Source: Paracoccus sp. (in: a-proteobacteria)
Lineage (GTDB): Bacteria > Pseudomonadota > Alphaproteobacteria > Rhodobacterales > Rhodobacteraceae
Length of the DNA: 64,000 nt
Assembly (NCBI GenBank): GCA_030538425.1
Contig: JAUNTZ010000001.1
Coordinates: 55,454 to 119,453, forward strand
Direction of reading: 5' to 3'
Shown here piece after piece: positions 1 to 64,000 of this stretch. The translations under genes were made by a program, and so were the position numbers. Each line of letters begins with the position of its first letter. Position 1 is the stretch's first letter. The notes beneath the pieces are model-generated. The model was not told the DNA's origin. It saw only the letters and a list, made by a program, of their open reading frames with translations, and ran no database searches.

Positions 1-1531
1 CAACGGCCAGAAACAGCGTATTCGTGCCGCCTTCGGCCATGTCGCTGCGCGCTTTGCGGTAAAGATCGGTCAGGCGGTTGGTCATCTCGCGTTGCGTCAG
101 AGGCACGGCGATCTGGCCCCGCGTCAGGGCGTCACGCGCCAGATCCATTTCGATCCGGCGCGCTTCGTCTGCGGACAGGTCGCGCCCGGACACCGCGTTT
201 TCATCCTTGAGCGCCAACAGGCGAAAGGTTTCGCCATCGGCCAGCCGGTCTTCGGTTCCCGAAATATCGGGACAGATCATAGCCAACCCGCCGCGCGTTT
301 CGCGAAAGTTCAGCAACCGGTTGCGCAGCGACAAATCCAGCAGCCTCCGCTGCCAGCGTTCGATGCGCCCCATGGCGGTTGTGGGGGTTTCATCGACCAG
401 CTCACCGGGCAACAGGCCCAAATCCAGAGGGCGGGGCAGTGCGGCGGGGGCGGCTGCGATGTCGCAGGCGGGGGCCGCGTCCTGAATGCGGTGGCTGGCC
501 AAGGGGCGGATGCGGGCCGCGCGGGCGCGGTTGATATCGACGGCCTGAATAAATTCGGCCTCGCGCGCCTCGGACAGACGGTCGCCGCCCGCCTGCACCG
601 CATGTTCAAAGCCAATGGCGGGGCGCTGCGTCAAAAGAGTGGTTTCAAGAGCGACGAATTCGCGTGCGACAAGGGCTTTGCGAACCTCGACCACATCGGG
701 TTCGACCAGGCGGCCAAAGTCCTTTTTGATCAGCCAGACGCCGACCCATGCGTGACCATGCGAAAACAGAACGGCGGTGTTCAGACCCGCAGCCTCATAG
801 GCTGCCGCCAGCAGAAGCGTGCTGTCGAGGCAGGTCGCCAACCCTTCGGAGGCGATGCGTTCGGGGTCGCGGATCTTCTGCCCGATCCGTTCAAAGGATG
901 CCGGAGGCACGGCATAGGTCAGGCCAAGGCCGGTCGCCGCCGACCAGATCGCGCCCGCCAGCATCCAGACCCGCAGCGGGTCCCCGGATTGATAGCCATC
1001 CAATGATCCCGAATACCCCGCCGCTTCCAACAAGCGCGCCGCATCCTTGAGGATACGTGCAACGAAGGGTTGGTTGGGTGAAACAAAGGCCGCCAGGATA
1101 TTGTCCATCTCAGCCAGCCCGCCCCATTCATCGCGGGCCAGCAATTCGATCCGGTGACTGGAGGTGAGATCCTCGGCGCCCTTGACCGATAGCCGGAACT
1201 GGATCTGCCCGATCTCGGCCTCATCCAGCCCACTCAGAAGCGCAGTGTCGAGCACGGTTTCCAGATCACCCAGTTGCTGGGTGGCACCCGCCGCAATGCG
1301 GTCGATCACCCAGGTCTTTTCCCGAAAGATGGCCGGGTTGGCTGACAATGTCAGTCGTATGTTCTCGGCAGGCTCTGCTCCGACATTCTCGATCGCCAGG
1401 CCTTTGATGACTGCCACCCCGTTCTGCGCCGAGGCAAAGTTGACCTTGGTGGCAAGCGTCGGGTGGAGGACCAGCGTGGCCTTCTCCTCAGCGGCAACCG
1501 AGGGCGCGATAAGCGGGGCATCATCCTGCAT
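1..1531 (-). CDS. DUF4011/DUF3320-type large helicase-nuclease protein, N-terminal ~510 aa (runs off window)
   Basis: Not in the ORF track because it has no stop in the window. My translation from ATG 1531: MQDDAPLIAPSV...PPASFERIGQKIR...ATCLDSTLL...GHAWVGVWL...RIERWQRRLLDLSLRNRLLNF...AEGGTNTLFLAV. WQRRLLDLSLRNRLLNF is the typical start of DUF4011. Confidence 0.8.
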   Translation of the reverse strand, partial: MQDDAPLIAPSVAAEEKATLVLHPTLATKVNFASAQNGVAVIKGLAIENVGAEPAENIRLTLSANPAIFREKTWVIDRIAAGATQQLGDLETVLDTALLSGLDEAEIGQIQFRLSVKGAEDLTSSHRIELLARDEWGGLAEMDNILAAFVSPNQPFVARILKDAARLLEAAGYSGSLDGYQSGDPLRVWMLAGAIWSAATGLGLTYAVPPASFERIGQKIRDPERIASEGLATCLDSTLLLAAAYEAAGLNTAVLFSHGHAWVGVWLIKKDFGRLVEPDVVEVRKALVAREFVALETTLLTQRPAIGFEHAVQAGGDRLSEAREAEFIQAVDINRARAARIRPLASHRIQDAAPACDIAAAPAALPRPLDLGLLPGELVDETPTTAMGRIERWQRRLLDLSLRNRLLNFRETRGGLAMICPDISGTEDRLADGETFRLLALKDENAVSGRDLSADEARRIEMDLARDALTRGQIAVPLTQREMTNRLTDLYRKARSDMAEGGTNTLFLAV

Positions 1532-1539
1532 GGTTTGTT

Positions 1540-2365
1540 CTTTCGTGGCGGTGACAATTCGATGATATTGGCGCCCGGACAGGCGGTCAGGGCGATTTTG
1601 CATAAATGACGGTGACGGGTCAGATAGATGACCTGACCGACCCGGGACATCTCCTCCAGCAGCACGAATGCTGCGGGCAAGCGGTCGTTGTCGAAGGTCT
1701 CCATGATGTCGTCAGCGATGACGGGCAGGGTCGGGCGGCTTTGGGCCGGTTCGTGATAGCCCGCGATGCGCAACGCCAGATAAAGCTGGAACCGCGTGCC
1801 CTTCGACAGATCGGCGGCGAGTTCGGCGCCGCCATGCGCGGGCAGGACCACCAGAACCTCCTGCGCGCCATCGGGCTGCGCGGCAAGGCCCGAATAGGCG
1901 CCCCGGCTGAGCTGGCTGAACGCATCCGAGGCGCGGGCCAGCATGGCGCTGCGATGCCGGTCGCGATAGCGCCTGAGACCGACGTCGAAGGCCAGCAGGC
2001 CAAAGCGCGAGGCGAGAAGGGCATTGGCGCGTTCACGGGCCTCCAGCAGCAGGTTCGCGCGTTCGGCGGCAAGATGGGCCAGCGCATCATGGTTGCCACG
2101 AATGATGAAGCAGCGGGTGCCAGCCGCATTCAGTCGCAGCAATTCCTGTTTCAGAAACCGCGGCGTCGTGGCCGCGCTATGCGAACCATCCGACAGATCG
2201 TCGGTGATCAGCAAAAAAGCGACGGCCTCTTCGATGCACAGATCCACGATCCGGGCAAAGGCGGTCAGCGATGCTGCACTGACCGCCTGAGCCGGATCAC
2301 GCAGGGCAGTCGTGGTCAGCGGCGCATCAAAATGCAAATCAGCATTGTGGATAAAGCGAAAACTC
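1540..2365 (-). pseudogene. Deletion fusion of a YhaO/SbcD-like metallophosphoesterase N-terminus to a YhaN/SbcC-like ATPase C-terminus
   Basis: FRFIHNADLH...RGNHDA (phosphoesterase motifs) joined in frame to LSKGTRFQLYLALR...IADDIMETFD...QVIYLT (ABC signature, Walker B, D-loop); ORF 1351..2397 reads through into the next gene. Confidence 0.75.
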
Positions 2366-2632
2366 AAGATAAGCTGCCCATGTACCGATCGGTCCATCGA
2401 CTATGAGATGGGTTGAGCGGTCCGACAAGTATCTTTTAGTTTGAATTTAAAAGAAGAACTGCGACGAAGACGTTGCCGCGCCTGCCCAATCAAAGGCCAA
2501 CGAAGCACTGTGGCAAGCTGCACCAGCGGGCTTTAGGAAAAAACGGCCATCCATCAGCAGAAACACGTGGCATAGGCATCACAAACAGTCAGTGCGTGCC
2601 GATGGGCCCGCAGGGCAAAACCAGCCACGTAT

Positions 2633-2884
2633 TTGCAGCTCAATAATGGCGCTTCGGTCCTTGAAGCCTGCGCCATCGACGCGGAAGATCCGATGCCCGA
2701 CGATCTCAGGGAATTTGCTGTAGAAGTCTTCCGGGGACATGTCCGGCCTCCTGTATCACGCGGTGCGCCGCCGGTGCCTCTGGGCCGCAATGTGCTGATC
2801 CATGGGCTGCTGCTTGATGTCGTGGCCTTCTTTTGTGTGATCCCAACGCGCAACAAGGGCGCGGCCACTGGAGACAGCGCCTGA
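2633..2884 (+). CDS. Short hypothetical protein or gene fragment
   Basis: 83-aa ORF with protein-like composition inside the island; no recognisable motif. Confidence 0.25.
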   Translation: MQLNNGASVLEACAIDAEDPMPDDLREFAVEVFRGHVRPPVSRGAPPVPLGRNVLIHGLLLDVVAFFCVIPTRNKGAATGDSA

Positions 2885-3298
2885 GATATCGTAGCCGAAG
2901 CGACGCCGCGTGAAGCAGGGCGACCGAAAAGCTACAGCCAGGTCGAGGTGATCTGGCTTCAGGGCCAGCGAGAGGATCGAGACGCGGAAGACGACCTTGC
3001 AGACCGATATTCACCGGGAAGCGGTTGACTGGCACTGCAGATAAATAACCTCTCGCAGGTCCCATCGTGATTTCAGCCTGGCGTCGATCCGGTTGGGATG
3101 CATTCAGGCCTTGTCTGACCATTGCTGGGGCCTCGACTGTCTTGGACTCATATTCCAGCTCTCGCTGCCTGATCGCGACGGCGCACCCGGCAGGCCATCG
3201 TCCCTGACTAAATCTGGTCTCTTTGTCGAGGGGTGACCGGAGCCTGCGTTCTCCAGAATTTTCCGCCTTGTTTCAAAAGCGTAAGAAGGACGCCGCAG

Positions 3299-3481
3299 AT
3301 GGCCGAGGAAATACTGAGACTGCCGCCATGATCGGCATGCGGCGCAGCTGGAGCTATCACGCCATGGCGGAAGGACGATTTCCGGTTCCGCTGCGGCTCG
3401 GTCAGCGTGCGGTCGGGTGGAGGTCGTCCGAGATCGAGGCCTTGGATCGAGACGTGCAAGTGCCGCGAGCCGCGCAGATGA
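3299..3481 (+). pseudogene. AlpA family phage regulatory protein (frameshifted)
   Basis: MAEEILRLP from ATG 3299, then a frame change to IGMRRSWSYHAMAEGRFPVPLRLGQRAVGWRSSEI, the classic AlpA pattern. Confidence 0.8.
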
Positions 3482-4392
3482 CATGGGACAAGACCGGACA
3501 GCGCGCGGATCGGGGTCCCTATGTCAACCTTGCCGCCCTGCGCTGTGCCGAAAGCCTCGGGACGTCAGGCAACAGCCTGTCGCGCACCTTGCTGCTGTTT
3601 CCGGCGCGCCGCGCCGATGATTTTGGCTGCTGTTGGTGTCGCCAGACCGTTCTGGCGAGCGAGATCGGCTGCAGCGACAGGGCGATGCGCAAGCATCTCG
3701 GGGTGTTGATCTTGGCCGGGCTGTTGCGCAAGATCAAGCGCGGTCGCAACGGCGTCCAGATCAGCAATATGTACCAGCTGATCGCCTGGCCGGGACGTTT
3801 GCCGATCTCGGAGCGGGGGCATCCGGCCCTCCGCCGCTCGGTCTGCGAGGATCCCTTGGTTCGTTTGATCCAGATGCGCAACCGGCACGGGGTTCCGGTC
3901 GTGGCAGAACCGGATTCCGACCGGAACCAATCATATGAAAAAATCACGACGACCGATGCTGGAGAAGACGCTCTCGTGCTTGAACGATGCCTGTTGGCTC
4001 TCGGGCCTTGCGCAACAGAATGCAATTGCAGATCGCTGAGGCAGGCGCCTGCGACGCTGCTCGGCCTTCTGGCGATTGGATAGGATCTGGATCGCCATCT
4101 GATCCCCACCTTGCGGGCAATGTCCCGAAGCGGACGGATCGTGCCGGATCTCAACAGCGGCAGCTATTTCCGGGGCCCGGTCGAATATCACAGAGGCAGC
4201 AGGTGCCGATGCCGGATCCGGGCGCGGAATCATCCGGCACCGCAGCAGAGCCGGTTGCGCCTCCACTCTCTGGCAGGCGGGACCGGATTCTGGGCGGAGA
4301 ACTGGATGGCTGTGCCAAGAGTGCGCGCCGGGATGGCGCATTCGACAACCACCACACTGAGCCGACCCGACCTTCCGAAAGCGCTGAAATGA
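3478..4392 (+). pseudogene. Helix-turn-helix (replication-initiator-like) protein with internal stop
   Basis: LLLFPARRADDFGCCWCRQTVLASEIGCSDRAMRKHLGVL...SNMYQL resembles phage/plasmid wHTH replication proteins; TAG at 4081-4083 with the frame continuing (DLDRHLIPTLRAMS...). Confidence 0.6.
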
Positions 4393-4520
4393 CCCGCTTT
4401 CTGCGCACGCTTCGCAAATGTATCAAGCCGGTCGCGGGGGAGGAATGGTGAGCATCCTGTCCTTGAAACGACTGCCGGGGATGGCGGCGGCTTCGCCGGG
4501 CAAGATTACCCCCACGGCCT

Positions 4521-4625
4521 GATTCCTCCGGAAAAGCTATGCCATGCGGGGGGCAAAGGCGCCGCAACTCTCTAGCGTCAAAGGGAAATTCTGGATTCGT
4601 ATCCGGATGCGCAGTTTTGGATTCG
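4521..4625 (+). other. Possible cos-like packaging site
   Basis: GATTCCT at 4521, TGCGG-[GGGGCAAAGGCG]-CCGCA at 4545-4566 (inverted repeat around 12 nt), TGGATTCG direct repeats at 4592 and 4618. Confidence 0.35.
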
Positions 4626-4917
4626 CGGTGTTCGCACCTGCTCTGCCGCGGTCCCGATCCGCTGGCAAGGGGCTGTGAGATCCGCAGCCCGCATCCTCGC
4701 GGGAAGCCGCAATGACACGCGCGGGCCCCAATCCGGTATCGCCCCTAAAGCTGACGCCTGCAGAGCGGAGCGCCGAACTCCGCTCCATCCTGGCGGCCGG
4801 TCTGCTCCGCGTGCGGATGCGAGAAAAGTGTTCCGAAACAACATGAAGAGCAGAGATTTCGACTACATATCCGGCGCAAGGCAAGCGGTAGTGTCAAAAA
4901 TGTCCCGAGAAGTTTCG

Positions 4918-5333
4918 ATGACCATGACCGACCTGATCCCCGCGCGCCTGGCCGCGCTCAAGACCACGCGACGTCCGATCTGAAGCAGCAGTGGCGCTAC
5001 CTTGGATCCCGCCTGGCTTATCGCATCCAGGAACTCGCCTATGGCGGGCTGAAGCCTGAGACGGTCCGGCGGCTGGAACGGCTGGGCGAGGAACCGGACG
5101 GCGGCGACAAGAAGAAGCGCAGCATCCGTGCCGACCAAGACCGCCCAATCACGGGCACGCGCCTCCTGCGCGGATGGCAGGGCGTCGAACAGATCGTCAC
5201 CGTCGCTGCCGGCGGCTTCAAGTGGCAAGGGCGGTCCTACAAGTCGCTGTCCGCCATTGCCCGCGCCATCACCGGCACGCGATGAAACGGCTGGGTGTTC
5301 TTCGAGCTCAAGAACCACAGGGTGCGGACATGA
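4918..5333 (+). pseudogene. DUF2924 domain protein (stops and frameshift)
   Basis: SRLAYRIQELAYGGL...PITGTRLLRGWQG...YKSLSAIARAITGTR*NGWVFF; directly upstream of the serine recombinase, as usual for this family. Confidence 0.8.
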
Positions 5334-6575
5334 CGAAGCCGCTCGACAAACCGAAGGTCGTCCGCAAGCTGCGGTGCGCGATCTACACCCGAAAATCCCC
5401 TGAGGAAGGGCTGGAGCAGGAGTTCAACTCGCTCCACGCCCAGCGTGAGGCCTGCGAGTCGTTCATCGCCAGCCAGCGCTCCGAGGGCTGGGTGCTGGTC
5501 CGCGATCAGTATGACGACGGCGGCATTTCCGGCGGCACGCTGGAACGCCCCGGTCTGCGGCGGCTGATCGACGAAATCGAAAATGGGCTGGTCGACGTCG
5601 TCGTGGTCTACAAGATCGACCGCTTGTCACGCTCGCTCGCCGACTTCGCCAAGCTGGTCGAGGTATTCGATTGCAACGGCGTGACGTTCGTTTCGGTCAC
5701 GCAGTCCTTCAACACGACCACGTCGATGGGACGGCTAATGCTGAACATCCTACTCTCGTTCGCGCAGTTCGAGCGCGAGGTGACTGCCGAGCGCATCCGC
5801 GACAAGGGCGCCGCCAGTCGGAGGAAGGGCATGTGGATGAGCGGGGTGCCGCCGGACGGCTAGCGCGTCGAGAGCGGGAAGCTGCTGGTTGACGAAACCA
5901 CCGCGGCACATGTGCGCTGGATATTCACCCGCTTCATCTAGATTGGCTCCTGCACGTTGCGGGCCTGCGAGGTCGGCGGGCGCGGCCTCTGCACGCCAGG
6001 CGGCAACCGGATCGACAAGAAGTACCTCTACCGGATGCTGAACAACCGCGCCTACGTCGGTAAGGTGGTCCACAAGGGTGGGAGCTATCCCTGCGAGCAC
6101 GACGCCATCATCGACCGCGAGACATGGGACCGTGTCCACGCCATCCTGCAGGAGAGCCCGCGCAAGCGCGCGCCAACACGCCCTAAAGGGCGGGAGGCTG
6201 TACCGGTACTATGTCAGCAAGACGGTGCAAAAGCATGGCGCCGGATCTTGCACGGTCGGCCGCGTGCCTGCGGGCGAGATTGAAGCCGCCGTCATCGACC
6301 AGCTGCGCGCCGTGTTCCGCCAGCCGGAGATCGCTGCGGGCAGGCGGAAGGCGGCGCGCTACGAGGCGGAGGACATTACCGAAGTCGACGCTTGCGGGGC
6401 CCTGCAGTAGCTCGACCGACTGTGGTACGAACTCTTCCCTGCCGAGCAACACCACATCATGGCGCTGTTGGTCGAGCGGGTGGACATCGGCAGGGGTGAA
6501 CGTACGGCTGCGCATCGACGGACAGAGCGGTCTCGCACGCGAACTACTAGCCGGAAAAAGGGAGCGGCTGCATGA
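5330..6575 (+). pseudogene. Large serine recombinase (recombinase family), inactivated
   Basis: RCAIYTRKS...YDDGGISGGTLERPGL...VYKIDRLSRSL; in-frame stops at 5861 and 5939, further frameshifts; downstream LYRMLNNRAYVG and YRYYVS segments still recognisable. Confidence 0.9.
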
Positions 6576-6964
6576 CCCGCGGCACCCCGATTTCCGAAAC
6601 CGTGACGCTCAACGTTCCGTTCCGCATCGTGAGGCGCGGCGGACGGAAGCAGATGCAGACGCCCGAGGGCTCAGCGCGGCCGCGCAAGATCGATAGCGCG
6701 CTGGTCAAGGCTCTTGCCCGCGCTTTCCGCTGGAAGCGCATGCTGGAGTCGGGCGAGTATGCCACAATCGCTGACTTGGCGGATCGCGAGGGGAACGCAT
6801 CTTCCTACATGGCCTGCGTTCTCCGGTTTACCCTGATCGCCACCAATTTCGTAGAGGCGATCCTAGACGGGAGGCAGGGGCCGGCGGTGACATTGGCGCG
6901 CGTGCTGGAACCGATCCCTACCGATTGGGCGGAACAACCTACAAACCTAGGTGCCGATCTCTAG
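6572..6964 (+). CDS. Conserved hypothetical protein of serine recombinase modules
   Basis: VPFRIVRRGGRK...LVKALARAFRWKRMLESGEYATIADLA; ATGA overlap with the recombinase end. Confidence 0.75.
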   Translation: MTRGTPISETVTLNVPFRIVRRGGRKQMQTPEGSARPRKIDSALVKALARAFRWKRMLESGEYATIADLADREGNASSYMACVLRFTLIATNFVEAILDGRQGPAVTLARVLEPIPTDWAEQPTNLGADL

Positions 6965-7133
6965 GCGGGGTCTCACTAGCGGCGTCTCGTGGAACCAGGT
7001 CCTGACCCGACACCTCGATCCATGCTCGGCACCCTTCCCAAACCTTCTACTGCGAGCCCAAGGCTGCCGGACCGCTCAGATCTGCAGCACGGGCCATTGG
7101 CACCTCAAAGATCAGCAGACTATTTTCAGCATG

Positions 7134-7162
7134 TTACAACATATCCGATTTGTTGCTATATA
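7134..7162 (+). promoter_or_regulatory. Putative sigma70 promoter with overlapping inverted repeat
   Basis: TTACAA-N17-TATATA ending 6 nt before ATG 7169; CAACA-N9-TGTTG at 7137-7155. Confidence 0.45.
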
Positions 7163-7168
7163 AGCCAA

Positions 7169-7390
7169 ATGAAGGACAAGCGAGAGAACTTTGTGAGGCT
7201 GGCGGAGGCCCGGGTGAACCGGGCCCTCAAGGACATCCGACTGATCGGTAACCTGTCGAACAAATCGGCCTACAGCTACACCGAAGAGGACGTGAAGAAG
7301 ATGTTTCGCGCCTTGCAGCGCGAGACTGAGTTTGCTCGGTCGAAGTTTGGCGATGGAGACAGCAGCGGGTCCGGAGTTTTCAAGCTCTAG
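7169..7390 (+). CDS. Small 73-aa helical protein heading the cargo operon
   Basis: MKDKRENFVRLAEARVNRALKDIRLIGNLSNKSAYSYTEEDVKKMF...; amphipathic helices; upstream part of ORF 6989 looks non-coding. Confidence 0.8.
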   Translation: MKDKRENFVRLAEARVNRALKDIRLIGNLSNKSAYSYTEEDVKKMFRALQRETEFARSKFGDGDSSGSGVFKL

Positions 7391-7431
7391 GCGCCGTTTG
7401 CACAGGGCAGCAAAATGGAGATTTAGCGGCG

Positions 7432-9333
7432 ATGGTTGAACCAGTTCTTAGATTCTTGGCCAACGAGGCTGGCGAGAAGGAGGGGCTCGGCGATGCCGGA
7501 ATTGAAACCTTTCGAGACGCGCCCTATGCCAGCTGCGCTAGGGAGGCCGGGCAAAATAGCCGTGACGCCACAACAGGATTGTCTAGGCATCCCGTTAGAA
7601 TGTCGTTCAATGTTTTCGATCTCGACCACGCAAACTTTCCTTCCCATGACATTCTGAAAAGCACGATTGCTGCTTGCAGGGCCGAGGCCAAACAAGACCG
7701 GGAAAAGGAATTTTTTGCGAACGCGTCCAAAGTGATCGGCGCGGATAGGATAACCGTGCTCGAAATCGCCGATCGCAGCACTACCGGCCTCGTTGGCCCA
7801 CCTGACGTGGAAGAAACGCCTTTTCATTCACTCGTCAAGGCCTCGGGCGTGACGGCCAAGGATACTGTCGACTCCGGCGGCTCCTTCGGCATCGGCAAGA
7901 ATGCGTCCTTTGCCGTATCCGACCTCCAGACCGTGTTTTACGCTACGACTTACAAGAACGGAGAGAGCGAAGCTTTTGCCGCTCAAGGCAAGGTGAAGCT
8001 GGTTTCGCATACAGACCCGGACGGCAGGAAGCTGAGGGCGACGGGCTATTGGGGGGATCCCGAGGGGTTCCGGGCTGTGACTGACCGAGCGCTAGTGCCA
8101 GAATGGATGGCGCGTACCGAAATCGGCACTTCGATCTTCTGCATGGGCTTCCGGGCGGCTGGCGACTGGGCTGAGCGCATGACCTATTCGCTCGTCTCGA
8201 ACTTCTTCGGCGCCGTTCACCGCGAACAGATGGTATTTGAGGTAGACGACGGGAGGTTTAACATCAACCGCAACACGCTCGAGGGGCTGTTCGCGAAGCA
8301 AGACATCATCGAGGCCGCAGAACGCACGGGGCATCAGGCCGATCTGACCTTTGCAGGGCAGCTCTATCGTTGCCTCGTTTCGGATAATGCGGAAGAGCAG
8401 GTCCTCACGATCCCAAAGCTTGGTAAGATGCGGGTCCGAGTGCTGATCGAAGAGGGAATGCCCTGCCGCGTTGGCTTCATCCGAAACGGGATGCTGATCA
8501 CGGACAACCTTCGGCACTTCGGGCATCCTCTGGCACAGTTTCGCGGATCGCGCGACTTCGTCGTGGTCGTGGAACCGGATGACACTGAAGCTGGCGTTCT
8601 TTTGAAGAAGCTTGAGAACCCAGCACATGACGGCTTCTCCGCCGAAAGGCTGCCCGACGCCGGCAAGCGAGCAGACGCTTCATCGGCCATGAAGCGTCTC
8701 GGCAAAGAACTTAGGGAGATCATCAGGGCAACCACGGGCGTCAAGCATGAAGGCTCCGTCGTCCTGGACGAACTGGGCCGTTTTTTCGCCGACACCGGCA
8801 AGGCCTACACACCCGACGATCCGAACGCCGAGCATGATCCCGAGCGGTATACCTACGAGTCCAAAAGACGAAAATCGAAGTCTCGAAAGGCTCCGAGCCC
8901 TGCCGGAGGCGAGCAGGGCGGTCGGAGCCAGACCGGGACGGGTTCTGGCGGTAAAGGTGGAGGCAGCGGCTCCGGAACCGGTGAGGGCACACGCGACCGT
9001 GGCACAACTGGAGATCGGGAGCCGGTTGTTCTCCGCGAGGTACGTAACCTTATCCGTTCAGACAGTTCCGGAGCAGCCACATCCCGTGAGCTTCACTTCA
9101 CGCCGGAAGCCTCAGGACTGATTGAATTGATGGTCCAAGCCACGGGGGTGAACGCGCCTGAGGGCCTAAACGTGACGGCTGCAGACGCGGGCACCCCGGG
9201 TTCTGGGGTGCTCATTGTTGACGTCAAGGACGGCGAACGCTGCAAGGTGACAGTTTCGTTCGATGAACCATACGATGGCCCGATCGAATTGATCGCCGTG
9301 AGCCGCGCAGAAGCCGAGGAGACGCCGGCATGA
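7432..9333 (+). CDS. 633-aa protein with N-terminal GHKL (HATPase/MORC-like) ATPase motifs
   Basis: REAGQNSRDA (N box), LEIADRSTTGL (G1), SGGSFGIGK (G2), GTSIF (late motif); Gly-rich linker near the C-terminus; GGAG upstream. Confidence 0.8.
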   Translation: MVEPVLRFLANEAGEKEGLGDAGIETFRDAPYASCAREAGQNSRDATTGLSRHPVRMSFNVFDLDHANFPSHDILKSTIAACRAEAKQDREKEFFANASKVIGADRITVLEIADRSTTGLVGPPDVEETPFHSLVKASGVTAKDTVDSGGSFGIGKNASFAVSDLQTVFYATTYKNGESEAFAAQGKVKLVSHTDPDGRKLRATGYWGDPEGFRAVTDRALVPEWMARTEIGTSIFCMGFRAAGDWAERMTYSLVSNFFGAVHREQMVFEVDDGRFNINRNTLEGLFAKQDIIEAAERTGHQADLTFAGQLYRCLVSDNAEEQVLTIPKLGKMRVRVLIEEGMPCRVGFIRNGMLITDNLRHFGHPLAQFRGSRDFVVVVEPDDTEAGVLLKKLENPAHDGFSAERLPDAGKRADASSAMKRLGKELREIIRATTGVKHEGSVVLDELGRFFADTGKAYTPDDPNAEHDPERYTYESKRRKSKSRKAPSPAGGEQGGRSQTGTGSGGKGGGSGSGTGEGTRDRGTTGDREPVVLREVRNLIRSDSSGAATSRELHFTPEASGLIELMVQATGVNAPEGLNVTAADAGTPGSGVLIVDVKDGERCKVTVSFDEPYDGPIELIAVSRAEAEETPA

Positions 9334-10166
9334 GGTTTTCAGAAGAAACGCGCTATCCGCATCCCGTCTTGGCGCAGGACACAGGGGATTTCACCGCCGG
9401 TGAATTTGACGTGACCTTCACCCTGAGCGAAGACAAGGCAACGGGGGCGCTTTCCATTCAGCACGATGTAAACCTAACGGAAGACGGGATTCGGAAACTC
9501 GTCGAAACCGGTAAGGCGTCGGTAGGCTGCTTTGTCCGCTGCGCGGATACGTATCATACCGAACTGCGCACTCTGGCGTGGCCCACCGGTCGTACCGACT
9601 TCGCTGCCGGAGTTTTGCTGAACAGGGTAACCTTGCGGCCAATCGTCTGGTTGAACGACACGCTGGCTGGCTGGGATCCGGGGACCATTCACCCGGAATT
9701 TTCACCACCGGTTGATCTCGGCCGCGGGGATATCATCGCGATCGGGGAGGAACACATTATCTCGGTCGGACAGGCCAAGCTTGCTCCCATCGAAAGCATC
9801 TTCGAACTGGACCGATCGCCGGAGATCCCTGAAGGTACGTTGCAGGTTGATCTCGAGCGAGACCGGATCACAATCCTCGCCGGGGAAAGGACGCACGAGA
9901 CCATCATGCTCTTGCGCGACCAGAAGACCGGGAAACCTGTGGTCATGAACTCTGTCTACCTTCCGGCAGTGATGGAAGTCCTTGATGCGCTGCAAAGTGG
10001 AGCAGACCAATACGAGTCATATCGCTGGCATGTTCCGTTCACGGCCCGCTGTGACGCCCGAGGCGTTGATCCAAAGACGGATACATCCATCCTCGAGAGC
10101 GCTCAGAAACTTCTCGATGGCCCAGTAAGCGGACTGGAGCAGCTGATAGCGGAGGCAGACAGATGA
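9330..10166 (+). CDS. Hypothetical protein (278 aa), translationally coupled
   Basis: ATGA overlap with the upstream gene; N-terminal RYPHPVL...GDF; intact ORF. Confidence 0.85.
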   Translation: MRFSEETRYPHPVLAQDTGDFTAGEFDVTFTLSEDKATGALSIQHDVNLTEDGIRKLVETGKASVGCFVRCADTYHTELRTLAWPTGRTDFAAGVLLNRVTLRPIVWLNDTLAGWDPGTIHPEFSPPVDLGRGDIIAIGEEHIISVGQAKLAPIESIFELDRSPEIPEGTLQVDLERDRITILAGERTHETIMLLRDQKTGKPVVMNSVYLPAVMEVLDALQSGADQYESYRWHVPFTARCDARGVDPKTDTSILESAQKLLDGPVSGLEQLIAEADR

Positions 10167-10915
10167 CGGTATCGCCGCTCAAGTATCTTTCTGAAAGAAA
10201 GCTTTCCGAGCTTAAGGAGAGCATCGTCGCCAACCGTGACCGGTATCAGGCCGGCGATTTCCTAGATCTTGAGCATGACAACGGCTGGGCAGTGGAGACC
10301 AGCACGGTTCAGGTTGATCATGACTTGCTGGCGACTCTCGATGGTACAGCGAGGACCGCAGCAGCAGACATCGACAACTCCCTAATCGTGTTTCAGGCCC
10401 TTCACGGTATGACGCCTGCGCTCGCGCGGGAGGAGCGTGTCTGGGCCAGACTGACGCACATCGAGTGCCTTGGCTACGCGCGGGACAGGTGGCTGTCGAG
10501 GAAAAGCGGTGAGCAGCTCGACTTCCAAGTCAGGATCCATGCGTTCGCTCAAGGGCTTACCGCAATCCGCGACGACAATGCTCTATCCCGCCTCTGGTGG
10601 AACATGCACATCGCGAGCATCGCAGATCCGGATGATCCCGAAGGCGCGTTGCGACTCATCCTGAAGACCGCAGACATCCGTAGCAACTTTGTCGAACGCA
10701 CGAATACTGCCGCTCGAAAACCCCTTGCAAGAGCCGTTGTCCGCGCTATGCGAAAAGACACTTGGGTTACAGCCAGCGAGCGATCGTTCAGAGAGTTCAT
10801 GATTGCTTTGAACCGAGATGGTGGCGGGATCCTGTTCGAGGCGTTGTCTGACGACGAGGCTGATGCTCTGATTGACGTCTGTGCGACCCGAGCGAAGGCA
10901 CACTTGGCACGGTAG
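10163..10915 (+). CDS. DUF6339-like protein (250 aa)
   Basis: ATGA overlap; DIDNSLIVF...LAREERVWARLTH...RDRW...NALSRLWW motifs recalled for DUF6339. Confidence 0.7.
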   Translation: MTVSPLKYLSERKLSELKESIVANRDRYQAGDFLDLEHDNGWAVETSTVQVDHDLLATLDGTARTAAADIDNSLIVFQALHGMTPALAREERVWARLTHIECLGYARDRWLSRKSGEQLDFQVRIHAFAQGLTAIRDDNALSRLWWNMHIASIADPDDPEGALRLILKTADIRSNFVERTNTAARKPLARAVVRAMRKDTWVTASERSFREFMIALNRDGGGILFEALSDDEADALIDVCATRAKAHLAR

Positions 10916-10965
10916 GCAGCTTGACGCGACCAACCTCCGAGACCTCTGCTCCACGCTCGAGGGAA

Positions 10966-12543
10966 CTATGAGGCTTTCGAGACCGTGGGGCTACTTTGGA
11001 CCGGCCTTTCGCGTGCCAGAACCTTATGGAGTAAGGCGGCGATGTGCCTCGCAAGAAAGGGCGGCACGGCGTTTCCAACCTGGACATACTGCTGTGTGCG
11101 GTTGCCGAGGAACAGATAATCGTCGGGAAAGGTCTGCAGACGAGCGGCTTCGCGCACCGTGAGGCTGCGGCACTGGATCGGATCAGGATGAATGAAGTAG
11201 TGGCCGTCCTTCGAGATGTGGCTCGTGACCGTGGTCGATGCCTCGTCCGCCAGCTGAACTCGGAAGCGGTCGTTGAAGACTCCAGTGTGCCAGTTGCGGT
11301 GATCTGGGCTGAGCACCAAAGGAAAGTCCGCGGCCTTCGGGCTGTAGCCACGGACCGTCCCAAACACGGCAGCAAACAGGTAGCGACCCAGATCCGACGC
11401 CATGTGCCCGCGCGTCTCGTGCTGGGCGATCGCGCGAAGTTCCGGTCGCTCGATCCATTGCAGCAACTTATCGTTCGAAATGCCATAGTCGTCCGGCAAC
11501 CGTTTCGCCACCCGAACGGTAGGCGTATTGTCCTTCAGTCGCTCTGAAACGGACAGGAACGCTTCACGGAGCGCCCGGTTGTCCTTCCCTTTGGAGATGC
11601 CGGCCAGCAGCTTCGCGGCGTCGAGGACTTCTCCTCGCCAAGCAGCCGCATCGTCGAGTCCGCGGCTGATGCCGCTTCGCAAGGCGGGCATGGTTCCGAT
11701 GACATCGCCTACCGTCCGCACCATGCCGGAGATGGCGATCTCGGCATCAGCTGCCTTGCCCGCGAGGTCGGACCGGATGCCGACAATGATCACCCGGTGT
11801 CGCCGCTGCGGAGCTCCGAATGCCTCGGAGCGCACGACGAAGTCCGATGGCTGCACCGCATCCCGCAGGCTGGCCTTGCCATCCTCTACCCGGATGGCAC
11901 GAAGTTCGTAGTGATGGGCGTGACCCGTGCCGAGCGAGGACAGATCCTCCATCAGCATCTCGAAGACTAGCCGGCTCTCGACCGTGGAGGAGAGCATGCC
12001 CTTGACGTTTTCCATAACGAAGGCGGCCGGGCGAAGCTTGTCGAGGACCCGTATGTACTCGCGAAAAAGGTAGTGCCGCGCATCCTCCTCCGGGACGTAA
12101 TCGACCTTGCCTCTGGAGCGGACGCGTCCCACTAGGGAATAGGCCTGACAGGGCGGGCCGCCTATCAGGATCGTGTCATCGTATTTTGCTTTCAGCGTCG
12201 CGATGGCGCCATCTATTGCGGTCGCCGCAGCACCGGTGCCGAGCTCAAGCGCGCGGGCTTCCTCGATGGCGTGCTGCCATGCTTCGGCATCGATGGCTGA
12301 CCAGTCCGGTTCGGACACCAGCCCGGCATGAAAATCGATGAAATCTTTCGGCAAGCTGCCATGACGTGCACGGTACTCGCGCAGGAAGGCGCGCAGCGTC
12401 AGGGTCCGATGGGCCGATGCCTCCTTCTCGACCGAGATGCCGATCCGGAACGGCGTGTGACCATCCTCGACAAGGGATGCAAATCCCTCGCCAAGTCCGC
12501 CGGGGCCGGCGAACAGATCGACAATGCCGAAAGTGGAAGGCAA
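10966..12543 (-). CDS. dcm: DNA (cytosine-5) methyltransferase
   Basis: Motif I DLFAGPGG, IV GGPPCQ, VI MENVKG, VIII QRRHRV, IX RSLTVREAARLQTFPD, X QVGNAVPP; TTG start. Confidence 0.95.
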   Translation of the reverse strand: MPSTFGIVDLFAGPGGLGEGFASLVEDGHTPFRIGISVEKEASAHRTLTLRAFLREYRARHGSLPKDFIDFHAGLVSEPDWSAIDAEAWQHAIEEARALELGTGAAATAIDGAIATLKAKYDDTILIGGPPCQAYSLVGRVRSRGKVDYVPEEDARHYLFREYIRVLDKLRPAAFVMENVKGMLSSTVESRLVFEMLMEDLSSLGTGHAHHYELRAIRVEDGKASLRDAVQPSDFVVRSEAFGAPQRRHRVIIVGIRSDLAGKAADAEIAISGMVRTVGDVIGTMPALRSGISRGLDDAAAWRGEVLDAAKLLAGISKGKDNRALREAFLSVSERLKDNTPTVRVAKRLPDDYGISNDKLLQWIERPELRAIAQHETRGHMASDLGRYLFAAVFGTVRGYSPKAADFPLVLSPDHRNWHTGVFNDRFRVQLADEASTTVTSHISKDGHYFIHPDPIQCRSLTVREAARLQTFPDDYLFLGNRTQQYVQVGNAVPPFLARHIAALLHKVLARERPVQSSPTVSKAS

Positions 12544-12610
12544 ATCAGGTTCCTATCGAATTTCATTCAGCCGGTGTATACTAGGTTCAGGGACGAAGGC
12601 TAGGACGGAT

Positions 12611-13060
12611 GTGACCGATATCGTAGACCAGCAGCAGACTCGTTCCCGAATGATGTCGGGGATCAGGGGAAAGAACACCAGGCCCGAGCTGGCTCTCAGA
12701 CGGGCATTGCACGCGCGTGGTTTTCGTTTCCGGCTTCATTCCGGCAAGGTTCACGGTCGACCGGACCTTGTCCTTCCGAAACACCGCGCCGCGGTCTTCG
12801 TGCACGGCTGCTTCTGGCACCGACACTAGGGTTGCCGCTACACGACCGTACCGGCAACCCGGGCGGAGTTCTGGCGTGCGAAGTTCGATGCGAACACCGC
12901 TCGAGATAGCGCCGTTCGCACAAAACCCTTCAACACGGATGGTGAGCGGCGACGGTGTGGGAGTGCGCATTGCGGAGGCCGGGTCTGGTTAGCGCCATAA
13001 CTGATCGTCACGTTACCTAGCTGCTCGCGAGGACGGTGGGTATGGAAATTGGTGGAGGCG
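12611..13060 (+). pseudogene. vsr: Very short patch repair endonuclease, inactivated
   Basis: MTDIVD...RSRMMSGIRGKNTRPE...GRPDLV...FVHGCFWHRH then TAG (12827-12829); GC...FW..KF..N..RD continues, then a frameshift before VWECAL. Confidence 0.9.
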
Positions 13061-13092
13061 ATATACCGCAAAGCGGGATCGTCGCCACAGAT

Positions 13093-13935
13093 TAGGGTCA
13101 AGATTCGTTCTCGCATCATAGCCAGAACATGAAGATTGCGGCTAGGGCGACGGCGGAGGGAAGACCTTGGGGTATCGGTCGTAGCGAGTGGGAGCGCGCC
13201 GCGAATTCTTGAGGCTGTCGAACATGATCTCGATCAGGCTACGGCGCTTGTCGTGTTTGATGGGTTTGCCGCGCGACTTCCGGCAAGGGGGTGCAAGGCT
13301 TTATCCCTTTGTCGTTCAACGCTTCCCTGAACCAGTTGGCATCATGGCCGCGGTCGGCCAGCAGCCATTCCGCCTTTGGTATGCTGCCCAGCAGGGCCGC
13401 TGCGCCGGTGTATTCACTGACCTGGCCTGCGGTCATGAAGAACCGGATCGGGCGGCCCTCGGCGTCGGTGCCGGCATGCAGTCTGGCGTTCATAGCGCCC
13501 TTGGTTGACCGATCAGACGGCCCCTCTGGTCGCCTGGCCGCCCTTTTTCGACCGCAGGCTGGTCGTCGTGCGATGCGCCTTGAGGTCGGCCGCGTCGATC
13601 ATTACTGTCTTCAGAGCAGCGGCTTCGGCGGCGGGGCTATCCATCATTCGGGCGAAGACACCCTTGTCGCTCCACCGCTTCCAGCGGGTGTAGAGGGTCT
13701 TGCGTGGGCCATGTTTCTTCGGCGCATCGTTCACCGCAATTCATTAATATTAATAAATATTATGCCGCTCAGTGCACGCCTGTCATCAACGCGCGGCTTG
13801 CCGTGGCTCTTGGGAAAGAATGGCTGCAAACGGGCCATCTGCACGTCGGTCAGTCAGAAAAGGTTGCTCATGATGCAGTCTCCTTGCGGAGCTTGAATCA
13901 GGCCGCGTCCGCAAGATAAATGGGTTCTGCCCCTA
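13093..13935 (-). mobile_element. IS5 family (IS427-like) element, degenerate
   Basis: Transposase pieces MARLQPFFPKSHGKPRVDDRR, KTLYTRWKRWS, VMIDA..LKAHRT, LLADRGHDANWFR; imperfect terminal repeats TAGGGTCAAGATTC / TAGGGGCAGAACCC about 840 bp apart. Confidence 0.85.
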
Positions 13936-14250
13936 GGAATGCGGCTGCTTCACCGTTACCCCACTGCCTGCCTTGCCGAAACGGATAGTATTCGATTCCG
14001 GCTCCTTCTCGACGCGCGCCCCTGATAGCGAAGTGTTTAATCGGGTGTGGAGTAAATTAATACACTTCAATGACTTAAAGGAAACTCATCAAATCGGAGC
14101 AGTCATCAGGTCGAGAGAGTATCCGCTATAAGAGACCGGTTCCGGCCCTCCTGATGCAAGGGCCAATGCTCACCCCGCCCGCATAACCCTCGCAAATAAC
14201 GAAAAATCCGGCCGCGGCCGGACCCTGACAACGCTTTCGCAATGTGCAAG

Positions 14251-14340
14251 TGGCGGACGGTGAGGGATTCGAACCCTCGAGACGGTTCCCCGCCTACACA
14301 CTTTCCAGGCGTGCGCCTTCGACCACTCGGCCAACCGTCC
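14251..14340 (-). tRNA. tRNA-Ser(GGA)
   Basis: GGACGGTTGGCCGAGTGGTCGAAGGCGCACGCCTGGAAAGTGTG...GGTTCGAATCCCTCACCGTCCGCCA; 90 nt with long variable arm and encoded CCA. Confidence 0.97.
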
Positions 14341-14379
14341 GTGGCGCGCTTTCTAGCCGCTAACACGGCGACCCGCAAG

Positions 14380-14967
14380 TCAGAGCTTGGCGATTTTATC
14401 CTGAAGCGCGGCGAGCTGGCGGCGGATCTCGGTCATGTCCTCGCTCACATCTCCCGTCTCTGGGGCGGCGCGGGCCGCAGGCGCCTCCGCATCGGCATCC
14501 GGCGCCGTCGTGCCGGGCTTGGTCCAGCCGCCCATCATGGTGCGCAAGAACGCCTGTTGCTGGCGCTGCAACTGCTCAAAGCCTGGCATATGGGCCATCG
14601 GATTGGCCATCCCGGCCATGTTTTCCATCATCTTGGACTGGCCCTCGCGCAGCATCTCGAAACTGGCGGCCAGAAATTGCGGCACCACCGATTGCGCCTG
14701 CGTCGTATAGGACCGCACCAGATCGGTGAGAACATCGACCGGCAGGACGTTTTCGCCGCGGCTTTCATGCTCGGCGATGATCTGCAGCAGATATTGCCGG
14801 GTCAGATCGTCGCCGCTGCGCAGATCGACGATGCGGACCTCGCGCCCCTCGCGGATGAAGGCGGCGATATCCTCAAGCGTCACGTAATCGCTTGTTTCCG
14901 TGTTATAAAGCCTGCGGCTGGCATAGCGTTTGATCAACAGAGGCTGTTCCGGTTGCGCCTTGCCCAT
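14380..14967 (-). CDS. phaR: Polyhydroxyalkanoate synthesis repressor
   Basis: LLIKRYASRRLYNTETSDYVTLEDI; position in pha locus. Confidence 0.95.
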   Translation of the reverse strand: MGKAQPEQPLLIKRYASRRLYNTETSDYVTLEDIAAFIREGREVRIVDLRSGDDLTRQYLLQIIAEHESRGENVLPVDVLTDLVRSYTTQAQSVVPQFLAASFEMLREGQSKMMENMAGMANPMAHMPGFEQLQRQQQAFLRTMMGGWTKPGTTAPDADAEAPAARAAPETGDVSEDMTEIRRQLAALQDKIAKL

Positions 14968-15006
14968 GCCTGTGCCCTTTCAAGATGCGTTTGCAGCATT
15001 TTGGGG

Positions 15007-15018
15007 CTGCGCGTGCAG
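15007..15018. promoter_or_regulatory. PhaR box upstream of phaR
   Basis: CTGC-GCGT-GCAG fits the CTGC-N3-4-GCAG PhaR motif. Confidence 0.55.
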
Positions 15019-15067
15019 AATTGCAAAGAAAATCCGCAGCAAGCCGCGGGACTCGCGCCAGAACATG

Positions 15068-15095
15068 AAAAAAGGGCGGTCAACCCGCCCTTTTT
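15068..15095 (-). terminator. Rho-independent terminator after phaP
   Basis: AAAAAAGGGCGG-TCAAC-CCGCCCTTTTT hairpin with A/T tails. Confidence 0.8.
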
Positions 15096-15118
15096 CCGTC
15101 ATGCACTGAAACCGACAA

Positions 15119-15574
15119 TCAGGCTTTGGTCGCGGTGTCGGTGGCTTTTTTCGCGGCGGTGGTCGCCTGACGGGTCGCCTTCTGGGCCACGTCCTGAGCG
15201 TCTTTGGCCAGATCCTTGCCCGCAGCCATCATCAGGTCAACGGTTTCCATCTGCAGCTTTTTCGCGACTTCGGCGAAAGCGGCCATGTGCTCGGCGGTCA
15301 TCTCGGCCGAAGCGGTCGCGAAATCGCTGACGGCTTTGGCGTAATCCGACATGTCTTCTTTCGACGAGGTCAGCTCACCCATGCGGGCGATGGTGTCCTT
15401 GGCCCACTGAGCCGAGATCTCGGTCGAGCGCTCAGCAGCCGAGAGGGCGGCATGGGCCATTTTCTCGTTCAGAGCGGTCTGGTTCTTGAAGGCTTCCTGC
15501 ATCGACGACTGGTCAACCGGGAAGTTGGCCATCATGTCCTGCATGGTTTTGGTGAAATCGTTGGTCTTCGCCAT
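15119..15574 (-). CDS. phaP: Phasin
   Basis: Ala/Met-rich amphipathic 151-aa protein between phaC and phaR; AGGAG RBS. Confidence 0.9.
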   Translation of the reverse strand: MAKTNDFTKTMQDMMANFPVDQSSMQEAFKNQTALNEKMAHAALSAAERSTEISAQWAKDTIARMGELTSSKEDMSDYAKAVSDFATASAEMTAEHMAAFAEVAKKLQMETVDLMMAAGKDLAKDAQDVAQKATRQATTAAKKATDTATKA

Positions 15575-15640
15575 GGTTTATCTCCTGGTTTGTGCGGCGC
15601 AGGGGAGGAATGGCCGCTTATTTCCGTGAGCCAAAGATAG

Positions 15641-15683
15641 ATGCTGCGCCGCAGCATTTCAAGTCTTTATGCTGCGGCGCAGC
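15641..15683. promoter_or_regulatory. Tandem PhaR operators upstream of phaP
   Basis: ATGCTGC-GCC-GCAGCAT (15641-15657) and GCTGC-GGC-GCAGC (15671-15683). Confidence 0.8.
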
Positions 15684-15725
15684 GAAAAATTCACATGCCC
15701 GTCACAAAGCCCGGGCATGTTCGAT

Positions 15726-18107
15726 TCACCACGCTTTTTCATGCACATAGGTGCCGGGGGCAGGGGATATTCCGGCCTGAGGCTCACGGGCGGCCACCAT
15801 TTTTCCCGAATTTTCGGCCAGCCATGCGCCCCAACGCGGCCACCATGTGCCTTCGTGAAACGTCGTCTGTTCGCGCCATTCCTCGGGCGTGCCGGAAAAA
15901 TCATCGCTGCCTGCGTAATGGCCGTATTTCCCCTTCGAGGGCGGGTTGACGATGCCCGCGATATGGCCCGATTGCGCCAGAATAAAGTTGCGATTGTCCG
16001 AGCCCATCTGCGACACGCCCCGCCAGCTGTGCTTCCACGGCGCGATGTGGTCCGTCTCGCAGGCAATCGCAAAGATCGGGATTTTCACATCCGAGAGGGT
16101 GATTTTTTTGTCCGCAATCGGATAGCCGTCGCCGACCAGACTGTTCTGCTGGCACAGCAGGCGCAGATATTCGCGCGTCATCCGGCCCGGCAGGTTGGTG
16201 GCGTCACCATTCCAATACAGCAGGTCAAAAGCGGGCGGTGCCTGACCCATCAGATAGGATCGGATCGCAGGCCCCCAGACCAGATCATTGGCGCGCAGAA
16301 AGCTCATCGTGCGGCCCATCAGGCGGCCGTCCAGATAGCCGGTCCGCAGGGTCTCGGATTCGATCCCGCTGACGAAATCGTCTTGCAAAAAGGGCGTGAA
16401 CTCACCCTGATCGGCGAAATCGGTCAGGGTGGTGAACAAGGTGGCCGTGCGCACCATGTCCTGACCCTGCTGCGCCATGAGGCCAAGGGTCAGCGAGAGG
16501 GTGGTGCCGCCGATGCAGTAGCCCACCGCGTTCAGCTGTTCCTGCCCGGAGATCTCACAGACCGCAGCCATCGCGTCGCGATAAGCGGCCACATAATCGT
16601 CCAGCCCCACATCGGCATGGGAGGCATCGGCATTTTTCCACGACACGACAAACAGCGTGAAGCCCTGATCGACCAGCCAGCGGATCATCGAGTTCTGGGG
16701 CTTGAGGTCGAGAATGTAGAACTTGTTGATCCATGGCGGGAAGATCAAAAGCGGCACCTCATGCACCTTGTCGGTGGTGGGGGTGAACTGGATCAGCTCA
16801 TACATGGGGGCGCGGCGAACGACCTCGCCGGGTGTGGTGCCGATATTCTCACCGACCTTGAACGCCTCTCGGTCGGACAGGGTGACGACCAGTTCGCCGT
16901 TATTTTCCTCGACATCGCGGACAAGGTTTTCAAGGCCGCGGACCAGACTTTCGCCTTCGGTCTCAAGCGCCATTTCAATGGCATCGGGGTTGGTCGCCAG
17001 AAAATTGGTCGGCGCGAACATATCGACGATCTGATTGGTCAGCCAGTCCAGCCGCTGCCGCCCCGTCGCATCGGGCATGTCCAGCATCGCGGCCGCCTCA
17101 CGCATGGCGGCGGCGTTGATCTGGTATTGCTGCTTGACGAAGTTGAAATAGGGATGCGTGTCCCAAAGCGGATTGGAAAAGCGGCGATCCTTTTTCGGCG
17201 CGTCCTCAGCCTCAACCCTGCCGCGCACGAACTGGCCCTGCGCGCGGGCATAATGGGCAAGGGTCTGGCCCCAGAAGCCGACCTGCTGTTCGATGATCTT
17301 TGCGGGCTGTTCGGCCCACATCCGGGTCAGGGCCAGACCGGCGGACATGAAGAATTCCGGGCCCGGCGCATCGACGCCCGGATCGTGCAACTCACGATTG
17401 GACAGCGCCGACATGAGCCGGGTGGTCAGCGCCTCGATCCGCTCCAGATTCTCGGCCATCAGGGTGGAGGCGGGGGCAGGGTCGGCCCCGTCGCCCAGGC
17501 TGACAGCGGGAGTGACGCTGGCGGCGGCGCGCAGATCGGCCTCGGCCTTGGCGACGGATTTTTTGGGTTGCGGGGCGGGGGTGGCCCGTGCTGCGGTTGC
17601 TGCCGGTTTCGAGGCTTTGCGCGTCCTGGCCGGTTTGTCGCCGGTGGCCGCTGCGGCGCGAGTGGTGGGCTTGGCTTGCGTCTCGTCGGCCTTCGCCGCT
17701 TTGGCCGACTGGCCGGGCTTGGCCTTGGCGGTCGCTGTGGCACGGGGCGCGGGTTTCGCTTGCGTTGCCGTGGCCTCAGCCGCCGGTTTTGCCTTGGCCG
17801 TCGCCGCCGCGCGGGCTGCGGGTTTCGCGCGCGCTGAGGCGGCCTTTGCTTCAGCCGCCGGTTTCGCAGCTTTGCGCGACGCGGCGGGTTTCTCCTTCGC
17901 CGCCGCAGCACGGGGTGCAGGCTTGGCTTGCGCGGCCTTTGCAGTCGCCTTGGCGCCCGACTCGGCCTTCGGCGCCTCACCCCCCGGCTTGTTCGCCGCA
18001 GAGGCTTTTGCGCGGGACGTTGTTCTACCAGAGGCAGAGCGCGCGGGTCGTTTGGTCGCGCTTGTGCCTTGACCCTGCGTCACTTTTCCGTCGTCATTGC
18101 TTGCCAT
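15726..18107 (-). CDS. phaC: Class I PHA synthase with long Ala/Lys/Pro-rich N-terminal extension
   Basis: DRRFSNPLW, PPWINKFYILDL, lipase box GYCIGG, DHIAPW, SGHIAG; GGAGG RBS before ATG 18107. Confidence 0.95.
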   Translation of the reverse strand: MASNDDGKVTQGQGTSATKRPARSASGRTTSRAKASAANKPGGEAPKAESGAKATAKAAQAKPAPRAAAAKEKPAASRKAAKPAAEAKAASARAKPAARAAATAKAKPAAEATATQAKPAPRATATAKAKPGQSAKAAKADETQAKPTTRAAAATGDKPARTRKASKPAATAARATPAPQPKKSVAKAEADLRAAASVTPAVSLGDGADPAPASTLMAENLERIEALTTRLMSALSNRELHDPGVDAPGPEFFMSAGLALTRMWAEQPAKIIEQQVGFWGQTLAHYARAQGQFVRGRVEAEDAPKKDRRFSNPLWDTHPYFNFVKQQYQINAAAMREAAAMLDMPDATGRQRLDWLTNQIVDMFAPTNFLATNPDAIEMALETEGESLVRGLENLVRDVEENNGELVVTLSDREAFKVGENIGTTPGEVVRRAPMYELIQFTPTTDKVHEVPLLIFPPWINKFYILDLKPQNSMIRWLVDQGFTLFVVSWKNADASHADVGLDDYVAAYRDAMAAVCEISGQEQLNAVGYCIGGTTLSLTLGLMAQQGQDMVRTATLFTTLTDFADQGEFTPFLQDDFVSGIESETLRTGYLDGRLMGRTMSFLRANDLVWGPAIRSYLMGQAPPAFDLLYWNGDATNLPGRMTREYLRLLCQQNSLVGDGYPIADKKITLSDVKIPIFAIACETDHIAPWKHSWRGVSQMGSDNRNFILAQSGHIAGIVNPPSKGKYGHYAGSDDFSGTPEEWREQTTFHEGTWWPRWGAWLAENSGKMVAAREPQAGISPAPGTYVHEKAW

Positions 18108-18246
18108 GAGCCGTCCTCCCCCGTATTCTCCAAGGTTAATTCTAGCGGTCGGGCCAAAAGTCGCAATGGTTTCCCGGCCTCTGGAGGCACATAATGAATG
18201 TAATATGGCAGCGCCCGCACCTCGCGGCTTATCGAAGGCCCCTTAG

Positions 18247-19578
18247 ATGGTAGCAAAGCATTTCAAAGGTCTGATATCGTATGACGCGATGGAAACCATT
18301 CGGAACACCAACGAATGGATGGGCGCCTCGGCCCGCGCCATGGCCTCTTACCCGGCTTGGGCGCTGATCCCGCATCCGATGTTCAAGGTGATGAGTGCGT
18401 GGGGCCGCGTCACCGAACGCAGCTTCGCGCGCATGGTCATCAAGCCCGACTGGAATATCCCTTCGGTGGTCGGTGACGACGGGCAGGACCATCTGGTCTA
18501 TGTGGAACCCGTGCTGAAACGCGATTTCGGTGATCTGGTGCAGTTCGTCGTCGCCCGGCGTGAGCCGATGCCGCGCAAGGTTCTGCTGGTGGCGCCGATG
18601 TCGGGTCACTATGCCACGCTGCTGCGCTCGACGGTCGTGTCGCTCTTGGCGGATTGCGATGTCTATGTCACCGACTGGCACAATGCCCGCGACATTCCGG
18701 TCAGCAAGGGCAAGTTCGATGTCGAGGATTATACGAAATATCTGGTCGAGTTCATGGCCCATCTCGGCCCCGACCTGAACGTGATTGCGGTCTGTCAGCC
18801 CGCGCCGCTGGCCTTGGCGGCGACGGCGATTCTGGCCGAAGAGAACCCCAAATCGCAGCCCAAATCGCTGATCCTGATCGGCGGGCCGATCAACCCCGAT
18901 GCCGCCGCGACCGAGGTCACCGATTTCGGCAATCGCGTCACCATGGGTGAGCTGGAACATATGATGATCCAGTCGGTCGGCTTCAAATACAAAGGCGCGG
19001 GGCGGATGGTTTATCCGGGGCTGGCGCAGCTTTCGTCCTTTATCGCGATGAATGCCGACACCCACAGCCGGGCCTTCTTCGACAAGATCATCGCCGAGGC
19101 GAACGGGCAGGGGTCCGAGGGCGACAAGCATAACAAGTTCTATGACGAATATCTGGCCGTCATGGACATGACCGCCGAGTTCTATCTTTCGACCGTCGAA
19201 CGCATCTTCAAAGGGCTGGAAATCGCGCAGAACCGCTTTACCGTCGATGGCAAGCCCGTTGATCTGACCAAGATCAAGGATGTGGCGATCATGACGGTCG
19301 AGGGCGCGAATGACGATATTTCCGCGCCCGGCCAATGCGTCGCCGCGCTTGAGATCTGCTCAAGCGTGCCCGAGGCGAAAAAGGCCCAGCATCTGGAGCC
19401 CGGTGCGGGCCATTACGGCATCTTTGCAGGCAAAAGCTGGCGCATGAACATTCGCCCGCGAGTCCTTGATTTCATTGACAATCACACGCTGTCCAAGACG
19501 ACGAAGCGCAAACGCGGCGGGCCTGCCAGCCGCAACGTGCCGCCCGCGCTTGAGGATGACAGCCGCGTCGCGGTGTAA
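18247..19578 (+). CDS. phaZ: Intracellular PHA depolymerase
   Basis: VAPMSGHYATLLR, AVCQP, VEGANDDIS, GHYGIF. Confidence 0.95.
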   Translation: MVAKHFKGLISYDAMETIRNTNEWMGASARAMASYPAWALIPHPMFKVMSAWGRVTERSFARMVIKPDWNIPSVVGDDGQDHLVYVEPVLKRDFGDLVQFVVARREPMPRKVLLVAPMSGHYATLLRSTVVSLLADCDVYVTDWHNARDIPVSKGKFDVEDYTKYLVEFMAHLGPDLNVIAVCQPAPLALAATAILAEENPKSQPKSLILIGGPINPDAAATEVTDFGNRVTMGELEHMMIQSVGFKYKGAGRMVYPGLAQLSSFIAMNADTHSRAFFDKIIAEANGQGSEGDKHNKFYDEYLAVMDMTAEFYLSTVERIFKGLEIAQNRFTVDGKPVDLTKIKDVAIMTVEGANDDISAPGQCVAALEICSSVPEAKKAQHLEPGAGHYGIFAGKSWRMNIRPRVLDFIDNHTLSKTTKRKRGGPASRNVPPALEDDSRVAV

Positions 19579-19581
19579 GAC

Positions 19582-19609
19582 AAAAAGGGGCGGGCGACTG
19601 CCCCTTTTT
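19582..19609. terminator. Bidirectional terminator between phaZ and the lrp-type gene
   Basis: AAAAAGGGGCGG-GCGA-CTGCCCCTTTTT. Confidence 0.75.
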
Positions 19610-20055
19610 CAGGCGCGCTCGTCCTTTGATGTGCCCACGACGACATGCGTGGTGATCGTCGCCAGATGCTCAAAATCGCCCAGAACATCGCGGTGAAACT
19701 GGCGATAGGCGGGCAGGTCGCGACATTCGACCCGCAGGATATATTCGACCGTGCCGGTGATGTTGTGACATTCGACCACCTGCGGCGCGCTCGCGCAGCG
19801 CCGTTCAAACGCCAGTTGCACCGCTGAGGTGTGGCGGCTCAGCCCGATCATCACATAGGCCATAAAGCCGATATCCCGCGCCTCGGGCCCCAGAACGGCG
19901 CGATAGCCCGCGATTATCCCGCGCTTTTCCATCGCAGCAACGCGGCGCAGGCAGGTTGAGGGCGACAGGCCCACCGCGTCCGCCAAAGCCTGATTGGTGA
20001 TTCGACCATCACGGCGCAGAGCGTGGAGGATTCGTTCATCGTCAGCATCAATCAT
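19609..20055 (-). CDS. Lrp/AsnC family transcriptional regulator
   Basis: DERILHALRRDGRITNQALADAVGLSPSTCLRRV; ECHNITG. Confidence 0.92.
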   Translation of the reverse strand: MIDADDERILHALRRDGRITNQALADAVGLSPSTCLRRVAAMEKRGIIAGYRAVLGPEARDIGFMAYVMIGLSRHTSAVQLAFERRCASAPQVVECHNITGTVEYILRVECRDLPAYRQFHRDVLGDFEHLATITTHVVVGTSKDERA

Positions 20056-20152
20056 GGCGGATTCCGTCGATCATACGGCTTACCTGCTGCATTTTGGTGA
20101 ATTGTGTCGCGTCATGCGGGTTATTCTGCCATCCAAACCGCATGAGGAAAAG

Positions 20153-20734
20153 ATGGAACATCTGCTTGCCCTGACCGCATTTGCCTTTGTCACCACGGTC
20201 ACGCCCGGGCCGAACAATATGATGCTGATGAGTTCGGGCGCGAATTTCGGCCTGCGCCGGACCCTGCCGCATCTGGGCGGGATCATGCTGGGCGTGGCGG
20301 TGATGGTAATGGTGCTTGGCAGCGGCGTGGCCATAGCGCTGCATCAGGCCCCGCGTGCGGAAACCGCGCTACGCATCGCTGCCATGGGTTACATCCTCTG
20401 GCTTGCGTGGAAAATCGCCCATTCCGCCGCGCCCGATGGCAGCAAGGGCCGGGCGCGTCCGCTGAATCTGCTGGAAGCCGCCCTGTTTCAATGGCTTAAC
20501 CCCAAAGCATGGGCGATGGCGCTTGGCGCTTTGGGGGCCTATGCGGCGGCGGTGGGCGGGGTGCCGGTGGTCGCGGCCATCTTCGCCGCCGTTGGCCCGG
20601 TCGCGATGATCCCGTGGATCGTGGCGGGCCAGAAAATCGGGCGCTTTCTCACATCACCGCGCCGGTTGCGGCTGTTCAACTGGACTATGGCAGGGCTTCT
20701 GGTCGCGTCCATGCTGCCGGTCCTGTTCCTATAG
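20153..20734 (+). CDS. LysE family translocator
   Basis: [19 protein letters not shown]; divergent from the Lrp regulator. Confidence 0.92.
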
Positions 20735-21859
20735 CGGCGCAATATCGCCCTCGCCTCGGGCGGCGTGGAAATCGGCCACGAAATCATCCAGCCGCCCCGC
20801 CGCAATCGCATCGCGCAAGCCCTGCATCAGATCCTGATAATAATGCAGGTTATGCCACGTCAGCAGCATCCCGGAAATCATCTCTCCGGCGCGGAAAACA
20901 TGGTGTAGATAGGCGCGGCTATAGCCGCGACAGGCGGGGCAGGCACAGTTTTCATCCAAGGGCCGCGGGTCGTCGGCATGCCGCGCGTTCTTGATATTGA
21001 CGAAGCCATGCCGCGTCCAGGCCTGCCCCGTCCGCCCCGAACGCGAGGGCAGAACGCAGTCCATCATATCCACCCCGCGCTGCACCGCGCCCACAATATC
21101 GTCGGGCTTGCCCACGCCCATCAGATAGCGCGGCTTGTCCTCGGGCAGCAGGTCCGGCGCGTAGTCGAGAACGCCAAACATCGCCTCTTGCCCCTCGCCC
21201 ACGGCCAGACCGCCGATCGCATAGCCGTCAAAGCCGATGCTGCGCAGCGCCTCGGCGCTTTCCTCGCGCAGATCGCGGATGACGCCGCCCTGCATGATCC
21301 CGAACAGCGCATGGCCGGGCCGGTCGCCAAAGGCATCGCGGCTCCGCGCGGCCCATCGCATCGACAGCCGCATCGCCTCGGCCTGCCGTTCCTCTGTCGC
21401 GGGCAGGGCGGGGCATTCGTCGAAGGCCATCACGATATCCGAGCCAAGCAGCCGCTGAATCTCCATGCTGGTTTCGGGCGAGAGCATATGACGGCTGCCG
21501 TCGATATGGCTGGAAAAGGTCACGCCCTCTTCGGTCAGCTTGCGCAAAGCGGCAAGGCTCATCACCTGAAACCCGCCTGAATCGGTCAGAATCGGGCGCT
21601 CCCAGTTCATGAAACGGTGCAAGCCCCCCAGCCGCGCGATGCGTTCCGCGCCGGGGCGCAGCATCAGGTGATAGGTATTGCCCAAGAGGATATCCGCCCC
21701 GGTCGCGCGCACCGATTCGGGCAGCATTGCTTTGACGGTGGCCGCCGTGCCCACCGGCATGAAGGCCGGCGTGCGGATCTCACCGCGCGGGGTGCCGATC
21801 TGGCCCACCCGCGCCTTGCCGTCACTCGCCTTGACCTTGAATGAAAACCTGCTCATCAC
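20729..21859 (-). CDS. tgt: tRNA-guanine transglycosylase
   Basis: [29 protein letters not shown], CxCxxC zinc site. Confidence 0.97.
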
Positions 21860-21884
21860 GCTATCCTTCTGTCAGCCCGCGCCC

Positions 21885-23075
21885 TTACCGCGCCCCGGCG
21901 GCAAGGTGAAGCCCCGCCGCATGGCCCGAGGCCCATGCCCATTGGAAATTATACCCGCCGAGCCAGCCGGTGACATCCACCGCCTCGCCAATGAAATAGA
22001 GCCCCGGCACGGTGCGGGCCTGCATGGTTTTGGCGTCAAGGTCGCGCGTATCGACGCCGCCAAGCGTGACCTCGGCGGTGCGGTAACCCTCGGAGCCGAC
22101 CGGGCGAAGCTGCCAGCGATGGATGCGTGCGGCGAGTCTCTCGATCCCAGCATTGTTCAGCGCGGCGAGCTTTGCCCCGCTGAGGCCCTGTTCGACGGCA
22201 ATATGCTCGGCCAGACGGGCGGGCAGGGCGCTACCCAAGGCGGTTTTAACCTCGATCTTGCCGCCACCCTCGCGCCTGTCGCGCAGAAGCGCGGCGATAT
22301 CCGCGCCGGGCGCGAGATCGACGATGATCTCCTCCCCCGGCTGCCAATAGCTTGAGATTTGCAGCACCGCAGGCCCCGACACGCCGCGATGGGTGAACAG
22401 AAAGCCGTCGCGGAACCGAGTCTTGCCATGCCGAGTCTCAGCCTCGACCGAGACCCCCGAAAGCGCGCGAGATGCGGCCAGATCCTGCTCAGCAAAGGTC
22501 AGCGGCACCAGCCCCGCCCGCGTCTTTGTCACGCGCAGCTCGAAATAGGCGGCAATGTCATAGGCGAGCCCGGTCGCGCCCATCTTCGGGATCGACTTGC
22601 CGCCCGTCGCCACCACCACGGCACGCGCAGCCACCGGACCCTGCGAGGTGTCCGCGTGAAACCCCTCGGCCATGGCGCGCAGCCCGGTCAGCGCGGTCTC
22701 AAGCCAGATCTCGGCCCCTTCGGCGCGGCGGATCAGCATATCGGTGATCTGGGTCGCTTTCCCGTCGCAAAAGAGCTGGCCCGCGGTCTTTTCGTGCCAG
22801 GCAATCCCCGCCCGATCCACGAGGCTCACAAAATCGCGCGGGCCGAACCCCGCCAGAGCCGAGGCCGCAAAGCGCGGATTATCCGACAGAAACCGTTCGC
22901 GCGACGTGTCCAGATTGGTGAAATTGCACCGCCCCCCGCCCGAGATGCGAATCTTCTCGCCCGGCGCGCGGGCATGGTCGATCACCAGCACCCGAATGCC
23001 CTGCGCCTTCGCCGAGCCCGCACAGAACAGCCCGGCCGCCCCGGCCCCCAAAATCAGCACATCCACCTGTTTCAT
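21885..23075 (-). CDS. HI0933/BaiN-like NAD(P)/FAD-dependent oxidoreductase
   Basis: GAGAAG, KIRISGGGRCNFTN, GGYNFQWAWASG. Confidence 0.93.
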   Translation of the reverse strand: MKQVDVLILGAGAAGLFCAGSAKAQGIRVLVIDHARAPGEKIRISGGGRCNFTNLDTSRERFLSDNPRFAASALAGFGPRDFVSLVDRAGIAWHEKTAGQLFCDGKATQITDMLIRRAEGAEIWLETALTGLRAMAEGFHADTSQGPVAARAVVVATGGKSIPKMGATGLAYDIAAYFELRVTKTRAGLVPLTFAEQDLAASRALSGVSVEAETRHGKTRFRDGFLFTHRGVSGPAVLQISSYWQPGEEIIVDLAPGADIAALLRDRREGGGKIEVKTALGSALPARLAEHIAVEQGLSGAKLAALNNAGIERLAARIHRWQLRPVGSEGYRTAEVTLGGVDTRDLDAKTMQARTVPGLYFIGEAVDVTGWLGGYNFQWAWASGHAAGLHLAAGAR

Positions 23076-23169
23076 GAGGCCCGCTTACCCCGCCCTGCGG
23101 ATTGCGACAAGTTTTTGTATTTCCCCCCTTGCGCCCCCCCGAACCCTTGGCTACATACGCCCGCACCGT

Positions 23170-23244
23170 TGGGGTGTAGCCAAGTGGTAAGGCAGCGGTT
23201 TTTGGTACCGTGTACCGTAGGTTCGAATCCTACCACCCCAGCCA
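23170..23244 (+). tRNA. tRNA-Gln(TTG)
   Basis: TGGGGTGTAGCCAAGTGGTAAGGCAGCGGTTTTTGGTACCGTGTACCGTAGGTTCGAATCCTACCACCCCAGCCA. Confidence 0.97.
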
Positions 23245-23731
23245 AGACATCTAGAAAATGTAATGGAATCAACGGCGAAAGCCGCGTTTTTGCGCGCTTT
23301 GTGTCACGCCCTCGCGAGAGGGTAACATAAATTGTGAGACACCGAACCCGAACGAGGCGAGGCGGCGGCGGTCCGCTGGCCCCTTCCTGGATCGACGGGT
23401 TTGTTCGTCTACATCCCTCGGCGGATCCCGCAGCCGCTCGCAATAATCCGTGGTCGCGGGTTTTTCTGTCGCGTCGAACGCCTCTCTTTGCTGAAGCGAT
23501 GGGGGTCACGTTCAACCCGGAACGACGGGCCGTGCATCTGTTGACACCGGAGCAAGCTGCGTTCTTTGAGCCGTTCGGCTATGACACGGCCTGGCTGAGA
23601 TCTCGCAAGGCTCTGGATCACAAACTTTCATAGGCCGCGCGTCTTTGGTTGCGCGGCGCAGAGGGCTTTCAGCTTGCTAGGGCGCGGGGGAAAGTGCTCT
23701 AACAGTGGAAAAGCGATACGGGGGCAGGCGC

Positions 23732-25525
23732 ATGACGGAACTGGTGTTCAAAGGCAAGGAATTCGTTTGGAATCATCACCTTGCGGTGCCGTTCCGGCCC
23801 TTGATCATGCAGGCGGACAAGGGGATTGGTGCGCCGCGGCTGGACGGGAACCTGATCGTGCAGGGCGATAACCTGCACGCGCTGAAGGCGCTTTTGCCGA
23901 TCTATGCGGGCCGCGTGGACTGCATCTTCATCGACCCGCCCTATAATACCGGCAATGAGGGCTGGGTCTATAATGACAACGTGAACGCGCCGATGATCCG
24001 GGAATGGCTGGACGCCGAAGTGGGATTAGACGACGGTTTGCGACACGATAAATGGTGCGCGATGATGTGGCCGCGCCTCAGACTCTTGCGCGAACTGTTG
24101 CGGGACGGCGGGTTGATTTTTGTCGCAATCGATCACAACGAAGCACACCACCTGCGCAACCTAATGTCGGAAGTCTTTGAAGACGGGAATTTTATCGCAA
24201 ATATCGTTTGGCAAAAGCGGACCTCTCCCGAGGCTCGGAAAAGACTCGGACAAGCGCACGATACAATTTTGGTATTCAAGAAAGGATCGGAGAAAGAGAC
24301 GCTCAGCAAACTCGATTCCGAAGAGAATGAGGAAGAAGTCGCCAATAGGGACGATGACCCACGGGGGGCGTGGGCCTCGACCGATATGACGGCACAAAAT
24401 CCCGATCCAACGAAACGAAAAGATCAACAATATAAGATTACGTTGCCAAGCGGAGACATAATCTCGCCCCCGCCGGGACGTTGTTGGTCCATGCTGGAGC
24501 CTGAGTTCGAAAGACTTAGGAATGATAACCGCATTTGGTTCGGCGTGAATGGTGATGCGAGACCGAGGATTAAGAATTTTCTTTCTGAGAGTGCGGGAAC
24601 GTCAGCTTGGACGTGGTGGCCAAACGGCGAGGTGGGCCACAATCAAGAGGCGACAAAGGAAGTTCTCAGAATTCTAGGTGGCGATGCTTCTTTCGACTAC
24701 CCAAAGCCTGTTCGACTAATCCGCCGAATTCTGGACCTTGCCACCGACAAGGACTCCATCATCCTCGACTCCTTCGCCGGTTCCGGCACCACGGCCCATG
24801 CCGTCCTCGAAGCCAACAAGCGCGACGGTGGCAACCGGCGCTTTATCCTTGTGGAGATGGAGGATTATGCCGATCGGCTGACCGCCGAACGGGTGCGGCG
24901 TGTGATCAACGGCTATGACTTCACCGGCACGCAAAAAACCGAACTGCTGCGCGAGCGGCTGAACTGGCGCTCGATTGAAAAAGCGGGCGATCTGGTGGAC
25001 AAGGTGCAGGGGATCGAAAACCTGCATGGCCACGAATACGACAAGATCACCAAACAGGTGAAGGGCGGCGAGCTGATCGTCACCGGCGAAAAACGCGTCG
25101 CAGACCGGGCCGAGGGGTTGGGCGGCGAATTCACCTATTGCACGCTGGGCGAGCCGGTTGAGCTTGACCATATCCTGACCGGCGAAGACCTGCCCGCCTT
25201 TGACGCGCTGGCGGGGGTGCTGTTTCATATGGCGACCTCGCAGCCGCTCGACCCCGCCAGGCTGGACGCGGACCGCGCCTATGTGGGCGAGGCGGGCGGC
25301 ACCCATGTCTGGCTGATCTACCGCCCCGATCTCGACTGGCTGAAATCGCCCGACGCGGCCCTGACCCTCAGCTTCGCGCGCAAGCTGGCCCGTGCGCAGC
25401 CCGACGCGCGGCACCTTGTCTTTGCCCCCGCGCGATATGTCAGCCAGAAGATGCTGGACGACCAGCGCTTGCCCGTCGAATTCGTGCCGCTGCCCTTTGC
25501 GCTCTACCGGGTGGAACGGGTCTGA
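23732..25525 (+). CDS. mod: Type III R-M methyltransferase (Mod, beta class)
   Basis: QGDNLHALK, IDPPY, YPKP, ILDSFAGSGTT; TGATG coupling to res. Confidence 0.92.
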   Translation: MTELVFKGKEFVWNHHLAVPFRPLIMQADKGIGAPRLDGNLIVQGDNLHALKALLPIYAGRVDCIFIDPPYNTGNEGWVYNDNVNAPMIREWLDAEVGLDDGLRHDKWCAMMWPRLRLLRELLRDGGLIFVAIDHNEAHHLRNLMSEVFEDGNFIANIVWQKRTSPEARKRLGQAHDTILVFKKGSEKETLSKLDSEENEEEVANRDDDPRGAWASTDMTAQNPDPTKRKDQQYKITLPSGDIISPPPGRCWSMLEPEFERLRNDNRIWFGVNGDARPRIKNFLSESAGTSAWTWWPNGEVGHNQEATKEVLRILGGDASFDYPKPVRLIRRILDLATDKDSIILDSFAGSGTTAHAVLEANKRDGGNRRFILVEMEDYADRLTAERVRRVINGYDFTGTQKTELLRERLNWRSIEKAGDLVDKVQGIENLHGHEYDKITKQVKGGELIVTGEKRVADRAEGLGGEFTYCTLGEPVELDHILTGEDLPAFDALAGVLFHMATSQPLDPARLDADRAYVGEAGGTHVWLIYRPDLDWLKSPDAALTLSFARKLARAQPDARHLVFAPARYVSQKMLDDQRLPVEFVPLPFALYRVERV

Positions 25526-28125
25526 TGCGCACGCTCGATTATCAGGCGCGGGTGCTGGACACGCTGGACGTCTATCTCGACGAGTTGAAGGCGCGCAAGG
25601 CCGAGGCCGATCAGATCGACGCGCTGCGCGCCTCAAACCCGAGCCTGCCGATCCCGGCGATGGACTTCACTGAAACCGCCTGGGCGAAGCTGAACGGCGC
25701 GGGGCGCTTGCCGGCATCGCGCGCGAACGTGCCCTTTTCTCCGCGCCGCGATGGCGTGGGCCGCGCGGTGCCGAATGTCACGCTGAAGGTGCCCACGGGC
25801 GGCGGCAAGACCTGGCTGGCGGTGAACGCGGTCAGCCGGATCATGGGGCGGTATCTGGCGAAGAACACCGGCTTTGTGCTGTGGATCGTGCCGAATGAGG
25901 CGATCTATTCGCAGACGCTGAAGGCGCTGAAGAACCGCCAGCATCCCTATCGGCAGGCGCTGGACCGCGCGGCGGCGGGGCGCGTGAAGGTGATGGAGAA
26001 ATCCGACCGGCTGGACGCGCGGGATGTGGCGGCGAATCTCTGCGTGATGATCCTGATGCTGCAATCCGCGAACCGGCAGACGCAGGACGCGCTGCGCATG
26101 TTCCGCGACCGGGGCGACGTGCACGGGTTCTTTGCGCCCGAAGGCGATCAGGCGGCGCATGCGCGCGAATTCGCGGCGGTGCCGAACCTTGACGGCTATC
26201 AGGGCATGTTCCCGATGGTGAAGGACTCGCTTGGCAATGCGCTGCGCAAGATCAGGCCAGTTGTGGTGATGGATGAGGGGCAGAAGGCTACCTCTGAGTT
26301 GGCACATGACACGCTTTACGGCTTTAACCCGATCTTCGTTCTGGAGCTGACCGCGACGCCCAAGGATGTGGCGGCAAAAGGCGCGAGGCCGGGGCGCGCG
26401 GCAAACCTCCTGGTGGAGGTGACGGGGCGTGAGCTGCATGCCGAAGACATGATCAAGATGCCGCTGAACCTTGATCCGAGGCAGGGCACGGACTGGCGCG
26501 GAACGCTCACGGCGGCGCTGGGCCGGCTGAACAGGCTTGACGCCGAGGCGCGTGCTTATGGGGCGGACAGGGGCGCGCTGGGCTATATCCGGCCCATCAT
26601 GCTGGTGCAGGTCGAACGGACCGGCAAGGATCAGCGCGACGGCGCGCATATTCACGCGGACGATGTGAAGGAGTGGCTGCTGGCGGCGGGGCTGGATGAG
26701 GCCGAAGTCGCAATCAAGACCGCCGAACAGAACGACCTCAGCCAACCCGAGAATCAGGACCTCATGTCGCCCCAGAACCGGGTGCGGGTGATCGTGACCA
26801 AGGCGGCACTGCAAGAGGGCTGGGATTGCCCCTTCGCCTATGTGCTGTGTTCGCTGGCGGCGGCGTCGAACATGGCTGCCATGACGCAGCTTGTCGGGCG
26901 CATCCTGCGCCAGCCCTATGCGCTGAAGACCGGCGTGGCGGCGCTGGACGAATGCTATGTGGTCACGCATCACGCGGCCACGCGCGACGTGGTGGCGGCG
27001 ATCAAGACCGGGCTGGAACGCGACGGTCTGGCCGATCTGGTGATCGAGGTGCCGCAAGAGGGCGGCGCGACCAATACCGGCACGGCGCGGAAAATCGAGC
27101 GGCGCGCAGCGTTCCAGAGCCTCCAGATCTACCTGCCCAAGGTGCTGAAAGTGGAAGCGGGCGATGTGCGCGACCTCGACTATGAAACCGACATTCTGGC
27201 GGCAATCGACTGGCGGGACTTTTCTCCGGCTGGCGTGGTGGCCGAGATGCCCGACAATCCGGCGCAGGTGGCCGCGCAGCTGCAGCGCATCGCCCTGACC
27301 GATGCCAGCGAGGACGAGTATTTCCGCGGTGAGCTTGTCGCGGCGGCGGCGGAGACTCTGCGCTTTGACGCGACCTATGCGGTGCGCGTGGTCTCTGATC
27401 TGGTGCCCAACCCCTTTGTGGCGCGCGGGATCGTGGCGGAACTGGTGGCGGGGCTGACAGCGCGCGGCTTCGATGCGGCCAGGCTGGGTGCCGCGTCAGG
27501 GGTGATCATCGACCGGCTGCGGGTGGCCCTGATCAAGGAACGCGACGCCCGATCCGAAGCCCTGTTCCGCGCAGAGATGAAGGCCGGGAAGATTCAATTC
27601 CGCCTGCGGCTGGACGGGAACAACTGGCAGATGCCGGACCACATGCTGACCACGGAGCCTGTGAGCTCGCCCCACCTGACCGGGGCGAATGGAGGCCCTC
27701 TGGATCGGAGCCTGTTTGCCCCTGTCTTCCGAAACGAGCTGAACGGCGAGGAACGGAATGTCGCCGTGCACCTGGACGGGGATAGCACGGTAAAGTGGTG
27801 GCATCGCAACGTGGCCAAGGCCAGCTACGGCATGGGGTTGCAAGGCTGGAAGCGCGGGCGCATCTATCCCGACTTCATCTTCGCCACGGGCGGCAATGCG
27901 GGCGCCGGGCGGATCGTGGTGCTGGAGACCAAGGGCGACCACCTGCAAAACCCCGATACCGACTACAAACGCGACCTGCTGGAATTCCTCACGCAGAACT
28001 TCTCATGGGATCAGGCGGTGCCTGCCGGTCAGCTCGAGATAGCGATGACCGGCGAGACGGTGGAATGCGCCTTGGTGTTGATGGAAGAGATTCCGGTGAA
28101 GCTGCCCGCGTTGCTGGCGCCCTGA
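25525..28125 (+). CDS. res: Type III R-M restriction subunit (SF2 helicase plus PD-(D/E)XK nuclease)
   Basis: VPTGGGKT, VVMDEGQ, ALQEGWDCP, QLVGRILR, YPDFI...LETKG. Confidence 0.92.
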   Translation: MRTLDYQARVLDTLDVYLDELKARKAEADQIDALRASNPSLPIPAMDFTETAWAKLNGAGRLPASRANVPFSPRRDGVGRAVPNVTLKVPTGGGKTWLAVNAVSRIMGRYLAKNTGFVLWIVPNEAIYSQTLKALKNRQHPYRQALDRAAAGRVKVMEKSDRLDARDVAANLCVMILMLQSANRQTQDALRMFRDRGDVHGFFAPEGDQAAHAREFAAVPNLDGYQGMFPMVKDSLGNALRKIRPVVVMDEGQKATSELAHDTLYGFNPIFVLELTATPKDVAAKGARPGRAANLLVEVTGRELHAEDMIKMPLNLDPRQGTDWRGTLTAALGRLNRLDAEARAYGADRGALGYIRPIMLVQVERTGKDQRDGAHIHADDVKEWLLAAGLDEAEVAIKTAEQNDLSQPENQDLMSPQNRVRVIVTKAALQEGWDCPFAYVLCSLAAASNMAAMTQLVGRILRQPYALKTGVAALDECYVVTHHAATRDVVAAIKTGLERDGLADLVIEVPQEGGATNTGTARKIERRAAFQSLQIYLPKVLKVEAGDVRDLDYETDILAAIDWRDFSPAGVVAEMPDNPAQVAAQLQRIALTDASEDEYFRGELVAAAAETLRFDATYAVRVVSDLVPNPFVARGIVAELVAGLTARGFDAARLGAASGVIIDRLRVALIKERDARSEALFRAEMKAGKIQFRLRLDGNNWQMPDHMLTTEPVSSPHLTGANGGPLDRSLFAPVFRNELNGEERNVAVHLDGDSTVKWWHRNVAKASYGMGLQGWKRGRIYPDFIFATGGNAGAGRIVVLETKGDHLQNPDTDYKRDLLEFLTQNFSWDQAVPAGQLEIAMTGETVECALVLMEEIPVKLPALLAP

Positions 28126-28126
28126 G

Positions 28127-28210
28127 TCACGACGCCTCTTGCAGGTAGGGATAGACGCTGGACCGCGCCACGTCCGGCGCCTTGGCCATCGCGGTAGGGG
28201 TCATTCCCTG
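28127..28210 (-). pseudogene. Relic of a resolvase C-terminal HTH
   Basis: Reverse strand reads GMTPTAMAKAPDVARSSVYPYLQEAS*, like the Hin/resolvase HTH end. Confidence 0.55.
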
Positions 28211-28418
28211 TGCGCGGTTGCTTTGCGGATGCACGCGCAATTACTTAGTTATTCGCGCTCAGCCGACGCGCCAACCGACAATGATAATTCCCTTAAGGAG
28301 AGTGGCACTTGCAGCAACACTTCAACCAGGTGGCGGGGTGAAGCGCGGCACTCGCAGCATCTGGAAAATACAATTCCTGGATACTACATAAGGTAGAACA
28401 GCTGATTGAGCGCGCGAG

Positions 28419-29639
28419 GTGTTGATAGTGTCAGACGGTGATGACAAACCCAAGAGCATCGACATTTCGCAACTCGTAAACTCTGGCAACAATGATCAGT
28501 CTGAGGCTTTGGTCAGCATCGCTGGCAGGGCAGCAGAACTGTCAGTGTGCGGGCGCGCCCTGCAAGAAGCTTCGAGGGGCATCGGTGCAGGCGCGCTTGC
28601 AGAAGCGGCGCGTTCCGCAACCATGATGAAGGATCAGCTAGACGCTTTAACAGGAGTGGGCGCTTTCACTGAACGGATGAAAGCCGAACAGGAGGCAATG
28701 CGGGCCTTGCCGGATATGTCCGCTTTTTCGGGCATGTCTGCGCTCGCAGACCAATTCAAAATCGAGCAGGCGCGAAGCCTTGCTCTGGCGGGCTTGAGCG
28801 AAGGCTTTATGCACGCGATCACTGAGCCCGCCATTGGTGCGGCGTCCAAACTTTTTCAGGACATGCGCGAACAGTCCAGCTTGATCAATCAGCATATCGG
28901 CATATTCGAGGATATGCGGCGGGCGCTGGAGGTTTCCAGTCTTTTCAATCTCACTAAGGCCATGGATATCCCCCGCTTTGGCTCTGGGCTTGAGGAACTT
29001 GGCATCGGCCGTATCGGGGCCGCGATTGAGGCGGCAGACGCGGCGCATATGTTGGGGCTCACCTCAACCTTTCATGACGACTTCAGGTTGGCAACGGCGG
29101 CGCTTGCGGATCGAGCGTCTGCCTTCAATCAGCTGCGAGACGTCAGCTCTATTGCGGCGCCAAACGTTGATCTTGCGATGGGCCTGGGAACACTGCTCGC
29201 CCGTGGCCTTGCGGCACAGGAGGCACTGCTTGAAGAGCACAAGGCCTCGGCAGCTGACGCGAAAGCAAAAGCGACCTTTAAGCGCAGGATCGACACGATT
29301 GGGGTCATTATCGGCATCCTGGACTTCTTCCTGCTTATCGCATTTCAGCTTGAAGCACGCCTTTCAGATCCCGATGCTGCTATTCGGGCAAACACGGAAG
29401 CCGTGGTTGAAATGCGCAAATCGTTTGATGCGAGGGCGGCGCCGCTGGAAGCTCAGCAGAGTGAAACGAAATACCAGGATGCAGCAGACGCTGAGATTGT
29501 GAGCATTCTGCGCGAGATCGCCAAGACGCTTTCTGATCAGCCCGAAGCGGAGCCCGACGCGGAACTACAGGCAGCTGACACGCCCTCACCCAAGCGCCAC
29601 AGGGTGCGTGATCCAGTTAAGCCGCATCCTGTCCGATAA
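28419..29639 (+). CDS. Hypothetical helical protein with one predicted transmembrane segment
   Basis: 406-aa ORF; hydrophobic IGVIIGILDFFLLIAF followed by a coiled-coil-like tail; start uncertain. Confidence 0.7.
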   Translation: MLIVSDGDDKPKSIDISQLVNSGNNDQSEALVSIAGRAAELSVCGRALQEASRGIGAGALAEAARSATMMKDQLDALTGVGAFTERMKAEQEAMRALPDMSAFSGMSALADQFKIEQARSLALAGLSEGFMHAITEPAIGAASKLFQDMREQSSLINQHIGIFEDMRRALEVSSLFNLTKAMDIPRFGSGLEELGIGRIGAAIEAADAAHMLGLTSTFHDDFRLATAALADRASAFNQLRDVSSIAAPNVDLAMGLGTLLARGLAAQEALLEEHKASAADAKAKATFKRRIDTIGVIIGILDFFLLIAFQLEARLSDPDAAIRANTEAVVEMRKSFDARAAPLEAQQSETKYQDAADAEIVSILREIAKTLSDQPEAEPDAELQAADTPSPKRHRVRDPVKPHPVR

Positions 29640-30040
29640 TTGCTCTTGCCCGTCTTGACTTCGGGTTCTTCTTTGGGTGCAGGCCACCTAAATTTCTGAA
29701 ATCCCAATTCGTCATATGCCGCCGACTCGGTTGACGCCCACGGTAGAACGTATGAAAACTGGCTGATTCAATTGTTATCCGTCAGGGTGCCATTTCCGCC
29801 CGACGATACAAAGCTTTGCGTGGGGCCGAACCGGATCTTTGTTAAGTTGGTTGCGCGTGCCGTGGCGACGGGGCGCCGGGTCGTCCCAGACGCGCGCGCA
29901 CCCGCCACATCCGATCGAAAGCCCGCTTGGGCGGCATATCACTCAGCAAAGCCCCTGCAGCGACGGACATGCTACAGGGCTTTGCAGAGCATCCCGCTGC
30001 CGACTTGCAAGTGACGAAGGCACCGGGCGCGATGCTTATT

Positions 30041-30463
30041 CTAGCGGTTGGCGAACCAGCCATCGATACCGGCCTGGGCCACGTCCTGATCCTGTGCGGG
30101 AGTGCCAGAGGACACGCCGATGCCGCCGACCACATGGCCGTCAACGATGACCGGCAGACCGCCGCCGACGACCATCAGCCGCCCCCCAATGGCCGAGGCA
30201 ATGCCGTAGGCCGGGGCGCCCGGCTGGCTTGATGCGCCATATTCATGGGTGGCCTTTTTCGCCGCCGAGGCGGTGAAGGACTTGTCGATGGCGATGGTCG
30301 TCGAGGTGACTTTGCCGCCATCCATCCGCTCAAACGCGATGAGCTGGCCGGATTCGTCCGTAATCGCAATGCACATCGGCACGCCGATCTCCTCGGCTCG
30401 CTTGCGCGCGGCAGCGATCAGGATGCGGGCATCCGCGATATCCAGTCTATTGAAGGTCTGCAT
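30041..30463 (-). CDS. glcG: GlcG/HbpS family heme-binding protein
   Basis: IAITDESG..AFERMDG, IAIDKSFT, GGLPV..GGIGVSSG. Confidence 0.9.
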   Translation of the reverse strand: MQTFNRLDIADARILIAAARKRAEEIGVPMCIAITDESGQLIAFERMDGGKVTSTTIAIDKSFTASAAKKATHEYGASSQPGAPAYGIASAIGGRLMVVGGGLPVIVDGHVVGGIGVSSGTPAQDQDVAQAGIDGWFANR

Positions 30464-30475
30464 GAATGTCTCCGT

Positions 30476-32620
30476 TCAAGCGTTGTCGCGTGCCTTCGCC
30501 TCGCGGCGGCGGCGGTGAAGGACGGGCTCGGTGTAGCCAGACGGCTGCGTCGCGCCCTCAAGGATCAACTCGCGCGCCGCCGCGAAGGCTATGCCGTCGA
30601 AGGCGGGCGCCATCGGGCGATAGGCGGGATCGTCCGCGTTCTGCGCGTCCACGGCCACGGCCATGCGGCGCAGGGAGTCCTCGATCTGTTCGGCGGAAAT
30701 CACGCCATGCATCAGCCAGTTGGCCAGAAACTGTGCCGAGATGCGCAGCGTCGCGCGGTCTTCCATCAGGGCCACATCGTCGATATCGGGCACTTTGGAG
30801 CAGCCCACACCCTGATCCACCCAGCGGACGACATAGCCGAGGATCGATTGGCAGTTCATGTCGATCTCGCGCGCGATCTGCGCCTCAGACAGGTTGCGGC
30901 CACCCAGCATCGGCGGCGTCAGCAGCGCATCAAGCCTGTCTGCCGCCTGCGCCGACATCTCCTTCTGCTTCGCCGCCACATCGACCTCGTGGTAATGCGT
31001 CGCATGCAGCGTGGCGGCGGTGGGCGAGGGCACCCAGGCCGTGTTCGCGCCGGCGTTGGGATGGCCGATTTTGGTCGCCAGCATTTCGGCCATGGCGTCG
31101 GGCTTGGCCCACATGCCCTTGCCGATCTGCCCATGCCCGCGCATCCCCGTCGCAAGGCCGGCATCGACATTGCCTGCCTCATAAGCGGCAAGCCAGACGG
31201 CATCCTTCATCTCGCCCTTCGGCACCACGGGGCCACCCTGCATCGAGGTATGTATCTCATCGCCGGTGCGGTCGAGGAAGCCCGTATTGATGAAGACGAG
31301 GCGGTTTTTCACCGCGCGGATAGATTCGCGCAGATTTGCCGAGGTCCGGCGCTCTTCGTCCATCACACCCAGTTTGACCGTGTTGTCGGGCAGGCCAAGG
31401 ATCTTTTCGACCCGACCATAAAGCGTGTCGGCAAAGGCCACTTCCTCAGGCCCGTGCATTTTCGGCTTCACGATATAGACCGATCCGGTCCGAGAGTTCC
31501 TGTCACCGCCGGTCTTGTTCAGGTCATGCATGGCGGCGGTCACGGTGATCAGCGCGTCCAGCATCCCCTCTGGCGTCTCTCCGCCATCAAGAAGCACGGC
31601 ATCCGTGGTCATCAGATGGCCGACATTCCTGACCAGCAGCACTGCGCGCCCCGGCAGCGTCAATGTGCCGCCATCCGGCGTGGTGAAACTCCGGTCAGGG
31701 TTCAGCCGACGCGTGAGGGTCTTGCCGTTTTTCTCAAAGCTCTCGGTCAGGTCGCCCTTCATCAGGCCCAGCCAGTTGGCATAGACCAGTGCCTTGTCTT
31801 CGGCATCCACCGCTGCGACAGAATCCTCACAGTCCTGAATGGCGGTCAGCGCGCTTTCCAGCACAACGTCGCGCAGCCCGGACTTGCTGGAAGCCCCGAT
31901 GGGATGGTCCCGGTCGATCACCAGTTCGATATGCAGGCCATGGTGGCGCAGCAGCCATGAGCCATCGGTCTGGCCGACGAACTGCGCCGGATCGGCCAGC
32001 GGCACGGTCTTGCCATTGATATCCGCGACCAGTGCCGCAGCCTCGCGCCGATAGGCGGTGACCTCTGCATGGCTGGCGCCGGCCAGCGGAACCGCATTGT
32101 CAAGGAAGGCGGCAGCCCAGGCCATGACCTTCGCGCCGCGTGCCGCATCATAGCCTTTCCCTTCGGGCGTGCCGGGAATGGCATCGGTGCCGTAAAGCGC
32201 GTCATAGAGCGAACCCCAACGCGCATTCGCGGCATTCAGCGCAAAGCGTGCATTCATCACCGGAACGACAAGCTGCGGGCCCGCGACGCGGGCAATCTCT
32301 TCATCGACGTTCGACACGTCGATGCTGAACGCCTCGCCCTGCGGCACGAGATAGCCGATCTCGGTCAGGAAATCGCGATAGGCGGCGGCGTCGAAATCGC
32401 GGCCCCGGTTTTGCCGCATCCAGTCGTCGATCTGCGCCTGCATCTGGTCGCGGACGGCAAGCAGGCGGCGGTTTTCGGGCGCAAGATCCGCCAGAAGCGC
32501 GGCATAGCCTGTCCAGAACGCATCCGGATTCACCGGCAGGCCCGGCAGGATCTGCTCTTCCACCAGCTCGGCAATCGGTTGGGCCACCTGCAAGTCGCCG
32601 CGCGTCACATAGGTCGTCAT
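30476..32620 (-). CDS. glcB: Malate synthase G
   Basis: [58 protein letters not shown]. Confidence 0.97.
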
Positions 32621-33939
32621 AGAGTTGTTTCCTTCTTTTCGGGCGGAAAGCTGTTGCCTAAAGCCTTTGGGACAGGCCCGCCGGTGGCCCAGTCCAGCAG
32701 TTCTGCGGTGTGAACGACGGGCAGGCCGCTGCCCGAACCGATCTGCATCATGCAGCCGATATTTCCTGCGCTGATCACCTGAGGCTTCAGCACTTCGAGG
32801 CTTGCCACCTTACGCGCCTTCAGCTCAGCTGAAATCTCGGGCTGCATCAGATTGTAGGTGCCGGCGGACCCGCAGCAGATGTGGCTGTCCTTTGGCTCCA
32901 TCACCACAAAGCCCGCCGCTTGCAGCAGATCCTTGGGGGCAGATCTGATCTGCTGGCCGTGCTGAAGTGAGCAGGCCGCATGATAGGCAACGCGCAATGG
33001 TCGGGCGCGCACAGGCCCCGACAGGCCAAGATCGGCCATGAACTCTGAGATATCCTGCGCCAGTTCAGCCACCACCCTGGCCTCCTGCGCCAGCGCATGG
33101 TTGCGGAACATATGTCCGTAATCCTTGACGGTGGTGCCGCAGCCAGAGGTGTTGATGATGACGGCATCCAGCCCTTCGCCCGATACCTCCAGCATAAGCG
33201 CGGTGATATTGGCCGCAGCCATCGCGTGGCCACTGTCCGTCTGGCCCATATGGTGGGTCAGCGCGCCGCAACAGCCGACGCCCTTCGGAATGACCACCTC
33301 ACATCCATGCCGCCGCAGAAGCCGGATCGTTGCTTCGTTGATGTCGGTGTTCAGGACGCGCTGTGCGCATCCGACCAGCAGGGCCACCCGTTTGCGCCGT
33401 GCCCCTTCTGCCTTGAAGACCTGAGGCTTATCATCAGGGCTTTGCGGCGGAATCCGGGCCGGAGCCAGATCCAGCATGGCCCGCAGCCGGATGTCCGGGA
33501 TGGCGCGGCGAAAGGGTCGCGCCAGCTTTGCGCCGATCAGCGCCATGCGGAAACGGCCCGGATAGGGCAGTATTTTTGCGAGCGTCCAGCGAAGCGCCCG
33601 GTCGTGCCAGGGACGGCGGTAATTCCGTTCGATATAGGCGCGCGCCGTGTCGATCAGATGCATGTAATGCACGCCAGAGGGACAGGTCGTCATGCAGGAA
33701 AGACAGGACAGGCAGCGATCAATATGCCTGACCGTCTTTTCATCGGGGGTCTTGCTGTTTTCCAGCATGTCCTTGATCAGGTAGATACGCCCGCGTGGAC
33801 TGTCCAGCTCATCGCCAAGGATCTTGTAGGTCGGACAGGTTGCCGTGCAAAATCCGCAATGCACGCAAGAGCGCAGGATCTCATTTGCCCGGGCGGTATC
33901 AGGATCGGCCAGCTGGGCCTCAGTGAAATATGTCTGCAT
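32617..33939 (-). CDS. glcF: Glycolate oxidase iron-sulfur subunit
   Basis: [33 protein letters not shown]. Confidence 0.96.
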
Positions 33940-33940
33940 A

Positions 33941-35077
33941 TCAGGCGTCCATCAAGCCGGTGTTGAATATGCCGGCGGGATCGAAGGTCTGGCGTATCCG
34001 AACTGACAGCTCACGCACCGCGCCCGATTGCGGCGGGAAGGCCGGACCGGGCAGGCCGCTGCGACGGATCAGCGTCGCATGGCCGGGGGCCGCCGCGCGC
34101 CGCACCTCGTCGGCCGCGGCGGGGCCCGAATACCAGACCAGACCGCCGCCCCAATCGAGCGTCGCCGATCCGCCGCGACGGGTCAGCTCTTGCAGCACAA
34201 GCGGACCATCTGACGGCTTTACAAGGATTTTCCAGACAGGCTGGCCGGTTCCCGCATGGCTTTCCACATCGCGGATCGACCGCCAGAGCGCGCGGCTGGC
34301 CTCATCTTCGAGCAGCTCGATGTCAAAGGACGTAAACAGCGCCAGCAGCCGATCACGGCGATAGCGCATCTGCGGCTCCAGCCCCTCGATGCGAAGAAAG
34401 GCCGTTTCCTCTTGCCATGCGGCCCCGGAAACCTCGAACGGTGTGGACAGGGCTTTGGCAAAGATCGCGACCGCCTGTTCTGCGGTGACGTTTCTGACCG
34501 CCAATGTCCCCTGTGCTGGCAGCAAGGGCAGGGTTTTTATCGCGATTTCCGTCACAATGCCCAGCGTTCCGTAACCGCCGCAATGCAGCTTGCACAGATC
34601 CAGACCCGTCACGTTCTTCATCACCCGGCCCCCGGTCTTGATCAGACGCCCTTGCCCGTCGACAAAGCGCAGCCCCAGCACATGGTCGCGGCAGGCGCCG
34701 GCCTGAAGCCTTCGCGGACCAGACGCATTGGTCGCGATGACACCGCCCAGCGTCGGCGTGCCGCCTTGCCCCAAAAGGCAGCGCATGTCGGGCGGCTCGA
34801 AGGCCAGCGACTGGCCCTCGGCAGCCAGCATGCTTTCGATATCTGCCAATGGGGTGCCCGCGCGGGCAATCAGCGTCATTTCGCCCGGTTCATAGGACAC
34901 CACACCGCTTAGCGCATTGGTGGACAGGCTCTGATGCGGAAGATGACCGGCCTCGATGCGGGTTCCCCCAGCTGTGACTTTCACCGGCAGGCCGCGACCA
35001 AGCCGCTCGCGGATCACCTCTGTCACCTCTTCTTCCGATGCCGGGGCAAGGTGGGCGAGTGTCTCGGGCTGCATCAT
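33941..35077 (-). CDS. glcE: Glycolate oxidase FAD-binding subunit
   Basis: SGPRR..GACRD, GGRVMKNVTGLDL, FDPAGIFN. Confidence 0.94.
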   Translation of the reverse strand: MMQPETLAHLAPASEEEVTEVIRERLGRGLPVKVTAGGTRIEAGHLPHQSLSTNALSGVVSYEPGEMTLIARAGTPLADIESMLAAEGQSLAFEPPDMRCLLGQGGTPTLGGVIATNASGPRRLQAGACRDHVLGLRFVDGQGRLIKTGGRVMKNVTGLDLCKLHCGGYGTLGIVTEIAIKTLPLLPAQGTLAVRNVTAEQAVAIFAKALSTPFEVSGAAWQEETAFLRIEGLEPQMRYRRDRLLALFTSFDIELLEDEASRALWRSIRDVESHAGTGQPVWKILVKPSDGPLVLQELTRRGGSATLDWGGGLVWYSGPAAADEVRRAAAPGHATLIRRSGLPGPAFPPQSGAVRELSVRIRQTFDPAGIFNTGLMDA

Positions 35078-36525
35078 CCGCGCGCCCTCTCGCGAAAGGG
35101 CTGACTGGCAGAAAGCGGGAAAACCTTGGCAGAATTCAGCAGCCAGCCGGGATCGAATACGCTTTTGACCTCCATCTGGATCGCCAGATCCGCCTCATTA
35201 TACTGTTCGCCCATCAGGTCGCGCTTTTCGATCCCCACGCCATGCTCGCCCGTCAGGCAGCCCCCCACGCTGACGCAAAGGCGCAGGATGTCGGCGCCGA
35301 ACGCCTCGGCCCGCTCCAGATCGCCGGGCTTGTTGGCGTTGAAAATGATGAGAGGGTGCATATTCCCGTCGCCCGCATGAAAGACATTCGCAACCTCCAA
35401 CCCGTGGACCCGCGACAACTCGCCGATCCTTTTCAGCGTATAGGGGAGTTTGGAGACCGGAACCGTCCCGTCCAGACAGATGTAATCGCCCAAGCGCCCC
35501 ATCGCGCCAAAGGCGGATTTCCGGCCTTTCCAGATCGCAAGGGATTCCTGCGCGCTGCGGCTCTGGCGGAACTCGACCGGGTTCAGCGCATCGGCAATGG
35601 CGCGGATCTGTGCAATCTGAAAGTCGATCTCGTCCTCCGAGCCCTCGACCTCGACGATCAAGACCGCAGCACAGTCAGGATAGCCCGGATCCGAGAAAGC
35701 GGCCACGGCCCTCAGGCAGACATCGTCCATATATTCGATCGCGACCGGCAGCACGCCGGACCGAATGATGCGGGCCACGCATTCCCCCGCCACCTCGGCG
35801 CTGTCGAAACCGATCAGAACCGGCCGGGCCCCCTCCGGACGCGGCAGGATACGCAGGACCGCTTCGGTGACGATACCAAGTTGCCCCTCGGATCCACAAA
35901 GAACGCCCAGCAGGTCCAGCCCGTCCGCGCCCAGCTCTGGCCCGCCAAGCGTGATCACCTCGCCTGTTGCCAGCACAACCGTCACGCCAAGCAGGTTGTT
36001 GGTTGTCACGCCGTATTTCAGGCAATGCGCGCCCCCAGAGTTCATCGCAATGTTGCCCGCAATGGTGCAGGCCAGCTGCGACGAAGGGTCGGGGGCGTAA
36101 AAGAAACCCAGCGGCTCGACCTCGGCACTGACCGACAGATTGGTTACGCCGGTTTCAACCCGGATAAAGCGGTTCGCTGTGTCGATTTCCAGCACATTGT
36201 TAAGGCGCATCGTCCCGATAACGACACAATCGGCGGTGGGCAAAGCGCCACCCGCAAGCGAGGTGCCGGCGCCGCGCGGGACAACCGGGACCGCCAAGCG
36301 ATGACACACACGCATGGCCGCCGCAACCTCCGCGGTCGAGCGCGGCAGCACCACGGCGAGCGGCGGGCAGCGATAGGCGGTCAGCGCATCACATTCGTAG
36401 GCTCGCGTTTCCGCCGGGTCGGAGATGACGGCGTCTTCGGGCAATTCCCGGCGTAGAGCGGCCAGCACTTCGTCCGCCCGCGATATCACCCCTGCGTCCG
36501 GGGCCGGCATTTGAATTGTCGACAC
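35074..36525 (-). CDS. glcD: Glycolate oxidase subunit
   Basis: VPRGAGTSLAGG, PDPSSQ, HCLKYGVT, FHAGDGNMHP, GEHGVG. Confidence 0.95.
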   Translation of the reverse strand: MSTIQMPAPDAGVISRADEVLAALRRELPEDAVISDPAETRAYECDALTAYRCPPLAVVLPRSTAEVAAAMRVCHRLAVPVVPRGAGTSLAGGALPTADCVVIGTMRLNNVLEIDTANRFIRVETGVTNLSVSAEVEPLGFFYAPDPSSQLACTIAGNIAMNSGGAHCLKYGVTTNNLLGVTVVLATGEVITLGGPELGADGLDLLGVLCGSEGQLGIVTEAVLRILPRPEGARPVLIGFDSAEVAGECVARIIRSGVLPVAIEYMDDVCLRAVAAFSDPGYPDCAAVLIVEVEGSEDEIDFQIAQIRAIADALNPVEFRQSRSAQESLAIWKGRKSAFGAMGRLGDYICLDGTVPVSKLPYTLKRIGELSRVHGLEVANVFHAGDGNMHPLIIFNANKPGDLERAEAFGADILRLCVSVGGCLTGEHGVGIEKRDLMGEQYNEADLAIQMEVKSVFDPGWLLNSAKVFPLSASQPFRERARG

Positions 36526-36590
36526 AGCATCCTCCCCTCACCAGCCCGGCCCAGAGGCCGGGAACATGGCTTACCTCGACCCGTTCGGTA

Positions 36591-36616
36591 AACTGGTTTT
36601 ACCAATTTGGTCAACC
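36591..36616. promoter_or_regulatory. FadR/GntR-type operator between glcD and glcC
   Basis: AACTGGTTTTACCAATT palindrome followed by a second TGGTCAACC half-site. Confidence 0.7.
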
Positions 36617-36681
36617 CCTATACTTTTCCGCCAAGCTGGGAGAATGTCAGGAAAAGCGACGCTTTCAGGAAAGAACGGACC

Positions 36682-37455
36682 ATGACAGATGCACCTGCGC
36701 GGAGCGAACGAGCGTCCGAGGCCATAGCGCGGCATATCGAAAGCCTGATTCTGGAAGGGTCCCTGCGCCCCGGAGACAGCCTGCTGTCTGAACGGGAGAT
36801 GGCCGAAAAACTCGGCGTGTCCCGCCCCACGATCCGCGATGGCCTCAAGCTGTTGGAGCGGCGCGGCTTGCTGCGCTCTGAACATGGGCGCGGAACCTGG
36901 GTGGCGGAGCTGGGCCATGCGAGCATCGCGGATCCTCTACTTGCGCTGCTGGCCCGAAATGCCGAGGTGGCAGATGACTATCTCGAATTTCGGGATTTCG
37001 TCGAGAGCTCAGCCGCAGCCGTGGCAGCCGTCCGGGCAACCGAGCTCGATTTGGAACGGCTTCAGGAATGCCTCAACCGGATCGATGCGGCGCATGAGAA
37101 ATGCGACCCGGAAGAAGAAGCACAGGCCGACGCCGCCCTTCATCTTGCCATATATGAGGCCAGCCATAATCTTGTTCTCCTTCAGATCATGCGCGCCTTG
37201 TCCGGAAATTTGCAATCAAACGTGGTTCAAAACCGGATGTTTGCGACCTCTGCCATTCGTGAAACCCTGCGCGCGCAGCACCATTCCATCGCGAATGCAA
37301 TCATCGCGCGCGATGGGGATAAGGCCCGCAATGCAGCACATGACCATCTGACATATATAAAGAACGTCGCGCGGAAACTGGCACGGGATGAAGAGAAACT
37401 CAATCTTTCCGCCCGCCGTATTACGGGAAGCGGTTTGAGGCAAAAGTCACCGTGA
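36682..37455 (+). CDS. glcC: GntR/FadR family regulator (GlcC-like)
   Basis: SEREMAEKLGVSRPTIRDGL wHTH plus FCD domain; divergent from glcD. Confidence 0.85.
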   Translation: MTDAPARSERASEAIARHIESLILEGSLRPGDSLLSEREMAEKLGVSRPTIRDGLKLLERRGLLRSEHGRGTWVAELGHASIADPLLALLARNAEVADDYLEFRDFVESSAAAVAAVRATELDLERLQECLNRIDAAHEKCDPEEEAQADAALHLAIYEASHNLVLLQIMRALSGNLQSNVVQNRMFATSAIRETLRAQHHSIANAIIARDGDKARNAAHDHLTYIKNVARKLARDEEKLNLSARRITGSGLRQKSP

Positions 37456-38009
37456 GTGGTTAGGGTGTTTGAGTGCTTTCTAGTGTCTCGGTCGAGACGC
37501 CGGAATTTCACTCGGGAATTTGTCGCTTTCCGAAGCTTGGAAGCGAAGCACAACAATATCCAGCAGCTGATGACAAAAAGCGCATGGCAGCGACGTAAGG
37601 TGCCAAAAACCGATCAATCAGCCAGTCCGTCAGAATCCAGCCTCCGAGAACACTAGAGCGGATTACCGAAGCTGTCGTAGTGGGCCAGATCTACGAAACA
37701 CCGCAATCTCGCAACAAAGGTATCATGTGGATGACAGGTGCGGATACGCTAACGGCAACCGAGGCGAATAAAATGTTGCCGAGCCCCAAAAAAGAACATT
37801 CATGTGCCGAAGAATTCAGGTCTTTTCCCGACATTAGCGCTCTGCGTCACCATCTGTTCTGCTGGTTGTTTCTTCAGGCTAAACAAAAAAACCATGGAGT
37901 CAGATCCGGCAGGGAATAAACTAGGTGGCCAGTGCGCAAACTATAAATATTGTGCAGGCCGGTCATGCGCTAATAATCAAAATGGACCAATGAGGTTGGG
38001 CTGATCATC

Positions 38010-38252
38010 CGCTGCATTGCGAGAACTCGGCGCGATCCGAAAGAACCAGACTGGGCATCGCCTCAATAATCAGGCCAAGAATTAACGCCTATGATCCCGA
38101 AGGCTGGCAATGCTGCGCTTGCGAGGTCTGCTGAAATTCGTCTCCGTCCACGCGTAGATCTGTAACCATTTTAACGAGGGTCGATCTCTTTCTCAATGCC
38201 AAAATTTTAAAGAGAAGCCTCACCGTCGCTCTTGCCGATTGGCGTGAACTCC
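38010..38252 (+). pseudogene. IS6 family transposase C-terminal relic
   Basis: Reads RELG...HRLNNQAKN...AMLR..LLKFVSVHA*ICNHFNEGRSL...ALADWREL, matching IS6 transposase ends. Confidence 0.7.
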
Positions 38253-38858
38253 GCCGGCTTCCATGGTCATCAGAACCCCGCCCGCATGATCCCAAGATTT
38301 TGACGTGGCGGACAGCAGGAAATCGCCGCTCCCTTGCATCAAGAGGCGATATTCGTGACACGAACAGCGGATCGAGCCGGTATGACCGAAGGCGGTTTGC
38401 GCCGCTATCACCGCCGGGCTTTGATCGGCGGCGAAGTATCAGAGCGGGATCAGGCCGAACAGCTCAGACAGCGGGCGCGGCGAGCTTTGGCGTGGCGTCA
38501 GTCGTTGCCTTCCGCCCCGCGCGCTTCGGTCCAGCCATGCGACGCCGCCCAAAGTGGTCTCGACCCCGTCGTCGTTCAGCGGTTCGTAGTGGATGCCGAA
38601 CACGGTCTGGCCGCCCCGCATCACCGGCAGGATCACGCCAAAGGTGGAGAGGCCATGCGCGAAACTCCACGTCCCGTCCACCGGGTCGATGATGACCGCC
38701 GTGCCTGCATCCATCAGCCGCGCGGGCAGGGTGAGGTCGGCAGCGGTGGCCTCTTCACCGATCTGCGTCAGCTCATCGCGGCTGGCATCGGGGGCCACGT
38801 CAGCGGGCCATTGATCGCGTGACAGCGGATTGCCCAACACGCCCTGAAACAGCGTCAT
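38220..38858 (-). pseudogene. Inositol monophosphatase family relic
   Basis: IGEE...IIDPVDGTWSFAHG and, in another frame, SWDHAGGVLMTMEAGG; both ends truncated. Confidence 0.8.
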
Positions 38859-39092
38859 ATGAAAGCTGTCGGGCGGCAGGAAGGTGAAACGCCTCGCATC
38901 CGGACCGGCCTAGAGCGCGTTTTCATCTGGGTCAGCAAACTTGCCGTCAACGAAAAACCTCTCATGATGCTCGGGACTATCGCCGATGCAACCTGCAATG
39001 CGCCGACCCTTTTTCAAGGTGCCGACAAGGGCGTTTGTTAAAGCCGCGGCATCAGGCTGGCGTGACAGTCCGTCGATCAACCACGCACCCGC

Positions 39093-39121
39093 CTGTCACC
39101 CAACCTTTACGCCCCTGTCAC
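39093..39121 (+). promoter_or_regulatory. Pho box
   Basis: CTGTCAC (39093), CCTTTAC (39104), CTGTCAC (39115) at 11-bp period. Confidence 0.65.
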
Positions 39122-39171
39122 ATAACAGACATGCGGCCTCATTAAGGACAGCCGCAAGCGAAGGGAAAACT

Positions 39172-40323
39172 ATGACGGCACAATCGCTCACCCTGACTGG
39201 CATCACCAAAAGCTTCGGCGAAAGCGCGGTTCTCAAGGGGATAGATCTGGAGATTCGCTCGGGCGAGTTCCTGTCGCTCGTGGGCATGTCCGGCTGCGGG
39301 AAATCGACGCTTTTGCGGATCATCGCGGGGCTTGAGAGTGCCGATGAGGGGCAGGTGCGGATCGGCGCGCAGGATGTGACGCAGGTCGATCCCAGCGACC
39401 GCAATCTGGCGATGGTGTTTCAAAGCTATGCGCTTTACCCACATATGACGGTGCGCCAGAATATCGCGACGCCTCTGCGGATGCGCCAGCTTTCCATGGC
39501 GGCGCGCCTGCCGTTTGTGGGGCGTCTGATGCCCGGTCAGGGCAGGGCGCGCGCGGCGATTGACGCGCAGGTCGAGGCGGCGGCCGAGACGCTCCAGATC
39601 ACACCGCTGCTCGATCGCAAACCGGCGCAGCTTTCGGGCGGGCAGCGTCAGCGGGTCGCGCTGGCCCGCGCCTTGGTGCGCCAGCCTGCGGCGTTCCTGA
39701 TGGATGAGCCGCTGTCCAATCTTGACGCGAAACTGCGCAACCATATGCGCGATGAGCTTGCCGCGCTGCATCGCAGGCTGGGCGCGACGTTCATCTATGT
39801 CACCCATGATCAGGTCGAGGCGATGACCATGTCCGACCGTATCGCGCTGATGGATTCGGGGCGGATCATCCAACTTGGCACGCCGGACGATCTTTATCAT
39901 CGCCCCGCCAATCTGACCGTCGCGCGGTTCATCGGCTCACCCTCGATCAATCTTTTCCCGGTTGAGATCGGCGCTGAGGGCCATGTCTCGCTGCTGGGCC
40001 GGGGGCTTGCGCTGCGGACCAAGGCGGGGCAGGGACCGGCGAGTCTGGGGCTGCGACCGGAAAATCTCAGCTTCGCCAAAGCGCCGGGTGAGGGACTGCC
40101 CGCGCGCGTTCTCCACAGTGAGATGCACGGCGCGGACCGCTATGTCACGCTGCGCCTTGAAGGTGCCGATCACCACGCTGTCATGCGCCTGCCCGGAGAC
40201 CTGCGCCAGGCGCCCGAGGATGGCGCGCGGGTCGAGATCGCCTTTGATCCCCAGAACGCGCATCTCTTCGGCGCGGGTGGCGACCGGCTTGAGACCCTGC
40301 GCGCCGAGGTTCATGCCGCATGA
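39172..40323 (+). CDS. ABC transporter ATP-binding protein (UgpC/MalK-like)
   Basis: [35 protein letters not shown]. Confidence 0.95.
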   Translation: MTAQSLTLTGITKSFGESAVLKGIDLEIRSGEFLSLVGMSGCGKSTLLRIIAGLESADEGQVRIGAQDVTQVDPSDRNLAMVFQSYALYPHMTVRQNIATPLRMRQLSMAARLPFVGRLMPGQGRARAAIDAQVEAAAETLQITPLLDRKPAQLSGGQRQRVALARALVRQPAAFLMDEPLSNLDAKLRNHMRDELAALHRRLGATFIYVTHDQVEAMTMSDRIALMDSGRIIQLGTPDDLYHRPANLTVARFIGSPSINLFPVEIGAEGHVSLLGRGLALRTKAGQGPASLGLRPENLSFAKAPGEGLPARVLHSEMHGADRYVTLRLEGADHHAVMRLPGDLRQAPEDGARVEIAFDPQNAHLFGAGGDRLETLRAEVHAA

Positions 40324-41228
40324 GCATGACTGCCGCCCCGACCTGCGCGGCCATCGCCCGACCCCGCGCGCATCGCGGTCGCAGCGCGCTGATCTTTGTC
40401 GCGCCCGCGATTTTTCTGCTGCTGGTGATCTATATCGTCCCGCTGGTCGCGCTATTGGGCTTCAGCGTGACCGATTACCGGCTGGGCGCGATCCAGACCG
40501 AGTTCACCGGGCTCGACAATTTCCGCCGCGCCATGTCCGATCCGGTCTTCCTTCGCGCGCTGAGAAATACCCTTGTTTACGCGGGTATCGTGATCCCCTT
40601 CGGCATTGGCCTCGCGTTGCTTATCGCCGTTCTGGTGCATGAGCGCACCCGCAGCCGCGGCTTTTGGGAGATTGCCTATTTCCTGCCCGTGACCGCCACG
40701 CTGGTTGCGATGGCGACGGTGTGGCAATTCGTGCTGCACCCCTCGCTTGGGCCGGTCAATGCCGCGATTCGCTGGCTGGGGATGGAGCCGGTCTCGTTCC
40801 TTGGCAACCCCGCGCTGCTGATCCCGACGCTGGCGATGATCGGCGTCTGGCAGGTGCTGGGCTTCAATATGGTGCTCTATCTCGCCGGACTGACCGGGAT
40901 TTCGCGCGATCTTTACGAGGCTGCGCGGATGGATGGCGCGAAAAGCGGCATCGACCGCTTTCTGACCGTGACATGGCCGATGTTGGGACCGACCACGATG
41001 TTCGTTCTGGTCACCACCTCGATCAGCGCGTTCAAGGTATTCGAGACAGTGGCGGTGCTGACCAAGGGAAGATCCGGTTCAGAAACATTGCTTTATGCGA
41101 TCTATCTCGAAGGTTTCGAATATTCCGAGACCGGCTATGCCGCCGCGCTGACGCTGCTGTTTCTGGCGATCATTCTGGCGCTGTCGATCTGGCAGACATT
41201 TTTTATGGACAAGAAGGTGCATTACTGA
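40320..41228 (+). CDS. ABC transporter permease (UgpA-like)
   Basis: Multiple TM segments; LYEAARMDGA EAA loop. Confidence 0.93.
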   Translation: MSMTAAPTCAAIARPRAHRGRSALIFVAPAIFLLLVIYIVPLVALLGFSVTDYRLGAIQTEFTGLDNFRRAMSDPVFLRALRNTLVYAGIVIPFGIGLALLIAVLVHERTRSRGFWEIAYFLPVTATLVAMATVWQFVLHPSLGPVNAAIRWLGMEPVSFLGNPALLIPTLAMIGVWQVLGFNMVLYLAGLTGISRDLYEAARMDGAKSGIDRFLTVTWPMLGPTTMFVLVTTSISAFKVFETVAVLTKGRSGSETLLYAIYLEGFEYSETGYAAALTLLFLAIILALSIWQTFFMDKKVHY

Positions 41229-42040
41229 TGGGCCGCATTGTCTCATGGCTGATCCTGATTGCGGGCGCGGTGTTCGTGCTGCTGCCGTTTTACTGGATGC
41301 TGCTAACCTCGATCCGCCCCCCGGCCGAGATCTTCAACATCTCGCTCTGGCCGATCCCGGAAAATTTCGCCGCGCGGCAGAATTACAGCCGCGTGATGCA
41401 GCAAGTGCCGATGGCGCAGTTCATGCTGAACGGGGTGATCGTCTGCCTTGGCATCCTTGTGGTGCAGATCCTGACCGCCGTCCCCGCCGCCTATGCGCTG
41501 GCCAAGCTGCGTTTTCGCGGGCAGGGGGTGATGCTGGCGCTGGTGATCGGCGCGCTTTGCGTGCCGATGCAGGCGCTAGCGCTGCCGCTGTTCGTGGGGC
41601 TCGCCAAGGCGAAGCTTCTGAACACCTATTTCGCGCTGATGCTGCCGTTTTTCCTGTCCGTCTTTGCGATTTTCCTGCTGCGCCAGTCCTTCCGTTCCTA
41701 CCCCGATGAGATCATCGAGGCGGCGCGGATGGACGGGTTTTCCGAGATGGAGATCTGCTGGGGCATCGTGCTGCGCGGCTCGCTGCCCGCGCTTGCGGCT
41801 TTCTCGGTCTTCTCGATCGTGGCGCATTGGAACGATCTTTACTGGCCGATGATCGTGGTCAGCGACATCCGCCTCGCGCCGCCGCCCTTGGGGATGCTGT
41901 TCTTCGCCGATGCGGAATCGGGCAGCGATTACGGCGCTTTGATGGCGGGTGCGGCAATCATCACCGCGCCGATGGTGCTGTGTTTCCTGATCGCGCGGCG
42001 CCGTTTCATCGACGGCATCACCATGACCGGCGTGAAATGA
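41228..42040 (+). CDS. ABC transporter permease (UgpE-like)
   Basis: IIEAARMDG, HWNDLYWP; TGATG coupling. Confidence 0.93.
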   Translation: MGRIVSWLILIAGAVFVLLPFYWMLLTSIRPPAEIFNISLWPIPENFAARQNYSRVMQQVPMAQFMLNGVIVCLGILVVQILTAVPAAYALAKLRFRGQGVMLALVIGALCVPMQALALPLFVGLAKAKLLNTYFALMLPFFLSVFAIFLLRQSFRSYPDEIIEAARMDGFSEMEICWGIVLRGSLPALAAFSVFSIVAHWNDLYWPMIVVSDIRLAPPPLGMLFFADAESGSDYGALMAGAAIITAPMVLCFLIARRRFIDGITMTGVK

Positions 42041-42074
42041 GTTTCCTTCCCCTCAACGCTCCAAGGAGAATGTG

Positions 42075-43352
42075 ATGAGCTTTTTCAAGACGATGACCGC
42101 CGCTGCGGTTCTGCTGGGCACCGCCATGCCGCTGGCGGCTGAGCAGATCACGCTGAACGTGCTATACAACCTGCCGGGCTTCACGCGCTTTCATCAGCCG
42201 CTGGCCGAAACCTTCATGGAGAACAATCCCGACATCCGCATCAACTTCCTTGCCCCGGCGGCTGGCTATAATGAGGGCCATCAGCAGGTCCTGCGCGCCG
42301 CCGTGACGAATGACATGCCCGATGTGTTCTTCTCGGGCTATCACCTGCTGGACGAGCTGGCGACGACGCTTGCGGCGCGCGGCCAGATCACGGATCTTGC
42401 GCCCTTCATCGAGGCCGAGGGCGGGCAGGCCTATCTGGATGAGAATTTCGCCGCACCCATGGTCGCTTTGGGTGAGGTCGGGGGCGTGCAATACGGGCTT
42501 CCGGTGAACGCGTCCTCGCCGATCATGTATGCCAATGCGGATCTGGTCCGCTCGGCCGGTGGAGACCCCGAAAACCTGCCCGATACCTGGGAAGATGTGA
42601 TCGCGTTGGCCGTTGCCATCCGTGAGGCGAACCCGAACGCCGCCGGTCTGGCCTATGACATCGCGGGCTGGCCCGATGATTGGCTGTGGCAGGCGATGAT
42701 CTATCAGCAGGGTGGTGAACTGGTCGATGCCGAAAGCGGCACCGTTGCGTTTGACGGCGAGACCGGGCTGAACGCGCTGACCCTCCTGCGCCGCTTTGTG
42801 ACCGAGGCGGGCCAGCCCGTGCTTGACTGGGATCAGTCGCGCCAGCAATTCGGCGCCGGTCTGACCGGGATGATCTTCTCAACCCCCGCCCATGTCCAGA
42901 CCATCGAAGAGCTGGTGGGCGACCGGTTCGAGCTGGTGACGACGACCTTCCCGCTTGACAACAAGGAAGATGGCGGCGTGCCGACCGGCGGCAACGCGGC
43001 GGTGATCCTGACCCAGGATGAGGCGCGTCAGGCGGCGGCCTGGGAATATCTCAAATGGGTGACCGGCCCCGAGGCGCAAAACGTGATCGTGCGCATCACC
43101 GGCTATCTGCCGACCAATATCCGCGCCACCGGCGAGGACTATCTGGCGCCCTATTATGTCGAGCATCCGAATGTCGCGACCGCCGCGCGGCAGGCCGACC
43201 GCTCGCGCCCCTGGGCGGGCTATCCGGGCGGCGATTCGGTCCGTATCTGGCGCACGCAGCGCGACATTATCGGCACGGTGATGCGCGGTGAGGTCTCGCC
43301 CGAGGACGGGCTGGCGCAAATGGTTGAGCAGACCGATAACCTGATGCGCTAA
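42075..43352 (+). CDS. ABC transporter substrate-binding protein (UgpB-like)
   Basis: Signal peptide; YGLPVNASSPIMYAN, PTGGN, TGYLP. Confidence 0.92.
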   Translation: MSFFKTMTAAAVLLGTAMPLAAEQITLNVLYNLPGFTRFHQPLAETFMENNPDIRINFLAPAAGYNEGHQQVLRAAVTNDMPDVFFSGYHLLDELATTLAARGQITDLAPFIEAEGGQAYLDENFAAPMVALGEVGGVQYGLPVNASSPIMYANADLVRSAGGDPENLPDTWEDVIALAVAIREANPNAAGLAYDIAGWPDDWLWQAMIYQQGGELVDAESGTVAFDGETGLNALTLLRRFVTEAGQPVLDWDQSRQQFGAGLTGMIFSTPAHVQTIEELVGDRFELVTTTFPLDNKEDGGVPTGGNAAVILTQDEARQAAAWEYLKWVTGPEAQNVIVRITGYLPTNIRATGEDYLAPYYVEHPNVATAARQADRSRPWAGYPGGDSVRIWRTQRDIIGTVMRGEVSPEDGLAQMVEQTDNLMR

Positions 43353-43411
43353 ACGCAGAGGGCGGGGCGTGCTATGCGCCCCGCCACGACCTCCCGTGCA
43401 AGGCGGCTTCG

Positions 43412-44212
43412 ATGAAGATCATCCAGATCACCGACACCCATCTTCTGCCGCCCGGCGGGCGCATCTTCGGGATCGACCCCGCCGCGCAGCTTGCCGCCAT
43501 CGTGGCCGAAATCGCAGCCCATCACCGCGATGCCGATCTGGTCGTGATCACCGGCGATCTGTGCAATGATGGCGATCCGGCGGCCTATGCGCTGCTGCGC
43601 GACTTGCTGGCGGATCTGCCTTACGAGACGCGCCTGCTGCTGGGCAATCACGATGACAGGCCGTCATTTCGCAGCGCCTTTCCGGATCATCCGGTGGATG
43701 AGAACGGGTTTGTTCAGTCATTCCTTGATACGCCGCAGGGCAGGCTGCTGTTTCTGGACAGCCACCATCCCGCGACGATTGGCGGGCGCTATTGCGCGGA
43801 TCGTCAAAGCTGGCTCCGCCATGCGCTAGAGGGCGCAGGAGGCGCGCCGGTGACGGTCTTTGTCCACCACCCGCCAGTGCCGGACGGTCTGGCGCATTTC
43901 GAACATATCGGGCTTCACGATGCGGGCGATGTGATGGCGCTCCTGAGCGCCCATCCCGGCGGCGTCCGCCACATCGTCTTTGGCCATATCCATGTGGCCC
44001 TTTGCGGGACATCCGCCGAAGGTATCGCCTTCAGTTCGGGCCAGTCCTGCGCACATCGCTTTGTCACCGATATCGAGAATCCGCAGCCCTATTGGACCTC
44101 GGGCCCGCCATGCTACCGAGTTCTGATGCTGGACCAGTTCGGCTTTCGCGCCTATTCCGCGCAGATCGGTGAAGAGCGCCTTGCCCGCGCGCCAATCTGC
44201 GCGGGGCCATAG
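43412..44212 (+). CDS. Calcineurin-like phosphodiesterase (GpdQ/Icc type)
   Basis: ITDTHL, TGDL, GNHD, HHPP, GHIH. Confidence 0.9.
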   Translation: MKIIQITDTHLLPPGGRIFGIDPAAQLAAIVAEIAAHHRDADLVVITGDLCNDGDPAAYALLRDLLADLPYETRLLLGNHDDRPSFRSAFPDHPVDENGFVQSFLDTPQGRLLFLDSHHPATIGGRYCADRQSWLRHALEGAGGAPVTVFVHHPPVPDGLAHFEHIGLHDAGDVMALLSAHPGGVRHIVFGHIHVALCGTSAEGIAFSSGQSCAHRFVTDIENPQPYWTSGPPCYRVLMLDQFGFRAYSAQIGEERLARAPICAGP

Positions 44213-44217
44213 GCACC

Positions 44218-45549
44218 TCACCCACCCAGCAACCTCACAAGAAACAGCGACATTTGCGGGAAGGCGGCAACCACGGCCAGGCCGATCAGGCTGGCGATCA
44301 GGAAGGGGACCGCGCCGCGCGCCACTTGTTCAATCGACAGGCGGGTGACGTTTGCCGCGACATAAAGGTTGATCCCGACCGGGGGCGTGATCAGCCCAAT
44401 CGCCAGATTAACCATCAAGAGAACGCCGAACCAGACCGGGTCCCAGCCGAGTTCTCGCACCACCGGCAGGAAGATCGGCAGTGAGATGAACATCACCGTC
44501 ACCGCATCCATGAACATGCCCGCGACCAGCAGGATCAGCATCATCACCAGCAAAATGACCCAGCCGCTCTCGGACAGGCCCAGCAGCGCGCCGGAATATT
44601 GTCCGACCAGGTTCTCCACCGTGACCACCCAGCCGAACAGGCTGGCATAAGCCACCACCAGCATCACCACCGCCGAAGATGAGGCCGCATCGGCGAGCGA
44701 TTCATAAAGCCCGCGCAGGCTCAGCGTGCGATAGGCGAAGGCGCCCACAAGAAGCGCCCAGACAGTGGCGACAAGCGCGGCCTCGGTCGGCGTGAAGATG
44801 CCCGAATAGATGCCGCCAAGGATCACGACCGGGGTCATCAGCCCCCAGAACCCGTCGATAAAGGCGCGCCACAGCCGCGCCCCGTAAGGCAGCCCGGCAT
44901 AGGGTTCGGGCGCCAGCGCATCAAGCGCGGCCCGCCCCTCGCCACGCCGCCTGGGCGCGAAGGCCAGCGCGGCGAGCATGGTCAGCCCCATGAAGATGCC
45001 GGGGATCACCGCCGCGATGAACAGCCGCGAGATCGAGGTCTCGGCAATCACCCCGTAAATCACCAGCCCGATGGAGGGCGGAATGACGATGGAAAACGCA
45101 GCCCCCGTGCTGACCAGCCCGGCCGCATAGGCGCGACTGTAGCCGTCATCCTCCATCGCGCGGATCAGCATCGGCCCGATGGCCGCGACCGAGGCGGGAC
45201 CCGACCCGCTGACAGCCCCCCAGAACAGGCACACAACGGTGCCAACAACGCCCATGCCGCCCGGCAGATTGCCGATCAGCACGCGGAAAAAGCGGATCAT
45301 CCGTTCGGCAATCCCCAGACTGCCCATCAGTGAGCCGGCAAGGATGAAGAACGGAATCGCCAGAAGCGAGTATTTCGAGATCCCCGTGGCAATCAGATCG
45401 CCCGCCAGCTCAAACCCGAAGCCGATCACCCACATCGCATAAATGGCCGAGAGCCCCAGCGCGAAGGCAACCGGCAGCCCGATGGCCATCAGCAAAAAGA
45501 ACGCCAGCACCATCTGCGTTCCGGGCGCGAGGTTCAGCAGATCAAACAT
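44218..45549 (-). CDS. dctM: TRAP transporter large permease
   Basis: LLAIPFFILAG, SGSGPA, IPPSI, FTPTEA, ITPPVG. Confidence 0.93.
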   Translation of the reverse strand: MFDLLNLAPGTQMVLAFFLLMAIGLPVAFALGLSAIYAMWVIGFGFELAGDLIATGISKYSLLAIPFFILAGSLMGSLGIAERMIRFFRVLIGNLPGGMGVVGTVVCLFWGAVSGSGPASVAAIGPMLIRAMEDDGYSRAYAAGLVSTGAAFSIVIPPSIGLVIYGVIAETSISRLFIAAVIPGIFMGLTMLAALAFAPRRRGEGRAALDALAPEPYAGLPYGARLWRAFIDGFWGLMTPVVILGGIYSGIFTPTEAALVATVWALLVGAFAYRTLSLRGLYESLADAASSSAVVMLVVAYASLFGWVVTVENLVGQYSGALLGLSESGWVILLVMMLILLVAGMFMDAVTVMFISLPIFLPVVRELGWDPVWFGVLLMVNLAIGLITPPVGINLYVAANVTRLSIEQVARGAVPFLIASLIGLAVVAAFPQMSLFLVRLLGG

Positions 45550-46030
45550 CGGGCACACCACCTTCAAGCGCCGGATCGCGCCAGACCAGAACCGCGCGCT
45601 GCACATAGCGGATCAGCACAAGCGCAAAGCCGAAGGGCACCGCCGCCTGATAATACCAGGCCGGGAAACCCAGCGCATAAGAGCGCATCCCGCTTTTGTA
45701 GAGATTGAGCGCGGATTGGAAGGAAAACCACGCCGACATGCCCAGCAGCAGGGCCGAAAGCAACACCGCAAGAACAAGCACCGCCTGACGCGCGCGGCGT
45801 GGCAGCAGGTTGGCCAGCAGGGTGACCGCCAGATGCTCACCCCGACGCGCCGCGATGGCGGCTCCGAACACGGTCAGGACCAGAAAACCGTTGGTCAGAA
45901 GTTCCTCGGTGGACGCCAGCGAATAATTCGTCAGATAGCGCACGGCCACATTGGCAAAGCCAAGAAGGGTCATGCCGAGAAAGATCACCGCACAGATGAG
46001 CTTCTCGGCCTCGTCGAAAATCAGGCGCAT
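45542..46030 (-). CDS. dctQ: TRAP transporter small permease
   Basis: Four TM segments; NVAVRY..TEEL; between dctP and dctM. Confidence 0.9.
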   Translation of the reverse strand: MRLIFDEAEKLICAVIFLGMTLLGFANVAVRYLTNYSLASTEELLTNGFLVLTVFGAAIAARRGEHLAVTLLANLLPRRARQAVLVLAVLLSALLLGMSAWFSFQSALNLYKSGMRSYALGFPAWYYQAAVPFGFALVLIRYVQRAVLVWRDPALEGGVPDV

Positions 46031-46075
46031 GCGCGGCTCCGATGGGGGCGGGCCCCGGGGGACCCGCCTGTGGTG

Positions 46076-47068
46076 TCAGTTGGCCGCGATGGCGTCGCGG
46101 AAGGACTGGACAAGTTCCGGCCCGACGCGTTCGGCCCAAGTGTCAAAGGCGGGCTGCGTGGCCTCACGGAATGCGGCCAGCTCCTCGCTTGACGGCTCGT
46201 GCACCTCCATCCCCTGTTCGCGCAGGAAGATCACGCCCTCAGCCGTCGCCTCGCGGCTGATCTCACGCTGATATTCCATCGCCTCAGTCGCGGCCTCTTG
46301 CATCTGGGCTTGCGTCTCAGCGTCCAGACTGTCCCATTTCGCCTTGGAGATGCCTAGGAAAAGCGGGTCATAGGAATAGTGCCAGGTCGTCAGGTAACGC
46401 TGCATTTCATAGACCTGCTGCGGGATGATCACCGCGCCAATCGGGTTTTCCTGCCCGTCCACGACGCCTTGCTGAAGCGCGCTGAGCGTCTCGGACCATT
46501 GCATCTGCTGCGGGTTCGCGCCCAAGGCGTTCATCACGTCGATATACATCGGCCCCGCGACACGGACGTTCAGCCCGCGCAGGTCCTCGGGGGAGGTGAT
46601 GGGGCGGCGGTTATTGGTCAGCTCGCGAAAGCCGTTCTCGCCCCAGGCCAGAACCTTGATGCCGCGTTCCAGCAGGATCTCTTCCAGCGGCGCGACCGCA
46701 TCGCCCTGCGTCGTGGCGTCCACCTGTTCGTAGTTTTCATACATATAAGGCAGCGAGAACACCGCCATTTCCGGCACAAGCGGCGTCACGTTGATGGCCG
46801 AGGTCACCACCAGATCCAGAGCGCCGCGCCCGACCATTTCGGCCTGCCGCATCTGGTCGCCACCGGCCAGCTGGGCGTTCGGGAAGATGCGGATATCATA
46901 GGCGCCATCGGTCTTTTCCGAGAGCAACTCGCCAAAGCGCTCGGCCCCGCGTTGCCAGGTGGTCGTGTCGCCGACATTATGCGACAGGCGCAGCGTTTCA
47001 GCGCTGAGCGGCAGCGCGAAGGCGGCGGATGCCAGCAAGGCGGCGAGGCTGATTTTGGCGATGGTCAT
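46076..47068 (-). CDS. dctP: TRAP transporter substrate-binding protein
   Basis: FPNAQL, ENGFR, DLRGLNVR, LQQGVVDGQENP. Confidence 0.93.
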   Translation of the reverse strand: MTIAKISLAALLASAAFALPLSAETLRLSHNVGDTTTWQRGAERFGELLSEKTDGAYDIRIFPNAQLAGGDQMRQAEMVGRGALDLVVTSAINVTPLVPEMAVFSLPYMYENYEQVDATTQGDAVAPLEEILLERGIKVLAWGENGFRELTNNRRPITSPEDLRGLNVRVAGPMYIDVMNALGANPQQMQWSETLSALQQGVVDGQENPIGAVIIPQQVYEMQRYLTTWHYSYDPLFLGISKAKWDSLDAETQAQMQEAATEAMEYQREISREATAEGVIFLREQGMEVHEPSSEELAAFREATQPAFDTWAERVGPELVQSFRDAIAAN

Positions 47069-47503
47069 AACGGTCTCCTCCAGTCCGTGCGCAATGATCG
47101 GCACAAGATGGACCGCCGGGCGGGCGGAATACAAGGGGAAGGTTGCAGGATTACGCAAGAAAGTTTCGATTGTGGGGCGGCGCGGGATGGGCGAAGGCGA
47201 GCGCTCCAGTTGAAGCTGACGGCACGGTCAAGGAAACGGCGCTTGCGGGGGCGACTTGGCGGGTCTTCCTTTTCGGGCAGGACCACATCCTCGCCGTTTC
47301 GCTATTCGTGCCTTCATCGCTGTCCATCCTCTCGATAGGCAGGACATTCGTCGCAAATGGAAAGCTTATGGCAGCTCATACCCTGCGCAGCGCAATATTC
47401 ATCAACCGCCGCCGATCGTCCTGCGAGATCACAGGCCCGCGCACAGCTAATTCCCCTCAGCATAAGGGAAACCTGACGCGCCACAGGCGGGACAGCGGCA
47501 CCC

Positions 47504-47563
47504 CTGTCACAAAACCCCGCCCCGTTTCATAAAACTGTCACATAAATTGAGAAATCATGTCAC
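47504..47563 (+). promoter_or_regulatory. Pho box cluster upstream of phnD
   Basis: GTTTCAT-AAAA-CTGTCAC (47524-47541), ATGTCAC 22 bp later (47557), extra CTGTCAC at 47504. Confidence 0.8.
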
Positions 47564-47619
47564 AATCCGCCCATAGAAGCCGGGACGTCACCTCACGTCA
47601 TAATGAAAGAAGGCCGATC

Positions 47620-48570
47620 ATGATTCTCCGTCTGGCGACCACCACCGCAATTGCCACCCTGATGAGCCTGCCGGCTCACGCGAATTTCCAGCTTGATGCC
47701 CGCTATACCGATGCGGATGGCGACATGATCGCCGATATTCCGACCGACCCGTCCGAACTGGTTGATCCCGACACGCTGGTCTTTGCCTATACCCCCGTTG
47801 AAGACCCGGCCGTCTATGTCGATGTCTGGGCCGAGTTCCTTGATCATCTCTCCGAAGTCACCGGCAAGAATGTCGAGTTTTTCCCGGTCCAGAACAACGC
47901 CGCCCAATATGAGGCGATGCGCGCGGGCCGTCTGCATATCGCGGGCGTAAACACCGGCGGCAATGCCATCGCTGTGGCCTGCTCGGGCTTCCGCCCCTTT
48001 GCCATGATGGCGAATGAGGACGGCTCTTATGGCTATGAGATGGAGATCATCACCTATCCGGGCTCTGGCATCGAGGAACTGGCCGACCTCAAGGGCCGCC
48101 AGCTGGCCTTCACCTCTGAGACCTCGAATTCCGGCTTCAAGGCACCGCAAGCGCTGCTCGAGGCCGAGTTCGATCTGGAGGTCGAACGCGACTATACCCC
48201 GGCTTTCTCGGGCGGTCATGACAACTCGATCCTGGGCGTTGCCAATCAGGACTATGACGCGGCGGCGATTGCCAACTCGGTTCTCACCCGCATGGCCGCG
48301 CGCGGCGTGGTCAATCAGGACGATCTGGTCTCGATCTACAAATCGGACACCTTCCCGACCACCGGCTACGGCGTCGTCTACAACCTGACCCCCGAGTTGC
48401 AAGAAAAGATCCAGGAGGCGTTCTTCAGCTTTGACTGGGAAGGCACCGGGCTTGAGGCCGAGTTCAGCGCGCAGGGTGAGACGCAGTTCATCCCGATCAC
48501 CTTCCAGGAACATTGGTCCGTGATCCGCCAGATCGACGAGGCGATGGGCGTGACCTATACCTGCAACTGA
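47620..48570 (+). CDS. phnD: Phosphate/phosphite/phosphonate ABC substrate-binding protein
   Basis: AYTPVEDP, AFTSETSNSG, FSGGHDNS; signal peptide. Confidence 0.9.
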   Translation: MILRLATTTAIATLMSLPAHANFQLDARYTDADGDMIADIPTDPSELVDPDTLVFAYTPVEDPAVYVDVWAEFLDHLSEVTGKNVEFFPVQNNAAQYEAMRAGRLHIAGVNTGGNAIAVACSGFRPFAMMANEDGSYGYEMEIITYPGSGIEELADLKGRQLAFTSETSNSGFKAPQALLEAEFDLEVERDYTPAFSGGHDNSILGVANQDYDAAAIANSVLTRMAARGVVNQDDLVSIYKSDTFPTTGYGVVYNLTPELQEKIQEAFFSFDWEGTGLEAEFSAQGETQFIPITFQEHWSVIRQIDEAMGVTYTCN

Positions 48571-48641
48571 TTTTGCAGAACTGTTCGGGGCAGGCGGGTC
48601 ATCTCGCCTGCCTTCTTCACAAGACATAAAAAAGGCCGGTG

Positions 48642-49469
48642 ATGCTGACCGTCGAGAACCTGACCAAGACCTACCGCACCGGCGACAAGGCGCTGTCCGA
48701 GGCCAATTTCACCGTTCCCGCCGGGCAGGTGGTCGGGCTGATCGGCCCCTCGGGCGCGGGCAAATCGACGCTGATCCGCTGTGTGAACCGGCTGGTTGAG
48801 CCGACATCGGGCTCGGTGCGCCTCAACGATCTGGACATCACCCGCCTGCGCGGCGGCGATCTGCGCCGGGCGCGGCGGCGGATCGGGATGATCTTTCAGG
48901 AATACGCACTGGTTGAGCGGCTCACGGTGATGGAAAACGTGCTGTCGGGCAGGTTGGGCTATGTCGGCTTCTGGCGCAGCTTTCTGCGCCGTTATCCCCC
49001 CGCCGACGTTGAAAACGCCTTCCGGCTGCTGGACCGGGTCGGGCTCTCGGCCCATGTGGACAAGCGCGCCGATGCGCTTTCTGGCGGGCAGCGTCAGCGT
49101 GTCGGCATCGCCCGCGCGCTTGAGCAGAACCCCGAGCTTTTGCTGGTCGATGAGCCGACCGCCAGCCTTGACCCCAAGACCTCGCGCCAGATCATGCGGC
49201 TGATCGTCGAGATCTGCCGTGAACGCGGCCTGCCCGCGATCATCAACATCCATGATGTCGTTCTGGCCCAGCAATTCACCGACCGCATCATCGGCCTGCA
49301 AGCCGGGCAGATCGTCTTTGACGGCAAGCCGGCCGAGCTGACCGAGGCCGTCCTGACCCGCATTTACGGCGAAGAAGACTGGGCCGCGATGCGCAAGAAC
49401 GCCGATGAGGACCGCGAGGCCGAGGCTGCGGACCAGGACGCCCGCGAGAAAATGCTGGAGGCGATGTGA
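48642..49469 (+). CDS. phnC: Phosphonate ABC ATP-binding protein
   Basis: [40 protein letters not shown]. Confidence 0.93.
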
Positions 49470-50296
49470 GCGTCACCCCCCTTTCGTCAAGCGCCGCCGA
49501 CAGCTACCCGACCCGCTGGCGCCGCCCGCCGCAAATGATCAAATCGCAGTTCTGGCGCGTCGTGCTGGCGGCCTGCGCGATCATCTATCTGATCCTCGCC
49601 ATCGGCAGTATTGAGGTGAACTGGTCGCGCGTGGCGCTTGGGCTTGAACGCGGGCAGCGCTTTGTTGCGGGGTTCCTGACCCCCGATTTCACCTCACGCT
49701 GGCGCGACATCTCAGCCGGGCTGGTTGAGAGCCTGACCATGACCTTCACCTCAACCGTGGTTGGCGTGCTGATCTCGATCCCCATCGGCATCGGCGCCGC
49801 GCGCAACATCGCGCCGCGTTGGCTTTATTATATCTGCCGCTCGATCATCGCGATCAGCCGCGCGCTGCAAGAGATCATCGTGGCGATTTTCTTCGTCGCT
49901 CTGTTCGGCTTCGGCGCCTTCGCCGGGTTCCTGACGCTCACCTTCTCGACCATCGGTTTCATCGGCAAACTCTTGGCCGAGGATATCGAGGATATCGACG
50001 AGAAACAGACAGAGGCGATCCGCGCGACCGGGGCAAGCTGGGTGCAGCTGATCAATTACGGCATCCAGCCGCAGGTCATGCCGCGACTGATCGGCTTGTC
50101 GCTTTACCGGCTCGACATTAACTTCCGCGAATCCGCCGTGATCGGGATTGTCGGCGCGGGCGGGATCGGCGCGGCGCTGAACACCTCGCTGTCGCGCTAT
50201 GAATATTCAAGCGCCGGGGCCATCCTGCTGATCATCATCGCCATTGTGATGATCTCGGAATACGCCTCGGGCCATCTGCGCAAATGGGTGCAGTGA
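49466..50296 (+). CDS. phnE: Phosphonate ABC permease
   Basis: [27 protein letters not shown]. Confidence 0.93.
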
Positions 50297-51135
50297 TGAG
50301 CATGATTTCTGCCAATGCCTTCACCCCCAAAAGCATCCCGCAAGAGGGGATCTGGCAATACCGCACGGGGCCTGGGCGGATACTGGCCTGGCTGGGCTGG
50401 TTTTTGTGCGTCGCTTTGTTCGTGTGGTGCTGGAACCTGATGACCGCGCGCACCAATTGGGGTTTTGTCAACGACGCCCCGCGCGCGGCCTCTGACCTTG
50501 CCAGCCGCGCCTTTCCGCCCCGTTGGTCCTATATGGAGCGGCTTTGGGCGCCCCTTTGGGACACGATCAATATCGCCACGCTTGGCACGCTTCTGGGCAT
50601 TATTCTGGCCGTGCCGCTGGCCTTTTTGGCCGCGTCCAACACGACGCCCTCGCGGCTGATCCTGCGGCCCTTTGCGCTCTTCTGCATCGTCGCCTCGCGC
50701 TCGATCAACTCGCTCATCTGGGCGCTTTTGCTGGTCTCGATCCTTGGGCCGGGGATTCTGGCGGGGATCATCGCGATCGGCTTCCGCTCGGTCGGCTTCA
50801 TCGGCAAACTGCTTTACGAGGCGATCGAGGAGACCGACGTGAAGCAGATCGAGGCGATCACGGCGACAGGCGCCTCGCAGGCGCAGATCCTCAGCTACGG
50901 GATCGTGCCGCAGGTGCTGCCCACCTTTTACGGGATCAGCGTGTTCCGCTGGGACATCAATATCCGCGAAAGCGCCATTCTGGGCCTTGTCGGCGCGGGT
51001 GGGCTTGGGATGCAGCTGAGCAGCAGCCTCAACCAGTTGGCATGGCCGCAGGTGTCGCTGATCATCCTTGTGGTGCTGGCCACCGTGGTGGTGAGCGAGT
51101 GGGTCTCGGCGAAAGTGCGGCATGCGGTGATTTGA
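50296..51135 (+). CDS. phnE: Phosphonate ABC permease, second copy
   Basis: GKLLYEAIE, RWDINIRES..GLVGAGGLG; exact start uncertain. Confidence 0.92.
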   Translation: MSMISANAFTPKSIPQEGIWQYRTGPGRILAWLGWFLCVALFVWCWNLMTARTNWGFVNDAPRAASDLASRAFPPRWSYMERLWAPLWDTINIATLGTLLGIILAVPLAFLAASNTTPSRLILRPFALFCIVASRSINSLIWALLLVSILGPGILAGIIAIGFRSVGFIGKLLYEAIEETDVKQIEAITATGASQAQILSYGIVPQVLPTFYGISVFRWDINIRESAILGLVGAGGLGMQLSSSLNQLAWPQVSLIILVVLATVVVSEWVSAKVRHAVI

Positions 51136-51399
51136 TGGGGGGCTTGTCGAAGGAAACTGCGGTGCCGGTGGGGCAGGGCAGCCGTCTCTGTTTTCCAGAC
51201 CTCGATCTGGATGACCCGCTTATCTCCGCTGTCGCTGCGGCGCGTCGGGGGTCTGCCGCCCGCCTAAGCGGCAAGGAACCATCCGCAAGCTCGATATTGA
51301 CTGCATTCGCGGCAGGAATATAGGCTTGCCGTGCGGCATTACGACCACAGGCTCGCCGGGCGGGTCTGGTCCACATAGCCGCCAAACAAGAGGTTTTCG

Positions 51400-51948
51400 A
51401 TGTCCAACTCAGCCGGAAAAGGGCCCGTGCCGCGCGGGATCAACCATATCGGGCTGACCGTGCCCGATCTGGATGCCGCAACCGATTTCCTGCGCGCGGG
51501 CTTGGGCGCGCTTTACTGCTATGACGGGCTGACCCGCGACGATCCCCCGCGTGAGGGCGAGGAGGTCGAACGCCAGCTTGGATTGCCCAAAGGCGCACGG
51601 ATCTTGCGGCAGCGGATGCTGCGGATCGGCAACGGGCCGGGGCTGGAGCTGTTCGAGATCGAGACTGACGACAGCGCCCCCGCGCCGGGCCTTGCGGACA
51701 AGGGCTGGAACCATATCAGCCTTTATTGCGACGATCTGCCCGGCGTCCTAGCGCGACTGGTGGAAGCTGGCGGCGAGCCTTTGTCCGAGATTCACGGCAA
51801 CTCTGCCCATGAGGACACGCCGGGCAATGGCAGTGTCTATGTCCGCCCGCCATGGGGCGGCCTGATAGAGCTGCAAACCATCCCCGGCGGCTATCGCTAT
51901 GGCCCCGATGCCGAGGCCGAGGCCTGGCTGCCCGAACGCGATACATGA
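51400..51948 (+). CDS. VOC (glyoxalase-like) family protein
   Basis: GINHIGLTVPDLDAA, GLELFE, GWNHI, PWGGLIEL. Confidence 0.88.
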   Translation: MSNSAGKGPVPRGINHIGLTVPDLDAATDFLRAGLGALYCYDGLTRDDPPREGEEVERQLGLPKGARILRQRMLRIGNGPGLELFEIETDDSAPAPGLADKGWNHISLYCDDLPGVLARLVEAGGEPLSEIHGNSAHEDTPGNGSVYVRPPWGGLIELQTIPGGYRYGPDAEAEAWLPERDT

Positions 51949-51991
51949 CAAAAGGGCGGGCCGGTGAGCCCGCGACCTGTTCCATTGTGAG

Positions 51992-52065
51992 GCGCAGGGG
52001 CTTTGGGGTGCAGGGGCTTTCGGGCGCACTTGTTTTTGGGGCGCACGGGTTTGGGTGGCACCCGG
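51992..52065 (+). repeat. Imperfect ~16-bp G-rich tandem repeat (4-5 units)
   Basis: GCGCAGGGGCTTTGGG / GTGCAGGGGCTTTCGG / GCGCACTTGTTTTTGGG / GCGCACGGGTTTGGGT. Confidence 0.55.
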
Positions 52066-52549
52066 CGCGCTTGTGGGATCGGGCCCCTCTATCATGCACG
52101 AAAATGGCGCCCCGAGGATCAGCCTGACGCGACCCATGATCGGTCTTGCCGCGTGGCGGGCCAGTCGGGCCTGGGGATATTTCCGAGAAGAACGGCGCGC
52201 GACGATCCGCGCCTTGCTCTGGAAGCAGATCGACCGATCCTCATCGACTGTCGGCAATATCCTCCTTCTCACCGGGGGTTAACCGTATTCCTCACGCAGC
52301 CATCTTCAGATGCGTCGCGGGAATGACCTTTGCGGTTGACCACCGGCGAAACTCAGCCGGACACCGCTCAATCCGCGTGAACAGGAACAAGCTCATTCTC
52401 ACTTCGCAAGCCTGCGCAAGAGCGTTGGGCTTTCCTCGCCATCCAAGGCCCGCCGTCCGAATTGCGATGACGGCAAAACTCTGGTTAAAGAAGCCCGGTG
52501 AACCGCCAAACTCTGCCGATGTCGCGGGTCTGCCAGTGACGGAGCGTTA

Positions 52550-53581
52550 ATGATTAATCACTCTAATTCAGCATCTCGGGACGCGCCGCATAGGCTCTCC
52601 GTCGCCCCCATGATGGACTGGACCGACCGGTTTTGTCGGGGCTTTCATCGTGTCCTGTCGCGCCGTGCCGTGCTTTATACAGAGATGGTGACCGCGCCCG
52701 CCATCATCCACGGCCCGCGCGAAAGGCTCATGCGCTATGATCAGGCTGAGCATCCGGTCGTGCTTCAGCTTGGCGGCTCGGACCCGCAGGAGCTGGCGCG
52801 GGCGACCGCGCTTGCCGCGCCATGGGGCTATGATGAGATCAACCTGAATGTGGGCTGCCCCTCGGACCGGGTGCAATCGGGCTGTTTCGGCGCGGTGCTG
52901 ATGAAAGACCCCGCGCTTGTGGCGGCTTGTGTGAGCGCGATGCAGGCCGAAAGCCCGGTGCCGGTCACGGTCAAGTGCCGCATCGGCGTGGATGAGCAAA
53001 ACCCCGCCGAGGTGCTGCCCGATTTTCTGGGGCGGATGCAGGATGCGGGGCTCACCCGCGTTGTAATCCATGCCCGCAAGGCGTGGTTGCAGGGCCTGTC
53101 GCCCAAGGATAACCGAGAGATCCCGCCGCTCGATTGCCCGCTTGTCCATGCGATGAAGGCGCGTTTTCCGGGGCTTGACCTGTCGATCAATGGCGGTATC
53201 GCCTCGCTGGACGCCGTGCGGGATCATCTGAGCGTGATGGACGGGGTGATGGTGGGGCGCGCGGCCTATCATCAGCCCTGGGATATCCTTGGCGCGGCGG
53301 ACCTGCTGTGGGATCAGGCCCCGCCCCTTGCAACCCCGGTCGAGGCCGCCCGCGCGATGCGCGAACCGATTGCCCGCTGGCTGGAGGAGGGCGCGCGGAT
53401 TCACCAGATCACGCGGCATATGTTGGGCCTGTTCCACGCTCTGCCGGGGGCGCGGCTTTGGCGGCGCACCCTGTCCGAGGGCGCATCAAAGGCCGAAACC
53501 GCGTCGCAGGGGCTTGCGCTTTATGACGCGGCATTGGATCAGGTGGTCCAAGCAATCGAGGCCGCCCCATGTCCGAACTGA
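52550..53581 (+). CDS. dusA: tRNA-dihydrouridine(20/20a) synthase
   Basis: SVAPMMDWTDR, QLGGSDP, NLNVGCPSDRVQ, HARKAWLQGLSPK. Confidence 0.95.
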   Translation: MINHSNSASRDAPHRLSVAPMMDWTDRFCRGFHRVLSRRAVLYTEMVTAPAIIHGPRERLMRYDQAEHPVVLQLGGSDPQELARATALAAPWGYDEINLNVGCPSDRVQSGCFGAVLMKDPALVAACVSAMQAESPVPVTVKCRIGVDEQNPAEVLPDFLGRMQDAGLTRVVIHARKAWLQGLSPKDNREIPPLDCPLVHAMKARFPGLDLSINGGIASLDAVRDHLSVMDGVMVGRAAYHQPWDILGAADLLWDQAPPLATPVEAARAMREPIARWLEEGARIHQITRHMLGLFHALPGARLWRRTLSEGASKAETASQGLALYDAALDQVVQAIEAAPCPN

Positions 53582-54387
53582 TCCCCCAGCTTATCATGGC
53601 CGCCCTGTTTCTGGCGGCCATTGGCGGTTTTGCGGGGGTCCTGGCCGGGCTCTTGGGGGTGGGCGGCGGAATCGTTCTGGTGCCGGCGTTCTTTTACCTG
53701 TTCAGTGCGGCGGGTTATGGCTCAGACTCGCTGATGCAGATTTGCCTCGCGACCTCGCTTGCCACGATCATCGTGACCTCGGCGCGCTCGGTTCTGGCGC
53801 ATCACCGGCGCGGCGCGGTCGATTGGCAGATCCTGCGCGACTGGGCCGTGTGGATCGCGGCGGGGGCGGTGGCGGGCGTGCTGACCGTGGCGCAATTGCG
53901 CACCGTGACCTTGCAGATCATCTTTGGCGGGCTGTTGGTGATGATCGCGACCTTCATGATGTTCAGCCGCCCCGAATGGCGTCTTGCGCCCGAAATGCCG
54001 CAGGGGATGCGCAAATGGGTGATGGGCGTGTTCACCGGGTTTTTGTCGGTGCTGCTGGGCATTGGCGGCGGCTCGATCGGGGTGCCGCTGATGACGCTGC
54101 ATGGCCGCCCGATCCATCGCGCGGTGGCCACGGCGGCAGGGTTCGGGGTGCTGATCGCGGTGCCCTCTGTGCTGCTGTTTCTGGCCACTCCGGCGCTGAA
54201 CGCGCCGCCCTGGACAGTCGGGTCGGTCAATCTGCCCGCCTTTTTGGTGGTGATCGCCATGACCCTGCTGACCGCGCCTTACGGGGCGGCGCTTGCGCAT
54301 CGGCTTGATGCGGGGCGGCTCAAGCGGGTCTTTGCCGTCTTTCTTGCGCTTGTTGCGTTAAATATGCTGCGCAAAGCATTGTTCTGA
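53569..54387 (+). CDS. TauE/SafE (TSUP) family exporter
   Basis: [16 protein letters not shown] repeat; multiple TM segments. Confidence 0.9.
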
Positions 54388-54398
54388 AAGGAATCCTT

Positions 54399-55733
54399 AT
54401 GTCTCACGGTCCCGTTCAACCGATGTCGTCGCGCGCCTCTGGTCCGCTGAAGGGCGTGGCGCTTGTGCCGGGCGACAAGTCGATCAGCCATCGCGCGCTG
54501 ATCCTTGGCGCGCTGTCGGTGGGTGAGACGCGGATTACCGGCCTCTTGGAGGGGCAGGACGTTCTGGACACCGCCGAGGCGATGCGCGCCTTTGGTGCCA
54601 CGGTCACGCAGCAGGGCCCCGGCGAATGGTCGGTGCAGGGCGTGGGCGTGGGCGGGTTTTCCGAGCCCGAAGGCGTGATCGACTGCGGCAACTCCGGCAC
54701 CGGCGTGCGGCTGATCATGGCGACCATGGCGACCACGCCGATCACCGCCACCTTTACCGGCGATGCCAGCCTCTCACGCCGCCCGATGGCGCGCATCACC
54801 GACCCGCTGTCGCAATTCGGGGCCCGGATCACCGCCCGCGAGGGTGGGCTTTTGCCGGTGACGATCCGCGGCGCGGCGGACCCGGTGCCGCTGCGCTATA
54901 AAACGCCGGTGGCAAGCGCGCAGATCAAATCGGCGGTGCTGCTGGCGGGGCTGAATGCGCCGGGTGAAACGGTCGTGATCGAGGCCGAGCCCTCACGCGA
55001 TCATTCCGAGCGGATGCTGCGCGGCTTTGGCGCGACGATCCGCACCGAGATCACGGAGGAAGGCCATGTCATCACCCTGCAAGGCCGGCCTGAGCTGCGC
55101 GCGCAACCCGTGGCGGTGCCGCGCGATCCGTCCTCGGCGGCTTTTCCGGTGGCGGCGGCGCTGATCGTGCCGGGCTCGGAAATCCGGGTTGAGGGGATCT
55201 CTCGCAACCCGACCCGCGACGGGTTTTATGTGACTTTGGAGGAGATGGGCGCGGATCTGGAATGGCTGAACCCGCGCGAAGAAGGCGGTGAGCCCGTGGC
55301 CGATCTGGTGGTGCGCCATTCGGCCTTGCGCGGGGTCTTTGTGCCTGCGGAACGCGCGGTCAGCATGATCGACGAATTTCCGATCCTTTCCGTGGTCGCG
55401 GCCTTTGCCAATGGCGACACGGTGATGAACGGCGTGGCCGAGCTGCGCGTCAAGGAATCCGACCGCATCGACGCGATGGCAAAGGGGCTGCGCGCCAATG
55501 GCGTGGCGGTGGATGAGACCCCGGACAGCATGACCGTGCGCGGGCAGGGGCGCCTGCCGGGCGGCGGTGCGCCGGTCGAAACCCATCTGGATCACCGCAT
55601 CGCCATGTCCTTTCTGGTCGGCGGTCTTGCGGCCGAGCGGCCTGTCAGCATCGACGATGGCGGCGCGATTGCGACCTCTTTCCCCGATTTTCTGCCGCTC
55701 ATGCGGCAATTGGGCGCCGAACTGGACGGCTGA
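54399..55733 (+). CDS. aroA: 3-phosphoshikimate 1-carboxyvinyltransferase
   Basis: [36 protein letters not shown]. Confidence 0.97.
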
Positions 55734-55790
55734 GACACTGGACCCGCGCCGCGCTTTGCGGCATAGCAGGAACAAAGCAACGAGGTTCCC

Positions 55791-56162
55791 ATGGCGTTTT
55801 TCCGAAAGCTGTTCACCTGGTGGAGCGGGCAGACCCTCAACACCCAGTTCTGGACCTGGCGCAACGGCACCAAGGTCGGTGAGGACGAACAGGGCAACAT
55901 CTATTACGAATCGGCCAAGGGCCGGCGTTGGGTGATCTATAACGGTGAATCGGAGGCCAGCCGGGTGTCGTCCGACTGGCACGGCTGGTTGCATCACACC
56001 TTCAAGGAACCGCCGACCAAGGCGCCCTTGGTGCATCGCGAATGGGAATTGCCGCATCAGCCGAACATGACCGGCACGCCCGCGGCCTATTATCCCAAAG
56101 GCTCGCTCTATCACGCCGACCCCGCGCAGCGCAGCGATTACGAAGCGTGGAAGCCCGAATGA
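55791..56162 (+). CDS. NADH:ubiquinone oxidoreductase subunit NDUFA12
   Basis: [30 protein letters not shown]. Confidence 0.92.
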
Positions 56163-56515
56163 TCCGCTGTCTCGCGCTTGGGTTTGCGCTGATCGTGAGC
56201 CCGGCTGCGGCGCAAGAGGTCTCGCGCGGTCAGGGCGCGATTTTGCGGCTGCTGGACAAGGTGTCCTCGGTGACGACCGATCTTGATTTGCAGGTCGGGC
56301 AAAGCGTGGATTACGGGCGGCTGACCCTGCGTCTGGGGGAATGCCGCTATCCCTCGGGCGACCCCAATTCCGACGCTTTCGCGCAGATGGTGATTATCGA
56401 CCGCCGCGCCGGGGCGACCGTGTTCGACGGCTGGATGATTGCGTCCTCGCCCGCGCTTTCGGCTTTGGACGATGCGCGTTATGACGTCTGGGTTCTGTCC
56501 TGCAAGACAAGCTGA
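56159..56515 (+). CDS. DUF2155 domain protein
   Basis: [32 protein letters not shown]. Confidence 0.88.
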
Positions 56516-57111
56516 GCGGCAGGCGGCAAGCCCCCCGCATCAAAGCGCGGCGCCCGCTCAAGCGCGTGGCGCAGCCTTGCGTGATAGGCGGCGCGGGTGA
56601 TGGTCTGGCCGCCCAATGAGGCCAGATGCGGGGTCGGGAATTGCGTGTCCCAGAGCGTGAAGCCGCGCCGCGCCAGATGATCCGACAGCCAGATCAGCGC
56701 GGCCTTGGAACCGTTGGGCCTGCGTGAGAACATCGATTCGGCACAAAACGCCCCGCCAATCGCGATGCCGTAAACCCCGCCGATCAAACCCTCGCCGTTA
56801 TAAACCGCAATCGAATGGGCAAACCCCGCCTCATGCAGCGCGGAATAAAGCCTGCGCAGCGGCGCGTTGATCCAGGTCTCAGCCCGGTCGGCGCAGCCGT
56901 CGATCACGGCCTCAAAGTCGCGATTGATTGCCGCCTGCCAACCGCAAGACCGCAGATGCCTGCGCATCGAGCGCGAGACATGCAGCCCGCCCACCGGCAG
57001 GATGCCGCGTTCGGGCGGATCGCACCAGAACAGCGCCGGATCATCGGCGCGTTCGGCCATGGGAAACACGCCCGCCGCATAGGCATTCAGCATATCGGCG
57101 GGCGAGATCAC
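56479..57111 (-). CDS. aat: Leucyl/phenylalanyl-tRNA-protein transferase
   Basis: AYAAGVFPMA, TWIN, GGAFCAESMFS..SKAAL, DTQF.TPHL. Confidence 0.94.
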   Translation of the reverse strand: MISPADMLNAYAAGVFPMAERADDPALFWCDPPERGILPVGGLHVSRSMRRHLRSCGWQAAINRDFEAVIDGCADRAETWINAPLRRLYSALHEAGFAHSIAVYNGEGLIGGVYGIAIGGAFCAESMFSRRPNGSKAALIWLSDHLARRGFTLWDTQFPTPHLASLGGQTITRAAYHARLRHALERAPRFDAGGLPPAAQLVLQDRTQTS

Positions 57112-57112
57112 C

Positions 57113-58459
57113 TCAGGCGACGTTTTCCGACAGCCACCGTTCCAGCCAGTGGATCGAGTAATTGCCGCGCCGGATATCGGGCTCACGGACAAGCGCGCGG
57201 AACAGCGGCGTGGTTGTGTCCACCCCGTCTACCACCAGTTCCGACAGCGCCCGTTCCAGCCGTGCCAAAGCCTCATCCCTGCTCGCGCCATGCACGATCA
57301 GCTTGGCAATCAGGCTGTCATAATAGGGCGGGATCACATAGCCGTCGAAAATCGCGCTGTCCATCCGCACGCCCAGACCGCCCGGCGCGTGATACTGGGT
57401 GATCTTGCCGGGGCAGGGGGTAAAGTTCGGCAGCCGCTCGGCATTGATGCGCACCTCGATGGCATGGCCGTTGATCGTCAGATCGTCCTGCGCCCATTCC
57501 AGATCCAGACCCGAGGCGACCCGGATCTGCTGGCGGACCAGATCGACGCCGAAAATCGCCTCGGTCACGGGATGCTCGACCTGAAGGCGGGTGTTCATCT
57601 CGATGAAATAGAACTCACCGTCTTCATACAGGAACTCGACCGTGCCGGCGCCGATATAGCCAAGCTCGGCCATCGCATTGGCGCAGATCGTGCCGATGCG
57701 GTTGCGTTCTTCGGGCGTGATCGAGGGGCCGGGGGCCTCTTCGAGCACCTTCTGGTGACGGCGCTGCAAGGAACAATCGCGCTCGCCCAGATGGACCGCG
57801 CGGCCGCGCCCGTCGCCAAAGACCTGAACTTCGATATGGCGCGGTTTTTGCAGGTATTTCTCGATATAGACATCGGGATTGCCAAAGGCCGCCTTGGCCT
57901 CGGAACGCGCGGTGCGAAAGGCAACCTCTAGCCCGGCATCGTCATGGGCGACCTTCATGCCGCGCCCACCGCCGCCTGCCGTGGCCTTGATGATGACCGG
58001 ATAGCCGATCTCGGCGGCGACGCGCCTTGCATCCTCGACCTCGTTCACGCCGCCATCCGAGCCGGGAACGACCGGGATGCCCAGTGCCTTGGCAGTATCC
58101 TTGGCGGTGATCTTGTCGCCCATGATGCGGATATGTTCCGCCTTGGGGCCGATAAAGGTGATGCCGTGATCTTCCAGCATCTGCGCGAAACCGGCATTTT
58201 CCGACAAAAAGCCATAGCCCGGATGCACAGCCTGCGCGCCGGTGATTTCACAGGCGGCAATAATCGCGGCGGGGTTGAGATAGCTTTCGGACGAGGGCGG
58301 CGGACCGATGCAGACCGATTCATCGGCCATGCGCACGAACATCGCATTGGTGTCGGCGGTCGAATGGACCGCGACCGAGGCGATGCCCATCTCGCGGCAG
58401 GCGCGGATCACCCGCAGCGCGATCTCGCCGCGATTGGCGATCAGGATTTTTTCGAACAT
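57113..58459 (-). CDS. accC: Acetyl-CoA carboxylase biotin carboxylase
   Basis: KILIANRGEIA, HPGYGFLSEN, GGGGRGM, EMNTRLQVEHPVTE. Confidence 0.97.
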   Translation of the reverse strand: MFEKILIANRGEIALRVIRACREMGIASVAVHSTADTNAMFVRMADESVCIGPPPSSESYLNPAAIIAACEITGAQAVHPGYGFLSENAGFAQMLEDHGITFIGPKAEHIRIMGDKITAKDTAKALGIPVVPGSDGGVNEVEDARRVAAEIGYPVIIKATAGGGGRGMKVAHDDAGLEVAFRTARSEAKAAFGNPDVYIEKYLQKPRHIEVQVFGDGRGRAVHLGERDCSLQRRHQKVLEEAPGPSITPEERNRIGTICANAMAELGYIGAGTVEFLYEDGEFYFIEMNTRLQVEHPVTEAIFGVDLVRQQIRVASGLDLEWAQDDLTINGHAIEVRINAERLPNFTPCPGKITQYHAPGGLGVRMDSAIFDGYVIPPYYDSLIAKLIVHGASRDEALARLERALSELVVDGVDTTTPLFRALVREPDIRRGNYSIHWLERWLSENVA

Positions 58460-58466
58460 CCGCGCC

Positions 58467-58991
58467 TCATTCCACGACCATCAGGGGCGCGCCGAACTCG
58501 ACCGGGCTGCCATCATCGACCAGAATGCGGCGCACCGTGCCCGCGCGCGGGCTGGGAATGTGGTTCATCGTCTTCATCGCCTCGACGATGAGCAGCGTAT
58601 CGCCCTCGGCCACTTGCTGGCCAATGGTGACGAAGGGCGCGGCCCCCGGCTCGGCGGCCAGATAGGCGGTGCCGACCATGGGCGAGGTGATTGCGCCGGG
58701 CAGCTCAGCCGGATCGGCGGCGGTCGCGCCCGGTGTCGCGGTGGGCGTGGCGGGCGATTGCGGCGCGGGCGCGGCGGGGGCCAGTGCGACCGGGGCAGGG
58801 GCCGCCTGCACCGCGACCTGCTTGCCGTATTTCGACAGGCTGACCGTCAGGCGGTCGTTTTCGTCATATTCGCGCTTGACCGAGATCTCGCTCAGGTCGC
58901 TTTTGTTCAGCAATTCGGCAAGCGACTGGATGAAGGCCACGTCACCTTCGTGATATTTGTCGTATTTGCCCGGTTTGGCGTCGTCACTCAT
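58467..58991 (-). CDS. accB: Biotin carboxyl carrier protein
   Basis: SPMVGT, EAMKTM. Confidence 0.96.
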   Translation of the reverse strand: MSDDAKPGKYDKYHEGDVAFIQSLAELLNKSDLSEISVKREYDENDRLTVSLSKYGKQVAVQAAPAPVALAPAAPAPQSPATPTATPGATAADPAELPGAITSPMVGTAYLAAEPGAAPFVTIGQQVAEGDTLLIVEAMKTMNHIPSPRAGTVRRILVDDGSPVEFGAPLMVVE

Positions 58992-59087
58992 GCGATTTCC
59001 TCTGCCATGTCTCTTTTGCCCGCGTCTTTGCGCGCGGTCACTTGATGATTGCGGGGGTTATAGACGGTTCTGTCCGGCAAGGAAATG

Positions 59088-59408
59088 TCAAACACCGCCC
59101 TCGCGTGCGGCCTTTTCATCCAGCCCCGAAACCCCTGCGCGGCGGTCCAGCTCTGCGCCCACGTCCGCAAGCGAAAGGTCGCGGGCGGCCAGCATCACGG
59201 CAAGGTGAAAGACCACATCGGCGGCCTCGGAGACAAGGCGCGCACGGTCGCCGCGCACCGCCTCGATGATTGCCTCGACGGCTTCCTCACCGAATTTCTC
59301 GGCGCATTTCTCGGGGCCTTTGGCCAGAAGCTGGGCCGTCCAGCTTTCATCCGGCGCGGCGGTCTTGCGCGCCTGAACGGTGGCGTCAAGGCGGTCAAAT
59401 GCGCTCAT
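59088..59408 (-). CDS. hisE: Phosphoribosyl-ATP diphosphatase
   Basis: [23 protein letters not shown]. Confidence 0.95.
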
Positions 59409-60166
59409 GTCAGCCTCACGGGGATGCCGGCTGCGGCCATATGGGCCTTGGCCTCGCCAATCGTATAGGTGCCGAAATGGAAGATCGAGGCCGCCAGAAC
59501 CGCGCTTGCCCGCCCCTCAGTCACGCCCTCGACCAGATGATCCAGCGTGCCGACGCCCCCCGAGGCGATGACCGGCACGGTGACCGCATCGGCAATCGCA
59601 CGGGTCAGCGGGATGTTGAACCCGGCCTTGGTGCCGTCGCGATCCATCGAGGTCAATAGGATCTCGCCCGCGCCTTTTTGCGTCACCAGCCGCGCGAACT
59701 CGACCGCGTCGATACCGGTGGGTTTGCGCCCGCCATGGGTGAATATCTCCCACCGGCCGGGTGCGACGGTTTTCGCGTCGATGGCGCAGACGATGCATTG
59801 ACTGCCGAAACGGTCTGCGGCCTCGGCGATCACATCGGGGTTCGCCACCGCCGCCGAGTTGAACGACACCTTATCCGCACCGGCCAGAAGCAGAGCGCGC
59901 ACATCTTCGTGAGACCGCACCCCGCCGCCCACGGTCAGCGGGATAAAGCACTGTTCCGCCGTGCGGGTGACCAGATCGAACATGGTGCCGCGATTCTCAT
60001 GGGTGGCGTGAATGTCCAGAAAACACAGCTCATCCGCGCCCGCCGCATCATAGGCCCGCGCCGCCTCCACCGGGTCGCCCGCATCGACCAGATCGACGAA
60101 GTTGACGCCCTTGACCACGCGGCCATCGGCCACGTCGAGACAGGGGATGATGCGGGTTTTCAGCAT
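59405..60166 (-). CDS. hisF: Imidazole glycerol phosphate synthase cyclase subunit
   Basis: [23 protein letters not shown]. Confidence 0.97.
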
Positions 60167-60253
60167 GTGCGAGCCTGGGTCTGGGTTCTTTGAACGGAAC
60201 TCATAAAGCGGCGGGCGGTTGAGGGAAAGTCAGAAGCAACGAAAGGATGCACC

Positions 60254-60706
60254 ATGACCCGCTTTCCCCTGCTGACCGCTGCACTTGCCGCCTTTGCCGC
60301 AGGCCCGGCCTTAGCCGCCGAGGACGACATCACCCGCGTGGCCTCAACCTATTCCGTGACCGAGACCGCCGACCGTCTTGCCGCCGCAGCCGAAGAAAAC
60401 GGCGCGACAGCCTTTGCCCGCGTCGATCATGGCGCAGGCGCGCGCGGGGTTGGCTCGGATATCGGAGAGTCCGAATTGCTGATCTTCGGCAACCCGCAGG
60501 CCGGAACGCCGGTGATGGTCGAAAACCGGCTGGCCGGGCTGATGCTGCCGCTGAAGGTTCTGGTTTACGAGGATGCCGAAGGGCAGGTCTGGCTGGCCTA
60601 TGAGGATCTGGCCGACCGGCTCGACGATCTGGACGGCGTGAACGATGCCACCGCCGCGCCGCTGATGGGCGCGCTGCGCAACCTGACCGAGGGCGCCGCC
60701 AACTGA
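60254..60706 (+). CDS. DUF302 domain protein (exported)
   Basis: FARVDH..GA, LLIFGNPQAGTPVM, LPLKVLV. Confidence 0.88.
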   Translation: MTRFPLLTAALAAFAAGPALAAEDDITRVASTYSVTETADRLAAAAEENGATAFARVDHGAGARGVGSDIGESELLIFGNPQAGTPVMVENRLAGLMLPLKVLVYEDAEGQVWLAYEDLADRLDDLDGVNDATAAPLMGALRNLTEGAAN

Positions 60707-60850
60707 CGTTGTGCGGTTGCTGCATTTGGCTCCGTCCGGTTCGCGGGGCGGGGCTTTTTTTGTGGTTGAGAGAGGGGATCGCTGGCCGCTCGGCCCGCTC
60801 TTGCGATGATAGCGGCCCCGGTCAGGCAGGACCGCGCTTGCCCCTGCGCG

Positions 60851-61567
60851 CTATTTCAGCGCCGCCAAAGCCTCGGCCAGATCAATCGCCCCGTCATAAA
60901 GTGCGCGGCCCGAAATCGCGCCTGCCACCACGCCGCCGCGTTTGAGCGCCAGCAGATCGTCAAGCGTCGAGACCCCGCCCGAGGCGATGACGGGGATCGA
61001 GACCGCGCGGGCAAGCGCCTCAGTCGCGGCAGTGTTCGGGCCTTCCATCGCGCCGTCTCGGTCGATGTCGGTGTAGATGATCGCGGCCACGCCCGCATCC
61101 TCGAAACGGCGGGCCAGATCGATGGCCATGATCTCGGTCTCCTCGGCCCAGCCACGGGTCGCGACCCGGCCCTTGCGGGCGTCGATGCCGACCGCGACCT
61201 GACCCGGAAAGGCGCGGGCGGCCTCGCGCACCAGATCGGGGTTTTCCACCGCCACGGTGCCAAGGATCACCCGCGCCAGCCCGCGCGACAGCCAGCCCTC
61301 AACCGTGGCCATATCGCGGATGCCGCCGCCCAGTTGCGCGGGGATGTCGGTCGCGGCCAAAATCGCCTCAACCGCCGCCGCATTCACCGGTGCGCCAGCA
61401 AAGGCGCCGTTGAGATCCACCAGATGCAGCCACTCGGCCTCCGCATCCTGAAAGGCGCGGGCCTGCGCGGCCGGATCATCGCCGAACACGGTCGCGGCAT
61501 TCATGTCACCGCGCAGCAGGCGCACGCATTGGCCGTCTTTGAGGTCGATGGCGGGGTAAAGGATCAT
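60851..61567 (-). CDS. hisA: ProFAR isomerase
   Basis: [35 protein letters not shown]. Confidence 0.97.
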
Positions 61568-61746
61568 GGCGGGCCTCGTGAGTGATGTTGCCGCTCATTG
61601 CCACGGGCGCGCGCCAAGGGGAAGGGGGCGGCGCAAGGGCCGGTGCGCGCCTGCGACGTTGCGTCACACGACCTCGCGTCACCCTTGCCCGAATCGCCCA
61701 TCTGCGGCCCGTATGAACATAACGGTTCAGGGGAGGAGAAACCGCT

Positions 61747-62133
61747 ATGTTCAAGAAAATCGCCATGGCTGCGGGCTTTGTGCTGTTGGCCGGGGCCGCC
61801 TCGGCAGACCCGATCGAGGGCACCTGGCAGACCCAGCCCGATGAGGGCAGCTTTGCCTATGTGCGCATCGCGCCCTGCGGCGGCGCCTATTGCGGCACGA
61901 TCACCCGCACCTTTCAGGGCACAAGCGAATATCAGTCCGAGAATATCGGGTTGCAAATCGTGATCGACATGGCCCCGCAGGGCGGCGGCAATTACCGTGG
62001 CCGCGTGCTGCGCCCCGCCGACCGCAAGGTCTATAATGGCCGGGCCGAGGTCTCGGGCAACCGGATGAGCCTGTCGGGCTGTGTCGCGGGCGGGCTGATC
62101 TGCCGCAGCCAGACCTGGGCGCGGATCAACTGA
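61747..62133 (+). CDS. DUF2147 domain protein
   Basis: Signal peptide; GTWQT, IAPCG..YCG, GCVAGGLICRSQTW. Confidence 0.88.
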   Translation: MFKKIAMAAGFVLLAGAASADPIEGTWQTQPDEGSFAYVRIAPCGGAYCGTITRTFQGTSEYQSENIGLQIVIDMAPQGGGNYRGRVLRPADRKVYNGRAEVSGNRMSLSGCVAGGLICRSQTWARIN

Positions 62134-62145
62134 CGATCAAGCGAG

Positions 62146-62174
62146 AAATGCGCGGCCAAACTGCCGCGCATTTT
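62146..62174. terminator. Bidirectional hairpin between convergent DUF2147 and hisH
   Basis: AAATGCGCGGC-CAAACT-GCCGCGCATTTT. Confidence 0.7.
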
Positions 62175-62215
62175 GCATTGCGCTCGCGATAGGCGGGTGA
62201 GGCGTTACACCCCGC

Positions 62216-62851
62216 TCAGGGCCGCCATTTCAGGAAATTGCCGATCAGCCGCAAGCCGACGGCCTGCGATTTCTCGGGGTGAAACTGGGTGCCGATGATA
62301 TTGTCGCGCCCGACAATCGCCGTGACCGGCCCGCCATAATCGGTCTGGGCCAGCAGATGCGCGGGATCGGTCACGCGAAACTGCCAGCTATGGACGAAAT
62401 AGGCGTGATCGCCGGAGGAGAGCCCCTCCAGCACCGGATGCGGGCGGGTCAGGATCAGGTCGTTCCAGCCCATATGCGGCACCTTGAGCGCAGGGTCGGC
62501 GGGCCGGATCGCCTCAATCTCACCGCCGATCCAGCCAAGGCCGGGGGTCTCGCGATATTCATGGCCGATATCGGCCAACATCTGCATGCCGACGCAGATC
62601 CCCAGAAAGGGCACGCCCCGGTGCAGAACCGCCTGGGTCAGCGCCTCGGTCAGGCCCGGCACCGCGTCGAAGGCCGCGCGGCAGGCCGGAAAGGCCCCGT
62701 CGCCGGGCAGCACGATCCGGTCGGCGCGGGCCAGCGCGTCGGGGTCCGCAGTGACGATGACCGTCGCGCCCACATCCCGCCCCGCAAGCGCAAGCGCCTT
62801 TTCGGCGGAATGAAGATTGCCGCTGTCGTAATCGACCAGAACCACCCGCAT
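62216..62851 (-). CDS. hisH: Imidazole glycerol phosphate synthase glutaminase subunit
   Basis: DYDSGNL, LGICVGMQ, VPHMGWN, QFHPEKS. Confidence 0.97.
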   Translation of the reverse strand: MRVVLVDYDSGNLHSAEKALALAGRDVGATVIVTADPDALARADRIVLPGDGAFPACRAAFDAVPGLTEALTQAVLHRGVPFLGICVGMQMLADIGHEYRETPGLGWIGGEIEAIRPADPALKVPHMGWNDLILTRPHPVLEGLSSGDHAYFVHSWQFRVTDPAHLLAQTDYGGPVTAIVGRDNIIGTQFHPEKSQAVGLRLIGNFLKWRP

Positions 62852-63438
62852 CAAAGCGCGCCCTTGGTCGAGGGCAGGGCATTACCCAGACGCGGGTCCG
62901 GCTCAACCGCTTCGCGCAGCGCACGCGCCACGGATTTGAAGGCGGCCTCGGCGATGTGGTGGTTGTTGATGCCGTGGATCTGATCGACATGCAGCGTCAT
63001 GCCCGAATGGGTCGAGAGCGCCTGAAAGAACTCTCGCACCAGTTCGGTGTCGAAACTGCCGATCTTGGGTGCGGTGAAATTGAGGTTCCAGACCAGAAAG
63101 GGCCGCCCCGACAGATCAAGCGCGGCGCGGATCAGCGCCTCGTCCATGGCCAGATGGAACGCGCCATAGCGCCGGATGCCGCGCTTGTCGCCCAAAGCCT
63201 GCGCGATGGCCTGACCAAGCGCGATGCCGGTATCCTCAACCGTGTGGTGATCGTCGATATGCAGGTCGCCCTTGGCGCGGATCGTCAGATCAATCAGCGA
63301 ATGACGCGCCAGCTGGTCCAGCATGTGATCGAAAAATCCCACGCCGGTGTCATTTTCATAAACCCCGGTGCCGTCCAGATTGACACTGACCGAAATATCG
63401 GTTTCGGCAGTTTTGCGGGTGATCGTGGCCTTGCGCAT
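62851..63438 (-). CDS. hisB: Imidazoleglycerol-phosphate dehydratase
   Basis: [22 protein letters not shown]. Confidence 0.97.
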
Positions 63439-63649
63439 CTTGCTATCCTGCTGGCGAAAACTGGGGCTTTATAAGCGCCTGAGCCCAGTATGAAAAGCGG
63501 CATGGATGGCGCAATGCACAGTCCCGCCAGCGAAAGTGACGTTGCGTCAACTGCAACCTATTAACAATTCTCGCGTTTGATCACGCCTTCGCGAGGCCCT
63601 TCCTGGCTTGGCGCGGCCTTTTCACAATGACCAGAATGTTAGGGAACTG

Positions 63650-64000
63650 ATGTCAGACCAGACTGATACAGAACAGGAAAATGCCGAGGCCTTGCCAGAG
63701 CCCGAGGGTCCAACCGAGATCATCGAGACCGATTATGAGATCGGGCAGGACAATATCGAAGACCGCGACGCGCCGGTGCCCTACGATATTCACAACTCGG
63801 TTTTCGGGATCTCGGCCGCGACGATCCTGATTTTCACCGTGCTGACAATGGCCTTCCCCGCGCAGGCCGAGCCGATCTTTCTGGCCATGCGCAACTGGCT
63901 GACCGGCAATCTGGACTGGCTGTTCCTGATGGCGGGCAATGTCTTTGTGCTGCTCTGCATCGGGCTGATCGTCTCGCCTCTGGGCAATGTGCGGCTGGGC
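63650..64000 (+). CDS. BCCT family transporter, N-terminal part (runs off window)
   Basis: My translation from ATG 63650: ...TDYEIGQDN...DIHNSVFGISA...DWLFLMAGNVF...SPLGNVRLG. Confidence 0.85.
   Translation, partial: MSDQTDTEQENAEALPEPEGPTEIIETDYEIGQDNIEDRDAPVPYDIHNSVFGISAATILIFTVLTMAFPAQAEPIFLAMRNWLTGNLDWLFLMAGNVFVLLCIGLIVSPLGNVRLG

What the first reader, a model, noticed from the sequence alone, without database searches (positions are those of the whole stretch)
7169..13060. Candidate undescribed restriction/anti-phage system: small protein + GHKL ATPase + unknown + DUF6339-like, facing a C5 methyltransferase and Vsr
Seen: four co-oriented intact ORFs (73, 633, 278, 250 aa), the last three coupled by ATGA overlaps, converging on an intact 525-aa cytosine MTase with a divergent vsr, all inside a tRNA-Ser island. 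I see no helicase, PD-(D/E)XK, HNH or PLD motif in the four genes. Known: GHKL/MORC-like ATPases occur with Dcm and Vsr in R-M-like operons, usually alongside a Z1/SF2 helicase or a recognisable endonuclease, which are absent here. Inference: the MTase marks self DNA and the ATPase complex acts on unmethylated DNA through a nuclease or effector fold not yet recognised, perhaps the DUF6339-like or 278-aa protein. I cannot match it to a named system from memory.
Basis: partly seen in the sequence, partly recalled or inferred. Interest (0 to 1): 0.85.

Follow-up and report, generated by a model that had tools for sequence, protein, structure and literature searches.

The report
Swappable ATPase defence module beside methylase
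Four intact genes beside a DNA-methylating enzyme match an already catalogued but untested anti-phage candidate, and they sit where close relatives carry other known defence machines, so they likely form an ATP-driven clamp that acts on unmarked invading DNA, although none of them looks like a DNA-cutting enzyme.

Summary
The four ORFs, both ATGA overlaps and the intact C5 methyltransferase are real. The vsr is a pseudogene (3 stops and a frameshift). "Undescribed" fails: the 633, 278 and 250 aa proteins match PADLOC candidate PDC-M33A/B/C (E 3e-96, 2e-34, 3e-27). The ATPase carries the ExxxH motif of paraMORC2 (Iyer 2008), and a distant DUF6339 form was predicted as a defence system by Miller 2022. 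This scan has noted the cassette before on other DNA (56 findings, at least 46 genomes). I found no experimental test of it.

Added here: (1) Of 18 loci with a 72-94% identical methyltransferase, the adjacent slot holds this cassette (3), Mza or its remnants (7), DISARM DrmAB (2), SspGH-like (1) or a Z1 hybrid (1); 4 were uninformative. (2) The cassette pairs with at least three unrelated methyltransferase classes, and some intact copies have none nearby. (3) A structure prediction supports B bridging the ATPase tail and DUF6339 (0.85; best control 0.63). No nuclease fold was found in B or C; A was not modelled.

Best reading (0.5): an interchangeable, methylation-gated defence effector. New member of a known candidate kind, with the mechanism still open.

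The parts
7169..7390 (+). S: 73-aa conserved small protein, not among PADLOC's three PDC-M33 models; likely a regulator (inferred from its place at the head of the operon)
   Evidence: Present in 21 of 43 full-context loci. Stays first when a methyltransferase gene lies between it and A (L033, L102, L105, L114, L131-L133). No family or PDB hit.
7432..9333 (+). A: PDC-M33A. GHKL-type ATPase by motifs (E38-Q-N42-x-x-D45; D114-x-x-T-x-G119; G150-S-F-G-I-G-K156; G232-T), ExxxH at 395-399, G/S/K-rich linker about 455-530, C-terminal domain about 530-633
   Evidence: PADLOC E 3.2e-96; conservation in 117 homologues; weak HATPase_c_3 hit only in one distant member (E 5.8e-4); profile comparison with MORC/MzaB not significant.
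9330..10166 (+). B: PDC-M33B. Predicted Ig-like beta-sandwich (about 11-150) plus small alpha/beta and helical C-terminal part; predicted adaptor between A's tail and C
   Evidence: PADLOC E 2e-34; AlphaFold2 pLDDT 92.8; only generic Ig-like matches, best Z 7.5, rmsd 2.8, 96 aligned; complex prediction.
10163..10915 (+). C: PDC-M33C, DUF6339. Mostly helical, conserved W94, H99, R109, W110, R143, W145, D171, R179, R210; likely the DNA- or target-reading subunit (inferred)
   Evidence: PF19866 E 2.4e-46; PADLOC E 2.7e-27; pLDDT 95.5; best Z 5.6, rmsd 3.5, 87 aligned; allele mosaic among close relatives.
10966..12543 (-). Intact 525-aa C5 cytosine methyltransferase, of the family that usually faces Mza (MORC-Z1-DUF4420-AIPR) genes
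   Evidence: the only C5 methyltransferase found in the genome; partner survey.
12611..13065 (+). vsr pseudogene (stop at codon 73, frameshift near 12920, two further stops)
   Evidence: intact in close relatives L002, L003, L005, L008, L061.
14251..14340 (-). tRNA-Ser(GGA), likely integration site of the island
   Evidence: no att duplication found.
5174..6410 (+). Broken large serine recombinase, likely the island's integrase
   Evidence: Resolvase, Recombinase and Zn-ribbon domains in three separate frames; a relative carries all three in one 601-aa frame (L001).

Best explanation
S-A-B-C is the catalogued candidate PDC-M33 plus a small leader gene, and it likely works as a swappable effector half of a restriction-modification-like defence, in which the neighbouring methyltransferase would mark host DNA and a predicted A-B-C complex would close as an ATP-driven clamp on unmarked invading DNA and stop it. 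Shown: the genes, their fixed order, their selection, their link to methyltransferases, and that Mza, DISARM DrmAB and SspGH-like genes occupy the same slot beside near-identical methyltransferases. Predicted: B's Ig-like domain binds both A's C-terminal domain and C. Inferred: A dimerises and hydrolyses ATP like other GHKL clamps; C reads DNA; S regulates the operon; the mark gates activity. Least supported step: how the invader is stopped, since no nuclease fold was found in B or C and A was not modelled. Trapping of DNA, or cutting by an unrecognised site (ExxxH in A, or the H/R/D residues of C), are the candidates.
For: PDC-M33A/B/C hits. A is followed by both B and C in 88 of 92 loci with room. 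C5 methyltransferase within 4 kb in 34 of 43 loci, any methyltransferase in 36 of 43, against one C5 methyltransferase in the 2.69-Mb host genome. Compact [S]-dcm-A-B-C-vsr operons occur in deep branches (L033, L105, L114, L132 with S; L051, L108 without). In 15 of 34 loci with a C5 methyltransferase no restriction-enzyme-type neighbour was recognised. Slot test on 18 loci from 17 of 400 same-family genomes: S-A-B-C or the part of it that the contig holds 3, Mza or remnants 7, DrmA+DrmB+NERD helicase 2, SspG/SspH-like 1, Z1-DUF4420 plus distant A/C 1, uninformative 4. At least 5 changes between this cassette and Mza on the methyltransferase tree (quick tree). DISARM DrmAB acts on unmethylated sites and shows no autoimmunity without its methylases (10.1101/2021.12.28.474362, abstract). 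Complex prediction: 0.85, best of 3 controls 0.63, partner-replaced controls 0.00; runs agree in at least 80% of contacts, partner pLDDT at least 84; the mark was reached by 116 of 157 solved complexes and 2 of 215 mismatched pairs, counts only rough for this three-chain job. The vsr decayed while S, A, B, C and the methyltransferase stayed intact.
Against: No experiment found. The partner methyltransferases belong to at least three unrelated C5 classes with different target-recognition regions: one sits beside EcoRII-C or MvaI/BcnI nucleases, the nearest plasmid relatives of another (about 41% identity) sit beside Bsp6I- or PLD-type nucleases, and N6-adenine methyltransferases are the neighbours in L036, L039 and L032. 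The class changes 8, 9 and 8 times on the A, B and C trees of 50 loci, so no subunit tracks it. L061 keeps a 90% identical methyltransferase but a C only 74% identical. Five of 43 loci lack a C5 methyltransferase in 17-21 kb, and one has it in three pieces beside normal-length A, B, C. 22 of 43 loci have their own nuclease-type gene nearby. Shared position may only reflect a defence hotspot. The GHKL assignment did not reach significance in profile tests.
Confidence: 0.5

Rival explanations
1. A-B-C is only the sensor or loader clamp, the counterpart of MORC plus AIPR in Mza, and needs a nuclease from outside: Z1-DUF4420 in the distant subfamily, a neighbouring Type II enzyme elsewhere. The window's copy would then borrow a host nuclease or be an orphan.
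For: The distant subfamily lies directly behind Z1 (with DUF4420 seen in L048, L050, L181), where AIPR otherwise lies (L048-L050, L181), matching Type I of PMC9523054 (section 11 and Supplementary Table 11). 19 of 34 methyltransferase-bearing loci have a nuclease-type neighbour. Iyer 2008 proposes that paraMORCs loop DNA for partner nucleases.
Against: The window-type arrangement without a recognised nuclease recurs in many genomes (L002-L005, L008, L013, L056, L061, L175, L178) with dN/dS at most 0.2 in the pairs tested. The neighbouring nucleases are unrelated to one another and have methyltransferases of their own.
Confidence: 0.2
2. The cassette defends independently of the neighbouring mark: it senses a phage protein (for example a restriction inhibitor) or modified phage DNA through C and stops the infection or the cell. 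It gathers beside methyltransferases because it guards them or shares their hotspot.
For: Partner methyltransferase class swaps freely. Copies with no methyltransferase nearby exist. C alleles differ among otherwise 94-95% identical cassettes, with synonymous distance 1.26 against 0.13-0.17 for S, A, B. PDC candidates were defined as cassettes embedded in BREX, DISARM or Type I RM. S-A-B-C has lower GC (0.57-0.59) than dcm and vsr (0.61-0.62).
Against: The methyltransferase sits inside the operon between S and A in several deep branches. No toxic-effector family was found in any subunit. 36 of 43 with a methyltransferase is high, but I had no matched control from other defence genes.
Confidence: 0.2
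3. A-B-C serves the mark and not the attack: a MutL-like helper of Vsr repair of deaminated 5-methylcytosine, or a helper that loads the marking enzyme.
For: vsr within 4 kb in 28 of 43 loci. MutL works with Vsr (PMC2292703). Earlier scan notes report a PAPS-reductase-like enzyme in the methyltransferase's place or fused to DUF6339 (not tested here).
Against: Here vsr has four lesions while A-B-C is intact. 15 of 43 loci have no vsr nearby. The same methyltransferase-vsr unit occurs without A-B-C in 10 of 14 informative slot-test loci.
Confidence: 0.08

Closest known systems
PADLOC phage defence candidate PDC-M33 (models PDLC04582-04587; PDC set of Payne et al., bioRxiv 10.1101/2024.01.29.577857; outline with abstract and sections 10 and 17 read)
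   Same: A, B and C each hit the matching model, adjacent and in order.
   Different: The models cover neither S nor a methyltransferase. PDC systems are computational candidates; PDC-M33 is not named in any text searched and the preprint's supplementary tables were not seen.
paraMORC2 GHKL family (Iyer, Abhiman, Aravind 2008, PMC2292703; parts 1-3 of 4 read, supplement unreadable)
   Same: GHKL motifs, conserved ExxxH (117 of 117), no MORC-specific motif (0 of 117, against 11 of 12 MORC/MzaB rows), neighbourhood of Dcm, Vsr and restriction enzymes.
   Different: Described mainly from cyanobacteria and Gram-positives and often with SF2 helicases, absent here. Membership could not be checked against their sequences.
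Predicted defence system 'Type I' of Miller, Stern, Burstein 2022 (PMC9523054; section 11 and Supplementary Table 11 read)
   Same: C5 methyltransferase, a DUF6339 protein (231 aa), an unknown 310-aa protein and a 704-aa protein with a non-significant MORC2 hit; associated with repair endonucleases. This fits my distant loci L048-L050 and L181 by gene content (sequences not compared).
   Different: Their core includes the Z1 protein and the DUF4420 PD-(D/E)XK protein; the window's cassette has neither, and has S.
Mza (mzaABCDE; called 'validated' in PMC9523054, passage read; the original paper was not held)
   Same: GHKL ATPase-centred module beside the same methyltransferase-vsr unit, in the same slot.
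   Different: MzaB is a classical MORC with no significant profile similarity to A; Mza has Z1, PD-(D/E)XK and AIPR proteins, none of which is here.
DISARM (DrmAB with DrmMII; bioRxiv 10.1101/2021.12.28.474362, abstract read)
   Same: The window's methyltransferase scores best on a DrmMII model (E 2.5e-80), and DrmA+DrmB fill this slot in 2 relatives, one with a 91% identical enzyme.
   Different: No DrmA or DrmB homologue among the four genes; the motor is GHKL-type, not a helicase.

Membership tests
PADLOC PDC-M33 | Protein matching PDC-M33A | tested here: met
   E 3.2e-96, residues 7-518
PADLOC PDC-M33 | Proteins matching PDC-M33B and PDC-M33C | tested here: met
   E 2e-34 and 2.7e-27, nearly full length
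PADLOC PDC-M33 | The three genes adjacent and co-oriented | tested here: met
   ATGA overlaps
PADLOC PDC-M33 | Anti-phage activity | not testable with these tools
   Untested candidate set; no paper text names it
paraMORC2 (Iyer 2008) | N-terminal GHKL domain with four ATP-binding motifs | tested here: inconclusive
   All four motifs in order and invariant or nearly so in 117 homologues; profile searches not significant except a weak HATPase_c_3 hit in one member; A not modelled
paraMORC2 (Iyer 2008) | Conserved ExxxH after the GHKL domain | tested here: met
   E395 and H399 invariant, 117 of 117
paraMORC2 (Iyer 2008) | S5-fold domain that carries the motif | not tested
paraMORC2 (Iyer 2008) | Lacks the MORC-specific GhXhhpXXRhl motif | tested here: met
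   0 of 117 A rows against 11 of 12 MORC/MzaB rows, by my regular-expression version of the motif
paraMORC2 (Iyer 2008) | Groups with the published paraMORC2 sequences | not testable with these tools
   Supplement could not be read
Miller 2022 Type I system | C5 methyltransferase and DUF6339 protein | tested here: met
Miller 2022 Type I system | Z1-domain and DUF4420 core genes | tested here: not met
   No such ORF beside the cassette; the flanks are a broken recombinase and the methyltransferase
Mza | MzaB, C, D, E homologues | tested here: not met
   No Mza model hits S, A, B or C, while the models do hit relatives' slot genes
DISARM | DrmA and DrmB | tested here: not met
   only the methyltransferase hits DrmMII
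Type II restriction-modification | Cognate restriction endonuclease beside the methyltransferase | tested here: inconclusive
   No nuclease family hit and no nuclease fold listed for B or C; A, S and B's C-terminal part were not tested by fold

The most novel reading that the evidence does not exclude
A nuclease-free GHKL clamp (A2B2C2) restricts invading DNA by trapping it, plugs into any host mark (5mC at different sites, m6A, perhaps sulfur), and reads its target through DUF6339, a DNA-reading fold not yet solved whose alleles are exchanged between strains. It would be the closest bacterial parallel to eukaryotic MORC silencing, and one methyltransferase-vsr unit would be a socket for at least four different effector modules.
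Probability: 0.2. Interest if true: 0.8.

Novelty: new member of a known kind. Interest (0 to 1): 0.42.

Why it matters
The locus is one more copy of a catalogued candidate, so finding it is not news. The family is large (2,632 representatives at 50% identity), reaches several bacterial phyla and haloarchaea and has no test that I could find. This copy is a clean test case: intact S-A-B-C and methyltransferase, dead vsr, no nuclease gene beside it. Relatives with 86-92% identical methyltransferases carry Mza or DrmAB in the same slot, which gives natural positive controls under what is probably the same mark. A result would say whether a prokaryotic MORC-like ATPase can defend without a nuclease, a question open since 2008.

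Tried and rejected
Azaca: recalled as a lead; the listing gave nothing linking it and no Azaca model hit. AbiR and AlkD-like glycosylase: recalled leads, no family or fold hit. Sequence searches of the PDB with profiles of A, B, C and S: nothing below E 0.09. Fold searches: no clear match for C in pdb, pdb_via_wide or viral, only generic Ig-like matches for B; residues 1-147 of C and 152-278 of B were barely tested, and absence shows no new fold. ESM Atlas: no usable hit for C, unnamed clusters only for B. Profile-profile of A against 12 MORC/MzaB rows and one GyrB: N-box and G2-box align to their counterparts but scores are at chance level; 1 of 20 column-shuffled controls scored higher. Idea that S is fused to the methyltransferase: rejected, all 64 S hits are small ORFs. 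Idea that C tracks the methyltransferase class: rejected. Idea that all partners mark one sequence: unlikely from their different recognition regions and neighbours; no specificity was measured. att duplication: none found. Promoter and terminator scans at chance level. Main-text searches for 'PDC-M33' (0 papers), 'DUF6339' (0) and 'paraMORC2' (1) missed the DUF6339 mention in a supplement, so other supplements may name it. DefenseFinder was not available.


Full report
Observation. The four ORFs are as described: S 7169-7390 (73 aa), A 7432-9333 (633 aa), B 9330-10166 (278 aa), C 10163-10915 (250 aa), with ATGA overlaps at A/B and B/C. A 525-aa C5 methyltransferase lies convergently at 10966-12543. 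Its divergent vsr is a pseudogene: TAG at codon 73, a frameshift near 12920 and two more stops, where close relatives are intact. Four lesions suggest decay, not a sequencing slip, but reads were not checked. S, A, B, C and the methyltransferase show dN/dS of 0.06-0.20 against 3-4 relatives, some near saturation. The region is island-like: tRNA-Ser points into it, a broken serine recombinase, AlpA and IS pieces flank it, and GC is 0.57-0.59 for S-A-B-C against 0.645 for the genome. No att duplication was found. The nearest named relatives are marine and saline alphaproteobacteria.

What it is. A, B and C match PADLOC's PDC-M33A, B and C (E 3.2e-96, 2e-34, 2.7e-27). PDC systems are untested candidates found embedded in BREX, DISARM or Type I RM (Payne et al., sections 10 and 17). 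C is DUF6339. In 117 homologues A keeps the four GHKL motifs in order and an invariant E395/H399. Iyer 2008 defines paraMORC2 by a conserved ExxxH in the S5 domain; A has it in 117 of 117 and the MORC motif in 0 of 117. The GHKL call rests on motifs: profile tests were not significant except a weak HATPase_c_3 hit in one distant member. Miller 2022 predicted a 'Type I' defence system of Z1, DUF4420, a C5 methyltransferase, a 704-aa protein with a weak MORC2 hit, a 310-aa unknown and DUF6339; my distant loci L048-L050 and L181 have that content. After my own PADLOC result I saw that this scan holds 56 findings on the cassette in at least 46 genomes; none is from this genome.

Spread and order. 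A has 2,632 representatives at E up to 0.001 and occurs in 8 of 401 genomes of the phylum, on 26 plasmid records and in 7 viral contigs. I gathered 121 non-duplicate loci with an A hit of at least 200 aa. They are not a random sample: the metagenome scan kept the best 80 of 463. In 88 of 92 loci with room, both B and C follow A; three of the four misses have an ORF of the right size that my HMM missed. Of the 121, 46 had full-length A and at least 3 kb on both sides, 43 after dereplication at 90%. Among these 43: S 21, C5 methyltransferase within 4 kb 34, any methyltransferase 36, vsr 28, nuclease-type neighbour 22. The nuclease labels were set by hand from Pfam scans of neighbours of at least 200 aa within three genes, mostly one per family, and from plasmid annotation, so divergent nucleases may be missed. 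The host genome has one C5 methyltransferase, this one. I had no control from other defence genes.

The partner is not fixed. Of 72 neighbouring C5 methyltransferases, 27 are EcoRII/Dcm-like, 17 are the window's 525-aa type and 16 are a 340-aa type that sits in the operon as [S]-dcm-A-B-C-vsr; 12 are others. The class changes 8, 9 and 8 times on fast trees of A, B and C for the 50 loci that could be labelled. N6-adenine enzymes are the neighbours in L036, L039 and L032. Five of the 43 loci have normal-length A, B, C and no C5 methyltransferase in 17-21 kb, and L054 has it in three pieces. This argues against a lethal, strictly cognate restriction enzyme.

Slot test. The window's methyltransferase has a match at E up to 1e-100 in 31 of 400 same-family genomes. 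I fetched all 18 loci at 72% identity or more (17 genomes), plus 2 at about 50%. Next to the methyltransferase: S-A-B-C in 2 and B-C up to a contig end in 1; Mza genes or remnants in 7; DrmA+DrmB+NERD helicase in 2; SspG/SspH-like genes in 1; Z1-DUF4420 with distant A and C in 1; contig ends or IS in 4. Enzymes 91-92% identical to the window's face this cassette (L170), Mza (L171) or DrmAB (L172). A quick tree needs at least 5 changes between this cassette and Mza. DrmAB is reported to act on unmethylated sites without autoimmunity (abstract); Mza is called validated in PMC9523054; the role of SspGH in phosphorothioate restriction is recalled, not read. Displacement of this kind is the best evidence that S-A-B-C is an effector module, but a shared hotspot would look similar.

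Anatomy. B is predicted as an Ig-like sandwich plus a helical part (pLDDT 92.8), C as a helical domain (95.5). Neither matches a nuclease or any solved fold clearly. A three-chain prediction of A 520-633, C and B scored 0.85 against a best control of 0.63 (C replaced, A-B kept) and 0.00 for two partner-replaced controls; runs agree in at least 80% of contacts and the partner's pLDDT is at least 84. The mark was reached by 116 of 157 solved complexes and 2 of 215 mismatched pairs; those counts hold only roughly for this job. B 7-10 packs on A 537-541 and 615-621, and B 72-79, 92-98, 132-135 on C 84-89, 180-186, 221-228. These include conserved residues (A R538, G616, P617; B P10, T74; C T84, P85, G221). 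Conserved C residues not named in the interface (W94, H99, R109, W110, R143, W145, D171, R179, R210) are candidates for the fold's core or for DNA binding. C is mosaic: L061 has S, A, B at 94-95% but C at 74%, synonymous distance 1.26 against 0.13-0.17, with changes concentrated after residue 100; L007 shares that allele. An ATPase domain, long flexible linker and C-terminal hub resemble MutL's layout (recalled); A2B2C2 is inferred.

Mechanism. Most likely (0.5) a methylation-gated effector: the methyltransferase marks self, the A-B-C clamp engages unmarked DNA and blocks it, by trapping or by an unrecognised active site. Rivals: a loader that needs an outside nuclease (0.2), a mark-independent sensor or guard (0.2), a helper of Vsr repair or of marking (0.08). 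The dead vsr and the 10 of 14 informative slot loci without A-B-C count against the last.

Verdict. Real and intact, but a new member of a catalogued candidate kind, seen many times in this scan. The slot equivalence with Mza, DrmAB and SspGH-like modules, the predicted A-B-C complex and the C mosaicism make it a well-posed experiment. Unseen supplements (Payne 2024 tables, Iyer 2008 file 1, Miller 2022 Dataset 6) may already say more. Papers seen: Payne 2024, outline with abstract and sections 10, 17; Iyer 2008, parts 1-3 of 4; Miller 2022, section 11, one passage and part 3 of supplement 1; Tiamat preprint 10.64898/2026.09.30.754977 and PMC8011034, passages; DISARM preprint, abstract; others as search listings only. 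Interest 0.42.

Noticed in passing
L170-L187 (G-handle loci): One methyltransferase-vsr unit (72-94% identical) faces at least four different effector modules in relatives: PDC-M33, Mza, DrmA+DrmB+NERD helicase without the other DISARM genes in view, and an SspG/SspH-like FtsK pair. The last two pairings with this C5 methyltransferase may deserve their own look.
   Followed up: partly
L061:12732-13484 and L007:1633-2385: A divergent DUF6339 allele (73-74% to the window's) inside cassettes otherwise 94-95% identical; changes hit well-conserved positions after residue 100.
   Followed up: partly
L190:1166-5956 (G000:C71:51165-55955; its start lies in window 1-502): 1,596-aa helicase gene matching PADLOC PDC-S37 (E 0) and Hhe (E 9e-163), about 7 kb left of the cassette.
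   Followed up: no
window 23170-25525: tRNA-Gln followed by a Type III methyltransferase (E 4e-209): probably a second island.
   Followed up: no
window 1351-2397 (-): ORF with an N-terminal metallophosphoesterase piece that looks like a fusion of two broken genes.
   Followed up: no
G000:C71 about 39000-51000 (left of the window): Low-GC stretch (0.56-0.59) with ABC-transporter and radical-SAM-like ORFs by eye; may belong to the same island.
   Followed up: no
L057:3271-3835 and L058:2970-3534: Two tandem copies of the small S gene in front of A.
   Followed up: no
L125:6208-9111, L126, L135:5369-6064: A gene of up to 967 aa with RNA polymerase alpha-CTD and sigma region 4 hits directly after C.
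   Followed up: no
L036 (Lactococcus plasmid NZ_PP589888.1) and L039 (Ligilactobacillus plasmid NZ_CP007647.1): Full A-B-C cassettes on plasmids of lactic acid bacteria, beside N6-adenine methyltransferases; convenient hosts with well-known phages for a first test.
   Followed up: partly
G776 (genome of L006): Two DUF6339 genes in one genome.
   Followed up: no
L011:9896-11469: B and C are both frameshifted while A and the methyltransferase are whole.
   Followed up: no
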